From positions 714,389-778,388 of the forward strand of contig CM121343.1 of the NCBI GenBank assembly GCA_051530055.1: a stretch of 64,000 nucleotides of DNA. Reading direction: 5' to 3'. The stretch comes from Neoechinorhynchus agilis (taxonomy: Eukaryota; Animalia; Acanthocephala). The position numbers and the translations under genes are program-made. How positions within the stretch are numbered: the first letter of the stretch is position 1; every line of letters starts with the position of its first letter. Below are positions 1-64,000 of this stretch, in pieces. The notes below the pieces were generated by a model. That model had not been told where the DNA came from, ran no database searches, and saw nothing but the letters and a program-made list of their open reading frames with translations.

Positions 1-131
1 TTTTGAAATCTTTGCCTTCGGACACTTGCCTTTTCATGGTTTGCGACTTTAGTGTTTGCGTTGTTTTTCCGTACCCGTTTTTGGTAGGTGATATTTGTTT
101 TCGTTGCTCTTCGATTTTCGATTGACAGTTT

Positions 132-869
132 TTGAAGATAAAAATGATAAAATGGACAGAAGAAGCCTTGAGCTTACATCCGCTGGATCCATTGCAGTTT
201 GAGAGTGATGATTTCTTGGAAAGCTTGAAACTTCCAAAGCGAAAGAGTGCGGCTGAAGCGACTGAATCGAGCAACTCATCAGCAGCTCCCGTGAATGACA
301 AGCCGGTTCAAAGTCATTTGGAGTTCCGTGAAAAGCAGCGAGCAAAACCTAGCATCTTTCAGAGGGCAGCTTTTAGACAGAAAATTCGGTCAAAGCATTT
401 TGTGGATATAGTTCAAAATTTGCATAATTATTTTCTCGAAGAGGGTAATGAGCGCGAGAAGCACCAGGCAATTGTAGAAAAGCAGAACGAATTGATGGGT
501 CTCAAGCAACGTTTGGTACGAATCAATAAAACTGCTAAGAAGCAGCAAAGTGAAACTGTTGAAGATTATAAATACAAAGGTTCGACTAATCAAAGATACG
601 CCGTTCTAATGAAGGAGCGAGCTAAAGGCTCTGCAATGCCGAAAATTGTTAAATGCAAAGCCGTTAACGATGGCGCCGGGTGTAGGTCTTCTGTGATCCC
701 TGTTACCGATTACTGCATTGAACACATCCATCTCGATAAGACTCAGTGTTTTTTCCCTCAAGGTCATGCTTTGATAAATTCGCTATACGTAGATTCATTG
801 GTTCCAAACATGGACGATGCTGATTTATCAAGCGAAAATATGACAAATAACAACGATGGTCAACAATAG
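132..869 (+). CDS. KANSL2: KAT8 regulatory NSL complex subunit 2-like / INO80D-type C3Hc3H zinc-finger protein (probably the last exon; 5' exon(s) upstream)
   Basis: 245-aa ORF. The C-terminal LMKERAKG...KCKAVNDGAGCRSSVIPVTDYCIEHIHLDKTQCFF resembles the KANSL2 segment LKERR...RC...[26 protein letters not shown]. It is preceded by a coiled-coil region, and a possible GT..AG intron lies at ~89-129. Confidence 0.55.
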   Translation: MKIKMIKWTEEALSLHPLDPLQFESDDFLESLKLPKRKSAAEATESSNSSAAPVNDKPVQSHLEFREKQRAKPSIFQRAAFRQKIRSKHFVDIVQNLHNYFLEEGNEREKHQAIVEKQNELMGLKQRLVRINKTAKKQQSETVEDYKYKGSTNQRYAVLMKERAKGSAMPKIVKCKAVNDGAGCRSSVIPVTDYCIEHIHLDKTQCFFPQGHALINSLYVDSLVPNMDDADLSSENMTNNNDGQQ

Positions 870-966
870 ATGAGATCCAGAAGGGGTTATCCGTCAAATA
901 AAAACTCCCTCTTAAAATGCTCGGCGAAACTGGTCGGATTTTTATGTACCGACAATAAAAAATCCA

Positions 967-3720
967 GAGAATCATGAGGATTTCGAAGTTATTGATGTTG
1001 TTTGTATCGCGTCGTCTAAAGTTTGTAAAGAAAATTAATCGATATATTTGTTTATCGGGAGAATCATGTGGATTTCAAAGTTTTTGATATTGTTTGTTTT
1101 TAACCATTGAGCGAAGTTCTTGAGGCTCAAATCGCGCCGTCTAAAGTTTGTAAAGAAAATTAATCGATATATTTGTTTATCGGGAGAATCATGAGGATTT
1201 CAAAGTTTTTGATGTTGTTTGTTTTTAACCATTGAGCGAAGTTCTTGAGGCTCAAATCGCGCCGTCTAAAGTTTGTAAAGAAAATTAATCGATTTATTTG
1301 TTTATCGGGAGAATCATGAGGATTTCAAAGTTTTTGATGTTGTTTGTTTTTAACCATTGAGCGAAGTTCTTGAGGCTCAAATCGCGCCGTCTAAAGTTTG
1401 TAAAGAAAATTAATCGATATATTTGTTTATCGGGAGAATCATGAGGATTTCAAAGTTTTTGATATTGTTTGTTTTTAACCATTGAGCGAAGTTCTTGAGG
1501 CTCAAATCGCGCCGTCTAAAGTTTGTAAAGAAAATTAATCGATATATTTGTTTATCGGGAGAATCATGAGGATTTCAAAGTTTTTGATGTTGTTTGTTTT
1601 TAACCACTGAGCGAAGTTCTTGAGGCTCAAATCGCGCCGTCTAAGTTTGTAAAGAAAATTAATCGATATATTTGTTTATCGGGAGAATCATGAGATTTCA
1701 AAGTTTTTGATGTTGTTTGTTTTTAACCATTGAGCGAAGTTCTTGAGGCTCAAATCGCGCCGTCTAAAGTTTGTAAAGAAAATTAATCGATATATTTGTT
1801 TATCGGGAGAATCATGAGGATTTCAAAGTTTTTGATGTTGTTTGTTTTTAACCATTGAGCGAAGTTCTTGAGGCTCAAATCGCGCCGTCTAAAGTTTGTA
1901 AAGAAAATTAATCGATATATTTGTTTATCGGGAGAATCATGAGGATTTCAAAGTTTTTGATGTTGTTTGTTTTTAACCATTGAGCGAAGTTCTTGAGGCT
2001 CAAATCGCGCCGTCTAAAGTTTGTAAAGAAAATTAATCGATATATTTGTTTATCGGGAGAATCATGAGGATTTCAAAGTTTTTGATGTTGTTTGTTTTTA
2101 ACCACTGAGCGAAGTTCTTGAGGCTCAAATCGCGCCGTCTAAAGTTTGTAAAGAAAATTAATCGATTTATTTGTTTATCGGGAGAATCATGAGGATTTCA
2201 AAGTTTTTGATGTTGTTTGTTTTTAACCATTGAGCGAAGTTCTTGAGGCTCAAATCGCGCCGTCTAAAGTTTGTAAAGAAAATTAATCGATATATTTGTT
2301 TATCGGGAGAATCATGAGGATTTCAAAGTTTTTGATGTTGTTTGTTTTTAACCATTGAGCGAAGTTCTTGAGGCTCAAATCGCGCCGTCTAAAGTTTGTA
2401 AAGAAAATTAATCGATATATTTGTTTATCGGGAGAATCATGAGGATTTCAAAGTTTTTGATGTTGTTTGTTTTTAACCATTGAGCGAAGTTCTTGAGGCT
2501 CAAATCGCGCCGTCTAAAGTTTGTAAAGAAAATTAATCGATATATTTGTTTATCGGGAGAATCGTGGATTTAAAGTTTTGATATTGTTTGTTTTTAACCA
2601 CTGAGCGAAGTTCTTGAGGCTCAAATCGCGCCGTCTAAAGTTTGTAAAGAAAATTAATCGATATATTTGTTTATCGGGAGATCATGAGGATTTCAAAGTT
2701 TTTGATATTGTTTGTTTTTAACCACTGAGCGAAGTTCTTGAGGCTCAAATCGCGCCGTCTAAAGTTTGTAAGAAAATTAATCGATATATTTGTTTATCGG
2801 GAGAATCATGTGGATTTGAAAGTTTTTGATGTTGTTTGTTTTTAACCACTGAGCGAAGTTCTTGAGGCTCAAATCGCGCCGTCTAAAGTTTGTAAAGAAA
2901 ATTAATCGATTTATTTGTTTATCGGGAGAATCATGAGGATTTCAAAGTTTTTGATATTGTTTGTTTTTAACCATTGAGCGAAGTTCTTGAGGCTCAAATC
3001 GCGCCGTCTAAAGTTTGTAAAGAAAATTAATCGATATATTTGTTTATCGGGAGAATCATGAGGATTTCAAAGTTTTTGATGTTGTTTGTTTTTAACCACT
3101 GAGCGAAGTTCTTGAGGCTCAAATCGCGCCGTCTAAAGTTTGTAAAGAAAATTAATCGATTTATTTGTTTATCGGGAGAATCATGAGGATTTCAAAGTTT
3201 TTGATGTTGTTTGTTTTTAACCATTGAGCGAAGTTCTTGAGGCTCAAATCGCGCCGTCTAAAGTTTGTAAAGAAAATTAATCGATTTATTTGTTTATCGG
3301 GAGAATCATGAGGATTTCAAAGTTTTTGATGTTGTTTGTTTTTAACCACTGAGCGAAGTTCTTGAGGCTCAAATCGCGCCGTCTAAAGTTTGTAAAGAAA
3401 ATTAATCGATTTATTTGTTTATCGGGAGAATCATGAGGATTTCAAAGTTTTTGATGTTGTTTGTTTTTAACCACTGAGCGAAGTTCTTGAGGCTCAAATC
3501 GCGCCGTCTAAAGTTTGTAAAGAAAATTAATCGATTTATTTGTTTATCGGGAGAATCATGAGGATTTCAAAGTTTTTGATGTTGTTTGTTTTTAACCACT
3601 GAGCGAAGTTCTTGAGGCTCAAATCGCGCCGTCTAAAGTTTGTAAAGAAAATTAATCGATTTATTTGTTTATCGGGAGAATCATGAGGATTTCAAAGTTT
3701 TTGATGTTGTTTGTTTTTAA
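967..3720. repeat. Tandem satellite array, 125-bp unit, about 22 near-identical copies
   Basis: The anchor ctaaagtttg recurs at 1016, 1141, 1266, 1391, 1516 and onward (period 125). Copies differ only by a few SNPs or 1-2-bp indels. Confidence 0.97.
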
Positions 3721-3727
3721 GTCGTAT

Positions 3728-3808
3728 TTTAGAACTGATGATGAACCCTTCGAGTTTTGAAACGTCTTTAATCGAAATAATCATTTACCGCGGGTGTAGA
3801 CTTCTAAA
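3728..3808 (+). ncRNA. Minimal hammerhead-ribozyme-like element (Penelope pLTR remnant), copy 1, degenerate stem II
   Basis: TTTAGAA-CTGATGA-T-GAAC...-GAAACGTC...GAC-TTCTAAA; homologous to the copies at 16434 and 26232. Confidence 0.5.
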
Positions 3809-4112
3809 CAAAAATTCCTTCTCAAAATATTATGGGCAGCTATGATTGATTTTTTCCTTATCCACAAATCCCAACTAATAACTGCGGTCGCGGCGTCGTG
3901 TCTTTTACGTCTTCACGAAAGATTGACGAATGAGGACTTGTATAGAATTTAATTCCGTTTTTTATAATATATCAAAGAATGCTATGATTGTATAGAACGT
4001 TTTCAAAAAAGGTTATTGGTCTAAAAATACGAATTGAACATTATTCAAATTGAAACGATCATTCTCGTGAACACAACTGAAATCAACATAAATCTCGTGG
4101 TTCTGCTCCATG

Positions 4113-4740
<628 letters not shown>

Positions 4741-4949
4741 CTATAATCACAGCACGTAGATTTAAGAAAATGAGATTAAAAAACAGATTAGGCGAAATAA
4801 AAAATTCGAACAAATAAAATTACGGATTCGAAATTAGAGAACATAAAAAAATCGAATATCGAAATTAAAAGAACACCGAAGGCGGATTCGTGGTTAAATA
4901 AAAAAATTACTGGCAAAGTTGAATGAAGAGATCAAAAAGAAAACTGCGC

Positions 4950-7640
4950 TTTGAAAACCACCGGACGTTTCCTTCAAGAAATCAATAAAAATTCGATTTT
5001 CTCGACACGATATTATTACAAAGTGGGATGTTCAACAAGATCCTGGGGGTCTAAAAGAACAGAAAAGTAAATATCCGTTGTTGGACTTGAAAAAAACGTT
5101 AAATGGAGAAACAAAAGAGAAAAGTTTGATTGGAGGAAGACCGGACGCTTTCTTTATGAAATCACTAAAAATCCGATTTCCTTGATGAGAGATTGCTGAG
5201 AAGCGGGATATTCAAAAAGAACCTGAGAACAGAAATGTAAAAATTCGTTGTTAATCTAAAAAAACAAAAAACGTTCAATGCAGAGATAATAGAGAAAACT
5301 TTGATTGGAGGAAGACCGGACGCTTTCTTTATGAAATCAATAAAAATCCGATCTTCACGATGAGGAATTGTTGAGAAGCGGGATATTCAAAAAGATCCTG
5401 GTAGTCTAAGAGAACCGAAATTTAAAAATTCGTTGTTGGACTTGAAAAATCGGAAAGGTTGAATGCAGAGATAAAAGAGAAAACTTTGATTGGAGGAAGA
5501 CCGGAAGCTTTCCTTAAGAAATCAATAAAAATCCGATTTTCACGATGACTAATTGCTAAAGCGGGATAGTCAAAAAGATCTTGGAAGTCTAAGAACAGAA
5601 ATGTAAAAATTCGTTGCTGGACCTAAAAAAAGGAAACGTCCAATGGAGAAATAAAAGAGAAAAGTCTGATTGGAGGAAAGCCGGACGCTTTCTTTAAGAA
5701 ATCAGTAAAAATCCCATTTTCTCAATGAGGAATTGCTGAAAATCGGGATATTCAAAAAGATCGTGGAAGTCTAAGGGAACAGAAATGTAAAAATTCTTTG
5801 TTCGCCTTAAAAAAACCGGAAGCGTTCAATGCAGAGATAAAAGAGAAAACTTTGATTGGAGAAAGACCGGACGCTTTCTTTATGAAATCAGTAAAAATCC
5901 GATTTTCTCGATGAGGAATTGCTGAAAAGCGGGATATTAAAAAAGATCTTGGAAGTCTAAGAGAACAGAAATGTAAAAATTCGTTGTTGGACTTGAAAAA
6001 AAGGAAACGTTTAATGGAATTATAAAAGAGAAAAGTTTGATTGCAGGAAGACCGGACGCTTTCTTTATGAAATCAGTAAAAATCCGATTTCCTCGATGAC
6101 GAATTGACGAAAACCGGAATATTAAAAAAGATCCTGGAAGTCTTAGAGAACAGAAATGTAAAAATTCGTTGCTGGGCTTAAAAAAGCCGGAAACGTCGAA
6201 TGCAGAGACAAAAGAGAAAAGTTTGATTGCAGGAAGACCGGACGCTTTCTTTATGAAATCAGTAAAAATCCGATTTTCTCGATGAGGAATTGCTGAAAAG
6301 CGGGATTTTCAAAAAGATCTTGGAAGTCTACGAGAACAGAAATGTAAAAATTCGTTGTTGGGCTTAAAAAAAGGAAACGTTTAATGGAGATATAAAAGAG
6401 AAAAGTTTGATTGCAGGAAGACAGAACGCTTTCTTTATGAAATCAGTAAAAATCCGATTTCCTCGATGACGAATTGACGAAAACCGGGATATTAAAAAAG
6501 ATCCTGGAAGTCTAAGAGAACAGAAATGTAAAAATTCGTTGCTGGGCTTAAAAAAGCCGGAAACGTCGAATGCAGAGACAAAAGAGAAAAGTTTGATTGC
6601 AGGAAGACCGGACGCTTTCTTTATGAAATCAGTAAAAATCCGATTTTCTCGATGAGGAATTGCTGAAAAGCGGGATATTCAAAAAGATCCTGGAAGTCTA
6701 AGAGAACAGAAATGTAAAAATTCGTTGTTGGGCTTAAAAAAGCCGGAAACGTTGAATGCAGAGATAAAAGAGAAAAGTTTGATTGCAGGAAGACCGGACG
6801 CTTTCTTTATGAAATCAGTAAAAATCCGATTTTCTCGATGAGGAATTGCTGAAAAGCGGGATATTCAAAAAGATCTTGGAAGTCTAAGAGAACAGAAATG
6901 TAAAAATTCGTTGTTGGACTTAAAAAAAGAAACGTTTAATGGAATTATAAAAGAGAAAAGTTTGATTGCAGGAAGACCGGACGCTTTCTTTATGAAATCA
7001 GTAAAAATCCGATTTTCTCGATGAGGAATTGCTGAAAAGCGGGATATTAAAAAAGATCTTGGAAGTCTAAGAGAACAGAAATGTAAAAATTCGTTGTTGG
7101 ACTTGAAAAAAAGGAAACGTTTAATGGAATTATAAAAGAGAAAAGTTTGATTGCAGGAAGACCGGACGCTTTCTTTATGAAATCAGTAAAAATCCGATTT
7201 CCTCGATGACGAATTGACGAAAACCGGAATATTAAAAAAGATCCTGGAAGTCTAAGAGAACAGAAATTTAAAAATTCGTTGCTGGGCTTAAAAAAGCCGG
7301 AAACGTCCAATGGAGAAATAAAAAAGAAAAGTTTGATTGCAGGAAGACCGGACGCTTTCTTTGAGAAATCAATCAAAATCCCATTTTCTCGATGAGGAAT
7401 TGCTGAAAGGCTGGATATTCAAAAAGATCGTGGAAGTCTAAGATAACAGAAATGTAAAAATTCGTTGTTGGGCTTAAAAAAGCCGGAAACGTTGAATGCA
7501 GAGATAAAAGAGAAAATTTTGATTGCAGGAAGACAGAACGCTTTCTTCAAGAAATCAATAAAGATGCGATTTTCTTGATAGGGAATTGCTGAAAATCGGG
7601 AATATCCAAAAAGTCTAAGAGAACAGAATTGTAAAAATTC
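4950..7640. repeat. Tandem satellite array, ~185-bp unit, about 14-15 copies with two interspersed variants
   Basis: The anchor gacgctttct lies at 6241, 6611, 6797, 6980 and 7165 (period 183-186). Edge copies are more diverged than central ones. Confidence 0.95.
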
Positions 7641-9561
7641 TTGGTTGAATACCCAAATACAATCCGATTTCTAATTGAGCAAATAGATAAGAGATCTTTT
7701 TGTGGTATTAAGACTGGTGGCAATTCGTCCGACCGCAAAATCCCGAGGCCTCCCTCCCCGCCGTGGTGGTGGCACCAGACAAAAATGCGTGTCGGCCGCA
7801 ACGCAGACGCACGTCGTTGTTGTTCCATTAGGAGACGACAGAATGGAGGAGGATTCAGAGTTCTGTACGAATCCGGCCGGCGGCGGCGTCGTCGTCGTCG
7901 TCGTCGACAAGGGCATCGACGTGTGCATCCACGACCGTGGTTTCGTCACTCGCGCACTAAACATACACGCGAATGAGGTGCTGCGACGGACGTGGGATCG
8001 ATTTATGGAAGCTGATCGAGAAGTGCTTTTATACCGTTTTCAAATTACGACGTTATGAGATGATGGAATGTGGAGGATTTTATATGATGGAATGTAAGAC
8101 TTTGGATTGATTAGGTCTATTGAACCAAATATATGTAATTTATTATTGGGAAATAATCGGCCTTTACCGATGTTTAAATGGTTTTTCGAAATTTATGCCT
8201 TTGCGTTGTTGATACGGAATTTTTGGCGGACATTTAAGCTGCCTACAAAGTTCTATTTTCTCATTTTGATTAAATAATTGACTAGATAGTTGTATTTGCT
8301 AAGATATTCGTGGTATTGATTCACGATTATCCCCAATTGAATATCGTGCAAATTGCAATTCTACTTTTAATGATTGAAGCTTTCTCAATTATACAACCTT
8401 TAATAAGCGAAAATTCTAAAATGTAAGATTCTGACATTTTTGAGGTTATCTTCTGTGCAAACGAATTCTTTAAATGCCTTTCTATTTTTGATTCTTTTAA
8501 AGCACTTCATAAAAACAATGTCCGGTTCAGCTGAGATCATTTTATGCGATTTATCTCAGAAATAACCAACTTCAACATCCGCATATTCAGCGTAATAATT
8601 GAACACTCTTGTTTCCCTCAAGCCCCAGAACGTCTTCAATCTCATTATAGGGTTCGATGGTCTTTATTGCCTGAATTCACATCCATAAATTCTAAAAATA
8701 AATCTTTTCTTATTAAATTACGCGATTCTACTTTAATTTTGTCTGTTTTAATCACTTCTTCGGATGCTATGTGATATCTGTAGCCGTGATTTAAAAACTG
8801 GATAAATCACATTGAGTATTTGGTTATACGAAGCCGATCTCGTATCCGAATGGTGTCCGGTCTAAATTAATTCGAGGAAATAAACGACTCGTTCTTCTGT
8901 CCAAATCGAACGCCTGGGAACTTTAATGCAGTGGAACGTCGATTATCCGGATCAGAATGCTGTTCTACTCGATTTCCGTTACCAGAAGAGAATCTTACAG
9001 CGAAAAAACGAAGGTGCAGCATCTTACACAGAAAAATAAGTGATTATTTTCAATAATGAAGTTAAAATTACGTGATTCTACTTTAATTTTTCCTTTTTAA
9101 CCACTTTCCGCTCCCGAATGTTATTTGATATCTGTAGTCGAGCTCGAAAAACTGGACAAATGACATTGTGGTTTCGGTTATCCGAAACCGACCTCGTATC
9201 CGAATGGTGTCCGATCTAAATTAATTCGAGAAAATGAATGACTGGTTCTACTGTCCAAATCGAACGCCTGGGATTTTAATGCAGTGGAACGTCGATTATC
9301 CGGATCAGAATGCTGTCCTACTCAGCGTCTGTTACTAGAAAAGAATCTTACAGCGAAAAAACGAAGGTGTACAATCGTACACACTAAAATAAGTGATTAT
9401 TTTCAATAATAAAGATAAAATTACGTGATTCTACTTTAATTTTGCCTTTATTAACCACTCCTTCCCCCGACTGCTATTTGATATCTGTAGCCGATATTTA
9501 AATAGTTTATAACTCGCATTGAGTTTTAGGTTATACGAAACCGATCTCGTATCTGAATGGT

Positions 9562-12343
9562 AAACAACAACATTTCTTTGAACTTTTCTCTCACTTGAGA
9601 GGTCGTTCTTTTCAGCATTGTCAGCTTTCGTCTTCGTTCTTCTCCTTTCCGAGCGTCTTGAGATCTCCGCTCACACTGCCCTTCCACCTCTTCTTGTGCA
9701 TCCCTCTTCTCGTTTTCCCCTCGAGTTCGATTCTCCATGCGCTCTTCACTCAGACGTCTTCATCTGCTTGTGTCACCTGCAGGTACCATCGCATCCGCCT
9801 CTTAGCGATTGCCTCCTCGATCGGCTCGGCATTAAACAGCTTTCGCACCTCCTCATTGGGCACTCGATCTTTGCGTGTCAATCGTGCGGACCATCTCAGC
9901 ATCCGCATTTCGTTGACGGCTAATCGTTGAACGTCTTCCTTCTTTGTAGCCCACGTCTCTGCTCCGTACAGCATGGCGAGTAGCACTACTGCCTTGTACA
10001 CCCGCCGTTTGAACTTGTTCAGGAGTAGCTAGTCGCAAGGGATGGCTGTTGTCTTCCTCCAGTTGTTCCACCCGCATTGAACTCTTTGCCCGATCTCTGG
10101 TGCGAGCTCACATTGCATGCCTTGCATATCGAGGTTACCCGGCCCCATGTATTTCGTTTTACACCTGCTCACTCTCAATCCATTGCTCTCTAATCGCTGT
10201 CGCCAACTCTAGCAAATTCCTGAGCGTGTCCACGTCCATAGCTGTGAGTACCAACTCGTCCATGGTGCGTTCATTTCTCTTTCCGCATTTCCTAGGACGT
10301 CCATCACGATCGTGAACAAAAATGAGCTCAGGGTGGAACCCTGCTGCCGACTCACGGAGACTCGGAAATAGTCGGTGGTTCCGCTGTGGCATCGCACGCA
10401 GGTGTAGCACTCTCGATACATCGCTTGGATCGCCGCGTCATGGTGTTCGGGACAATTCCTTTTACTGAGCCATGCCCACACTGGATCGCTAGATCCCGAG
10501 GGACCGTGTCGTGCGCCCCTTCCAAATCGACAAACACACTACCTCTCATACAGCTGCCTTAGCACGAATATTGCGTCGATTGTGCTTCTGTCGGGCATGA
10601 ATCCCCGTTGATCCTTGCTGATTCTGATCTCCTCGCTAATCCTGTGATCGATCATTCGTTCCAACAGTTTCATTGTGTGCGACATGAGTTCGATGCCACG
10701 GTTGCTCCTATACTGCAGAGCATCTCCTTTGCTTTTGAAGATCAGTATCAATATGCTTCCCTGCCATTCCGACGGGATCTTTTCCTCCATATCTATCTTC
10801 TGAAAGAGCCTCGTGGGCAACTTTATTCCGAAGACTCCCAGGGATTGTCACAGCTCGATCGGAATGTTATCTGGACCGGCGTTAATACCAGTGTTCATTT
10901 TCCTGAGCAGTGCAGCAACCTCATCGTACGACTACGGCCTCGTCATATTGACATTCGGGTGTACGTCCTCTAGAAGCAGTCTGTCATTCTCAGTGTTCAG
11001 CAGAGTGCTGAAATATTCCTTCCACCTATCCAAAATGTCCGTGCATTGGTCCAGCGTCGTTCCATGGCTATCACTGATCATTTTGAGGTGCACGATATCC
11101 CGCGATTTTTTATCCCTGACTTTGGCCAACCTGAAGACCATATCTATACAACTCCCTCGCTGCAATTGTTAGAACAGGCCGTTATCGGCTTCCCTCTTGG
11201 CTTTGGCGCATTCTCATGCGGCCTTCCTTTTAGCCTGTTTTTAAGCGTCTGCATTCGAGGGCGAAGCGTCAAAATCCAATCTTTTCCTGGCTGACTTTTT
11301 CAAACTGATTGCGTCCTTGACGGCTGGATTCCACCACCATGCCTCTTTGTTTTGGGGTTTAGGTTTCCCCTATGTCATTCCTAGGATGTTCTTTGCTTCA
11401 CTACGAATCGATTCGGCTGTCTCATTCCACTAGCGTTCCAGTTCAGCCACATTATCGCTCAATTTCTGGGTAAGCACCATTTTGATCTTTTCCCTGAGTA
11501 CAGGATCCTTTAGCCTCCGGTGCAATGCTCGTTGTCGGCTGTTTGACTCTCCCTCCGATATTGAGGACCATCACGAGCACTCTATGTTGCGTCGTGCACT
11601 CCTCTCCTAGTATTATCTTGACATTCTGAACTTCACCCCGTCTCGCTATCGGATACAAAATGAAATCGATTTGGCTTGATCTTCCACGGCTTGAGTATGC
11701 GTAAAGGTGCCGTGGGTCTTTTTTGAAGTATTGGAAATACGATACTCCAACGCTGCTGCGTGATCCAATAGTCTTACACCCTCGGCGTCCCTTGATCCTA
11801 CATTGTGTCCTCCATGAGTTCGCTCGTATTCATCTCACGGCCCCTCGTGTCCGTTGAAATCGCCGGTTATCACGCATCGACCCTCCTTAGGCCTTGCCAC
11901 TTCCGATAAATCCAGCCAAAATTCCTTCTCCTCTTCACTACAACGGACTTGGGAGGCATACGCAGAAACTATTGTTGTGGCTTCGCCGTTAACGCTTACT
12001 TTCAGCGCCATCATCCGATCGATAGTCCGTGTCACCTCCACGACGCTGTCCACTAAATCCTTTGATACTATGACGCCCACTCCGTTCCTACAACTTGCTC
12101 CTCCACTATAGAACAGTTTAAATCCGTCGCCTAATTCTCTAGCCTTCCTTCCCCCTTTCCATTCGATTTTTCTCTTCCTCATCAAATCGGCCACTTCCCT
12201 GCTTCTCCCGGTCATTGAACCTACGTCCAGGGTTCCGATTCGTATGCCCAAGGTTTTACGGCCGGGTACCCTTCCTGACGCCAACCCTCCCCATTTATCC
12301 GGGCTTGGGACCGGCACCGAGTTACCCCCGATGGCTGGGTTCC
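9562..12343 (-). mobile_element. RTE-clade non-LTR retrotransposon (APE + RT), 5'-complete but frameshifted and internally deleted, with a 12-bp TSD
   Basis: APE N-terminus IRIGTLDVGSMTGRSREVADLMRKRK; RT motifs SNRGIELMSHTMKLLER, FVDLEGAHDTVPR and QQGSTLSSFLFTIVMD; thumb LYGAETWATKKED. TSD tatctgaatggt (9550-9561) / tatccgaatggt (12344-12355); short (GTT)n 3' tail. Confidence 0.93.
12279..12341 (-). ncRNA. Twister ribozyme (P1 type with P3), 3' cleavage product, at the RTE 5' end
   Basis: The minus strand reads AA-CCCA-GCC-ATCGGG GGTAA CTCGGT-GCCGG TCCCAAGC CCGG-ATAAA-TGGG-GAGGG-TTGG. This matches the twister core (GCCGGUCCCAAGCCCGGAUAAA...GAGGG) with intact P2 (CCCA/UGGG), P3 and P4. Confidence 0.88.
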
Positions 12344-13577
12344 TATCCGAATGGTGTCCGATCTAAATTAATTCGAGGAAATAAACGACTCGTTCTTCTG
12401 TCCAAATCGAACGCCTGAGATTTTCATACCATGGAACGTCGATTATCCGGATCAGAATGCTGTCCTACTCAACGTCTGTTACTGGAAGAGAATCTTACAG
12501 CGAAAAAACGAAGGTGCACCATCGTACACACTAACATAAGTGATTATTTTTAATAATAAAGTTAAAATTACGTGATTCTACTTAATTTTTCCTTCTTAAC
12601 CAGTTCACCCTCTCGACTGTTATTTGATATCTGTAGTCGAGCTTGAAAAACTAGACAAATCACATTGAGTTTTCGGTTATCCGAAACCGACCTCGTATCC
12701 GAATGGTGTCCGATCTAAATTAATTCGAGGAAATAAACGACTCGTTCTTCTATCCAAATCGAACGCCTGGGATTTTAATGCAGTGGAACGTCGATTATCC
12801 GGATCAGAATGCTGTCCTACTCAATTTCTGTTACTGGAAGAGAATCTTACAGCGAAAAAACGAAGGTGCACCATCGTACACACTAACATAAGTGATTATT
12901 TTTAATAATAAAGTTAAAATTACGTGATTCTACTTTAATTTTTGCCTTTTTTTTAACCACTTCACCCTCCCGAATGTTATGTGATATCTGTAGTCGAGCT
13001 TGAAAAACTAGATAAATCACATTGAGTTTTCGGTTATCCGAAACCGATCTCGTATCCGAGTGGTGTCCGATCTAAATTAATTCGCGGATAAACTAAGTTC
13101 TACTCTATTTAAAGTCACAACTTTATCATCAATGCAATAAAAGTATAGCATTCGGACAAATAACGTCTTTGTCTAATGGCTTTCTATTTATAAATTTCAT
13201 TGGATTTTGTGATGAAAATTCAAATTAAGACATTCTGAGTCTGTATGTGAATATTTGCCTCCGTGAAACACTTTTAATTTTTATAAGAATTTACTCTATT
13301 TTCTGCAACTTTCCTAAGTTATCTTTTGATTGTGTTGCATTTAAAAACGTGTAATGAGGAAATCGGTACAATGATACGAGCATAGTTCGGACAATCATTG
13401 TTTTAAAAGAAGAGATGTTTGAAAATTAGAGATTAGTTAGAATATTGTCATTGTTTGGAATGCAGTCGTTTTTAGTACGCATAAAAATTTCAAGTTTTTC
13501 AGGTTAAATTGTTGAATTTCAGTAAACAAAACTTTCTCTCTCTCTCTCAGACCCACGCGCAAGTACGCTGTTTAAAA

Positions 13578-15399
13578 TCATTCGGAATTCGAGAGGCGAG
13601 AAGGAGAATTTGATCTCGTTGTATGTTTGGCTGGTCTTGAACCAGGCTGCAGAAAAGTCGATCTTCCAGAATTGACAAAGGTTGGATAGATATTAACAAC
13701 ATTTGCGCCATCTCGGACTACATCTATAGTCGCATTAGCGTGTGCTACATGTATTAATAGTCTTGATTTTCTTTTAAAGATGCATAGTGTGTATAATGCC
13801 ATTTCGAATTCAGGACTCGTTCCAATGAAGATACTCCCAGTGTGTTTCACGCTTCGTAAGCTTGGATCCGCCCATTTAAAGTCGACACTGATTAAATTGT
13901 GCGTACTCTGATACCTCTAAAGAAATCGAGGATTAACGTTTTGGTTTGAACATTTTGAATACAAACGCTGCCGTCATCTTTAATTTTATGAAAATTGATT
14001 ATTCCTTCCAGTTCGAACAGGTAATATTGAAGCCAGAAATGGAAGTCGGTATGTACGCCTTGTTTGGTTTTTCCTACAAATAATCTTTCAAAAAGAGTTG
14101 CTCTGACCTTCCTACGCTTTTCTGTTGAAATTAGTGAAAATTTGACGTTTTGACTGACCTTTGGTCTTGTGAATAGTTCGTCGGTGTGAACCATAATTTA
14201 TAGAGCATGTGAATAAAATCATGCCTACTAGAGGAAACTTTGTTCTTAGTCACGAGGTACTGATGTAATTTTTGCATTAATGGAGTGGCATAACACGATT
14301 GGATGAATTTTAATTCCGCTGCTTGCCATTCTTTTCCTATCCGAGATGATTCTGACTTGTTTAATAGACCATCGTTTTCGTACATCATTATCAAACGCAT
14401 TATACCTCAAATGGAATTATTTAAATTTCGTGTAAAACCAAAACTTACGTCTGTAAGAAGTCACTTTAAGCAAAAGATCTTCATTTACGAACGCGAAAAG
14501 GGTCGGCGGCGGAATGTCATGCCATGTTTTACGTGCCGCTACATCCATGAAGCTCAATTGTTCGCTTTTTTAAGTCTCTTACCTTGAAGATCTATCGCAT
14601 AATCCCAATACGCTCGAGGTCTATGTCTATCGAGCTTCCATAAGGTTCTAACAAATTCTGAAGTTTCAGCATCAAATTCGGAGCTTTTTCCGAAGAATGA
14701 GATCACATAAAGAAATCCAATTCGAATTACCTTAATAATCTGCTCCCGTCGTTTTTCGGATTGATTCGTTGGTTGTTTAAAGGTGGTGCTTGGTAAGTGT
14801 TCATCTTTCTTTAAATAAACTTTAACGGTCCCTTTTAGTTTCGAATCTTTGGGGCAGCTACAAAAACCCAAGGAATCTACGATGATAGGAAACATGCGGT
14901 CGAAACGTGAGTTTTGACACCATCTATTAGACAAGAAAGTGCTTTGATGTCTCTTGGGTGTTTCTACTCCCGAGTGTGAGACCGTGCAGTTACATTCCCT
15001 CGTATGAGAACGAGAAAAGGAACTGTCTTCAAGTGTCGAAAAATCTGGTACCTGTCCCGCAGGTGAAAATGCTGGCACTATTTTCTCTCTTTCGGTCATG
15101 ACATTATCCGAGCTGTTTTTTAAGTTGTAGTTGGCCAAACTAAAAATCCATTAGGCATCACTTGGAATATATGTAGAAAATAACATCGCACTCTAATGGC
15201 ATTTGGTGCTGCACGCTCGAGATGCCTGATGGTGAACTTTGACCCAGAAACGAAAACTGAAATTTGAAAAACCAAAAACAATTAGTTGTAGTGTTCAAAC
15301 AGTCTCAGATCAGCAATTGAACAATCAATCACTTGCCATTCATTTAGGTATATTGAATCGCAAAAAAAACACTTACAATGGACTGTTTGTCGCGTTCAT
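13578..15399 (-). CDS. ENDOU: EndoU/XendoU-family poly(U)-specific endoribonuclease-like protein, multi-exon, with an N-terminal extension; start codon uncertain
   Basis: Motifs LWKLDRHR...DYAIDLQG, LYKLWF, FERLFVGK...FHFWLQYYLFE and DFKW...KHTGSIFIGTSPEFEMALYTLC. An in-frame splice joins the donor at 15376 to the acceptor at 15140. Confidence 0.85.
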
Positions 15400-16049
15400 T
15401 GTCCCATTCAATTCACTTTCAGTTTGGAAAAAAAACGTAGATGGACAAAACTTTAAATGCCGCCAAAATGGTTCACTTTTCGACTTGATATTTGAATCCA
15501 GATTTTCCCATGCCACATGGATCGCCCAATAAGCACGTCCATTAAGACTAAGCGGCACGTAAGTAATCGTTAAGTTAGACGGCGCGCAATTGATGAGCGA
15601 TGTTTGAGGCCGTTCACAAAATCAGCATCGTTCATCATTATCTCAGAAGCCTGAACAGGAATATCGGTTTTTCATCACGTACATAGTTGCGCCACTCTTA
15701 ATCTTTATGTATAAAAAGACATGTTGATTGCTTCACTCACATCCACACAATACTCCAAAATGAGACGGCGATAGGGAAAACGGCCGTTTTTAATTGTTAA
15801 CTTTTAAAGATAGAATGAGCCGACAACAGGAAGTATAGATTGCTTCAAGCACGCCAACCAGAATTAGGCTTTTTGTATGCTGATATATTACTCCGACTAC
15901 TTTTAATATTGAAGTTCAAATTATACACGCATTTGGAACCTCATTTAATCTCTTACGCTATCGGCCTACAATTTGCTTCCTGTACAGGCAAACAATCTAA
16001 CGAGTAAGTCAATGCTTCATGAACATTTGTATGAACGCTTCTTGGTTAC

Positions 16050-16370
16050 TAAAATCGCGGATTTTTGCCACTATTGATTGAGATCTTCAAATCTCATTAA
16101 ACTACGGGCACACGCCAAAATGATCAAAAGAAAATCGTTCGGGAGGATGGAGTTTGCGGTGTGGTGGTCATAATCCCCAGAATCAGCGAGTACGAGCGGA
16201 AATCCGGTCCCCGAATCTCGGGAACGGTGATCCCGAGCAACACAATAAAAAACCTTATTCGATACTAAAATAGCGGATTTTTATCATTATTGATTGAGAT
16301 TTTCAAGTCGCATGAAACCACGGGCAAACTCATAATTATCAAGAGAAAATCCTTCGGGAGGGTAGAATGG
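16050..16370. repeat. Diverged direct duplication of ~100 bp, period ~216 bp
   Basis: aaaatcgcggattttt...attgattgagat...acgggca...gaaaatcgttcgggagg recurs as aaaatagcggattttt...attgattgagat...acgggca...gaaaatccttcgggagg. Confidence 0.7.
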
Positions 16371-16433
16371 ATAAAACATATTTTACTGCAATGTTGATTT
16401 ATGAAGTACCGGGGTATTTGACTAGGATTATTG

Positions 16434-16511
16434 TTTAGAAGTCTTTACCCGGTTAATAATTTTTTACTAAAGACGTTTCGAACCTCGTCGGGTTCATCAT
16501 CAGTTCTGAAA
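16434..16511 (-). ncRNA. Minimal hammerhead-ribozyme-like element (Penelope pLTR remnant), copy 2, best-preserved core
   Basis: The minus strand reads TTCAGAA CTGATGA T GAACC CGACGA GGTTC GAAAC GTC: CUGAUGA core, 5-bp stem II closed by G-C, GAAA, palindromic ACGU in place of stem III, and a GUC cleavage triplet. Confidence 0.65.
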
Positions 16512-16545
16512 TACAAGTGGTTAAGTAATCCTCATTTATTAAAAT

Positions 16546-17030
16546 TTACAAGTTTTGGAAGATAATGTTCTGTGTAGCAGCGGTTTTCCTCACGCTGGCA
16601 GCATTGCCTCGTTGTACTGCGAGGGAGATGTTTTGTTTAAGGAATGCTGTTACACGCGGGTCCTTTTTCATCGCCACCGCCCTCTTTGTTATATCTGAAA
16701 ACCAGCTGAAATGCGGATTCTCCGAGGGCCCCGAACGTTTCGATCCCGAAAGGCACAAAATGGAAGCTCTCCATCAGCTCAGCGTATTTTGCCGGTTTCC
16801 GACGCTCCGCTGCGGTCGCTACAGCACCGGGGCTTTTACTGGCTATATCAGCGAAGGACTTGGCCATGGTGAGGTTGTATTCCATAAGAGGCACTTCCCT
16901 CGGCTCCAAGGGAAGGCTGACACACCATCTAGGCGCTTACCATCAGACCTGCACGGATTGCTCGGCTCCAAGATGTTTGGAATGTTGATGGAAGTCAATG
17001 CTCTACTCAGGATGCTCTAATACGCGTTTA
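16546..17030 (-). mobile_element. CRE-clade non-LTR retrotransposon 3' fragment (restriction-like endonuclease domain)
   Basis: Translates to PGAVATAAERRKPAKYAELMESFHFVPFGIETFGALG...ISLAVQRGNAASV, preceded by a KRxDGV...PWSRGK-like motif; frameshifted. Confidence 0.82.
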
Positions 17031-18466
17031 TGGCTTATTGCGATATTTCAAAAAAAGAAACCTCATTAGTCATCTAAAAGGTTTTTGATGTCTTAGATTA
17101 TTATCTTCGGGGAAAAAGATACTTTCTAGTTTTGCCAACTACCAAAAGAAAGGAAAAGGTTTTTGTTTATTTTATATTTGAAGATTGAATTGTTCATGTT
17201 TGTTTATGGCGTAAAAATTGAAACAATTTATTAAATCCGATATTTTGGCCCAATATTTTGAAGGTTAGTGAATTGTTTTGATCTAAGAGAGAAAATTAGA
17301 CAGCTATTTTTCGCAGAGTTGGTTAGCGAAAATCGATTTTATAATGTGTGACTCGCGAATGCAGGATCGCGATTCCCAAGGTTCGATGACTGACGTATTT
17401 ACACGAAATCGACCAGGGTGATTTTTTTTATCAGCCATACAATACTTTGGTCCTAATCGTAGAACATTACAATGAATTTTGAATATTGGTGAACATTATT
17501 ATTAAGAAATATTTCAAGGAAACCTCGTTTTATCTGGGTCATTGTTTGCCAGTGACGAAATATTTCATAACAATAAAGGAATCTTTCTTCACCACCGCCA
17601 TTCAATATTCACCATCTCGAAGGATCTTCTTGATATGATTACAATGAATATTAAGAAGGCATTAATGTTTCAGACACTTTGACTTGATCATCTAGATAAA
17701 ATCCTTTGGTGTGATAGAGTTGGAGATATGGTGACCGTTATTCCCAATGACCTCATTGATTTTTAACACGTCGTTGACCGATGTTCCTTCGTGAGATATT
17801 TTCTATTCGGAATCTTTATCGAAATCCGGCATTATTCACTAAAATCGATAGGTTCCGTTAAGAGTTTGCTTTGGAATCATCCACGGAAGAATCTACCCGC
17901 GCAACATTTTCAGGATAAAGATACATGTTAAAAAATCATCCCAGGGAAGGTATGGTAGCATCGAATTATACTATGAAGTTCAAAGATTTGATAGTATGTT
18001 TTAAGGTGTTTTCATTTTAATGCCTTATTTTCGCCTCTGAATCCAAAAGGTATTTGTCACTTTTTTTCCAAAATTTTTCATATCAGTATTTGACCTTGAG
18101 TGCTTTTCTTACGCTCCATCAATTAGTTTCCTTTTGACTTTTTTCCGAATAATCACCACTTGGGCTCACTCGGTCTAAAATGCGATTACAAAAATGGAGC
18201 TCTAAAGGAACTAAAGTATGGAGAGGAAACCATTATCCTAAAAATGGTGTGACGTCTTTACTTTTAGCCTATAAGACTCCCTTTTTATGACATGCATTAG
18301 AAAGTCGATCCGGGGGGTTAAATTCAGACTTTTTTTTAAAAGCTATACCTGTTGCGTTCTTGAATTTTCTCAATTCGTTCAAATGCGGAGTTTGGGTGCT
18401 GAATCATAATCTCTAAGTCTAATATTAGTTTCTTTTCCTATAGGTCCCCCTGAGCGGACAAGAGAA

Positions 18467-21400
18467 ATGCTCGCTAGTTTGTTGTTAATTGTTGCTATTG
18501 GTGGTGGTGGTTTCAGTTCTACTACCACTACTACTACTGGTGGTGATGATGATGATGACCCCTATACAGCGCCACGAATGTCCATTGCGACCTCAGCGGC
18601 GACGGTGATCCCCATTGGTGATAATAGAACCAGAATCAATCAATTACAGTTTGAGCAAATCGTAAGGGCAGTTGAAAGCAATGGAGACGACGAATCATCG
18701 TGCGCATATAATATTCCTGATTCTCCATTTGATGTTCTGCCTCAAATACTTGGAATTGGCATTGGATTTGAGTTTATCCGATTAGCACGGGATGCGTACA
18801 GATTTGAGTTAGTTGCCGCCGGAATCGTTGCACCGATCATCGAAGATTTGGCACTTGAACGCATCAGTACTGATCAGTTAACCCAAAGATCCGAATTGTT
18901 TAAAAAAATGTTCACAATACTTAAAAGTGGGCTCCTTGATAACTTCAAAACAATAATGTCAGCTTATGTTTGCATACATAAGGAAGATGTTCATCAATTT
19001 GCATTTTGCGATGGAGCGACTCGTCACGGGAAGATATCTACCGATGCGAATTTCGATATTCTTTACCGGTTCCGTGTAATGGATGCTCTTTATTTTATAA
19101 ACGAACAGAAACTCGAGGAAAAACGATCATCGGGCAGAAAAAACGGAGATGCGGGTTGGTGGTTTGGCCCCACTTTCTGTAAATCTGATCGATACAAAAT
19201 GGTTTTTGCTCTCCCATTGACTACAAGGTATAGAAAAAAATTCCGTTGCGATTTGCTTGTACTATTTCTAGTGGCACTTTAATCATTTCTTTTAATATTT
19301 CAATGGTTGACCTGAACCAATGTGATCCGAATCAACCTTTTGGTGTAACAAACAAATGTCCTATCGGCACAAAGGTCAGTGTCAATCATTTTCCGATAAA
19401 ACTAATTTGTTTTTCTTGTAAACCAAGTGTGTGACAGCAAATGGAAATGGATTTAAAATTGGATCTTACAATTGTGTTTGTTCCAGTCCTACTGGACACG
19501 AATTCTCATTTGACGGTAGAAATCTCGAAAAGTCGTATTTAAACCGGACATCAGATGGTGCATGGTGTCCATTTACATGCTTAAGCGGTTCTCAATGCTT
19601 TGTTCGACCCAACGGAGTATTGAGATTAGTCATCATATCTTTTCAAGCATTGTGTATTTGTCTCGTTGTTTTCGAGATGATTTTAGTTTTTAAAAAGCGC
19701 CATAACAAGGTTAGTAGGCTAACTAAATAATTGCATCGTTGAGCGATCGGTATACTAGGCGATGAAATTAGCCATGTGGACAATGAATGAAGCGTTATTA
19801 ATGGGTACAATATGTATATATTTATCGGTTAGTTCATGATTCACACAATCATTGATTTAATTGGAGAATTTCCATCGTTTGTGCGTGTATAGGTTATAGT
19901 AATGTGTTTGGACACGAACGTCGTGACATGCCTTGCTTATTCGTGGCTTAGAGAAGTTGGATTTATTACCGTATATGGCACACTTGTTCTTAGACTTTAC
20001 AAGTAAATTCCCAATTTTTTTAATTCCATCTCATATCCAAACAAAAAATCCGCGTTTTAGACTTTTAGCCGAGTTTCAGTCGCGAAAGGCACGCTCCGTG
20101 CAAATTAAAAACAAAGACATGATTAGATATCTATTTCTGATGATATTTACAACCGTCTTCTACTTGTTATCCTGGACTTTGGTTAACCTCGACCATGCCA
20201 ATGATCCCCATATCGCATTAAGCCTCTTATATTACGGACGTACAAAATCCGGATATGATTTTGTTTCTTGTCAACTGAGGTGGTGGGATTATCTGATAGA
20301 AATAGGCATGTTTCATTTATTTTTTACAATTGTTCAACAATACAATTTAGCTGAGTTCGCTTTTTTGTGCACCGCTCTCCGTTTGCTTTATTGTACAAAG
20401 ACGGCTCCACCTTCCGAATACAAAGAACGTAAATTCATTGCATTTGCAATTTATCTAGAGATCACAATAAGTACACTTTGTAATCTTACGAGGTAAGCTT
20501 TTTGCATCAATCTAAAAACTTTTCCCACCAATTCATCATTATGTCCATCAAATGACCAATTCAAATTATTTATGAACTTTTATGTTAAAATTGTGAAAAA
20601 ACTGAAATAGAACATTATCTACGTCCTGAGAATGCTTACTTAGGAAATGTGTGACTTTTAAAATGGAAGCGGCAAATCTCATAATGTCTTTACGTTAAAG
20701 GTCATGATAGTTTTCGTAAATTAGAGATTAATTTATTGATTACCCTTTTGCACACAAAATTTCGTCAGACTTCTTCAAGTTGTTTATATGCTCTATTATA
20801 CTCAAATGCGAATAAAACACTTAGACAATCTGAAGAAGTCCGAAGAGGCGAACGAAATATTGTGTGAAAAAGGGAATCAATACATTAAGTTACTATGTCA
20901 CCAAACAAAAAAATACATGATAGTTTATAGCCCTAAATTATACTTTTCATTCCTACTTTACCGATTTATTGGGTTGTTAAGCTTGCAGACAATCCGAGAG
21001 TGTCTAAATATCGGGTTTAATAAAATTGCTTTGATTTTTTCCGCCATAAACAAACATGAATAATTCAATTTCTTCTAAGTTGGTCTATTGACGGAATGAA
21101 CGAGCCCTCTCTCTCTTTTACTTGATTCGAGCACCTCGATGTTTTTATAAAGGCTTGGGATATGGAAAACTGTTCATCCCAACGCGTTGCTTGTTATTTA
21201 CTTCTTCCGATCACATTTCACAATCACAACTGCGATTGTCTTCAACATGTATCGACGAGTATGTTCATTTCGTTATTAATGCACAGCTACTGTAGAAATC
21301 TAATACAGATTTTATGCTCACTGTGCTTTGGCGATAAGTCACGAGACGATCAACGTTTCAAATCTATTCAGGATACTAGCGGAGAGGCAGATTTTTCCGG

Positions 21401-21758
21401 GTTTAAAATGTGCAACAATGGCGATGTATCAAGTATAGCAGAAATGGATCCAGAAACAATCAAAGTAATTTTTTTGTTTATTTCGCCGTTTTACTTTAAG
21501 ATTTTTAAGACTGAACTAAAAAGACTCTACAGTCAACTCCACCATTTAAAAACCGAGCAAATGAAACGATACAATCCACACTTAGTTCGAAAATCAAATC
21601 GAAAACGAAATCGGCGAATATCTGTTCAAGCGTTAAAACATAGAGCGAATACAATCGCAGCTACTCAAGAAACTCCTGAAAACGAAATTAGTGTGCAAAA
21701 AACTCCCAGAGACAGCGTGGCCAGTATTTTGAATGCAGAGAAAGGTGAAATGGCTTAA
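18467..21758 (+). CDS. GPR158: GPR158/GPR179-like class C orphan GPCR, multi-exon
   Basis: Signal peptide; ectodomain WWFGPTFC and VDLNQC...TNKCP...GFKIGSYNCVC; 7TM segments WLREVGFITVYGTLVLRLY, CQLRWWDYLIEI, EYKERKFIAFAIYLE and YFFRSHFTITT; cytoplasmic ELKRLYSQL...NPHL hallmark. Confidence 0.88.
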
Positions 21759-21994
21759 AAGATAATGCTAAAACTGGAGGACTCGACGTTCATGTACAAT
21801 TATGAACATCATTGATTACAAAGCTGAGATTTGCAAAATATTGTATAAAGTAATTGTGTTCGTTTTTTTGTAACTGGCGGACTTTTCAAGCAGATATTTT
21901 TAATAGTTCCATTCGTTATTTTTCATTTTAGTTGACTAAATCCATCATCGTCGTTGGGAAACCTGGATGATCTTGTGGCGGTGTGGGCTCGAAG

Positions 21995-24900
21995 GCTAAT
22001 AATAACACGTTTTATTTGTTGATTCGCAAAGAAGAGGGCCCATGTACCTTTGGGTCCTCATAAACACTCGAGTTCTGATTGGAAATGAAACTGGCATTTG
22101 ATTTTGGATTGGATTACGAGTCCGGGTGGGTGGCAATATCCGGTCGGGTTGGAAGGTCCGTTCTGGTGGTAATTGGTGTTTATTGCTTGCAGAAGCGCTT
22201 ATAAGGTTGGTCTTTCCTCTAGTTCATTTCAGGTTATGATATCCAAGAAGAGGTGCGAGGTATAGGAGGGTGAAACGAATTAGGATTTCGAGTGTTGTGC
22301 TCGTGTGAAAAAGCAGCGATATGTGGAAAAAATTGTGCTTGTAGGGTTGATATGCGTTTTGATTGTTGTATGAAAATAAAATCAAGGCATTCGGTGAGAG
22401 GGGGAAAGTCAGCTGTACCAATTTTAGATGCTCTTTTATGAAGAATTTCAAGACGGCGGATTAGAGATTTGGAAAGGTTGCAAAATACGGGATAACCGTA
22501 GGTGAGGGAGGGTAAGATAAAGCGGAAGTAAAATTTGTAGAGATTTAGTGAAGGGATTCCTAAATGTCGGAGGCATTTGAGGAGATAAATTTTAAAGGCG
22601 TTGTGCTTGAAGGAGAGAGTGATGTGCGAGTCCCATTTCAAATTTGATTGAAATTGGATACCCAGAATTCTTAGGGAGGTTACCCGTAAGATGTCATTTA
22701 GAAGATGGGGGTACTTTATTTGTATTCGGGAGATTGAGGGAATCATTTCGAAGTATTTAGATAAATTGAGATTGAGTTTATGATTAGCGCAGAAATCTTT
22801 TATGCATGATATTTCTTTAGAGGTTAAGGAAAAGGAGAGGTTGGGTGGTGAGTGGGTGATATCGTCGGCGTATAAGAAGAGCTCAGAGTGAGCGGAGATA
22901 GGTTTGACGTTGTTTAGAAAAATATTAAAGAGAAGTGGTGACAGCACAGCGCCTTTGGTGATGGATAGGCTGATAGAAGAGGTAGAACGGCAGTGAATGT
23001 ATTGTTTACTATTGTGAAGGTAAGATTCGAGCCAGCGGATCTGCCACAAGTGGATACCAAAATTGGAGCAGGCCCGGAGGAGTGAACTGTCCACTGAGTC
23101 GAAAGCTTTAGATAAATCAAGATGAATGAGACTGGTGACGTGGGAGGGATTGTTGTCGAGGTTACGTAGGAGTGTGTCATAAATGCAAAGTAGGGTATCG
23201 GCTGCAGAAAATCTGGGCCGGAAGCAAAATTGTAGGGGCGATAACTTTTCGTTGAGAAGTGAAAGAAGGCGAGGTTTAAAACATTTTTTCGGTGACTTTT
23301 GAAAGAGCGGGTAGAATGGAAATTGGACGGAACGATTCGGCCGAAATAGGATGTCATCTTTTCGAACAAGGATAACTTTAGCAGTTTTCAGGCAAGAGGG
23401 GCAGATGTCGTATAAAGAGCTGAGGTTTATAATGTGGGTAAGAGATCGATGAGTTCGGGATGATGTAGCGAAGAGCCTAGTTTGGGATTTCCGATTGTAA
23501 GGATGAATTTTTTGGTAATTTCTTGAGATACTGCAATACTTCATATAATGATACTAAGGGAAATATCGGTGATTTGACAAAAGTTTCAGGTGTGGGCGTG
23601 AAAGATTGTGTGAAGACTGATGTTAAACAGTGATTGTAAAATGAGTCAGGGCAGAGGTTCTAATTAATGGAATCTAGAATCTGTTTTAATTAAGTGGAGG
23701 ACAAATTAGTGAAGGGGTCCGGGTGGCGTAGACCAACAGAGTCCTTGACGGCCTACCACTATGTTGAGTTGCCACCTGATCGAATTTTAGAGGAAAGGAA
23801 GTTTTTGCTGGCGATAAGATTTTTGTTAGTACCTTTTGTAAACGGGGAGAGTCTAGGGAGTTATTGCGATGGGCCTTCGAAGCTTGCCTTTGTATAGGTT
23901 TCCGAATGGGAATTGTCCATGGAGGGTCGCGGTTGGAGATCCTAATGAATTTCTTGGGAATTGCCGAAGCTAGGGATTTTTTTATGATTGCAGTTATCGA
24001 GGAAATGGCCAAGGAAGGGTCATTTGTGTTGTCAGAGTGGGATGTGCGGATGTTAGAATTGAACAATATAAAATTTTTGATGTGATGATCACGTTTATCC
24101 CAGACGGGTAAACGGGGAGATTTCATACGCTGAGGTGCGGTGGATGGAGTGATAAGGGCAGAGGAATGGCTAGAGTTCGCGGGGGGAGGGAGTTTTGAGG
24201 CGGATGAGTAGGCTTCGATATTTGTGAACACTTTGTCGAGGTGAGGGTCAAGACGAGTTGGGAAGTCAATAAGTCGACGCAACTTCGTGAAGGGTAGAAG
24301 AAGAAATATATTATTGAAGCCCCTGCAATTAAGAAATGGTGTGAATTTGTGGAGTTTATGAGCTCCATCATAGACTCAATTTGAAGCAAGGACTCAGGAC
24401 GGGAGGCCGGAGGGCGATAGACGGCAGCAATGGTGAATTTTCTAAAGCCCTTTCTTAGAGGAGCTATAAAATGGACTGCGATGAATTCTAGACCTGGGTT
24501 CGGTGGAGAGCCCGTGAGAGATAAAGAGTATGGTAGCGATTGCCGTACGTAAATTGAGACCCCCCTCCTGGACGGTCCTCGCGATATGTATGGAAGGAAG
24601 AGTACCCGGGAAGGATGGCTGTATTGCTGTTGTACGGGGTAAGATGATTACGTCGACTTTTGAGGTAGATGAAATGAGTGAAATTTCCTCTAGTTTAGAA
24701 AGGCGGCTACGAGTATTGGAGTAGAAAACGGTGGGAAAGTTAATTTTTTGATTTCGGAAAACCGGATAGAAGAAGTGAGCGAGATTGGGGTTGCGTTGTT
24801 CATTGCGGGTGGTTGATTAAGGAAGGAAACGTTACGGGATGCCGACAAAGAACGATTGATTATCCCAAAGAGAGAAGTCCGGGCGACTCGAAAATTTGAG

Positions 24901-25830
24901 TTGGGTTGAGTAAATGGTAATGATAGATATGAGGTTAGGGTTGAGACTTTGTATTTGAGTAGGGGTAGAGAGATAATTATTTACTTTATTCGGGAAAAAG
25001 AGGGTATTTAATGTGGAAGGGCTGTGAGGAATTTGGAGGGGCGGTGGAAAGAAATCGTGATGAGTTCTTATGTGGATAGATACGGACAGAAAGTTGAGAA
25101 GAAAGGAGTTTGTATCTCCTGTAAAGAAAGAGGGAGGCTACGAGTGGTGAAATAAAAGTTATTTTGAGGAGACGTGGTCTCGGGTTAAAGGAATTTTTGG
25201 ATGGAATGCGCATAACTGCTAATGGGGAGGAATAGTAGAGTGAATGTCGGGAAAAAGGAGTTGACCGATTCGAAGGATTTGGTGGCGGTTGTGTGCATCA
25301 GCGGCGACAGGATCTGTAACAGGGGCTTCCGGCATACCAGAAATAAATATGGTGCGATTTCTATCATCGAGAGAGGAGTGCATGATGCGATGGGTCGAAT
25401 TCAGAGCGGCGAGGGATGATGGTCGGGGTGGAGAAGGCGTATCATTACAGAAATGAATGGGAGGGTTGATTGATTTTGATGGAGTTCCTCCTTTTGCTCT
25501 TGTTTCTACTCGTTCAGGTGTTACTTGCAACTTTTTTTGGAACAGTTGTGGACATTTGGGACAAGAGATCTTGGATGGGTTTTTTGGCAGCAACATTTTT
25601 TCATTTCGCTGGTTTTTTTGGTCCTGTTTTGTTCGATTCTTAATGTTTCAATTTTGTGTGCCAGTTTGGTCATTCTTTTTCCAGGGTGTTTCTGTCCAAT
25701 GTGATTTGTTCCCATTCTTTGATGTTGATTTGCCGTTATTTCTTTTATTTGATCATGATATCTCTTTTTGGTTGTCCTTTACGAGTATAGAAGTGTTGAG
25801 ATTACCACTGCTAGAAACACCATGAGTTTT
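21995..25830 (-). mobile_element. CR1-group (CR1/L2/Daphne-like) LINE, near full length (ORF1 + APE-RT ORF2), frameshifted
   Basis: ORF1 RTIFISGMPE; APE FTIAAVYRPP and HFLIAG; RT LIHLDLSKAFDSVD, GAVLSPLLFNIFLN and LFLYADDIT; RILGIQFQSNLKWDSHI; AATAAA near the 3' end. The exact clade was not resolved. Confidence 0.9.
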
Positions 25831-26231
25831 GAAGAAGATTGTATCTCTCATCTTGCGTGGTCGTCCGTCGTTATTTGTTTAAGGTGATTCCTAGACACTT
25901 CACAGTTAGCCTCCAAAGGTTTGAGACGTACGAGATTGAAACCAACCGTTGCATTTCGAGGGGCCGGATACGCCAGGTCCGCCTACAATCCTTCCAAACC
26001 TGCTCCACGTGTGTCAATTAGCCACAGGAATCACTGGAGCATTTGTACCGTTCAGTGTTTTTGCCCGTGTTCACCTCGGACTTCGTATCATTACGTGAGT
26101 ATAATGATGCCGGTTCAAATTGATTCCACAATGAAAAACATTCAATGAAAGTTCAATTGTTTCCGGGTATATTATTGACCGAATCTGGTTTTTTAAATTT
26201 AAGTAGCTAATAGAATTAGAATTATTGTTAT

Positions 26232-26320
26232 TTTAGAAGTCTTCACCCGCGGTAAATGATTTCTTTTCGATTAAAAAGGGTTCTGTGAACCTCGTCCTTG
26301 GGTTCATCATCACTTCTAAA
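26232..26320 (-). ncRNA. Hammerhead-like Penelope pLTR remnant, copy 3, core mutated (GTGATGA; GAAAC lost)
   Basis: TTTAGAA GTGATGATGAACCC...GAGGTTC...ATCATTTACCGCGGGTGAAGAC TTCTAAA; shares the ATCATTTACCGCGGGTG block with copy 1 and has ~20-bp inverted ends. Confidence 0.45.
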
Positions 26321-26983
26321 CAATAATTCCAATCACATCCCGCGGCACCTCCTCGCACATATCGATATTTCCAATAGAATTATTATGAACCTTTTAAAGC
26401 AAACTCGAGCTAAACAGTTCACGGGGTCCTGTTGGCGATTAAAATATCCAAAAACTGGTTCCAGTCAATAAGATACCGACCAACCGGTCAATCGTATTAG
26501 GATCAATGATTTTTATTGTGAAATGGCTTTCAATGCTTTAGGTAAGATCTTATCACAACTTCCGAACAAATATTAAAATGAGAACCTCCACTTCTTATTG
26601 ATCTACGGGAATAATAGCTATAAATATTATTGTGATACTATCTTAAAGTCCTAATGCACTCGAAACCATTTAACGAAGGCGATAAAGTACAAACCAAGAG
26701 ATCCAGACGATTTCATCGGCTACACATGAAGTCATAGGTTTTAAACTGATTGAACGATAGCTCAAAGCTTTAGATAAATTTTGGAAAATATTATACTTGG
26801 GCCACATCGCAGACGCATAATTTAACGTAAAATGCGCATAGAATTCGGAAGAAATGAATTCTGATTGGCTGCAGAAACCAAAAGGATTCCAGTTATAGAT
26901 GGCGGATTTCAAGGAAGGTAAGTGTATTTTTGGTTTATCGATATTGGATCAATCTATAAATAGCTGTATCAATACAAAATGGT

Positions 26984-27544
26984 ATGAGTGATGATGATGA
27001 CGACTTTACGTTACCTGTTCAACTTATTGAACCAGCGGACCAACGAACTGAAGATGAGAGCAAAAAAGTCGAACTCATGATACGATTATTTCAACCGAGA
27101 ATCGACGATGAGCAAAACGCTTTGGCACACGCATTAGTGGCTGAGAGGGATAATTTGCAAGATGATATATTAAGACTTCGTTCTAGGATTCAGAATCTTC
27201 GGAAAATAATGGCTTACGAAGATGAATTGCAAATCGAAGCTCGAATGACGCCAAACGACGAATGGATTGGAGTTAACAATCAATTGGAATCGATCAATAC
27301 GATGATGATGACAAATGGCTTATCAATGGAAGAGAATACTCAGGAACTCCCGGAAATCGAAGCAGCATCCGATGATCTTGAAGTTACGGGTCCGCGAAGA
27401 CGTATCGCAGATTTTGGCCGCGAACAAGCAATTGTTTTGCATTTATCGGACTATCAATCATCTTCTTCTTCATTTGAAACTAACTATAGTTCTGGTTACT
27501 ATTCACTGAGCGGATATGATACTTTTTCAGAGAATTATGAGTGA
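26984..27544 (+). CDS. Intronless orphan ORF, 186 aa, acidic with a predicted coiled coil
   Basis: ATG-initiated ORF in AT-rich surroundings, TATAAA about 30 nt upstream, coding-like composition; no family recognised. Confidence 0.5.
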   Translation: MSDDDDDFTLPVQLIEPADQRTEDESKKVELMIRLFQPRIDDEQNALAHALVAERDNLQDDILRLRSRIQNLRKIMAYEDELQIEARMTPNDEWIGVNNQLESINTMMMTNGLSMEENTQELPEIEAASDDLEVTGPRRRIADFGREQAIVLHLSDYQSSSSSFETNYSSGYYSLSGYDTFSENYE

Positions 27545-28169
27545 ATACAAAAAGAACCTAAAAAATTGACGATATGTTACTATTAAACAACGCTTTCTAG
27601 ATTTCTAGCAACGATTTTGGGCCGTGGAGTAACACAAATATAGAAAAAATAGACGTTTTTATCGCTCGTCATCTATTCTGACTTCAAATGCGGCGAGCAA
27701 AATCGATCCAAATGCAGGGAATATCTTTTCCATTGAACGTCGTCGGTATTAAAGCTTTTAAAGTAACGCTGCCAATCGATCGATTTTTTCACTTTCGCTG
27801 AGTAGTCTAAAAACCTCTAAAATCGGAGATGTTTTTAAAGCTTTTTCATTTATGTCTTAAAAAAGGACGTAATCGATGATTGGAAAACCAGTCCGTGCCA
27901 CCGGAACGTTACGACTTTTGCCTTGTTTACTCATTCAAATGGTTGTTACAAAACTCAAATTCTTCGAGGACTAAAGAATACTCAAAAGATCATTTGATTT
28001 TTTTGGCTGCTCTTTCATTGCTCTCTCGAAGATAAAATCGAACTGCTTTTTAGTATTACGAATAATTTATAATTGGACAAACCGCTCCGTTACCACCTTT
28101 ATATAAAATTCATTTAAAAGATTCCAATTATATATCTATGGTTCAAAACGCTGGCATTTTGAATCATGA

Positions 28170-28950
28170 GTCCAAAGTTTTTGATTCCTGTGATTGCTGA
28201 GGAGATACTAGTTTGAAACATCATCAGTATAAAACCTTTTTTGGATTCGATAGCAATCAAAATTTGAAAATTTCTCCTTCAAGACGCCAAATTTAGGATT
28301 TTATGACGCTTGTTAACTTAAATTTCACAAGGAGAATTAGTGCTGTTCATTGGAAATTCAGTGTAGTCTGCAATCCTTTTTAGCATTCCAAAATAATATT
28401 AACGAGTTTCATTATTGAACAAAGAATAGGACCCATCTACTTTTGGGTCAAATGATTTGTTAAATGAATGTGGCTGTTGATTTTGGAGTGGATTGCAGGT
28501 CGGATGGGAATTACGGCTTCAGTCAATTATTCACTCACCTTGATTAGGCATCCAAATAAAAACCACGGAGGAAGATTGCTAGAAACATTGACGAATGAAA
28601 AGTATTGATTGGGACAATTGTGATTCCAAATGTTTCTTTTCGGTAGAATTTTTAATGGAGATCGAGCTAATCTCAGTTGGGTTTTGAAGAATATTTCGAA
28701 CTCGCATTTGCAACCAGAATTTTGTACAAACATTAAAAATTTTAGAGACCGGCGATCAATCCCACTCGGTTTGGATCTTTAACTTGCGAGAATCTATAGC
28801 GGGCAAAGATTCAATAGTTTTAGTATTAAGGATCTTGTGCATCGGATATTCCGCATTTATTTTAGAATATTGTCATCGTTATTAATAGGTCTGCTCAAAT
28901 TGTGCATGTTCTGGAGGAGATGAATGTATTTTGTTAAGACCCAACCTTCA
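28170..28950 (-). mobile_element. Highly degenerate Penelope-like element fragment (RT C-terminus / GIY-YIG)
   Basis: Broken frames give NAEYP (cf. NGYP), FEIFFKT, SSVVF and INSHIHLTNH...ILCS...IILE...TTLNFQ, followed by a CTGATGATG remnant at ~28225. Confidence 0.35.
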
Positions 28951-28964
28951 GAATTTCGGAGCAG

Positions 28965-29215
28965 AAATCATTCACACCATCGCCCTGGATCTCTCTAGGT
29001 GCCGTCCTGGTGTAAGGGTCGAATGGACGGATGCAGCGTTCCCTCGTTGGCTCTGTTTTGTAGGATAAATATTCCTGATCTCGGATCGCCAGTGATTCGT
29101 CTCAATCTTTTAGACAATTGATTGACCAGGTCCTTTGCCGCGGTACCAAACGATCGGAGTGTTTCGACGCCAAAGGGAACAAAATAATGATTTCGACTCA
29201 GGGGACCGACTTTTA
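28965..29215 (-). mobile_element. CRE-clade element 3' fragment
   Basis: Homologous to 61700-61970 (HYFVPFGVETL...LSKRLRRI...QRGNAASV), ending at gtgaatgat. Confidence 0.85.
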
Positions 29216-29798
29216 GAAACCTGTTAAAAAAATTTAAACAACAATCTATATTTTATTGAGTTTTCGACTTACTGTTCAGCCTTAATGAATGCTACAGTTA
29301 AAATCATGAACGTCAAGCGATAGAGACTGCAAATAACATGAAGCAAAATTCAAGTGATTGAAAACGTTAAGATTAGTGCATCGATTAACTGTGCCCCATA
29401 AGTGAAGAGCTGAAAAATATATGAATTATTGGGTTACGGCCTTTCCAATAAAAGTGTAATTAAGAATTTTGCATTTTAAAGAAAACTCGAAAAGATAATT
29501 TTTAATTTTTTTATGGAGAGCAATTTTCCCGTTCTCAAATTGAGATCACCGAATGATTTGATATTTGACAGATTAAGACAGGTAAACATTTTACTAATGT
29601 CTTAGATTTTTATTTTTGCTGGTCTAATTCAGTTGTTCGCAACGAATAGGACCGCGTTTCAGTTGTAAACAATCGGATCCTATTGTAAATTATCTCGAGA
29701 GGAATACGCGTTCCTTACACTAAGATTTTATTTTTATTTATAAACTGAACGGTAATTAGAAATGTTATATTAGTGTTCACCCAGTAAATATTTTTTAA

Positions 29799-29976
29799 TT
29801 GTCGATAGGAGAAAATAAATGAAATTAAGAATTTATTGATTTGATATTTCGATCCACTATCTCGGATTTATTCGCAGCGAATAAAACACTTACAATCGCT
29901 GAAGAAGATCCGAGATAGTGGATCGGAATATCAAATCAATAAATTCTTAATTTCATTTATTTTCTCCCATCAACAA
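29799..29976. repeat. Near-perfect inverted repeat (two ~69-bp arms, 40-nt loop containing a 9-bp hairpin)
   Basis: Arm 29799-29867 is the reverse complement of 29908-29976 with few mismatches; the loop contains tttattcgc-a-gcgaataaa. Confidence 0.93.
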
Positions 29977-30550
29977 ATAACAATGAATCAACATAAATAT
30001 TTTTTTAATAAATACTTTTCATCGTGAAGACTTTTAAATAACACTTTTAATCATATACTCCGGTACTTCCTAAAATAAAGACATATTTAACAATGATAAA
30101 TTTTTACAAACGTGGAAAATATTCTTTATTTTTTCTTTTCAAAAAGAAATTTAAATAATTTGACTTCATTGTCTCATGAAGGCGTAAACTATTATTCTAT
30201 CCTGATAACCAAACATTGACAGGCTCTTAATAATAAAATGAGAGTTAATCCTCCAACTCCGCCTTAAATAGCTAACAAATGACCAATATGAATAGCGCCT
30301 GTTAAAACTGATGGCAGCAGGTGTTTATTTTCTTTTCAAGTGACATCCAAGTATAGACAGTTGATGGCACTCATGTGCTAGCAATCTTAGGTGAGGAAAT
30401 AAAAGGAAAGATGTATTTAGATTTTTTGCCTTTTCTATACAAACACTCATAGATCCGATGATGTTGTTGTTAATGATGATGATGATGACGATGGTCGTGG
30501 TGGTGATGGTTTAGTGGCTTATTTACATGCCAGTTTAGAATTTGGTCTTT

Positions 30551-32571
30551 TTAGCGTATTTGAGGGTTGTTATTGGGATCCTCGAAACCGCAGTTTCCAT
30601 TATTTGTGGTGTACATTCCATAAACCGAAGAATCTGAATTTTGCATTGAGTTGCTCGGTTGCAAGATTTGACAATGTTCTTGTGTTCGCAGTGATGTTAC
30701 ATTTTGAGGATAATATTGGTTTGGATCGTATTGCTGTTGATGAGCAGATTGTGAAATAGCTGCCGCATTCACGTCTTGGCTAGGAATTATGCGTTGAGCA
30801 TTGGAAGCAGGATTATAACCATTGGGAGCAAGCGGTCGCCAGTGATGATGGTGGTGGTGGTGGTAAGAACTGATATCGACAGGTCCAATATGACCATTGG
30901 CAAGTTCATTTGAAATAGGACTCGCAGCAATCATCGGCACAGCACTTCTGCTCATCTCTCGAAGCTAGAAAAAAGAATGGAAGATGTTGGTATTAATTAT
31001 AAATAAGGACGAAATTATATTAAGGCATGTGAGCCTGAAGAAGTCACTAGACATCCTAAGCTCCAGGGATACAATGATGGCATTTCGATGATAATGCAAT
31101 CACGTTCTCCAATCTGTCTCTATAAATATTTTAAATGGAATTAAATAATGGCATTATGGATCGTGCTTAGTGGTGCCCTGGGATCATCAATGTATATGTA
31201 CTCACCCGTTCTTGTTCTTGAAGTTGTTTTATCATCAATGAACGCTTCTTGTCTTTACATCTCTTATTTTGAAACCAAACACGGATTACTCTAGGAGTTA
31301 AGCCCGTCATCTCACAAAGCTGCTCTTTCATTAATGCATCCGGGCGAGGATTGTTGTTGTAGCATGTTCGGAGTGTCTGCAGTTGCTTTTCGTTCAAAAC
31401 AGTCCGAACACGAGTTGTTTTGGGCTTTTTAGCTAAATTAACAGCCTGACCTAAATCATTATCAGTCTTCGTTTCACTTTCAACAGTTGCTAAATTTTTT
31501 GAAGAGAAAAATACAATTAGTCAATAATCTAAATAACTTAGCAGCCCTACATTTACTTTCACTTTTTATTGATAATTGTTTTGGTTGGTTTTCCATCGAT
31601 GGCCAATCTTTCTTGCAAAATAATTTTTCTCCAGTCCACATATATTCATCACCATTGCATATTGCAGTAAAGCATAAATCACATTTAAAACATTCGCAAT
31701 GGAATGCCCTTGAATTTATTCTCATTACGGAATCATCAGATGTAAATGATGTTTTACACTTGATGCAATTTCCACTGAACAATCTAAATTCGACATGTAA
31801 AATAGCACAGATAAATTTTTTTAATAAAAAAAGTTCGTATAAAAACGGCCTAATTTTTTTATCTAACAGTACAAATAAAAATAACAAAATCTGTAATTAG
31901 CTCTGATTATCAACCAATTACGTAATTCTCGTCCATATGTTGTTTAACGACCAAAAAATGGTTGGTGGGCGTGTACACTATGGTTTATTAGGTGCTGTCA
32001 CAACAAGACGGTCCATTAGTTCGAGTCTTATCGAATAAACACGCTTAAATAATTTTTAGAAGTGCGAGGAAAGGCGTTCCTAATGTAGCGAACTGCACTT
32101 CTCTTGATGTCGAAATTAAATAATGTCAAATTTTGACAACTGGTCACCTGTGCCGCCGGCAGCAAAAATTCAAAGCACTTACTTGGCATAGTCTGATTTG
32201 CAATAAATTTTGGATGATTGGACAAAGCATGTACAGTCCTCATCCAATAATTCACCACATTCTTCACACTTTAAACAGCTCCTATGCAGTTTTATACCGG
32301 GGGCGGTATTGTAAATATATTCATCATCGATTGATTTTGAGCATTTGAAACATAGAGGATCTTCTTCGATGTAATACATATCGGTAGTTTTTCTTTTATT
32401 TTGCAGACTGTATTCTTTTTTGTTAGATGCCAAGCCACGATCGTCGAATCTGGGCCAGCATCGAAATTGACAATTTTCCATATCGGGTAATGGTGGCGGT
32501 TGTTGTTGTTGTGGTGGTGGTGGTGGTGGATATTCGAGCATTGGAGAAAAGATGCGTTTTCTGGAGTCCAT
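30551..32571 (-). CDS. ISL1: Islet-class LIM-homeodomain transcription factor (4 coding exons mapped)
   Basis: LIM1 (CFKC...[10 protein letters not shown]...CKSDY), LIM2 (CIKC...[10 protein letters not shown]...CKKD), homeodomain [20 protein letters not shown]...[35 protein letters not shown], and LBD-like VPMIAASP; GT-AG junctions at 32182/31784, 31556/31491 and 31205/30965. Confidence 0.95.
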
Positions 32572-33180
32572 TCTAGAACGAAGAAAAAAGGTTTCATTAC
32601 GAGCAACAAGAGGCCAACACGAAAATGTATGTTTTAAGGCAATATATCAAATACTGTCATTAAAGGCAGCTTCTTTAATGTAAGCCATCTTATGTCAGTG
32701 CAGCAAGTCCTTGTACATACACGAGTATAAAGGAGCAAAAACGAGTAGATAAATATATAATGGATGGTGCAATGGAATATGTAAGCAAAAAAAAGGATTC
32801 TTTACTCTTTTTTTTTGCGATGTGATCTTCGAAAAGATTTCAGCTACCTTTAACGAAGCCGGGAGATATAAGTCACATACATATGGCTACCATAATAACC
32901 TCTTCCTCTTCCTCAGGCGATTTACTACAACCCGACACCACCACCCCCCATTACGATGAAAGCTCTCTTATGGTTGCCGTGTTTACAAACACTTCCTGCC
33001 TGTCGTAAAATCTAGCTGCCAATAAAAAATCAAGCCTTCTACAGCGACTCTAATGTGACTACTGCTGTTGGCTGTGTGGTGCCATCAGCCCCACATATAC
33101 GATGGATGCAAAGAGAAACATTAATTCGCACAAGCAACGATTCGTTGTCGTATACTCTGTACAGCATAATGGGGAGCCGC

Positions 33181-33222
33181 GCGCATGCGTATAGACATAA
33201 TCTGCTTTTAACCTGATTGGCT
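33181..33222 (-). promoter_or_regulatory. Candidate promoter elements upstream of Islet (NRF1-like GCGCATGCG; NF-Y CCAAT box)
   Basis: gcgcatgcgt at 33181-33190 and AGCCAATCAG (minus strand) at 33213-33222, about 600 bp upstream of the Islet ATG; motif match only. Confidence 0.3.
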
Positions 33223-36200
33223 AGGAATAAAGAAAACAGAAAGAAGCCGATTTCAGTAATCATAAACCAACGAAATCATGTCGCTCAAAAAAAATACGTT
33301 GAACATTCAATATGCTTTCGCATTTTTGTAAACGAAATTCGCCCAAAAATGTGCGGAAAATTCATCGCTTAATATTTAAAGTCATACACATTTGTTACTT
33401 AATAATTCTAATAAATATGGGCGTTGTAAAATTTACATTATCCGCCCTCTTTTATAAGATTCCATTAAATCCATTAGGGCCCTTTGTTCCAAGAACTATA
33501 GATTACTTTTATTTAGAAGAAAAGCAAGGGGTACTCGTGTACAAGTATCTCAGAAATTTTTTCAATACGAGTGCTATATATTATTGGAGACATCGTCGAT
33601 GTTATTCAAAAAAAATCAAAATTTACCAAGAGTTTAATTTTTAAATTAAGGCTGAATATGAACGAAATGTTGAGTGAATTTTATTCATTTGGATACTCGG
33701 CTTTATGGAAGACGCAAATTAGTCCTAAAAATTATAAATTTAGTAATTCGGATGCAATCTTTAACATATCTATGTGCTTGATAAAGGACTACCGATTTAA
33801 ATTTATCACCTTGCAGAACCTTTACAAGCGAGTTGAAAGGAATTGCGACCGTATTTATATCTGGTCAGGTGCGAAAATCAACTGCTTCAGGTTCTTGATT
33901 GAGTTTCCGAGTAAATGGGAGATGAAGTTGATAATGGAGTAAATTGCTCAAAAGCGATCAATGTTCGTTTGATGCTCCGCTAAGCGGAATTACAGAAGCA
34001 AGCACTATTAGATAAATGGGTTTGATTAGTTTTCGGCTCCTACTATTATTTTAGGTTATGCTTACACTGAGCACGGGGAAGCATATCAACGTGTTTAAAA
34101 AGATGAAATCAAATTCCATCAGGTGATTTTTTTGCGATCATCTCGAAGCTCATTGGACATTATATGAATCGAAGAATTCTACGAATTTGAACAGAGAACA
34201 GTCTACAAATCGTCAGAATTAAAATTTAATTATTCAAAGGTTTAGACATCCGCATTGATTTCCATAAGTCTTCATTTTAGTCTTACATAGAGCAAGACTT
34301 AATGTGGCAGCATTAACATGCAAATTTCTTTTACTGTTAAGCTTTTACTTAAGTGCAAAGACAGATAATTGCTCAAAGTGTTGTAGAATCTATTATAATA
34401 GACCTAATGAGCAACTATAGCACAGTCGAGAGTTTTAGCGGATTATGTTAATGACAGGATGCATGCTATGGCAAAAGAAAGGACTTTCAATTGTAATTAT
34501 ATGATGAGAATTTGCATTTGTCACAATCATCACACCTAATCGTTTATAGGTTCGTTTGTATTGACAGAGCTGTTCGTTTTAAAGTACAAAAAAGAAAGGA
34601 TATATTTGAGTCATTGAAGCAAAAATGCGTTTCTGAATATTAGAGCGATGATAATCTCCTCGATGTTAAAATCAATAATATTTCAAAGGAGTTTCGTAGA
34701 AAAGAGTCAACTACACCCGCCCACACAATTTTCTAGTGATCCCTAATTATTTCCGTTTGAGTATCACTTGAGAAGTCCTCAGTGTTGCTGCAATCAAGTC
34801 GGCATGGTTTTAAGCGTGAAGATAGATTAACGCTGCTATTGGTCGCAGTTTCTTAACATGATTGCACAGATGATTGGCAACAATTAACCAAAATGTGCCA
34901 ATATCATTTCCTTTCTGAGTTATCTAACACTTTAACACGTATCAGATGGAGTGCAGACAATCAGATAGTTGCTGCGTCCCTTCGCTAAACTTGCAATAGT
35001 TGATGTTAATTGTTTTCGAAATTTGCTTGATTGTTTCAGAAATCGTATCAAGACTACGGAAACTTTATCGCTAAGGGATACAAGAGAGTGGATACTGCCT
35101 GTGGCTCTATAACAATAAACAATAACGAGCCTTAAGGTGGTTGCCATTCCTTTGATGAAATGTCTATAGTCGCATTATGAAACTAGATCGTTGTGCAGCC
35201 CTCCGTTAATCCCTCAAATGTTTGATCTAAATGCTTTCTCTGTTTACCTAATTCCTACTGAGACAAAACATTTATTTCTACTTAAAATGGGCGTGGTCCC
35301 AACGTGAAGTTGTTCTTCGTCAAATATTTGGATTAAAATTTGTCAATATGCGCAAAAATGTTGCAATTCAAAACGAAAATGGCACACTTGTAAACGATTT
35401 TCTAATTTTGGTATCCATATTTATTTTGAACTTGTTTTTTGATTTATATTAAAAAATTAATACCTCAAAATATTCTCATTATCTGAGTAATCTGTAGTGT
35501 TTAGTAGCTTTCGTTTTTCATGTGGACCTTCTTCGTATCATTCTTTTATTCTGTGTTTGCCCACAAATTTTTTAAACTCACATTCATCACATTGTTTCAT
35601 TCGGCTTTTCAATGATGAATATTAAGTTATCTTCACATATTTCGATCTATAACAATTGCTGAAATCTTCACTAATATTGTTAGAGCTTTTTGATAACGTC
35701 TAACAGCTTGGCAAACTCCAGGTTCCTAAGACAGCGTTATGAGCAGTACCCTTAATTGCAGCGATTTTGTATTCAGCATAAATATAGTTAATTATTTCAA
35801 AAATATTGGGCGCGGGAATAATTTTTCCAGTGGTCATTACGCTGTAATGCATTCATTTTGAGTTTCGGTGTTCGATAAAAATGGAATCGGGGAGTTTAAA
35901 CCGTTGCGCTATAAAGTTCAACAATCAAGTACAATGACTTACTTTAGTAGCATTTTGATAGAATTTTATGCCGATCTCTAAATACTCATTCCTTCGAGTA
36001 AAGAAACTTTGTACGGCACAAGCATCCCAGCAGCAACCAATCAGCGAGAAATACAGCGTGTGAATTTTCAAAGATGATTTATGCCTAAACGTTCATTTTA
36101 AGCAAAGTTTCTTCTTACAGTGGATTCATGCGTAGAAGATATTACTCAAATTCGGTGGAGGTTAGAATTTTTTTAATTATGATGAGTAGCGAGAACTGCA

Positions 36201-37558
36201 TTTTTTTCATAGCTGAATTTTTGGATTATCGTTAACTACGATATCTGCTGATTTTGCGAGCGAGAGATTTTATGCGGTTGATTTACACGTAAACAATGAA
36301 TTTCGCTAAAAAATTCTATCTGTAATTTCATTCGGCGTTCAGTACATTAATTTACAGATCACAATGGTAAAGTAAATAAATTGTTGGCATTTATTCAAAA
36401 CAATTTTATTTACAATTAATACAGTTTAGCTGTAATTTGGATATTTAAAACATTAAAACGTGATGTTCATTCTTGATACAAAAAATTCTGCCGATCGGAT
36501 AACGGAAATGAACTCGTAGCGGCAATCAAATTTCAATGTGCTTGATATTTCAGTAAAAATTTACAGTTGTTAGTTATCCCCTCAATATCGACTCACTCTA
36601 CATTCAACTGTTTGACAGAATATTCCCATTAACTTCGCTTCGAGCAAGTAATTAATTCTAAGCCGCCGCTTACTCTGAAGTCAGATTTTCAGAAATCCTT
36701 TAGATTAGATGACCCAATATGCATTGTTATTAGCGATTTGACTTTGGCATTTTGTCAATGGAGGCTAAAACATTTCAAACTTGTCGTTTCTTCGAGTATA
36801 TCGAAATTTCTAGCTTTGACCCGACGCTGCATAATTCGCAAGTAAACTTCGTTAAAATCTCTTAGTCAAACATAATCACTTAACAAGTCACAGACGCGCG
36901 ACAAATTAATTTTTCTATAATTAACATAGCTCCCGGCTTTTTAAATTCAAAAATATCAGAGGTCAGTGATTACCAATGTAGTATTTCTCAGGGAAGCTGT
37001 CGTTCGAATCGCTCAAGTGGACGATATTATCACTCAAATTGACATCACAAATAGAAAAATCATATCTTTGGATTGTATTTAAATAAATCTTTATATTCTA
37101 TGCATATAAGCAACGCATTTTTTTAAAATGCCTAATTCGATGACAAATTGAAGAAAACCAAGAGTTTGATAAAAAAACCGTTTTTTCGAAATCTGAAAAA
37201 ATGCTTTAATAGGCTACTCAATGCCGAATATATTTTTCAAGGTCAGAACCATGCACTTAAAAAAATAAACAAGATCGTAATCTAAAGATGAGATTACTTT
37301 TTATCCTTAAATCTGGAGTGTATATATCTTTATACTTAAAACGATCGACTGAAAAGGACTCCAATTTGAATGGTTATCAACTGAATAATAAAATCAATAA
37401 ATAGCCAAAAATAAACTTTTTCATTTAAAATGCTATTTTGTAGCCATCGCCAATTCACCTAGAAAATACGCAAAATTAACAGAACAAGTAAATCCAAGAG
37501 TTTGCGTTTGTTGCCAAAGAAAACTCGTGATTCTCATTTTTCGTATGTGACAGTTGTG

Positions 37559-37783
37559 AAGGTTGCTAGAAGGCTCCTAGCTGCTTGAAATTAGAGACGG
37601 ATTCCTTTATGCCCAAAAGACGTTTTCGATTGTTCGTGCATCGAAAGGAATCGATGAATCCATCGTTCAAATTAAATATAAAGGTTGCTAGAAGACTCCT
37701 AGCTGCGTGAAATTAGAGACGGATTCCTTTATGCCCAAAAGACGTTTTCGATTGTTCGTGCATCGAAAGGAATCGATGAATCC
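37559..37783. repeat. Tandem duplication, 122-bp period, about 1.85 copies
   Basis: aaggttgctagaa...gaatcgatgaatcc starts at 37559 and at 37681 with about 2 mismatches. Confidence 0.95.
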
Positions 37784-39041
37784 TGCAATTTATAAAGATG
37801 TGAGGTTGAGTGTTTATTAAAATCGCTCACGGCTTCTTCGCTACTTTCATTTTTATCCAACTAAGGAAAGAATTGATTTTATTCAAACACTCCCGCTGAT
37901 GTACCCTAAATTTGTGCTTTAGTCGTAAAATTACTATAATCATTAGTTATGTGATTTCAGAATTAGTAATAGTTTAATTTAGAAAGTTTAGCACCTAAAA
38001 CTTTGAAGCGAAAAATTGTTCCAATGCACGTAAAAAAATTAGAGTAGAAGAACGCCTAAAGCGTCAAAATCCATCATGGATACAGATGATTTGGCTCAAA
38101 GAAGTACAATCACGCATTCTTTTTTCAGAAGCAGAAGGGGATTTTCGGTCATTAGGACACATTTCACGGAACACTGCAACAATATGGCACATGTAACTAA
38201 TTGCATAAATTGAATACTTCGAAATAATTATAGTCAGAGCTCTACTGATTATTCTTACCAACTGATTTAAACCAATGATAAAAAGAAGCTCAACCGGAGA
38301 AATTTTTTGTACTTGTGGATGTTAGCACTTCTGTAAGTTTGAATCATTCGACGTTTCTTAGCAAAAAATTCTAAAAACTGAAGCAGTTGTCTCGTCGTAT
38401 CCTCAAGTGATTGATTCCGGCGGCCGTTTGATTAAATAGTTTAATTTCATGACCAATCGAGATCCGTTCAAGTTCTGGTTTTTAATCAGTGTCTTCTTGA
38501 GGTTGACAAAACAATTCTTTTTTCTTGAGATATAAAGCTTTCAGCTGAGCGTGCAAAAGCTTTAAATTTATCCCACACTACTGGACTGACGGAAAAATAT
38601 CGCCGATTCTCTGTTTACAGCCAATTTTCAAGATCTGGGCGGTTGTAAGCATTGACTGTTGAATCTCACTTGCTAATACTCATGAAAATGGTAGCCATTT
38701 CGTTCGAACAGTCTAGCATTGAACAAGTCAACGAGTCAAGTATCTCTTCGAAATCCAACGATGTTAATAATCGCATAATGGTTCATGGACCGTCAGTTGT
38801 ATGTATAATTATGCGCCACGGCTACATTCCCAACGTTGCCATGGTTTTTGGTTATCAATGATCTTTATAAACCAATCCCCATGGAAACCAATCAGAAATA
38901 TAAACCTAAAAGATTCCCTGTAGATAACGACATCCGTCCTGCTTCATTGTTTTTGTTTATTGCAAGGAACAAAGGCGATAATGAATCATCCAAAGAGATC
39001 CGTTAAAGCACATGGTACAATAGAACGAATAATTTATCCGC

Positions 39042-39175
39042 GAGCTTTATTATTGAAAATAATCACTTATTTCTCTGTGTACAATTGCACACCTTCGTTT
39101 TTTCACTGTAAGATTCCCTTCCAGTAACCGAAATTGAGTAGGACAGCATTCTGATCCGGATAATCGACGTTCCGT
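39042..39175 (-). repeat. Dispersed inverted fragment of the ~354-bp repeat unit
   Basis: Reverse complement of ggaacgtcgattatccggatcagaatgctgtcctactcaattt...cgaaggtg...aagtgattattttcaataataaag. Confidence 0.9.
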
Positions 39176-40079
39176 TGTATTTTAATCAAGCTTCACAGGC
39201 GGTCTATACGAGTGCAAAACGTAACTATCCAATATTCCGATTGACTACACGCAGTAAATTCGAAAAATGCTAAAGTTATTGTATGGCCTTTCCGTGAATC
39301 TACGCAAATCGAAACGAAAACCATTCTATGAAGGGGAAAGGCAAGTATTGATGCGAATTATTTTATAGAATTTACTTTTCTATTTTACTGACAAATTTAA
39401 TACCGAACTTTGCGAACGAACAGTTCTAGACAAGATATTGAACCAACATTGTTTTCGATACATGTTCGGTTTTTATACGGCTTCCAACTGCCTCATATTT
39501 TATATCGTGTGCATTCACGCAAAATCAAAAAGTCGATTTAAACTGCGGTTTGTCTAAATACGCAATTGCCGCTTGCGGATTGAAATCCTAAAATCTTACA
39601 TATATTTTAAGCTTCTATTTTAATTCTTTATTCAATCTGAGCGATCTGACGCATCCGAACATTCGTTTCATAATTTTCGCCACAAAAGATAAAATGGATT
39701 GATTTTTATATAGCTTTCGCTTTTGTTTCAAACATACAGAACTTAGTAAAGCGCTGCTTAACGCTTACCATGTTGCTAGAGCAAAATACTCATTTTTAAA
39801 AACTCAGCATGATTGTCGATTTGGATAAACATACTATCGTTCATGAATGAAACCTTTACGTACTTCTTCATTTTTAAAAATAGCGACGGAAAGAGATTTT
39901 GTCCACTTTAGTCAATCTTAATACTAAGCTTAAAATTAGTTACATTGGCATCTTAATAGGTATAAAACATCCTTCTGTTAGTACCATTTTCACCAACCAT
40001 AACAACCCCGCTTGATCGATTTATCGGTGGGTTGCAGTCCATTTTAGTTGATACAACTAAGGCTGCAAAATTTCTGCAC

Positions 40080-40510
40080 CAATCACAAACTTTACCTGAA
40101 CCTCTCTAAATGCTTCGAAATGATCCCCCTAATCTCCCGTATACCCATAACGTACCTCGAGCTTACAAATGACATCTAACGAGTCACCTCGCTCAAAATT
40201 CTGGGTCTACAATTTCAATCAAATCTGAAACGGGACTCCCACATTGCACTTTTCCTCGAGCGTAAAACCATTAAAATTTACCTCTTAAACGCCTCCGCCA
40301 TTTAGGAGTACTTTCGTCCAATTTCTGCAAATTTTACTACAGCTTTATTTTATCCTGCCTCACCTACGGTCATCCCGTCCTTTGAAACCTGTCCAAATCA
40401 CAATAAAGTCCCCTTGAAACGTTTCATAGAAGAGCCTTTAAAATTGTCACAATTGGTTTTCCCCTTTTAAACAAACAATCCTCACAAACTCTTTTACGAC
40501 AAATAACCAC
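40080..40510 (+). mobile_element. Fragment of the CR1-group LINE family (post-RT region)
   Basis: Homologous to 22350-22780 and 54620-55030 (ctctctaaatgcttcgaaatgatcccc...caatttcaatcaaatctgaaa..gggactc). Confidence 0.85.
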
Positions 40511-40569
40511 CAACTTTTTCACCCGATCGGATCAGTCATCCACTTCAAAATCAACAGCCAGATTTAAGG

Positions 40570-41612
40570 AACCCGCTAAGGAGTGTGTAAAAAGACACCT
40601 GCCAAATCGACTGGCCCTGAAAATGGATAGCGCTAGAGACGTACAAATGGCTTGACGTGTAGAAGCGCGTATGCGGTGGTGTTGAGACTTGCACCGTGAG
40701 GTGGAGTGGAGCCGCCGCTAGTGCAGATCTTCGTGGTAGTAGCAAGTATTCAAATGAGAGCATTGAAGACTGAAGTGGAGAAAGGTTCCATGTGAACAAC
40801 ATTTGGACATGGATCAGCCGATCCTCGAAAGGGAATCGGGTTAATATTCCCAAGTCAGGATGCGGTTTATGCTCGATCTATTTAGATGCTCTTCTTGTGC
40901 AGATGATGTTCAGCATAAGTGGTGACACGAGCTATCCCAGAGAATAACTATACGAAGTCTGGAGAAGAGTTTTCTCTTGTTTGTTAGGAACTTTATCCGT
41001 GGAATTAGATCGTCTGTTGATAGGGTACACGTTCCGCAATGCAGCGCAATTCATGCGATGTACCGAGCGCTTCGCATTGTCCTTGAAAATCTGGGTGCGA
41101 GAATATTCAGACCGTACCTGTTCGTACTGATTTCCGCAGCAGGTCTCCAAGGTGAGTAGCCTCTAGTCGATAGGGAAACGTAGGCAAGGGAAGTCGGTAA
41201 ATTAGATCCGTAACTTCGGAAAAAGGATTGGCTCTACAAGCTGAGCTGGCCGGGCTGTCGCGAGAAGCGGTATGTTGTCGACTTTTGTATCTATCTCAGT
41301 TATATGCTCTTGCGAAAGAGTCGAATTCCAGGACGGAACTTGGTGCTGAGTACTGTGGGCAGCGATAGCTATGCTCCGCTTTTGTTCTGCGTATCCAAAC
41401 GGGTACGCTCGCTTCTTGCTCGGGGATCCGATCAACGTTAAACAGCTGGCCTAGAACTGGTATGGACAAGGGGAATCCACTTGTTTAATTAAAACAAAGC
41501 ATTGCGATAGCTGTAATCGGTGTTGACGCAATGTGATTTCTGCAAAAGTGCTCTGAATGTTAAAGTGAAGAAACTCATTTAAACGCGAATAAACGGCGTA
41601 CGTAACTATGAC
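40570..41612 (+). pseudogene. Orphan 28S rRNA gene fragment (~1 kb, D6-D8 region up to the R2 target site)
   Basis: Conserved LSU blocks CCGCTAAGGAGTGTGTAA, GTGCAGATCTT.GTGGTAGTAGCAA, CGAAAGGGAATCGGGTT, CCGCAGCAGGTCTCCAAGGTGA, GATCCGTAACTTCGG, TGTTTAATTAAAACAAAGCAT and AAACGGCG..GTAACTATGAC. It is flanked by transposon debris and has internal deletions. Confidence 0.93.
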
Positions 41613-42030
41613 AAACGATGAATCGCGTAATTCGCACGCGGAAGAAATCATGAAACAAAAGGAAAGGAAATAGCTTCCGAAACGCGAAGCAATAGCAAAA
41701 CGATTCAGCGTCCCTTTAGCCAACGTGGATACTACCGGATTCGACGCGGGTGCACGTGGAAGCTACGCTCCGATATTACTGAAAATGCTAAAACGAATGA
41801 ATTTAAGTTTTGGCTCAGCACTGAACATGTGCCAAACTGCTGCCGCGAAAACACTTATGACATACTACACGACTGAGCTTCTCAACAGGATTATGTGAGG
41901 TTCGTGATGGGATTTTCTCCCTGACGAAAACAGGAGTTCCTAAGGGTCCATAAACCCCGTAATTCATCCTACGGCGGCTCCGGTTCACACCCTAAGTCCA
42001 TTGATAGTGTGCGCCAATATCCGATCGCGG
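41613..42030 (+). mobile_element. 5'-truncated R2 retrotransposon (RLE C-terminus plus putative 3' UTR)
   Basis: The frame reads EEIMKQKERK*LPKREAIAKRFSVPLANVDTTGFDAGARGSY...LKRMNLS...* (stop 41896-41898), resembling the vertebrate R2 C-terminus (Y.P..EAIA...V..VD..GF..GARG). It follows the 28S sequence directly and in the same orientation. Confidence 0.8.
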
Positions 42031-42039
42031 CATCACCAA

Positions 42040-43520
42040 TACAAAATTAACTTCCACTTCTAAGGAAAATTGTGCACGTTTTGCCCAGGAACGTTCTGAA
42101 AAGAATCACAAGGGCGCGTGATATCAGGCCGCAAAGAGATTCACCTCTCAATTGATAGACTGCATCGAGGCTAACTCATAGTTGTCGAGGATGCATCTCT
42201 TTGCGTTCCCTAGTTTAGTGTTTTCCGCTTGTGATGTTTCTGAAGTATCTCTGACTACAAAAATAGAAAGCGAATAAGTTTTTTCAAAATAATCTCGCGC
42301 GCTCAACTGTATCTTCTGGGTAGCTGCGTTTTTGATGAAAATATACCTGAGGATATCGTCCAAATAGCGCTCAGAATCGAATTGCTCTGCGAGCGTACGA
42401 CGGAACTTCCATTCCATCGGGCATTATTCTTGATAAAGAATGCCTTGTTCCTTCCGAAGTTGCTGTACAAGTTGCGTACAGCGCCCTTCTTCAAACATCG
42501 ACACTCCTTGGGGAAAATCGATGACAATTTAAGGAGGTATCAAAGGGATTTTAAATATCCAACTGTCGGATGAGGCATGGAGACAAGCTTCCTTACCTGT
42601 ATCTTACGGCTGTTTGCGTATCCGTAAAACAGCCGATGTCGCGATTCCGGCTTTTGTAGGTTCCTATGATGACAGCCGAAAGTTGGTCGGAAAATTGTTA
42701 AAAAAAGAGTTTTTACTCGACGAAAATTTTAGAGGCGGTAATTGAATTTTGCCGCATTACGCAGTGCGATCAGGTTCTCTTGAGAGGCAAGAGACAGTCA
42801 GTTTGGGACAAACCTTTAATCACGCGAGTTCACAACTCAATGCTTTCTGCCCAAGTTAGATTGTTGGCGGTCTCCTCGAAGGAATCCGGTGCCTGGCTGA
42901 ACGCCGTTCCGATTCCTTCGATCGGAAATTTACTGACGGACGAAACATAAGGATCGGAGTGTCCTTACGACTGGGTCTCCCGATTTGTGTCCCACACTAC
43001 TGTCGTTGTGGAGCCTTTGTGGATACTTCGGATAGACACGGTCTTGTCTGTCGTCAGCCCGGTGGCAGGTATGCTCGCCACGCCGAAATTAACTCGGTGA
43101 TTAGTCGGGCCTTGAATGGGATACACGCACTGAATCTGCTCGAACCGAGTCACCTCTGCAGATTCGATGGTCGAAGACCGGACAGGGTAACTGTGTTCTC
43201 GTGGCGAGAAGGGAAATCCCTTCTCTGGGACGCCACTTGTGTGGACACACTTTTCCTGTCCAATCCAAGATATTCATCGCGATGCGAAGGAGGCGCCGCA
43301 ATTGCAGCGGAGGAACGCAAGCAGGGCTTAGTACGCCGAACTCTTAAGGGCACACCACTTCGTTCCTTTCGGCGTTGAGACACTCAAAGCATTCTGTGTC
43401 GATGCCAAGAACTTCACGGCGGATCTGTCAAGGAAGATGAGAATAAGCAAGAGCAGGAATGTTCTTCTTACAAAACATAGGTCTCACGATCTAGCGCTGC
43501 AGCGCTGCAGGTGTCCTTGC
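42040..43520 (+). mobile_element. CRE-clade retrotransposon remnant with the RT deleted (N-terminal region fused to post-RT, zinc knuckle and RLE)
   Basis: VLKRIxKGA; LFLIKNALFLPKLLYKLRTAP; LRLGLPICVPHYCRCG...RHAEIN; DGRRPDRVTVFSWREGKSLLWDATCVDT. Confidence 0.85.
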
Positions 43521-43524
43521 GACA

Positions 43525-45349
43525 ATTATGAGTGGCGAAGAGATTGATCTGGGAAGTTAGCTTTGACGAAAATTTTACCCAATGCCTTTCGGCAGTATGC
43601 GAGCTACGTAAGGAATATGTCCAGGAGCCTGAAAACCGTCGTAGCTTAAATCGCTCGCTTGCTGGACGCGTTTCTTCGAAACTCGCAGATGGGGATGTCA
43701 GAGAAGTTCGCCTTTTATCATCAATTGACAGTCTCGCCAAAGCTAACGAAGAAACTTTACGAACTCTTCGTTCTAAACATTCCATTGACGGCAGCCGGCG
43801 GTATTTCGTGAAGTTCTAATCCTTCGATACGATCTCTTGTGGTTTATCATCGAAATCAGAATTGAAGATGACAATCTCCTATTTTGCTAACGGATCAGCT
43901 CATGGGCTTGATGGTCTCCGGCGCCAACACTTAAAAGAAAATTATTTCCTTTTCAGTGGTTGACGCTGCTCAGTCCCTTGAAGATGCATTGGCACGCTTA
44001 GCCGACCAATTTGCCCGATAGCAATTGAGCTATTTGTCGGCGCATCTTTGTGAACAATCGCGAAAAAGGAAGGTGGGATTCGCCCCATTGCTTATGAAAC
44101 AACTGTGTGCCGCACAGCAGCAAATTTTTTAACTAAAAGGATCATGGAAAAAGTAGGGATGCAGCTTCGCCCGACCCAGTTAGGCTGCTGTAAACCTTGT
44201 GGCGCAGAAGCGATCGTTCATTCACTCCGTACGTTCATTACCGGAAACTCAAAGCCGCGCGTGGTCTTGAAATGTTATTTAAAAAATGCATTCAACACAG
44301 TTCACCGAGCAGATTTGCTCGAAGTAGTTAGAGATCACGCACCAGAAGCATTTCGCAATTTCGTTAATGCCTATGGGACTTCAACTCCCTTGTGGTTCAA
44401 TAACCACGTTTTGTGGTCAGAAAGAGGGGTTCAACAAAGGGACCCTTTTGGCCTTCTCATTCGCAGTCGCGCACTCTCTCCAGTCCTGCTTTAACGGCTG
44501 GAACCTGGACGATGCCACGCTCGGAGGTAACCCTCTGTTGTACTGCGCGATTTGGAGACACTCGTTAAAGAAATGACGAAAATTAGCATTGAACTGAATT
44601 CTGTGAAATGCGGGATTCAGAACATGGCCCCGGGATAGAATTGAACACTCTAGACCGGTTGAGTCTTCAAGGAAGTTGTATTTTTGATTCTAATACGGAA
44701 GCGGAGATTGCCAATCTTCAACCGCAACTTTCGGTGCTGTGCGAACGAGTTGATGAATTATCTTCACACGAGACTGTCCCCGATCAAGAACACCCTCTTG
44801 ATTCCAAAATTGCTATATAAGCTGCACACAGTACCTTTTTAGACATAAGATAAGATGGCAAAATTAGACGAGACGGTGAAAGCCTCTTTCGAGAAAATTT
44901 TAAATACTCAGCTGCCGGACGAGGCCTGGCGTTAGGCGTCCTTGCCTGTATCGTCCGGCGGTTTGGATATCCGCAAAACAGTTGATTTTTTCCGCCAGCT
45001 TATTTGGGATCGTATGAAGCAAGCCGCAAAATAGTTCAATCTTGTCTTTGCGATAATTACACTTTGGATGACGATTTCGTGAAGGCTCTTAATCATTGGT
45101 GTGGAGATTCCGATAGCGAGCAGGTCTCCGTTAATGGTTGCAAACAATTAGTTTGGGACTCTTCCTAGGTAGAATTCATAACTCTTTAATTTCAAATTCT
45201 CGTGACCTGGTGAACCCAACTCGATTGGCGGCAGTCTTTACAAGAGAAACGGTTGCTTGGCTCAACGCTATCCCAATCGCTTCTGTGAGTACCTTTCGGA
45301 CGAAACAGTAAGGATTGCAGTCTCCCTGAGACTTAGGGTACCGATGTGC
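43525..45349 (+). mobile_element. Second CRE-clade remnant (pre-RT, RT and post-RT), multiple stops and frameshifts
   Basis: RVSSKLADGDVR; GGIRPIA; QLGC...GAEAIVH...LKNAFNTV...GVQQRDP; W(N)LDDATL; W.*ASLPV. Confidence 0.87.
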
Positions 45350-47134
45350 CCTCAATTCAAAGCCACTATTATTTTATCTGTGGAGAATGTTAACGATATT
45401 GTACGTTTAATGTTTCTAGCGTCCCCATAGTATTCAACTCCAGAGGCAGAAAGCCCGACCTGCGCCAGAAATTCTACGGCACTTTTTGAATAGCTCAGCC
45501 AAACTCTAATTCGAGTGGATCCACGCGTTAGACTGCGCCTCTAAAGTCACTTAATGGAACCAATTTGTGTGAAAACTTCCAGCCCGGCATCCTCTCTTGT
45601 ATCATAAAACATGGTTTTCCATCGAATTTTTTTCACATTGCGGTGCTACATTGTGAACTCAAAATCCTAAATGGCCTTGGGTGTATGACAGTGGTGCCAC
45701 ATTGGCTGGCACTTTCAAACGCAATACTGAACAGATCCGCTTTTTGGAATACCATTGCAGAACAATTTCTCACTCCGCCGTCTCGTCTTCGTACGTGCCA
45801 TGGATCCACTGCCATAGAGTTCGAAGAATATGGAGAACGGATATGCGTATCCCATTAAGCACTCTAAACAAAACCTTTGTGTATGGCTCCGAACAAATCC
45901 TATAGCAAGAAGGATAGACGAAAGGAACAGACGTGATTCCCTGGTTGTTCTTAATCTGTCCCTCGAGCACCAGCGGTGAGCTATAGATTCTCGATCAGCT
46001 CATACTGACCGAGACAACAAGTGACTTGGGCAGCTTCGTTCATCACTGACAAATCTTATCCAGAAGAGTACTGCTGACCACAAATGGAGAGGCGCGGAGA
46101 AAAGGACGTAAAAACAAATGATTGTCACATTCTGCTGCGTTAGGTAACTACGCCGTTGAACGGTAAAATCTCCCCCTGACTCTGGTATCCACGTCAGATT
46201 GATGACTGCCAGAATCCCACTAAAACTTCATAGTCAAATGACTCTAATAAGTGCTTATGCTCCATCTCTGGATCAAAGTGAAGATAAAAAACTTTCCAGA
46301 ACAATCATCAATGCTCCAGCGACAGTTTTGGAAAAGAAGAACACGCTTGGAAAAACATAAACGAACCCCATGCAATCGTGAAACGCAACAATAACAATGG
46401 ATATCTAATACTTCATCTTTGTGAAGAAATTGAACTACACACTGCAAACACATTTTAAAAGCTGACGAAAAATACAAAAAGTACATAGATAAATTGAAGC
46501 TCTAAACATTGGCTCCTACTTGACCATGTAGAAATGACTAAATGTTTAGCAGACTTCAGAGCCTCCAAATCATTCCCTAAATAGGTCCAATGCTGAAAAG
46601 ACAACAAAATAATAACCTCACTTCAATCAAAATGACACTCCATCGAGCTCCGGTTAGAGTTCGGATTCAAGATTCATTGTTCATTCGAAAAGTGCACTAG
46701 AGCGAAACTGTCAAAGATTCCGAGATGTACTACCCCGAGAGATCCGCTAACTTTCGTTGAAATCTTAAAAGTGTTTTCGAACACTGTTCAGTACGGAACT
46801 TTATCAAGATCTCTCTCCTCATAAGATTGAATAAACTTAAAAAGTTCTTAGTTCAGTGTAAATTGCACTTATTGAACGAAAGTGAGAAAGATTGGATTCA
46901 TCCGCAATTGGGACATATCAAAAGTTACGCCTTTCATTGCCCACTTGACTCAAACATGGTCTTGAAATATGAGCATTTCAGTCCTGAAAACGAGTGAGAA
47001 TCATCGACGTATCCGTTACAATCACAAAATATCATTATTCGCACATCACAGCTTTAAAGACTTTGGCTTAAGACATTGGTCGGAACAGCTCATGCAATTC
47101 GTTTATCATTTCAGGCAATTATCTTATGAAAAAG

Positions 47135-47780
47135 AGATATTTAAGCAATCAACATACAATATTATCCATGCTGATCGATGATGGTATTTTCCGACTACGC
47201 AGTGTAAATGTTACTCAACGCTTAGCGATTAATGGACGTATAACGAAAATGTCGAGACAAAAATTATATACAAACAAATGCTTTTAGAATTAAAATTAAA
47301 AAGTAAAAGTATAATCGTTGGATTATAAAGAAATCCTAAACAAATAGACACTTATCGTTTGTCTACATATTAAAGCAAAGTCCATCTATGATATGCGCAT
47401 CGAAGAAAGCAACCAAGGAGTTATTTGAAAGTATTCGAGTAGTAGACAACTTCAGTATAAGCTATACTTTTTAATAGAACTGAATATTCACATATAATCG
47501 CTGGAAGCTTCTTCGAAACTAGAACTGCTTCTAAATAATCAATAAAAGATGTCAGATCATCCTTTCGAAAATCTATTAAATGTGGATTTTTTTATCCGGA
47601 AATATTATTTTTATGAAATCCGCACACAAAAAGAGAAATAAACATAGCTGAACAAAGTCCGAATGTTTATCTTTTTGGTCACGATAAGGCGTTGAGTAAC
47701 ATTTACACTGTTGAGTCGGCAAATACTACCGTCGATCTGCATGGATAATGCTGTAAATGGATTGCTGAGCTGCTCTGAGA
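47135..47780. mobile_element. MITE-like foldback (~90-100-bp imperfect TIRs), duplicated in the other arm at ~52790-53410
   Basis: attatccatgc.gatcga...ccgact...cagtgtaaatgttactcaacgc at 47161-47223 is inverted at ~47688-47750; no TSD was identified. Confidence 0.65.
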
Positions 47781-48599
47781 AATGTCTGAAATCAAAAGCA
47801 TGGAAGCTCTAAAGAATACATTAACGGAAGTCAATTATACCTTTTTATTATATCGGATGCGTTTTGGATTCTCATACGTTTCATTACTAAAATACTCCTA
47901 GACAATGTCCGAGTCAAGTTGGCAATGTTGGGCGTCTTTTATGATATATCGACACCACAGATAAATCAAGTCTTTCTCTCTCTCGTTCAAACCAATTTTC
48001 TAAAATATCAATTTATGTCAGGAGGTAAGAAACAAAGGAAAATGTTACAAATTTGGTTTACTAACAACGAAACGGCTCAAAGTTGGATACCTCGAATCAT
48101 CATGGAAGACTCAATATCCGCATTTGAACTCAATTGAACTAAGAACAATCGCGAAAAAGGGGACAAAGGAGTCCGCTACTTTGGCTCTTTGAAATGAATT
48201 TGAATAACGCAATCAACAAAGCGAAATTCTTGACAATTATCGTATTGGGATGCAGTGATTAATTGGAAGAAATAAAAACGTTCAATGAGCAACGTAACCA
48301 GAATCTTCATTTAAACGTTGATAAATCGGGCAACAAAAGTTCAAAGTTCAATCGCCAAAATTCGCTCGATGGTAAGCACAATCAAGAAAGAGCGAAATTG
48401 GCAGAGACTTTACAAATCCTTCATGTAAGCCGCTTAAGATTGCAATTACCGACCACATAACCCAAATTCGTCTAAGGCCTACAATGAAACTAATCAAATT
48501 ATCCACTCGATCATAAAGACGAAGACTAAAGTTCGGTTGTTCAACAATAAAGAAATATTCCTCTTAAACATTCTCAAGGAGAAGAGAAGCATTGATCCG

Positions 48600-50100
48600 A
48601 ATAACGGGATATACAGAATAAAGTGATAGACTTTTTACCGGATAAAACGATGTGGGGCAAATGAGAATCACAAAAACATAAGCAGGTCTACAGCCGATTT
48701 GGGCACTATTCCGCTAAATCCAATAACCAAGATATTCTGTAAAATCCCGTAGATTTTCATGGCCCGCATTTTGTGGAGAGAGAACTGAACCCTAAAAGGT
48801 GCCTTGTCCCGTCCAACTCCCTGGGAAGGAAACAAGACTTTGGCTAAAACTATCGGCGAGCGGCTTGTTGAAAATTGACGATCCCTCAATTTAGATTGAA
48901 ATGCATTTGCAATGTACTGCACAGACTGACTGCGGTGGACACTTCACTTTCCTATGGCAATATCAAGAGATCCATAGATAGTGGAAGCACGATATTTGAA
49001 CGAACCACAGCCTGACGATCCACGTGGAGCAATGGGCAAGAATCACTTTTCCATCCGGAACTGTTAAAATGATTGTTGATTCTGGCACCGGAAGGTAATC
49101 GAGTAGACAACTTCATTACCTCTCTGAATTCAACAGTGAGAACTGTTCGTATTTTTCATGTCCAGCTACGAGTGAGAATTTATCCGACGAAAGGACAACG
49201 ATATCGCTGCTGTACAGCGAGTCTTAGAAGAAAATGATGTTGTTAGAGCCGAAATAGTAGTTATTTTGACGAGCAACTACTGCAGCACCGGCTTCTATAC
49301 AAACTACGAAGGTTTTTTTTATCGATGGAATACGAAATTCCGAGTCAATTTATCAAATATAGGAACTTCGGGCGTGCAAAATGTCAACCATGGCAAAAAG
49401 TGGCATTCAGATCTGATGCAAAGCAGGAAGTGAGCTTTGCTTTGTATCTGGTTGATTCGGAGAGTCATTTAGGGAGGCGATGGCGATTACCCCAATTTCA
49501 TCAGTGGTTTGTTCTTTAAATTCGACCTGTTCAAAATGTTATTAACGGTGTTTCATGCAATCTCCGGGACAGGAGTTGGTCACTTGTCCGACGATGTGCA
49601 TAGCAGGAGCGATCAGCCGGTACAAAAATAACAATGGCAGCAAAGTACCAACATCCATTGTTGTTGTTTACAGCGACGGCCAGCTCGGATATATCGGGAT
49701 GAGTGAACGTCAACAAATTCTCAAATCGATTAGTATGGTCGTTGGATCAAGTGAAAACGAAGCGCCGAAGCCAATAATCACGTACATTGTAGTAAAGAAG
49801 CGAATCGATTTCCGATTCTTCATATTGGGCAGTCCAAACGAACCTTTGACCAACCCCATTAGCGGTCTTGTTGTTGGAAGAATTTTTGACGGTGGAACGA
49901 TGGAGAGATTTCTATATTGTGGCACAAAGAGTTACTCAAAGTTCAGCGACGTAACTTCAACATCCAGGCGGATAAAAACGAGTTCTCGATGGACGAAATG
50001 CAGCAAATCTCCTATAAGTTGTGAGCAATAGGAGTGCCACCAGCGATCGCATTCACCTTAAACAGAATACAATTTCAAAATCATTTCATAAATGACACTA
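48600..50100 (+). pseudogene. Piwi-clade Argonaute pseudogene, left copy (PAZ remnant, MID and PIWI domains)
   Basis: EIVVILTSN; EIPSQFIKYRNF; AKSGIQI*CKAGSELCFV; SSVVCSLNSTCSKCY*RCFMQSPGQELV; VYSDG; ITYIVVKKRIDFRFF; NPISGLVV. These align with the Piwi motifs VPSQ, KIALQMNCKLGG, VASLN..TRWYSR..Q..GQEL, YRDGVGDGQ and FIVVKKRI..RFF. Stops and frameshifts are present. Confidence 0.88.
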
Positions 50101-50659
50101 TTCGACCTCCGAAGATAATCTTGATCCTTCATTATAATCGTTTTTCGTCCAAAAACCTTTTTCTGAATTTATGCCAACTTTGATTAGGGCGGCAAATGTC
50201 CTCTGTAGCGTGGAATTCCTTTGATTTTGTTTCTAAGTGCAAGTCCGAAGATTAGAACACCACGAAGAATAAATCGCAAATCGCTGAACATCACGTACGA
50301 GAATCCATAAAATCTATAACGGTCGTTGCTATTCAGGTTCCGATCGAGATTTGGCTTTGGTGATGATTGATTACTCAAATAAAAATACGCTACCCTTCGT
50401 CCGTCAATTGCGGTGTCTTCATAATAAAAAGTGGAGAAGTTGCATAATCAATACGTAGAATACTAAAGAACTCCTTGAGCATCGCCATGGCAACCAAACC
50501 ATCGATAAAATCACAAAATTAGCGTTCCCTTGGATACGGAAGAACTTACAATTCAATTCTTAGACGTTGTTTTGATTTGGTAGTTATAGAAAACTGGTCT
50601 CATGGCGACTTCGTCTTCCTTATGCCGCTTCTCAAGCGTCCCCAATCTTTAGACCATTG

Positions 50660-51950
50660 AGGGAATCTCTCCATCGTCCCAAGTTCTGCCAACAACAAGA
50701 CCGTCATCGAGATTTGTTTGGACTGCCCAATATGAAGAATCGGAAATCGATTCGCTTCTTTACTACAATGTACGTGATTTTTGGCTTCGGCGCTTCGTTT
50801 TCACTTGATCCAACGACCATACTAATCGATTTGAGAATTTGTTGACATTCACTCATCCCGATATATCCGAGCTGGCCGTCACCAATTCCGTCGCTGTAAA
50901 CAACAACAATGGATGTTGGTACTTTGCTGCCATTGTTATTTTTGTACCGGCTGATCGCTCCTGCTATGCACATCGTCGGACAAGTGACCAACTCCTGTCC
51001 CGGAGATTGCATGAAACACCGTTAATAACATTTTGAACAGGTCGAATTTAAAGAAGAAACCACTGATGAAATTGGGGTAATCGCCATCGCCTCCCTAAAT
51101 GACTCTCCGAATCAACCAGATACAAAGCAAAGCTCACTTCCTGCTTTGCATCAGATCTGAATGCCACTTTTTGCCATGGTTGACATTTTGCATAAAGTTC
51201 CTATATTTGATAAATTGACTCGGAATTTCGTATTCCATCGATAAAAAAACCTTCGTAGATTTGTATAGAAGCCAGTGCTGCAGTAGTTGCTCGTCAAAAT
51301 AACTACTATTTCGGCTCTAACAACATCATTTTCTTCTAAGACTCGCTGTACAGCAGCGATATCGTTGTCCTTTCGTCGGATAAATTCTCACTCGTAGCTG
51401 GACATGAAAAATACGAACAGTTCTCACTGTTGAATTCAGAGAGGTAATGAAGTTGTCTACTCGATTACCTTCCGGTGCCAGAATCAACAATCATTTTAAC
51501 AGTTCCGGATGGAAAAGTGATTCTTGCCCATTGCTCCACATGGATCGTCAGGCTGTGGTTCGTTCAAATATCGTGCTTCCACTATCTATGGATCTCTTGA
51601 TATTGCCGTAGGAAAGTGGAAGTGTCCGCAGTCAGTCTGTGCAGTACATTGCAAATGCATTTAATCTAAATTGAGGGATCGTCAATTTTCAACAAGCCGC
51701 TCGCCGATAGTTTAGCCAAAGTCTTGTTTCTTCAGGGAGTTGGACGGGACAAGGCACCTTTTAGGGTTCAGTTCTCTCTCCACAAAATGCGGGCCATGAA
51801 AATCTACGGGATTTTACAGAATATCTTGGTTATTGGATTTAGCGGAATAGTGCCCAAATCGGCTGTAGACCTGCTTATGTTTTTGTGATTCTCATTTGCC
51901 CATCGTTTTATCGGTAAAGTCATATCACTTTATTCTATATCCCGTTATTC
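50660..51950 (-). pseudogene. Piwi pseudogene, right (inverted) copy
   Basis: Mirror of the left copy; it retains YSDGIGDGQLGY, shares the TGA and TAA stops, and is truncated earlier at the 3' end. Confidence 0.88.
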
Positions 51951-53974
51951 GGATCAATGCTTCTCTTCTCCTTGAGAATGTTTAAAAAGAGGAATATTTC
52001 TTTATTGTTGAACAACCGAACTTTAGTCTTCGTCTTTATGATCGAGTGGATAATTTGATTAGTTTCATTGTAGGCCTTAGACGAATTTGGGTTATGTGGT
52101 CGGTAATTGCAATCTTAAGCGGCTTACATGAAGGGTTTGTAAAGTCTCTGCCAATTTCGCTCTTTCTTGATTGTGCTTACCATCGAGCGAATTTTGGCGA
52201 TTGATCTTTGAACATTCGTTGCCCGATTTATCAACGTTTAAATGAAGATTCTGGTTACGTTGCTCATTGAACGTTTTTATTTCTTCCAATTAATCACTGC
52301 ATCCCAATACGATAATTGTCAAGAATTTCGCTTTGTTGATTGCGTTATTCAAATTCATTTCAAAGAGCCAAAGTAGCGGACTCCTTTGTCTTCTTTTTCG
52401 CGATTGTTCTTAGTTCAATTGAGTTCAAATGCGGATATTGAGTCTTCCATGATGATTCGAGGTATCCAACCTTGAGCCGTTTCGTTGTTAGTAAACCAAA
52501 TTTGTAACATTTTCTTTGTTTCTTACCTCCTGACACAAATTGATATTTTAAGAAAATTGGTTTACGAGAGAGAGAAAGACTCGATTTATCTGTGGTGTCG
52601 ATATATCATAAAAGACGCCCAACATTTATAACCGGCTCGGACATTGTCTAGGAAGTATTTTAGTAATGAAACGTATGAGAATCCAAAACGCATCCGATAT
52701 AATAAAAAGGTATAATTGACTTCCGTTAATGTATTCTTTAGAGCTTCCATGCTTTTTATTTCAGACATTTGTCAGAGCAGCTCAGCAATCCATTTACAGC
52801 ATTATCCATGCAGATCGACGGTAGTATTTGCCAACTCAACAGTGTAAATGTTACTCAACGCCTTATCGTGACCAAAAAGATAAACATTCGGACTTTGTTC
52901 AGCTATGTTTATTTCTCTTTTTGTGTGCGGATTTCATAAAAATAATATTTCCGGATAAAAAAAATCCACATTTAATAGATTTTCGAAAGGATGATCTGAC
53001 ATCTTTTATTGATTATTTAGAAGCAGTTCTAGTTTCGAAGAAGCTTCCAGCGATTATATGGTAATATTCAGTTCTATCAAAAAGTATAGCTTATACTGAA
53101 GCTGTCTACTACTCGAATACTTTCAAATAACTCCTTGGTTGCTTTCTTCGATGCGCATATCATAGATGGACTTTGCTTTAATATGTAGACAAACGATAAG
53201 TGTCTATTTGTTTAGGATTTCTTTATAATCCAACGATTATACTTTTACTTTTTAATTTTAATTCTAAAAGCATTTGTTTGTATATAATTTTTGTCTCGAC
53301 ATTTTCGTTATACGTCTATTAATCGCTAAGCGTTGAGTAACATTTACACTGCGTAGTCGTCAAATACCATCATCGATCAGCATGAATAATTCTGTATGTA
53401 GATTGCTTAAATATCTCTTCTTTATAAGACAATTGCCTTAATTGATAAGCGGATTGCATGAGCTGTTCGGGCCAATGTCTTAAGCCAAAATCATTATAGC
53501 TGTGATGTGCGAATAATGATATTTCGTGATTGTAACGGATACGTCGATGATTCTCACTCGTTTTCAGGACTGAAATGCTCATATTTCAAGACCATGTTTG
53601 AGTCAAGTGGGCAATGAAAGGCGTAACTTTTGATATGTCCCAATTGCGGATGAATCCAATCTTTCTCACTTTCGTTCAATAAGTGCAATTTACACTGAAC
53701 TAAGAACTTTTATCAGTTTATTCAATCTTATGATGAGAAAGATCTTGATAAAGTTCCGTACTGAACAGTGTTCGAAAACACTTTTAAGATTTCGACGAAA
53801 GTTAGCAGATCTCTCGGGGTAGTACATCTCGGAATCTTTGACAGTTTCGCTCTAGTGCACTTTTCGAATGAACAATGAATCTTGAATCCGAACTCTAACC
53901 GGAGCTCGATGGAGTGGCATTTTGATTGAAGTGAGGTTTGGATTTTGTTGTCTTTTCAGCATTGGATAGATTGA

Positions 53975-56939
53975 TAATTATATGAATTACACGTTTTTTG
54001 TTAAAGAAACAAAGAATTGAAGGGCTCATGTACTTTTGGGTGTTCATTAGCATTCAAGTTCACAATTGTTCAAAAAACGTATCCGTTAGGATTGGAATAT
54101 CCAGTCGACGGGGCATCCGTTCGGTTGGGAATATCTAGTCGGTGGGATACCTATTCGTGTGGGTGTGACATTCCTTGAAATACTTAGTTAACGTTTTTTA
54201 ATATTCGTCCAGATAACACACACACACGAACAACGGTCAACACGATGGGTAACATTGATTGGCCACGTCAGCATGCCGCTACTTATCATAGTGAGAACTA
54301 TCTAGTCGGGGACGGTTCGTTCGGGTGAGGATGTGTCCGTTCGTTTGATAATATTCGGTTGGATTGGAAGGCGCGTTTTGGGAATTGGCGGGTATTGTTT
54401 GCAGGAACGCTTGTAAGGTTGGTCTTTCTTCAGGTTCATTCCAAGTTCTGATATCCAAGATGATTGGACAGCATGGAAATTGGAGCGTAGGTATAGTGAG
54501 GTTCGACGTCAAGGGAGGATGAAACGATTTAGGATCGCGAGTGTTGTGCTCGTGTTAAAAGGGAGCGATGTGTTGTAGAAATTGTGGTTCAACAGTTGAT
54601 AGGCGTTTTGATTGTTTAATGAAATAGTATCAATTCATTCGGTGAGAGGGGGAAAGTGAGTTGTGCAAATTTTAGATGCTCTTTTATGAAGAATTTCAAG
54701 ACGGCGGATTAGCAATTTGGAAAGGTTGCAAAATACGGGATAACCGTGGGTAAGGGAATATAAAATAAAGTAGAAGTAACATTTGGATAGATCTTATGAA
54801 AGGATTCCTAAATGTCGGAGGCATTTGAGGAGATAAATTTTAAAGGCGTTGTGCTTGAAGGAGAGAGTGATGTGCGAGTCCCATTTCAAATTTGATTGAA
54901 ATTGGATACTCAGAATTCTTACAGAGGTTACCCGTAAGATGTCATTTAGAAGATCGAGATACGTTATGGGGATTCGGGAGATTGAGGGGATCATTTCGAA
55001 GCATTTAGAGAAATTCAGATGGAGTTTGTGATTGGTTCAGAAATTTTTGTGTGCGATTTCGTTAGAGGCTAAGTAGAGGGAGAGGTGGGGTGATATCGTC
55101 GGCGTATAAGAAGAGTTTAGAGTGAGCGGAGAGAGGTTTGAGGTCGTTTAGAAAAATATTAAAGAGAAGTGGTGACAGTACAGCGCCTTGAGGTACGCCT
55201 TTGGTGATGGAAAGGCTGATAGAAGAGGTAGAACGGCAGTGAATGTATTGTTTACTATTGTGAAGATAAAATTCGAGCCAGCGGATCTGCCACAAGTTGA
55301 TACCAAAATTGGAGCAGGCCCGGAGGAGTGAACTGTCCACTGAGTCGAAAGCTTTAGATAAATCAAGCTGAATGAGACTGGTGACGTTGGAGGGATTATT
55401 GTCGAGGTTACGTAGGAGTGTGTCATAAATGCAAAGTAGGGTATCGGTTGCAGAAAATCTGGGCCGGAAGCAAAATTGCAGGGGCGATAACTTTTCGTTG
55501 AGAAGTGAAAGAAGGCGAGGTTTAAAACATTTTTTCGGTGACTTTTGAAAGAGCGGGTAGAATGGAAATTGGACGGAATGATTCGGCCGAAATAAGGTGT
55601 CATCTTTTGGAACAAGGATAACTTTAGCACTTTTTAGGAATGAGGGGTAGATGCCGTATAAAGAGCTGAGGTTTATAATGTGGGTAAGAGATCGATGAGT
55701 TCGGGATGAGCAAGCGAAGAGCCCAGTTTGGGGTTTCGGATTGAAAGGGCAAATTTTTAAGTAATATCATGAAATACTTTGGTACCTCATATCGGTGAGT
55801 TGACAAAAGTTTCAGCTGTGGGCGTGGAGGATTGTGTGGAGACTGACGTTGAGCAGTGATTGCAAATTGAGTCATGGCAGGATTTCTGATTAATGGAATC
55901 TAGAATCTGTTTTAATTCAGTGGAGGACAAATTAGTGAAGGGGTCCGGGTGGCGTAGACCAACAGAGCCCTTGACGGCCTACCACTATGTTGAGTTGCCA
56001 CCTGATAGAATTTTAGAGGAAAGGAAGTTATTGCTGTCGATAAGATTTTTGTTAGTACTTTTTGTAAACGGGAAGAGTCTGCGGGATTATTGCGATGGAC
56101 CTTAGAAGCTTGCCTTTGTATAAGTTTCCGAATGGGGATCATCCATGGAGGGTCGCTGTTGAAGATCTTAATGAATTTCTTGAGAGTTGTTGAAGCTATG
56201 GAATTTTTTATGATTGAGGTAATCGAGGACATGGCCAAGGAAGATTCATTTGTGTTGTCAGAGTGGGATGTGCGGATGTTAGAGTTGAACAATTTTATAA
56301 AATTTTGGATGTGATGATCACGTTTATCCCAGACGGGTAAACGGGGAGATTTCATACGCTGAGGTGGGGTGGATGGAGTGATTAGGGCAGAGGAATGGTC
56401 AGAGTTCGCGGGGGGGGAGGGAGTTTTGAGGCGGATGAGTAGGCTTCGATATTTGTGAACACTTTGTCGAGGTGAGGGTCAAGACCAGTTGGGAAGTCAA
56501 TAAGTCGACGCAACTTGGTGAAGGGTAGAAGAGGAAATAGATTATTGAAGCCCCCTGCAATTAAGAAATGGTGTGAATTTGCGGAGTTTATGAGCTCCAT
56601 CGTAGACTCAATTTGTAGCAAGGACTCAGGACGGGAGGCCGGAGGGCGATAGACGGCAGCAATGGTGAATTTTCTAAAGCCCTTTCTTAGAGGAGCTATA
56701 AATTGGACTGCGATGAATTCTAGACCTGGGTTCGGTGGAGAGCCCGTGAGAGATAAAGAGTATGGTAGCGATTGCCGTACGTAAATTGAGACCCCCCTCC
56801 TGGACGGTCCTCGCGATGTACCCGGGAAGGATGGCTGTATTGCTGTTGTACGGGATAAGCCATGTTTCTTTTAAGATGTTTACGTCGACTTTTGAGGTAG
56901 ATGAAATGAGTGAAATTTCATCTAGTTTAAAAAGGAGGC
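53975..56939 (-). mobile_element. Second copy of the CR1-group LINE (ORF2 only; 5' part lost at a CRE junction)
   Basis: Highly similar to 22000-24710; QGAVLSPLLFNIFLND and LYADDIT; 3' end motif shared with the first copy. Confidence 0.92.
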
Positions 56940-57245
56940 ACCCGGGGAGCAGCAACCGCCGCTGAGGAACGCAAAAAGACAAAATACAGGGCCTGAGTCG
57001 AAATCATTATTTTGCTCCCTTTGGCGTCGAGACGCTCGGGTCGTTTTGTACCGCGGCGCAGGACCTGGTCAAGCATAAGAGATTGAGACGAATCAATGGC
57101 GATCCGAGATCAGGAGCATTCCTGTTGTAAAACATAAGTCCGGCTGTGCAACGAGGGAACGCTGCATCCATCATTTCAACCGTTACACCGGGATGGCAGC
57201 TGAGTGATCCAGAGCGGTGGTGTGAATGATTTCACGACATTTATA
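56940..57245 (+). mobile_element. 5'-truncated CRE 3' fragment joined into the LINE APE region
   Basis: cccggggagcagcaaccgccgctgaggaacgcaaaaagacaaaatacag... is near-identical to the reverse complement of 61710-62010. Confidence 0.9.
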
Positions 57246-57299
57246 AATAGAATCCACTAAAAACTGATTAATTTCGCCCAGGTCAGAGAAATAGTTACA

Positions 57300-60200
57300 A
57301 GACAGAAGCAGACAAGTGACTGCGTTGTACAATTGATCTTTTAGTCTTCCAAACTTGAATTTACGGGAGTTTTGCTTTTAATGGGTTAATTATTTCTGAT
57401 AGAAGTATTGTCAATGGCATGTCTCTTTGTTTTCATTAAGAACGGATTATACGCATTAACTTTGGTTTCTCTAGAAGGTTTTAATGAAATAATCATAGAA
57501 GCTGTAAATTCTAATCTTTTAACCAAGTCTTTTATAAAACGATCGTTCGACTACAAAATGGCTACTGCCTATTATAAGATTGCTGTTGTTGTAGAACCGA
57601 AAACGTGGTTTTATTTTGCTAACGGAACCGCGAAAACGTTTCATGGTACAACGAACGATAACGGTTAGTAATCGATAATATAATTACATTTATGATGTAG
57701 TCGAAACTAATCGATATCACAATCTTCCATCGTGTTCGATTGTTTCCCTGGTCTCCGGCAAGACCGTCTGACTTCTCTCCCGTCTTCCATTATATACTTC
57801 GAGCCCATTCGACTAAAATCCGAATCCAATCCAGTATAGTCACCCTGAGTGCCGCGTTCCGGTATTTCAGTACTATTGTGCTTAGATCTTGATTCAGTAG
57901 TTTGAGATCACCAGTCGTTTGAGCGATATCCGACCCATACGGGGCTAGACGTTGGGTTGAAACGACGCCTTGTCGTCCATCAGCGTATTGGATCAACGAA
58001 TGCTTTTCGCCCCCACTTATTGGAGTTACTTCATCCACTTCATTCTCGTACTTGGACTTTCTGTTCAGATTCTCGAGGTATGCCTTATCACTTGATACAA
58101 TCCAACTTGGTGGTGGCCTGGATGTCATACTCCTTCTTGGATAATTGAATATTCGTTCATGAGACGTTTGCCCCGTACTGGTGCAGAGAAGTGTTCGTAT
58201 TTTCGAAAGTGCCTCATGGAGGACCTGGGGCCAATTATTTAAAGGAAGATCTTGATCTGCAAGCAAGAGCTGGATGGTTTTCCACACTGTTCCATTGTAG
58301 CGTTCACATTGGCCGTTGCCTTGCGTGTGGAACGCAGTCGTGTGACTGAGGCAAACGTTCTGTGCATTTAGCCATTCTCGAATATCCTTGCAGGTGAAAG
58401 AAGCTCCTCGGTCAGAGTGGACGTAATCAGGACGCAAGCAAATGCGATTGGGAACCGCGAATATTCGTCTACGGCGACTAATAAATACAGCGGACCGCTT
58501 GCTGTGGACGGTAATGGACCTTTGAAGTCCACAGATATTCGTTCGAATGGTTTGGTGGCTTTGATCAAATGTGGACCAGAAGATTTGAAAAATCTTGGTT
58601 TTATTCGGCAGCATACCGAACAAGATGCCGTTACTTTTCTTATTTCCTCCGTAGAATAAGGAAGATTATTTTGTTTGATGTAGTGGAGCATCCTGGTGAC
58701 ACCTGGATGTCCTAATTTTCGGTGAACTTCGTGGATCTGAGTCAGAATAGAGGATACGCTCGCACATGAATCGCGTGATAGTACATCCGCAGCTAGATTA
58801 GAAGCTCCAGCTCGATACTTTAGTGTATAAGTATAACTTGAAAGTTCCAGCCTCCATCGTAATATGCGTTCGTTTCTAATCTTTTTGAATGTTTTTGATT
58901 GAGCATAAAGGATACTGATCTTTGATCCGTAATCACGACGAACGGACGGATAGCTAAGTAGTACCGCCAATGTTTTATTGCCTCGATAAGTGCGTACGCC
59001 TCCTTTTCCACTATGTGATATCGTTTTTCATGTTTATTCAGTGTTTTGGAAAAAAATGCGACAGGTAGCCCATCCTGGAAAAGAGCGGCTCCAATTGCTT
59101 TTTCAGAAGCATCAGTTTCGAGTACGAATTGCTTATCCTCATCTATGCTATGCATGACAGCGTTTTTGATGTCTTTTTCAAGGTATCAATCAATATTGCA
59201 GTTTGTTCGCATAGAGGAAAATCCAAATTTTTGCACACCAGCGGTTGAATCCTTTTAGAGTAGTTCGGGATCCATTTACTATAATAGGCAAAAAATCCCA
59301 TCAGGCGTTGTATAGATGCTTTGTTGGTGGGTAGTACTATGTCATTTAGAGACTTGAGACGATTTGGGTCCGGTCTTAGTTGGCCGTTACCAATTTCGTA
59401 ACCAAGTACCAGAATTCGTTCTACCCCATATACGCTTTTATCGTTATTGAATTTTAATCCTTTCTTGGCAGCAATATCTCGAAATTGTCACTAGTTTTTA
59501 TCATGCTCGCTCTTCGTTTGTCCGCAAACAATGACATCGTCGAGATATGCATATGTATTTGATAAATTGTTAGCTTCGATGATATTATTCATATACCTCT
59601 GAAATGCGGATACCCCACTGGTAACGCCCATCGGGATTTTTGTAAAGCGGTAGAGCTCACCGCATGCTTCAAAAGAGGTATAGTCTCTCTCATGAGGGGC
59701 AATTGATACTTGATAATATGCATCTTCCAAGTCTAACCGGCTAAACACCTTATTTGTTGCTATTTTGTTGACGATCGTTTCGATACGTGGAAGAGGGTAA
59801 GCATCTAGATAATTGAATTTGTTAATAGTTTGGCTAAAGTCTACAACGAGTCTCTTTTTTCCATTTTCGTTGTTAACCACGAGGACCTGTGCCCTCCATG
59901 GTGAATCGGATTTTTCGATTATGCCATCTTTAAGCATGCGACCGATCTCGGATTTAATAAAGATGATGCCGCGTTGATTGTAGCATTGGGATCGAGTTGC
60001 GATCGGTTTACAGTCGGCGGAAAGATTATTGAACAAACAAGGCGCCAAATCAGATTTTGTTGTCGACTCTTGATCAAGTACAGGAATAAGTAACGCAGCT
60101 AGATTCAGTTCGATTGACGGCTCACTGCCTGACATTCTCAAGCGGAACTCTCTGTGCAGTCTTAAAAACGGCAATCCAAGAACTACGTCGCTGCAAAGAT

Positions 60201-61000
60201 CAGTCAACAGGTATAGTTCCACGCGACTGTACATCGTTCCGTCGTATCGAATATCGGCCCTAACCTTGCCCAGAGTTCTCCTTGTAGTGTTACCAGAGGC
60301 TAACGAAACGTTTGAGTAGGACGGCTCCAATCGATGAAATTGAGGGAACTCCCAGTATCAAGCAAAGCAGAGAAGGTTACATCTTGTATCAATACCGGAA
60401 TCATGAGAGAATAATCCTTTATCGAACTCTTATCCTTTTTAGTAGCAGCTAAGTAGACCGAAGACAAGTTAGCGTTGTTAGCTTTTTTTGACCGACACAC
60501 TCTCGTGAAGTGTCCGAGTTTTTGACACGTATAGCACTGTACTTCGGCGGCAGGGCATAATTTGCGAGGATGTCGTTTCCTCCCACAAAAATTAGCTTTG
60601 CAAGTAAAACCTTCACTTTGAAGTAATAAATCAACACTCCAACTTTACACGTATTCTCTTCTTTTGTGAAAAGTTCATTTTCTGCAGTTCTGAAATGTTG
60701 TGAAGATGCAATGTATCCAAGAACGAAAATGTGCTTTTTACCATTCCCGAAGCATTGTTTTGGATTATCAGAGTCCGGATAAAGTTGATGATTCACACAA
60801 TCAGCTTACTATTACCGTCCGTTTCATAAATCCTCGTGAGATCGCCATTAGAAGTAAGAACAATGTTCAGAAGATGCAGTTCATCACGAGTGCAATCGCA
60901 AAATGCTTGGTGGTGAAATAATCATTTTTGGACCTTGCTCGGTGAAACATTTCGATTAGGGAAGAAATACTTAAGCCCAAACAATTTGCCATCAACTGAA
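57300..61000 (-). mobile_element. Ty3/Gypsy LTR retrotransposon remnant (gag zinc knuckle, PR, RT, RNase H, integrase); no LTR pair seen
   Basis: PR LLDTGSS; RT SPWRAQVLVV...RLVVDFSQTIN...DAYPLPRI...YAYLDDV; RNase H LETDASEKAIGA...EKEAYA...TDQ; IN HRKLGHPGV...C..C, ISVDFKGP and GNGQCERYN. A possible purine tract and TG LTR start lie at ~57721. Outer limits are uncertain. Confidence 0.9.
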
Positions 61001-61694
61001 ACAACAACACTCTGTTCAAATCAGCATTTAATATGCTGTAAAACTAAAAAACTAATTTTTTGGCTAGTAACCCATTTTTACCCGTGCTAGACTTTGCCTA
61101 AATTTTCGGTACGTTTCTTCGTATTTATTAGAATCACCCGATGTTCATCATTTGCCATTTAGAGTTCTCAATGAAACATCGAGATATTTCTTTGGAATCT
61201 CCGCCAAGCATTTTGTGGACTTTTTGCCTGTTTAAAGATGTAATACTGACGAATAAGAGTTGTAGATCATAGTGCTTTCAGCTGTCGGTCCTGTACAATC
61301 GAAGAAGATGACAGTTCATTGCAAGAGAGGATCGTTACATAATGAGATAAGGCCAAATTTCAAAAAAAAATTTGTCCTAAAAAAATTTCAGTAGTGCAAT
61401 CCGATGCCGAATTGTGACCTTATCTTTATCGAAATGCATCAAAATGTTGATGACTCATTTGTTCAAAAAAATATTCTGTTTGATCCAAATTATACATTAT
61501 GGTTGTTATTTATCGGTACAACTGTCTTGTTGTTTCCCACCACACCGGCTAATGAAAACATCGCAGCACAAATCATCGTCCGTCATTCGATTGTATTCTT
61601 CAATCCATGTTTTAATTTTGAGTTCCGTATCCAAGTACTAAACACAAACGAAAGTTCTGAAATACTTATATCGATGTGTGGCCTATTATGAGAC

Positions 61695-63093
61695 TATAAA
61701 TTAGCGTTAGATCATTCACCCCACTGCTCTGGATCACTCAGCTGCCATCCCGGTGTAACGGTCGAAAGGACGGATACATCATTCCCCCATTGCAGAATCA
61801 GACTTATGTTTCGTAGGAGGAATGCTCCGTCCTTCGGATCGCCATTGATTCGTCTCAATCTCTTAGACAATTGCTTGACCAGGTCTTGCACCGCCGTACC
61901 AAACAACCCGAGCGTATCGACGCCAAAGGGAGCAAAATAATGATTTCGACTCAGGCCCCTGTATTTTGTCTTTTTGCGTTCCTCAGCGGCGGTTGCTGCT
62001 CCCCCGGGTTTAACAGCGGCGAATTTTATGTTGCTGGCTACGAATGGCGTCTTAGCCTTCTGGCCACGGGAATACTGTGACACCGTCCGGTCTACGGCCA
62101 TCGAGTCAGGAAAAATTGCTCCGCTCTAGGATGTTGGGCGCATTTACAGTATTCAGAGCACGACTAAGAGCATTGCGTTCACTTCGGCGTATCGTCAGTA
62201 CCTTCCTTCTGATTGCCGACAGACGAGACCATGGCATCCCGATGGTTCCACGGTCGCTCCACAACGGCAGCGATGGGATGTGCACATCGGTACCCCAAGT
62301 CTCAGGGACACTGCAATCCTTACTGCTTCGTCCGAAAGGTACTCACAGAAGCGATTGGGATAGCGTTGAGCCAAGCAACCGTTTCTCTTGTAAAGACTGC
62401 CGCCAATCGAGTTTGGTTCACCAGGTCACGAGAATTTGAAATTAAAGAGTTGTGAATTCTACCTAGGAAGAGTCCCAAACTGATTGTTTGCAACCATTAA
62501 CGGAGACCTGCTCGCTATCGGAATCTCCACACCAATGATTAAGAGCCTTCACGAAATCGTCATCCAAAGTGTAATTATCGCAAAGACAAGATTGAACTAT
62601 TTTGCGGCTTGCTTCATACGATCCCAAATAAGCTGGCGGAAAAAATCAACTGTTTTGCGGATACCCAAACCGCCGGACGACACAGGCAAGGACGCCTAAC
62701 GCCAGGCCTCGTCCGGCAGCTGAGTATTTAAAATTTTCTCGAGAGGCTTTCACCGTCTGGTCTAATTTTGCCATCTTATCTTATGTCTAAAAAGGTACTG
62801 TGTGCAGCTTATATAGCAATTTTGGAATCAAGAGGGTGTTCTTGATCGGGGACAGTCTCGTGTGAAGATAATTCATCAACTCGTTCGCACAGCACCGAAA
62901 GTTGCGGTTGAAGATTGGCAATCTCCGCTTCCGTATTAGAATCAAAAATACAGCTTCCTTGAAGACTCAACCGGTCTAGAGTTATCAATTCCATCCCGGG
63001 GCCAGGTTCCGAATCCCGCATTTCACAGAATTCAGTTCAATGCTGATTTTCGTCATTTTTTCACGAGTGTGTCCAGGTTCCAGCCGTTAAAGC
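61695..63093 (-). mobile_element. CRE-clade remnant (post-RT through RLE and 3' end)
   Basis: KPGGAATAAEERKKTKYRGLSRNHYFAPFGVDTLG...LQWGN; 62282-63093 is near-identical to 44488-45349. Confidence 0.9.
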
Positions 63094-63625
63094 TAACACC
63101 ACTGCGTGGTCATAAGTGAAAACCTGGCTAGTTTGCACTTCGTGTAGTGCATATTCGATGATATCACCTTCTGGGTTTTGAACCGTTTATATTCGGCCAA
63201 TATCGTCTTCTGATTCTGGCTTGCTTGTTCAATGTAATTCTGTTGCATTGCCTGCAAGAAACCTTGTAGACAACAGCCATCTTTTCCACCTCCTGGTATT
63301 TCCGGGAAATGAGGTTTCATATCAGCACAGAAGGTCGAAATTAAAATTGACATTTTTCCTAAGTATCCTAGAAATTTTGTTAATCCAACAGTTGGTTTGT
63401 GGGCAAGGGTCCGACACCCCAATGCGTTGATCCATACGATTCGGGTCAACGATTGTTTATTTGACTGGGTCTTTCTCGCATGGTCCACTAGCTCCCACGC
63501 TGAAGTAAGAACATCTTTTGGGTACCCCAACTTGCTGAAAATTCGTTTCAACTGTTGGTTTTCATCACTGAGACACTCATTATTGTAGAGGTTGTAGGCA
63601 CGACGAAGGAAACCTTTGAATATCC
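63094..63625 (-). mobile_element. Penelope-like element remnant (RT thumb plus GIY-YIG endonuclease)
   Basis: IFKGFLRRAYNL...LKRIFSKLGYP; VVYKVSCRQC (frameshift) QNYIEQASQNQKTILAEYKR...HY, which is the PLE GIY-YIG pattern VVY..C..C...YIGQT.R....R..EH. Confidence 0.8.
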
Positions 63626-64000
63626 ATAGTATATAATTATTTGTTTCAGTTCAATACATCTAGAAACGGCAACTTTCCGGTTTCATCGGACCTATTCATG
63701 TTCATTGAGAGGATTATTTCGAGATACACGAGAGTATCAGCGATTTCCGTACAGAAAAACTTTTTCAATCGCGTAAAACAATTTCAATTGCGGTCAAAGC
63801 AAATTATTTTTTAAATAACGCGACGATGAATAAAGCCTAAAAAGATACGAACAAAAGCATTTTGATTTTTGTTGCCATCGGTGTTCATGCATTAGTCCAA
63901 TAATTCATTCTCAGGATCATATCACAACGAAAGTTTAAATGAAATTGCACTTTGGCGGTCTGTTGGATGAGAATATTCTTAAACATTTCTGTGCAGCATC

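Follow-up and report, generated by a model that had tools for sequence, protein, structure and literature searches.

A twister ribozyme at the 5' end of a decayed RTE-like retrotransposon copy in the acanthocephalan Neoechinorhynchus agilis

In the 64,000-nt window analysed here, i.e., the whole stretch of DNA to which all positions refer, a degenerate retrotransposon lies on the minus strand with its 5' junction at a sequence resembling the cleavage site of a twister ribozyme, which raises the question of whether such a ribozyme defined the RNA from which the copy was made. Schistosoma mansoni is, to our knowledge, the only species in which experiments have established a biological role for a eukaryotic twister. 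There, cleavage by the twister of the RTE element Perere-3 has been demonstrated both in vitro and in reporters, target-site duplications abut the cleavage-site AA, and downstream expression requires cleavage (Liu et al., 2021, NAR, PMC8501958). Several elements, namely R2, RTE, baggins and L1Tc, carry ribozymes of another class, the HDV-like, at the 5' end (for a review, see PMC6765202). The locus is best read, with a probability of about 0.88, as an old and dead copy of an RTE-like non-LTR retrotransposon of N. agilis, the RNA of which started with a twister ribozyme.

The element and its satellite target

The copy as a whole occupies positions 9562-12341 (minus strand; 2780 nt, or 2782 including two G residues at its 5' edge) and has a G+C content of 50.3%, against 39.4% for the 64-kb window. 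It sits in a tandem host satellite with a unit of 353 bp, of which the part downstream of the element covers 8715-9561 (TRF period 353, 2.4 copies) and the upstream part extends from 12344 to at least 13068, the phase of the unit being kept across the insertion. Read on the minus strand, the junction consists of ACCATTCGGATA (12355-12344), GG (12343-12342), base 12342 directly preceding the scissile bond, and then AACCCAGCC... starting at 12341. This 12-mer is the 5' copy of a target-site duplication and is found once per satellite unit, at 8843, 9197 and 9550 on one side of the insert and at 12344, 12696 and 13053 on the other; the 3' copy, ACCATTCAGATA (9550-9561, minus strand), differs from it by one base and is followed by the CG of the satellite (9548-9549). 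Intact satellite units all read GGATA-CGAG and are usable as empty sites, which proves the target-site duplication, and excising 2794 bp brings back the 352/353-bp period of the satellite, so that the duplication reported at the 5' end in the preliminary description is real.

In a tandem array, flanks taken from neighbouring units might nonetheless mimic a duplication while the true boundaries lie elsewhere. The motif does recur every 352-353 bp, hence the longer false duplications returned by a naive search, such as the 22-nt duplication that an automatic search of the window copy produced and that is caused by the satellite and excluded by phase arithmetic. Such an artefact deserves next to no credence, boundaries of this kind being ruled out by the same arithmetic: both flanking copies lie in one phase of the satellite unit, the distance between them (12344 - 9550 = 2794) equals the element plus one 12-mer where neighbouring units are spaced by 352 and 353, the 3' flank resumes at ACCATTC when an unduplicated unit would go on with CGAG, and both ends of the element agree with those of its family. 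This family was recovered from the genome by BLAST as 84 matching pieces, the sibling copies being 79-93% identical to the window element.

Directly after the ribozyme comes a leader, CGUCAGGAAGGG.A.CCGGCCGUAAAAC... (12246-12280, minus strand), which is conserved in the two families of twister-headed elements distinguished below, and a scorpion protein has a translated N-terminus from which identical bases can be deduced. A candidate hairpin following the ribozyme was rejected as too weak: in five related copies a C-G pair had switched to U-A, a change that 16-19 of 500 shuffles equalled. The leader is interrupted at 12245/12246 (minus strand) by an internal deletion of about 160 nt relative to the siblings, which took with it the remaining leader sequence, the initiating ATG and some 47 codons at the start of the ORF; where query positions 98 and 99 adjoin, other copies have a further 126-160 nt in BLAST alignments. 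Sibling L049 has its ATG at element position 112, i.e., 51 nt past the ribozyme, and the frame leads straight into the apurinic-type endonuclease (APE) domain, which leaves no room for an ORF1. What remains of the APE endonuclease in the window copy is a fragment at 11853-12113 (minus strand; Pfam Exo_endo_phos, 24.7 bits for a cut-off of 24.5) with homologues 44-50% identical, and a 21-nt deletion at 12161/12162 removed the segment ILGVQEI with its QE motif. Relatives recovered at the protein level, including XP_067123690.1 of the scorpion Centruroides vittatus and hits in the nematode Necator, are unnamed or called 'uncharacterized', names that carry no clade label. Stops and frameshifts throughout have split the reverse-transcriptase region (about 9750-10900) into many short frames, within which a fragment at 10557-10709 (minus strand) still matches RVT_1 (20.8 bits, E 3.4e-4, in a 93-aa piece). 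The 3' end (9562-9623, minus strand) comprises a TGA stop (9621-9623) and a 59-nt 3' UTR with a stem-loop, CTCTC-AAGT-GAGAG (9588-9601). The copy closes with simple repeats, G(TTG)2TTT (9562-9571), and lacks poly(A); siblings finish alike (...aaagaaatgttgttgt) right before the 3' copy of the duplication, and those with the canonical tail span some 2.9-3.0 kb from one duplication copy to the other (L031, 2859; L045, 2928; L049, 2961).

The family thus combines a length of ~3 kb, a single ORF with an N-terminal APE followed by the RT and no ORF1, a very short 3' UTR and a simple-repeat tail instead of poly(A). Compact size, short 3' UTR and simple-repeat tail are the traits by which Malik and Eickbush are said to have defined RTE elements in 1998. 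On the strength of this architecture and of the common ribozyme head, the element would be placed as RTE-like, and the earlier naming of an RTE retrotransposon holds to that extent. The window copy is dead, given its stops, its lost start codon and the lost endonuclease QE motif; no intact ORF was present in any of the 36 copies examined, the longest open frame reaching 413 aa, and the element family may be extinct.

The ribozyme fold

The twister ribozyme, in the form of its 61-nt 3' cleavage product, spans 12281-12341 (minus strand) and matches the full length (1-68) of the Rfam twister-P1 model (RF03160). From 5' to 3', it comprises the L1 AA (12340-12341), P2 (12336-12339 with 12290-12293), a P3 hairpin (12315-12333), P4 with its loop L4 (12299-12314), GAGGG (12285-12289) and the 3' strand of P1, UUGG (12281-12284), all on the minus strand. 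Every part of the core is intact, namely the L1 AA, P2 CCCA/UGGG (4/4 Watson-Crick pairs), the L2 GC, the P3 hairpin, P4 CCG/CGG (3/3), the L4 GUCCCAAGCC, AUAAA, GAGGG and the 3' P1 strand UUGG, and the conserved core of twisters (cleavage-site AA, GC, the GUCCCAAGCC loop, UAAA and GAGGG) is accordingly complete. The complete core described beforehand, with P2, P3, P4, both pseudoknot partners and the 3' strand of P1, is present, the bases of pseudoknots T1 and T2 being assigned from published structures. A 17-nt twister core was found once in the window for 0 occurrences expected.

In an Infernal comparison, which had been proposed as a check, RF03160 aligned end to end at 12281-12346 (minus strand) with 59.0 bits (E 4.6e-13, local search), all upper-case consensus positions being matched save the base 5' of the cut (G versus the consensus U), a position that is free to vary (Liu et al., PMC8501958). 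While the full-length alignment and its E-value bear out the twister, the score stays below the curated gathering cut-off of 67.2 bits, and a default Rfam scan of the window returns no twister for this very reason, the ribozyme appearing in a permissive local scan. The shortfall probably comes from the absent P1 and the divergent stem and loop of P3. Across the whole 46-Mb genome, the window ribozyme is the second best of 44 matches to RF03160 (E 1.7e-11), none of the 44 reaching the cut-off, and the 14 control genomes gave no match to this model; with a covariance model of the family itself, it scored 86.0 bits and ranked second of 85 matches.

Helices were scored from sequence anchors; MAFFT misaligns family 2 and the P3 variants. 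Over 23 copies, the cells were paired in 93.5% of cases for P2, 91.3% for P4, 97.8% for GC/GC and 91.3% for CCC/GGG, and a register test gave 91.8% of cells paired in register versus at most 49.5% with the partners slid. Covariation within family 1 did not rise above shuffle controls and is therefore unusable as evidence of selection; the conservation of the fold within this family could be by descent alone. A plain minimum free energy (MFE) fold of the 61 nt was no better than those of shuffles (z = +0.52), which in our view is uninformative because the twister fold needs two pseudoknots lying outside MFE modelling. From an unconstrained RNAalifold run over 97 nt, a non-twister helix GGUGCC/GGCAUC was set aside, its covariation term being positive.

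Family-wide 5' ends and the origin of the element RNA

The coincidence of the 5' junction with the scissile bond, noted for the window copy in the preliminary description, extends to the family. In 51 independent copies belonging to two families, homology begins at the AA (AAC) after the scissile bond, and no copy reaches upstream of the cleavage site; the 20-mers upstream of the copies have 5.57 of 20 positions in common, which is about chance. The 5' ends thus pile up at the twister site next to unrelated upstream flanks instead of being scattered, though about six copies begin 5 nt inside the ribozyme. The same junction rule applies to two twister variants, i.e., one with P2 CCCA/UGGG and a P3, and one with P2 CUCC/GGAG and without P3.

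The closing helix P1 is absent as a feature of the element, which carries UUGG only, and its 5' strand is indeed missing as first described. In the window copy, the flank AUAG can form three weak pairs with UUGG (U.G, A-U and G.U), and over the 51 copies pairing with the flank averages 2.12 of 4, i.e., chance level. None of the 51 carries a P1 5' strand of its own, so that the master copies with a CCAA-like strand that had been anticipated do not appear. The further expectation that a copy without P1 should be unable to cleave again runs against published biochemistry: P1 is dispensable, P1-less twisters cleaving at almost wild-type rate (PMC5408937), cleavage was not reduced by imperfections of P1 when natural twisters were assayed at high throughput (PMC11662667), and substrates with G^AA also cleave (PMC8501958). 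In the account given in PMC5408937, the Mini-twister of Kosutic et al. (2015) is likewise a core lacking a designed P1 and able to remove a fragment as short as one nucleotide, a state matched by every N. agilis copy, with the difference that it was engineered from env22 and its activity measured when the N. agilis copies are natural sequences. As such, the family provides a natural data set of elements that never carry their own P1 strand, which fits the biochemical dispensability of this helix.

The GG of the window copy had been taken as two non-templated residues, in which case the reverse transcriptase finishing the first strand would have added them to a 12-nt duplication. Untemplated additions are well known at LINE 5' junctions. 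The GG is moreover private to the window copy, BLAST matches to siblings beginning at element base 2-3, its first G mismatches the target CG, and 1-2 extra T are possible in two copies of the short family (L053 and L061). Since intact units read GGATA-CG, however, the GG may equally form positions 13-14 of a duplication 14 nt long in which the C of the target CG has changed to G, whereby the adjacency to AA becomes exact in place of the 2-nt offset left by a 12-nt duplication. The second G does agree with the target, and no extra base stands in eight well-defined siblings: the duplication abuts AA directly in L043 (19 nt), L045 (19), L048 (18), L056 (12), L031 (12) and L050 (15 nt, left end ambiguous) as well as, in the short family, in L062 (14) and L064 (16). 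The insertion is also old, judging from the 79-93% identity and from the mismatch already present in the 12-mer, so that one further substitution in a 14-nt duplication would be unremarkable. A rough likelihood estimate favours the 14-nt duplication by ~4 to 1; untemplated addition of the GG is a serious candidate that we nonetheless regard with some doubt, the 14-nt duplication explaining these two bases at least as well.

As for the RNA itself, a common 5' end could in principle mark the transcription start of an internal promoter, as in jockey, I and L1, with the twister a mere relic and the extra G a copy of the cap. Extra G residues are known at full-length L1 junctions. The GG before the AA in the window copy would fit, as would the excess of G at position -1, where it is the commonest base (17 of 51 copies versus about 19.5% expected from the G+C of the window). 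Yet the -1 G of L043 and L048 lies within the target-site duplication and hence derives from the target, and, in two families bearing different variants, the start would have to fall, to the nucleotide, on the twister scissile bond. Besides, the ribozyme core is the best-conserved stretch of the element, and in Schistosoma cleavage at the same bond was mapped in vitro, seen in reporters and needed for downstream expression. A promoter-defined start is consequently very improbable. With element 5' ends at the scissile bond in 51 copies of two families, the simplest reading is that self-cleaved RNA was reverse-transcribed, as had been proposed at the outset, and the experiments on Perere-3 (PMC8501958) point the same way.

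Reverse transcription of self-cleaved RNA would have proceeded as follows: (i) a source copy was presumably transcribed by read-through from upstream DNA, (ii) the twister would have severed the last flank base from the first A of AA-P2, yielding an RNA with a 5'-OH starting with AACCC, a cleavage that we infer here from position and homology and that has been shown for Perere-3, (iii) the endonuclease/reverse transcriptase of the element would have made a nick in one 353-bp unit of the satellite and reverse-transcribed the RNA up to its extreme 5' end, and (iv) repair would have given the duplication of 12 or 14 bp seen in the sequence. Thereafter, the window copy lost ~160 nt of leader with the ATG and 21 nt of endonuclease, and gained many stops. 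The parts needed for catalysis being all 3' of the cut, every full-length daughter inherits a complete ribozyme, and the 5' strand of P1 alone is replaced, by the flank at each new site.

Relation to known elements and broader reading

The closest counterpart is Perere-3, with its 5' twister T-variants (PMC8501958). Both elements bear a sense-strand twister at the extreme 5' end, a duplication abutting the AA of the cleavage site, a P1 5' strand supplied by the flank, a single APE-RT ORF, a short tandem-repeat 3' tail and a GAGGG-UUGG 3' side; the AUG stands in both some 110 nt from the 5' end, at position 112 in the N. agilis element and ~112 or ~147 nt after the T-variant in Perere-3, and P2 CUCC/GGAG of N. 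agilis family 2 is also that of Perere-3. They differ in host phylum (Acanthocephala versus Platyhelminthes), in the P2 of N. agilis family 1 (CCCA/UGGG), in the tail, (GTT)n versus (GTAA)n, and in copy number, i.e., tens to a few hundred in N. agilis versus thousands. No intact copy was seen in N. agilis, where the element is known from sequence, whereas Perere-3 has been studied by experiments. The HDV-like ribozymes of R2 and other LINEs resemble the twister in that 5' self-cleavage frees the element RNA from the upstream co-transcript and in that the needed parts, all 3' of the cut, are inherited whole by daughters, but they belong to another class and fold and form no helix with upstream sequence, when the twister has the dispensable helix P1.

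The mechanism being already published for Perere-3, N. agilis offers no new principle but a clear case from a new group of animals, and the extension to a further animal lineage made in the preliminary description stands, the host belonging to the Acanthocephala. The occurrence of the same single-base junction rule in a second phylum suggests an association of twister and RTE that is old and general, not peculiar to flukes, in support of which come the 51 copies, the two ribozyme variants and the non-coding hitch-hikers. For genome annotation, at least 85 sub-threshold twister matches are explained as retrotransposon heads.

More tentatively, and with slightly less than even confidence, the twister head and the conserved stretch of ~30 nt may together form an ancient, P1-independent cassette for 5' processing and translation belonging to one RTE lineage, spread over flatworms, acanthocephalans and, via translated N-termini, scorpions, and in N. 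agilis also taken over by non-coding elements of ~320 nt mobilised in trans. The UUGG, made of G and U only, would then be a promiscuous P1 strand, kept because its partner is a new flank at every insertion. If so, most animal twisters would have one general biological role.

The short family 2 consists of non-coding, non-autonomous, twister-headed elements of ~320 nt (~300-335 nt), which still have the ribozyme head with part of the leader and, at the 3' end, a LINE-like stem-loop tail. As far as they are described in PMC6765202, the SIDEs of R2 (Eickbush and Eickbush, 2012), which arise by internal deletion, resemble family 2 in being short and in retaining a 5' ribozyme, that ribozyme being HDV-like in the former and a twister in family 2, the copies of which have target-site duplications and are inserted without site specificity.

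A twister ribozyme at the 5' end of an RTE-like element

On the minus strand, the 5' junction of the element reads ...GGACACCATTCGGATA then GG then AACCCAGCC... (12359-12333), and a permissive Rfam scan of 12150-12450 aligned the twister-P1 model over all its positions 1-68 to 12281-12346 (-), with 59.0 bits and an E-value of 4.6e-13. The twister core claimed for this site in the preliminary description is thus borne out, with the complete set of conserved positions; P2 (CCCA/UGGG) and P4 (CCG/CGG) pair flawlessly, P3 is a hairpin of 6-7 bp and both pseudoknots have their partners, i.e., GC/GC and CCC/GGG. The sole deviation of the core is a G instead of a U on the 5' side of the scissile bond, where the base is free to vary by experiment (Liu et al., 2021, PMC8501958). 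Because the score lies below the Rfam gathering value for twister-P1 (67.2), the twister is not reported by a default Rfam scan of the window. The assembly of Neoechinorhynchus agilis (46,219,100 bases in 102 contigs) has been published with 102 contigs, 46.2 Mb, an N50 of 16.4 Mb and three major contigs, in a paper from which the word "transposable" is absent (PMC12690905). Searching the complete 46.2-Mb assembly with twister-P1 placed the window's twister second of 44 matches (E 1.7e-11), and the identical search gave no match in any of 14 control genomes. Throughout family 1, namely the RTE-like elements including the window's copy, 91.8% pairing is obtained in this fold register vs at most 49.5% when it is slid; base-pair variation within the family shows no more structure than shuffles, and true compensatory changes occur only between families (P2 CCCA/UGGG vs CUCC/GGAG in the short family 2).

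The 12-mer read as target-site duplication is non-unique as a flank and belongs to an AT-rich tandem satellite of 353 bp (8715-9561 and 12344 to about 13070), where it lies at 8843, 9197 and 9550, then at 12344, 12696 and 13053; since it recurs, the other satellite units can be used as empty sites. All uninterrupted units read GGACACCATTCGGATA-CGAG, and the 3' junction reads ...AAATGTTGTTGTTT then ACCATTCAGATA-CGAGATCGG. From 9550 to 12344 the distance is 2794; without the element and one of its two flanking 12-mers, the satellite falls back into its 352/353-bp phase, which proves both insertion and target duplication, the element being 9562-12341 (or 12343). A separate tandem repeat of 186 bp lies at 7002-7613.

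Within these limits, Pfam detects Exo_endo_phos (11853-12113, -) and a fragment of RVT_1 (10557-10709, -) in a reading frame interrupted many times. Compared with its siblings, i.e., related twister-headed copies at other loci, the window's copy is missing some 160 nt after 12246, ATG included, as well as 21 nt at 12161/12162, with loss of the endonuclease QE motif. In the sibling L049, the ATG stands at element position 112, 51 nt downstream of the ribozyme, and its frame leads into ...IRIGTLNVGSMTGRS...IFGVQEIRWK..., with homologues in Necator, Nippostrongylus, Centruroides and Silurus (44-50% identity). None of the 36 copies examined holds an open frame longer than 413 aa. A stop at 9621-9623 (-) ends the final ORF piece, after which a 3' UTR of 59 nt carries a stem-loop (CTCTC/GAGAG) and a tail of (GTT)n; from duplication to duplication, siblings whose tails are canonical span about 2.9-3.0 kb (L031, 2859; L045, 2928; L049, 2961). 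In architecture the element shows the hallmarks of RTE and is classed as RTE-like.

5' ends at the predicted cleavage site

A family model built from 23 local twisters recovered at least 85 twister heads in the genome, among which the window's copy is second best (86.0 bits). The predicted accumulation of 5' ends at the cleavage site is seen: in 51 independent copies homology starts at AAC, no copy reaches past the cleavage site on its 5' side, and the 20 upstream bases of different copies agree at 5.57 of 20 positions, i.e., the chance level. Many further copies are 5'-truncated at scattered internal breakpoints, as is usual for LINEs. A small second accumulation is formed by about six independent copies (L057, L063, L075, L080, L085, and L086) that start at an AGCC lying 5 nt within the ribozyme; these copies resemble the inactive 0A/1A T-variants of Perere-3 (Liu et al., 2021, PMC8501958).

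Considering the GG of the window's copy, it follows GGATA where the target continues CG. It can be read either as two added bases, the non-templated G residues originally proposed, or as part of a 14-nt duplication (ACCATTCGGATACG) whose 5' copy underwent a C-to-G change; under both readings, the 3' copy of the duplication has a G-to-A change. Eight siblings have long and unambiguous duplications that abut AA without any extra base (family 1: L043, 19 nt; L045, 19; L048, 18; L050, 15; L056, 12; L031, 12; short family: L062, 14; L064, 16), and the insertion is old since copies are 79-93% identical. On both grounds the 14-nt duplication is probably the better reading, favoured at about 2 to 1. 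Position -1 is a G in 17 of the 51 copies, vs about 19.5% expected from the 39.4% G+C of the window; because this G falls within the duplication in L043 and L048, the excess suggests target-site preference rather than untemplated addition.

The missing P1 strand and the comparison with Perere-3

Over the four flank bases facing UUGG, the 3' strand of P1, 0, 1, 2, 3, and 4 pairs are formed in 3, 10, 19, 16, and 3 of the 51 copies, respectively. As this mean of 2.12 matches the 2.0 pairs of random sequence, nothing points to master copies having a designed, CCAA-like 5' strand. The expectation that a copy deprived of P1 could not cleave again is contradicted by two published sources: P1 is dispensable, and twisters lacking it cleave at nearly the wild-type rate (PMC5408937), while defects of P1 leave the cleavage of natural twisters undiminished in a high-throughput assay (PMC11662667). 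In function the twister would therefore resemble the HDV-like ribozymes known from R2, RTE, baggins, and L1Tc (PMC6765202). In the S. mansoni RTE element Perere-3, twister variants located at the 5' end cleave to leave 5'-AA, duplications abut this 5'-AA and provide the 5' strand of P1, and a reporter placed downstream depends on cleavage for its expression (Liu et al., 2021, PMC8501958). The N. agilis element presents the same arrangement in another phylum, with cleavage predicted from the sequence.

Short twister-headed elements and a 28S repeat

Family 2 comprises non-coding elements of about 300-335 nt, found as at least 59 pieces, most starting at base 1 (e.g., L062:4255-4577 (-); also L064, L053, and L061), some of which have expanded into tandem arrays (G000, the whole assembly, C1:4572719-4573979 and C1:4587361-4589797). 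Their twister is compact and P3-less, with P2 CUCC/GGAG as in Schistosoma; they carry the RTE-like post-ribozyme leader of family 1 and a LINE-like 3' stem-loop, CTCTC...GAGAG, and their duplications of 12-16 nt abut AA. Family 2 would appear to be the twister counterpart of R2 SIDEs, or else a SINE derived from an RTE element.

The leader, about 30 nt after the ribozyme (CGUCAGGAAGGGCAUCCGGCCGUAAAA; 12246-12280 (-) in the window, equivalent stretch in L001-L066), is conserved in both families. Its bases are implied by the N-terminus of a Centruroides vittatus protein (GLASGRASGRKT), and in N. agilis it lies outside the ORF frame. It may possibly constitute a functional RNA module, the evidence for a hairpin in it being weak. 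Putative twisters in scorpion and ENA sources are deduced from proteins starting MPVPSPDK(W)GGL, i.e., the translation of the invariant core.

Elsewhere in the window, a partial 28S rRNA at 40735-41658 (+) corresponds to Rfam LSU positions 1456-2341; the repeat to which it belongs is dispersed in at least 40 copies, 83-93% identical and with ends alike, many of which are close to contig ends.

What the first reader, a model, noticed from the sequence alone, without database searches (positions are those of the whole stretch)
46586..53966. 7.4-kb inverted duplication holding two convergent Piwi pseudogenes: candidate hairpin-RNA locus targeting the piRNA machinery
Seen in sequence: ~3.3-kb arms, each with a Piwi MID/PIWI pseudogene pointing to the centre. 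The TGA (QI*CK) and TAA (CY*RC) stops are shared, so the gene was already dead when it was duplicated. The arms later diverged slightly; for example, the left arm lost 12 bp (IGDG) between GACGG repeats. Established knowledge: long inverted repeats and pseudogenes produce endo-siRNAs or piRNAs that repress parental genes (Drosophila hpRNAs, mouse oocyte pseudogenes). Inference: read-through transcription would give kilobases of Piwi dsRNA, a possible feedback regulator of the functional piwi gene, or a burden on it, inside a transposon graveyard.
Basis: partly seen in the sequence, partly recalled or inferred. Interest (0 to 1): 0.8.

Follow-up and report, generated by a model that had tools for sequence, protein, structure and literature searches.

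The report
Inverted duplicate of dead PIWI gene
A long-dead copy of a PIWI (transposon-defence) gene in a thorny-headed worm was partly copied back-to-back, so its RNA could fold into a long hairpin, but nothing here shows that it is transcribed or regulates the working PIWI genes, and it looks like ordinary genomic debris.

Summary
The structure is real. The arms are 46586-49911 (+) and 53966-50664 (-), about 96-97% identical, around an asymmetric 752-bp spacer. The genome is Neoechinorhynchus agilis (GCA_051530055.1, CM121343.1).

Only the inner ~1.0-1.15 kb of each 3.3-kb arm is PIWI-derived (after PAZ, MID plus most of the PIWI domain). The outer 2.3 kb is a non-coding insert.

In total five in-frame stops and at least six frameshifting indels are shared, so the gene was dead before the duplication.

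New findings:
- The whole palindrome recurs 19 kb downstream, beyond the window. There the left arm follows the 5' half of the same pseudogene, so the left arm is the original.
- The nearest intact genes are four intronless PIWI copies on another chromosome. They are only 78% (gapped) or 84% (ungapped) identical in DNA.
- About 2% of 21-mers match them perfectly, no more than neutral decay predicts.

A hairpin would form if the locus were read through, but transcription, small RNAs and targeting remain untested. An earlier scan note reports another PIWI palindrome 188 kb upstream; I could not reach it.

Verdict: an ordinary inverted segmental duplication of a pseudogene and a weak hairpin-RNA candidate.

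The parts
46586..49911 (+). Left arm of the palindrome (L_A)
   Evidence: reverse-complementary to 53966-50664 at 96-97%. The outer boundary is sharp and has no target-site duplication.
46586..48876 (+). Non-Piwi insert 'X' forming the outer two thirds of the arm; non-coding
   Evidence: No blastn or tblastn similarity to any N. agilis PIWI. No credible Pfam hit (none near its gathering threshold) on the plus-strand reading-frame pieces tested; the minus-strand pieces were only listed, with no long ORF among them. In copy B it separates the 5' and 3' parts of the same pseudogene.
46872..47990 (.). Older, decayed nested inverted repeat inside X (arms about 46872-47221 and 47689-47990)
   Evidence: arm pairs 46872-46970/47892-47990 at 73% and 47144-47221/47689-47766 at 83%.
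48877..50023 (+). PIWI pseudogene, 3' part, left copy (about codons 397-801 of P0151: linker/MID plus the PIWI domain, nearly to the C-terminus)
   Evidence: aligns to P0151 gene nt 1188-2402, 78.6% gapped and 84.1% ungapped, with 5 in-frame stops and 9 frameshifting indels. Pfam Piwi hit; domain limits.
49912..50663 (.). Asymmetric 752-bp spacer: 49912-50023 is the left copy's continuing PIWI sequence, the rest is non-Piwi
   Evidence: No Pfam hit. 50189-50345 resembles a short repeat seen upstream of copy B. The spacer is 752/752 identical to that of copy B.
50664..53966 (-). Right arm of the palindrome (R_A), the inverted partial copy
   Evidence: It carries right-arm-specific 11-bp and 7-bp deletions that are shared with the right arm of copy B.
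50664..51683 (-). PIWI pseudogene, right copy (about codons 397-761 of P0151), truncated inside the PIWI domain; keeps the IGDG codons
   Evidence: gene nt 1188-2284, 77.9% gapped and 84.5% ungapped, with the same five stops. Pfam Piwi E 4.4e-14.
54351..57529 (-). Decayed non-LTR retrotransposon on the right flank, duplicated together with the palindrome
   Evidence: 85-89% identical to 22135-24707, whose 436-aa ORF has Pfam RVT_1 at 1.1e-18. The direct duplication runs 46857-57529 against 65807-76759 in extended coordinates (window + L003).
63739..64000 (+). Start of the second copy's pseudogene: a homologue of the 5' flank of the intact PIWI gene (it continues beyond the window end)
   Evidence: L002 4461-4770 (upstream of the P0151 gene) matches 63739-64027 at 72%. 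CDS codons 17-328 follow at extended positions 64164-65016.

Best explanation
This is a relic, not a device.

**History of the locus.**
1. A paralogue of the intronless PIWI genes of Neoechinorhynchus agilis (the lineage of ACOME3_007209, P0151) arose by DNA-level duplication. It then accumulated stops and frameshifts and was split by a non-coding insert of at least 2.3 kb that replaced the end of the PAZ region.
2. A fold-back type inverted duplication then copied part of the insert plus the MID/PIWI part (up to about codon 761) into a site 0.75 kb downstream. This made a palindrome with 3.3-kb arms.
3. The arms acquired their own indels.
4. A block of at least 10.7 kb holding the palindrome and the neighbouring retrotransposon was then duplicated 19 kb away. 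The window holds this secondary copy (A). The copy still attached to the gene's 5' half (B) starts at the window's end.
5. Patchy differences among the four arms point to gene conversion, or to consensus noise in the assembly.

**What is shown and what is inferred.** The anatomy and the order of events are shown. The fold-back mechanism is inferred.

**Consequence.** If the locus is transcribed it will fold into long dsRNA and yield small RNAs as a by-product, mostly without a PIWI target. Regulation of intact PIWI genes is not expected to be strong.
For: **Identity of the locus.**
- The nearest intact gene, P0151, is intronless (2541 bp for 846 aa) and belongs to a cluster of four >90% identical copies on CM121342.1.

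**State of the pseudogene.**
- It is 78% (gapped) or 84% (ungapped) identical to P0151 in DNA.
- dS is 0.37-0.38 for both the 5' and the 3' parts, which fits one gene.
- In copy B the 5' flank and codons 17-328 lie directly upstream of the left arm.
- Homology to the intact gene extends 540 bp upstream of the start codon, which argues against a retrocopy.

**Order of events.**
- Five stops and at least six frameshifts are shared by all four arms.
- Left-arm-specific and right-arm-specific indels are shared between copies A and B.

**No sign of selection for targeting or pairing.**
- Perfect 21-mers number 7-26 per arm, against about 29 expected from uniform decay.
- The low arm-to-arm divergence in the Piwi part comes from private changes of R_A.

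**Other checks.**
- No Rfam family lies in the locus, and no target-site duplication or transposon ends bound it.
- A nested older inverted repeat, together with earlier scan notes of other young inverted gene-fragment duplications in this genome, suggests a common mutational process.
Against: - The hairpin potential is real and large.
- N. agilis has an active piRNA pathway with a ping-pong signature and clustered piRNA loci (PMC12256650). A repeat-rich locus like this could well be a small-RNA source.
- Some perfect matches to the intact PIWI genes exist, up to 31 nt at 48984, and about 25% of 21-mers have two mismatches or fewer.
- Copy B keeps a homologue of the intact gene's upstream region, which could still drive read-through.
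- A second PIWI palindrome is reported 188 kb upstream. If it formed independently, recurrence would hint at selection.
Confidence: 0.7

Rival explanations
1. It is a functional hairpin-RNA (endo-siRNA) locus. A transcript reading through both arms is diced into siRNAs, and these repress the recently amplified intronless PIWI genes (ACOME3_007209 family) in trans. The analogy is the Drosophila hpRNAs that derive from their targets.
For: - A 3.3-kb near-perfect stem with a 752-nt loop.
- 18-26 perfect 21-mers per arm in three of the four arms, and one 31-nt perfect match to P0151.
- The target family is a young four-copy expansion, the kind of gene family that hpRNAs suppress in D. simulans.
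- There is precedent for an hpRNA carrying sequence of a piRNA factor and making siRNAs against it: hp-ODox1 and Tapas (PMC10317233).
- Copy B retains the homologue of the gene's upstream region.
Against: - Two thirds of the stem is not Piwi.
- DNA identity to the nearest intact gene is only 78-84%, and perfect 21-mers are no more frequent than neutral decay predicts.
- The Piwi part shows no excess arm-to-arm conservation once the private changes of R_A are accounted for.
- The copy in the window (A) lacks the gene's 5' part and promoter region.
- AATAAA motifs lie in the spacer, read directly.
- No transcript or small-RNA evidence could be obtained.
Confidence: 0.1
2. It is a passenger inside a piRNA cluster. 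The repeat-rich region is a piRNA source locus, and the PIWI fragment merely contributes some PIWI-antisense piRNAs, whether or not a hairpin forms.
For: - The window is a retroelement graveyard: non-LTR RT ORFs at 22.2-25.6, 54.3-57 and 57.8-60.3 kb, R2-like ORFs at 42-45.4 kb, and an orphan 28S fragment.
- N. agilis piRNAs are clustered and show a ping-pong signature (PMC12256650).
- piRNA targeting tolerates mismatches, and about 25% of 21-mers have two or fewer.
Against: No small-RNA mapping could be done. The strand bias of the transposons is only partial: the R2-like element is on the plus strand and the others are on the minus strand. Being repeat-rich does not make a region a piRNA cluster.
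Confidence: 0.15
3. It is an assembly artefact. A fold-back chimeric nanopore read or a mis-join created the inversion, and the second copy is an uncollapsed haplotype.
For: - The assembly is a MaSuRCA/Flye hybrid built mostly from R9.4 nanopore reads of a pool of about 50 worms (PMC12690905).
- Identity between copies A and B is mosaic: 752/752 in the spacer and 384/384 in the flank, but about 1.5-5% divergence in patches of the right arm and 2.6% across the retrotransposon.
Against: - The arms differ by about 2.5% substitutions plus 24 indels.
- The spacer is unique and asymmetric, and continues the left gene copy.
- Arm-specific indels are reproduced in both copies, whereas a fold-back chimera gives identical arms and no spacer.
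- A and B have different left flanks, there are no Ns between them, and purge_dups was applied.
- Doubt remains only about the A/B duplication, not about the palindrome.
Confidence: 0.04

Closest known systems
Drosophila hairpin-RNA (hpRNA) loci, e.g. hp-ODox1 of D. simulans, whose inverted repeat carries about 200 bp of the piRNA factor Tapas (PMC10317233)
   Same: An inverted duplication of sequence derived from a protein-coding gene of the piRNA pathway, mixed with repeat or transposon sequence, and able to form a long intramolecular duplex.
   Different: For those loci, Dicer-2-dependent siRNAs, defined transcripts and target de-repression have all been shown. None of that is shown here. 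The stem here is much longer (3.3 kb), only one third of it is gene-derived, and it is only 78-84% identical to the nearest intact gene.
Pseudogene-derived endo-siRNA sources of mouse oocytes (inverted-repeat pseudogenes and pseudogene/parent duplexes; Tam et al. 2008 and Watanabe et al. 2008, cited from my own knowledge)
   Same: A dead gene copy arranged as an inverted repeat that could give dsRNA homologous to a living paralogue.
   Different: The mouse cases are close in sequence to their parent genes (from my own knowledge), and the small RNAs were sequenced. Here the pseudogene is old (dS about 0.37 to its nearest relative) and no RNA data were examined.
Ordinary fold-back inverted segmental duplications and palindromes with arm-to-arm gene conversion
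   Same: Arms with a short unique spacer, sharp breakpoints without target-site duplications, later re-duplication of the whole block, and a mosaic pattern of arm differences.
   Different: Nothing essential differs. The only special point is that the cargo is a PIWI pseudogene.
Processed (retrotransposed) pseudogene
   Same: Intronless and truncated relative to the full gene within each arm.
   Different: The parent gene family is itself intronless. Homology extends 540 bp upstream of the start codon in copy B. No poly(A) tail or target-site duplication is present.

Membership tests
hpRNA / endo-siRNA hairpin locus | Long inverted repeat able to form an intramolecular RNA duplex | tested here: met
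   3.3-kb arms at 96-97% with a 752-nt loop. The inner 1451 nt folds with the arms paired (-772 kcal/mol).
hpRNA / endo-siRNA hairpin locus | One transcription unit that spans both arms | not testable with these tools
   No RNA-seq mapping is available. Exact-protein look-ups and cluster look-ups returned only the genome record. The intact PIWI genes are likewise found only in the genome record, so this negative carries no information.
hpRNA / endo-siRNA hairpin locus | Dicer-type 21-23-nt small RNAs from both arms | not testable with these tools
   Public small-RNA data for N. agilis exist (PMC12256650) but cannot be mapped here.
hpRNA / endo-siRNA hairpin locus | Extended antisense complementarity to a target gene | tested here: inconclusive
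   78-84% DNA identity to P0151, 7-26 perfect 21-mers per arm (about 29 expected from neutral decay), longest perfect match 31 nt.
Functional PIWI-clade Argonaute gene | Uninterrupted reading frame covering the N, PAZ, MID and PIWI domains | tested here: not met
   five in-frame stops and 9-11 frameshifting indels per arm. Codons 1-396 are absent from the arms.
PIWI-derived sequence (homology only) | Significant match to the Piwi domain, closest to PIWI-clade rather than AGO-clade proteins | tested here: met
   (PF02171, E 4e-14). (top PDB hits are Piwi-like 1, Siwi and Piwi-A). (57-66% amino-acid identity to N. agilis P0151).
Processed pseudogene (retrocopy) | Loss of the parent's introns, a poly(A) tail, target-site duplication, and no homology beyond the transcript | tested here: not met
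   The parent is itself intronless. No A-run follows the gene end. No target-site duplication. The 5'-flank homology extends 540 bp upstream in copy B.
Foldback or TIR transposon carrying a captured gene fragment | Terminal inverted repeats flanked by a target-site duplication, with copies in unrelated flanks | tested here: not met
   No target-site duplication. The only other copy shares 3.5 kb of right flank, so it is a segmental duplicate and not a new insertion.
piRNA cluster | High density of reads of about 27-32 nt, with 1U or ping-pong signatures | not testable with these tools
   Only the transposon-rich context could be shown.

The most novel reading that the evidence does not exclude
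The palindrome, especially copy B which keeps the gene's upstream region, is a transcribed hairpin. Its siRNAs or piRNAs restrain the young four-copy expansion of intronless PIWI genes. That would be an hpRNA-versus-amplified-gene conflict like Dox/Nmy, but aimed at the piRNA machinery itself and found in a parasite lineage where endogenous RNAi has not been studied. The second PIWI palindrome reported 188 kb upstream would then be a further, possibly independent, suppressor.
Probability: 0.08. Interest if true: 0.7.

Novelty: new member of a known kind. Interest (0 to 1): 0.3.

Why it matters
If the locus is silent, it is one more example of how readily this repeat-rich acanthocephalan genome makes inverted duplicates of gene fragments. 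It also flags a public gene model (ACOME3_008711) that is really a pseudogene piece.

If it is transcribed and processed, it would be a rare animal case of the small-RNA machinery being targeted by small RNAs made from its own dead paralogue. It would also be the first hpRNA-type locus in Syndermata.

The test is cheap, because small-RNA and mRNA libraries for this species are already public.

Tried and rejected
**Rejected readings.**
- Retrocopy origin: the parent is intronless, the 5'-flank homology extends upstream of the start codon, and there is no poly(A) tail or target-site duplication.
- LINE 3'-transduction or twin priming as the source of the right arm: the left arm has no mirrored LINE or 384-bp flank.
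- Foldback transposon: no target-site duplication, and the two copies share a flank.
- The inverted pair 44553-45349 / 63075-62282 as part of a larger palindrome: both members are copies of an R2-like retroelement.
- Selection for pairing in the Piwi part: the lower divergence there is due to private changes of R_A and appears equally in the direct R_A-R_B comparison.

**Searches that found nothing.**
- Pfam on all spacer reading frames.
- Pfam on the plus-strand frames of the insert: only chance-level hits below the gathering thresholds. The minus-strand frames were only listed.
- Rfam over 40-64 kb: only the 28S fragment.
- Tandem repeats in the locus: none.

**Attempts that were not informative.**
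- I tried to reach the PIWI palindrome noted 188 kb upstream, and any other short PIWI-fragment ORFs. Two protein searches (P0272 and P0151:590-740) returned only the two ORFs of this locus.
- I looked for transcripts through exact-protein and cluster look-ups. Only the genome record came back. Intact PIWI genes behave the same way, so this says nothing.
- The held supplement of the transcriptome paper is a single document, so no expression table could be searched.


Full report
**Observation.** The inverted repeat is real.
- The repeat finder breaks it into eight collinear blocks.
- blastn joins them into one alignment, 46586-49839 against 53966-50716, at 96.8% over 3276 columns with 58 mismatches and 24 gap openings.
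- A more permissive search extends it to 49910/50664.
- Both inner ends carry a significant Piwi-domain match (PF02171, E 5.9e-11 and 4.4e-14), and the best solved structures are PIWI-clade proteins.

**Organism and parent gene.**
- An exact look-up of the 158-aa ORF places the window on chromosome CM121343.1 of Neoechinorhynchus agilis, GCA_051530055.1. Record position equals window position plus 714,388.
- A library-wide HMMER search and a follow-up homologue search found the annotated N. agilis PIWI proteins.
- By tblastn the closest is P0151 (ACOME3_007209, 846 aa), at 57-66% amino-acid identity. The other paralogues score 24-49%.
- P0151 is encoded by an uninterrupted 2541-bp gene on CM121342.1. 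It represents a cluster of four >90% identical copies.
- Its PAZ domain covers residues 289-380 and its Piwi domain 533-829.

**Anatomy of the arms.**
- At the DNA level only gene nt 1188-2402 align, to 48877-50023 on the left arm (78.6% with gaps, 84.1% without).
- Gene nt 1188-2284 align to 51683-50664 on the right arm (77.9% and 84.5%).
- Each 3.3-kb arm therefore holds about 1.0-1.15 kb of PIWI sequence, running from just after PAZ through MID into the PIWI domain.
- The outer 2.3 kb (46586-48876) has no PIWI similarity, no ORF with a credible Pfam match, and an older decayed inverted repeat of its own at 46872-47990.
- The spacer (49912-50663) is asymmetric. The left copy continues to about codon 801, while the right copy ends at about codon 761.

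- Read in the frame of P0151, all copies share in-frame stops at codons 431, 470, 585, 598 and 637. They also share frameshifting indels, for example deletions of 5, 17, 5 and 2 nt.
- QI*CK and CY*RC are at the stated places in both arms.
- The 12-bp loss between GACGG repeats is in the left arm. The right arm keeps GIGDG, as the intact gene does.
- The gene was therefore dead before it was duplicated.

**A second copy, and which arm is the original.**
- The annotated protein P0273 (ACOME3_008711) clusters with the left-arm ORF but maps 18.95 kb further on, beyond the window.
- I joined the window and locus L003 into a 78,979-bp sequence, used below as 'extended coordinates'. In it, 46857-57529 is directly repeated at 65807-76759 in two collinear blocks (97.9% over 46857-56939, 94% over the last ~560 bp), palindrome included.
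- Immediately upstream of the left arm of this copy B lie a homologue of the 540 bp upstream of the P0151 gene and codons 17-328 of the same pseudogene. They occupy extended positions 63739-65017, and the first 262 bp are inside the window.
- dS to P0151 is the same for the 5' and 3' parts (0.37 and 0.38; dN/dS 0.44 and 0.33). They are therefore one gene split by the insert.
- It follows that the left arm is the original pseudogene, the right arm is the inverted partial copy, and copy A (the finding) is a secondary segmental duplicate that lacks the gene's 5' half.
- The upstream-flank homology, the intronless parent, and the absence of a poly(A) tail or target-site duplication argue against retroposition.

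**Order of events.**
- The 12-bp deletion, a 1-nt insertion and a 5-nt deletion are confined to the left arms of both copies.
- An 11-nt and a 7-nt deletion are confined to the right arms of both copies.
- The sequence of events was therefore: gene death, inverted duplication, divergence of the arms, then direct duplication of the block.

**Mosaic differences between copies A and B.**
- The spacer (752/752) and the 384-bp right flank are identical. The right arm of A carries about 58 private changes in patches, and the retrotransposon flank differs by 2.6%.
- L_A and R_B are the most alike (98.7%), and R_A and L_B the least (95.6%).
- This fits a very recent duplication followed by gene conversion. 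It also fits consensus noise in a hybrid assembly made from pooled worms (PMC12690905).
- The palindrome itself is not in doubt. Its arms differ by structured indels that appear in both copies, and the spacer is unique.

**Does it work as a hairpin RNA against PIWI?**
- If read through, the RNA would fold. The inner 1451 nt folds with the arms paired at -772 kcal/mol.
- Two thirds of the stem is not PIWI.
- Against P0151, 7-26 of about 1000-1127 21-mers per arm are perfect matches. About 8-10% have one mismatch or fewer, and about 25% two or fewer. The longest perfect run is 31 nt, at 48984.
- At 84% ungapped identity, uniform decay predicts about 29 perfect 21-mers (0.84^21 x 1127, my arithmetic). 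Complementarity has therefore not been kept above the neutral level.
- The Piwi part shows lower arm-to-arm divergence in copy A (0.9% against 2.4%, p = 0.005). The same contrast appears in the direct R_A-R_B comparison (p = 0.002) and is absent for L_B-R_B and L_A-R_B. It reflects patches private to R_A, not selection for pairing.
- Copy A lacks the gene's promoter region. Copy B keeps a decayed homologue of it.
- No RNA evidence could be obtained. Exact-protein and cluster look-ups return only the genome record, and they do so for intact PIWI genes as well.

**Context.**
- The locus sits among retroelement remains. A non-LTR element abuts the right arm (54351-57529, family of 22135-25600; RVT_1). 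Another RT ORF lies at 59491-60330, R2-like ORFs at 42-45.4 kb, and a 28S fragment at 40000-41757.
- The literature shows that N. agilis has PIWI genes and clustered piRNAs with a ping-pong signature, and that small-RNA libraries exist (PMC12256650).
- D. simulans has an hpRNA (hp-ODox1) whose arms derive from the piRNA factor Tapas and which makes siRNAs against it (PMC10317233).
- A full-text search for 'piwi pseudogene' found no paper.
- Earlier notes of this scan report other young inverted duplicates of gene fragments in this genome, many PIWI relics, and another PIWI palindrome 188 kb upstream. I could not reach that locus.

**Verdict.** The most likely reading (about 0.7) is an inert inverted segmental duplication of an old PIWI pseudogene. 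A functional anti-PIWI hairpin (about 0.1) and membership of a piRNA cluster (about 0.15) remain open. Both can be decided by mapping public small-RNA and mRNA reads.

Noticed in passing
L003:7535-14659 (window-extended 65807-72931; CM121343.1:780,195-787,319): A second copy of the whole palindrome lies 18.95 kb downstream, beyond the window end. Its spacer and 384-bp right flank are identical to copy A, but its arms differ from A in a mosaic pattern. Its left arm follows the 5' half of the same PIWI pseudogene (L003:5467-6745).
   Followed up: yes
L003:10001-10707: The public gene model ACOME3_008711 (KAL7667990.1, 187 aa, 'hypothetical protein') is a spliced model laid over the left-arm PIWI pseudogene of copy B. 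It is almost certainly a mis-annotated pseudogene fragment.
   Followed up: partly
window:50857-53657: The right arm of copy A carries about 42 private substitutions and 16 private indels in patches (20 mismatches within 53257-53657). L_A and R_B have almost none. This suggests conversion tracts from an unseen diverged copy, or local consensus error.
   Followed up: partly
window:46872-47990: An older, decayed inverted repeat (arms of about 350 bp, 70-83% identical) is nested inside each arm of the young palindrome. The region has therefore formed fold-backs more than once.
   Followed up: partly
window:1006-3720 and 4915-7647: Two tandem arrays show up in the self-comparison. One has a period of about 125 bp at about 98% identity over 2.7 kb. 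The other is more diverged (82-88%), with offsets that are multiples of about 180 bp.
   Followed up: no
window:40000-45430: An orphan 28S rRNA fragment (Rfam LSU_rRNA_eukarya, model positions 439-3401 with large internal gaps) is followed by R2-like reverse-transcriptase and zinc-knuckle ORFs. A 797-bp piece (44553-45349) recurs inverted at 62282-63075 at 97.4% identity.
   Followed up: partly
window:19933-20496: An ORF with a class-C GPCR (7tm_3) domain match (E 1.2e-8) lies among the repeats. It is a possible gene or a gene fragment.
   Followed up: no
L002:5001-7541 (CM121342.1): The intact PIWI gene ACOME3_007209 has no introns and belongs to four >90% identical copies on one chromosome (ACOME3_007162, 007165, 007178, 007209). 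This is a recent PIWI gene expansion.
   Followed up: partly
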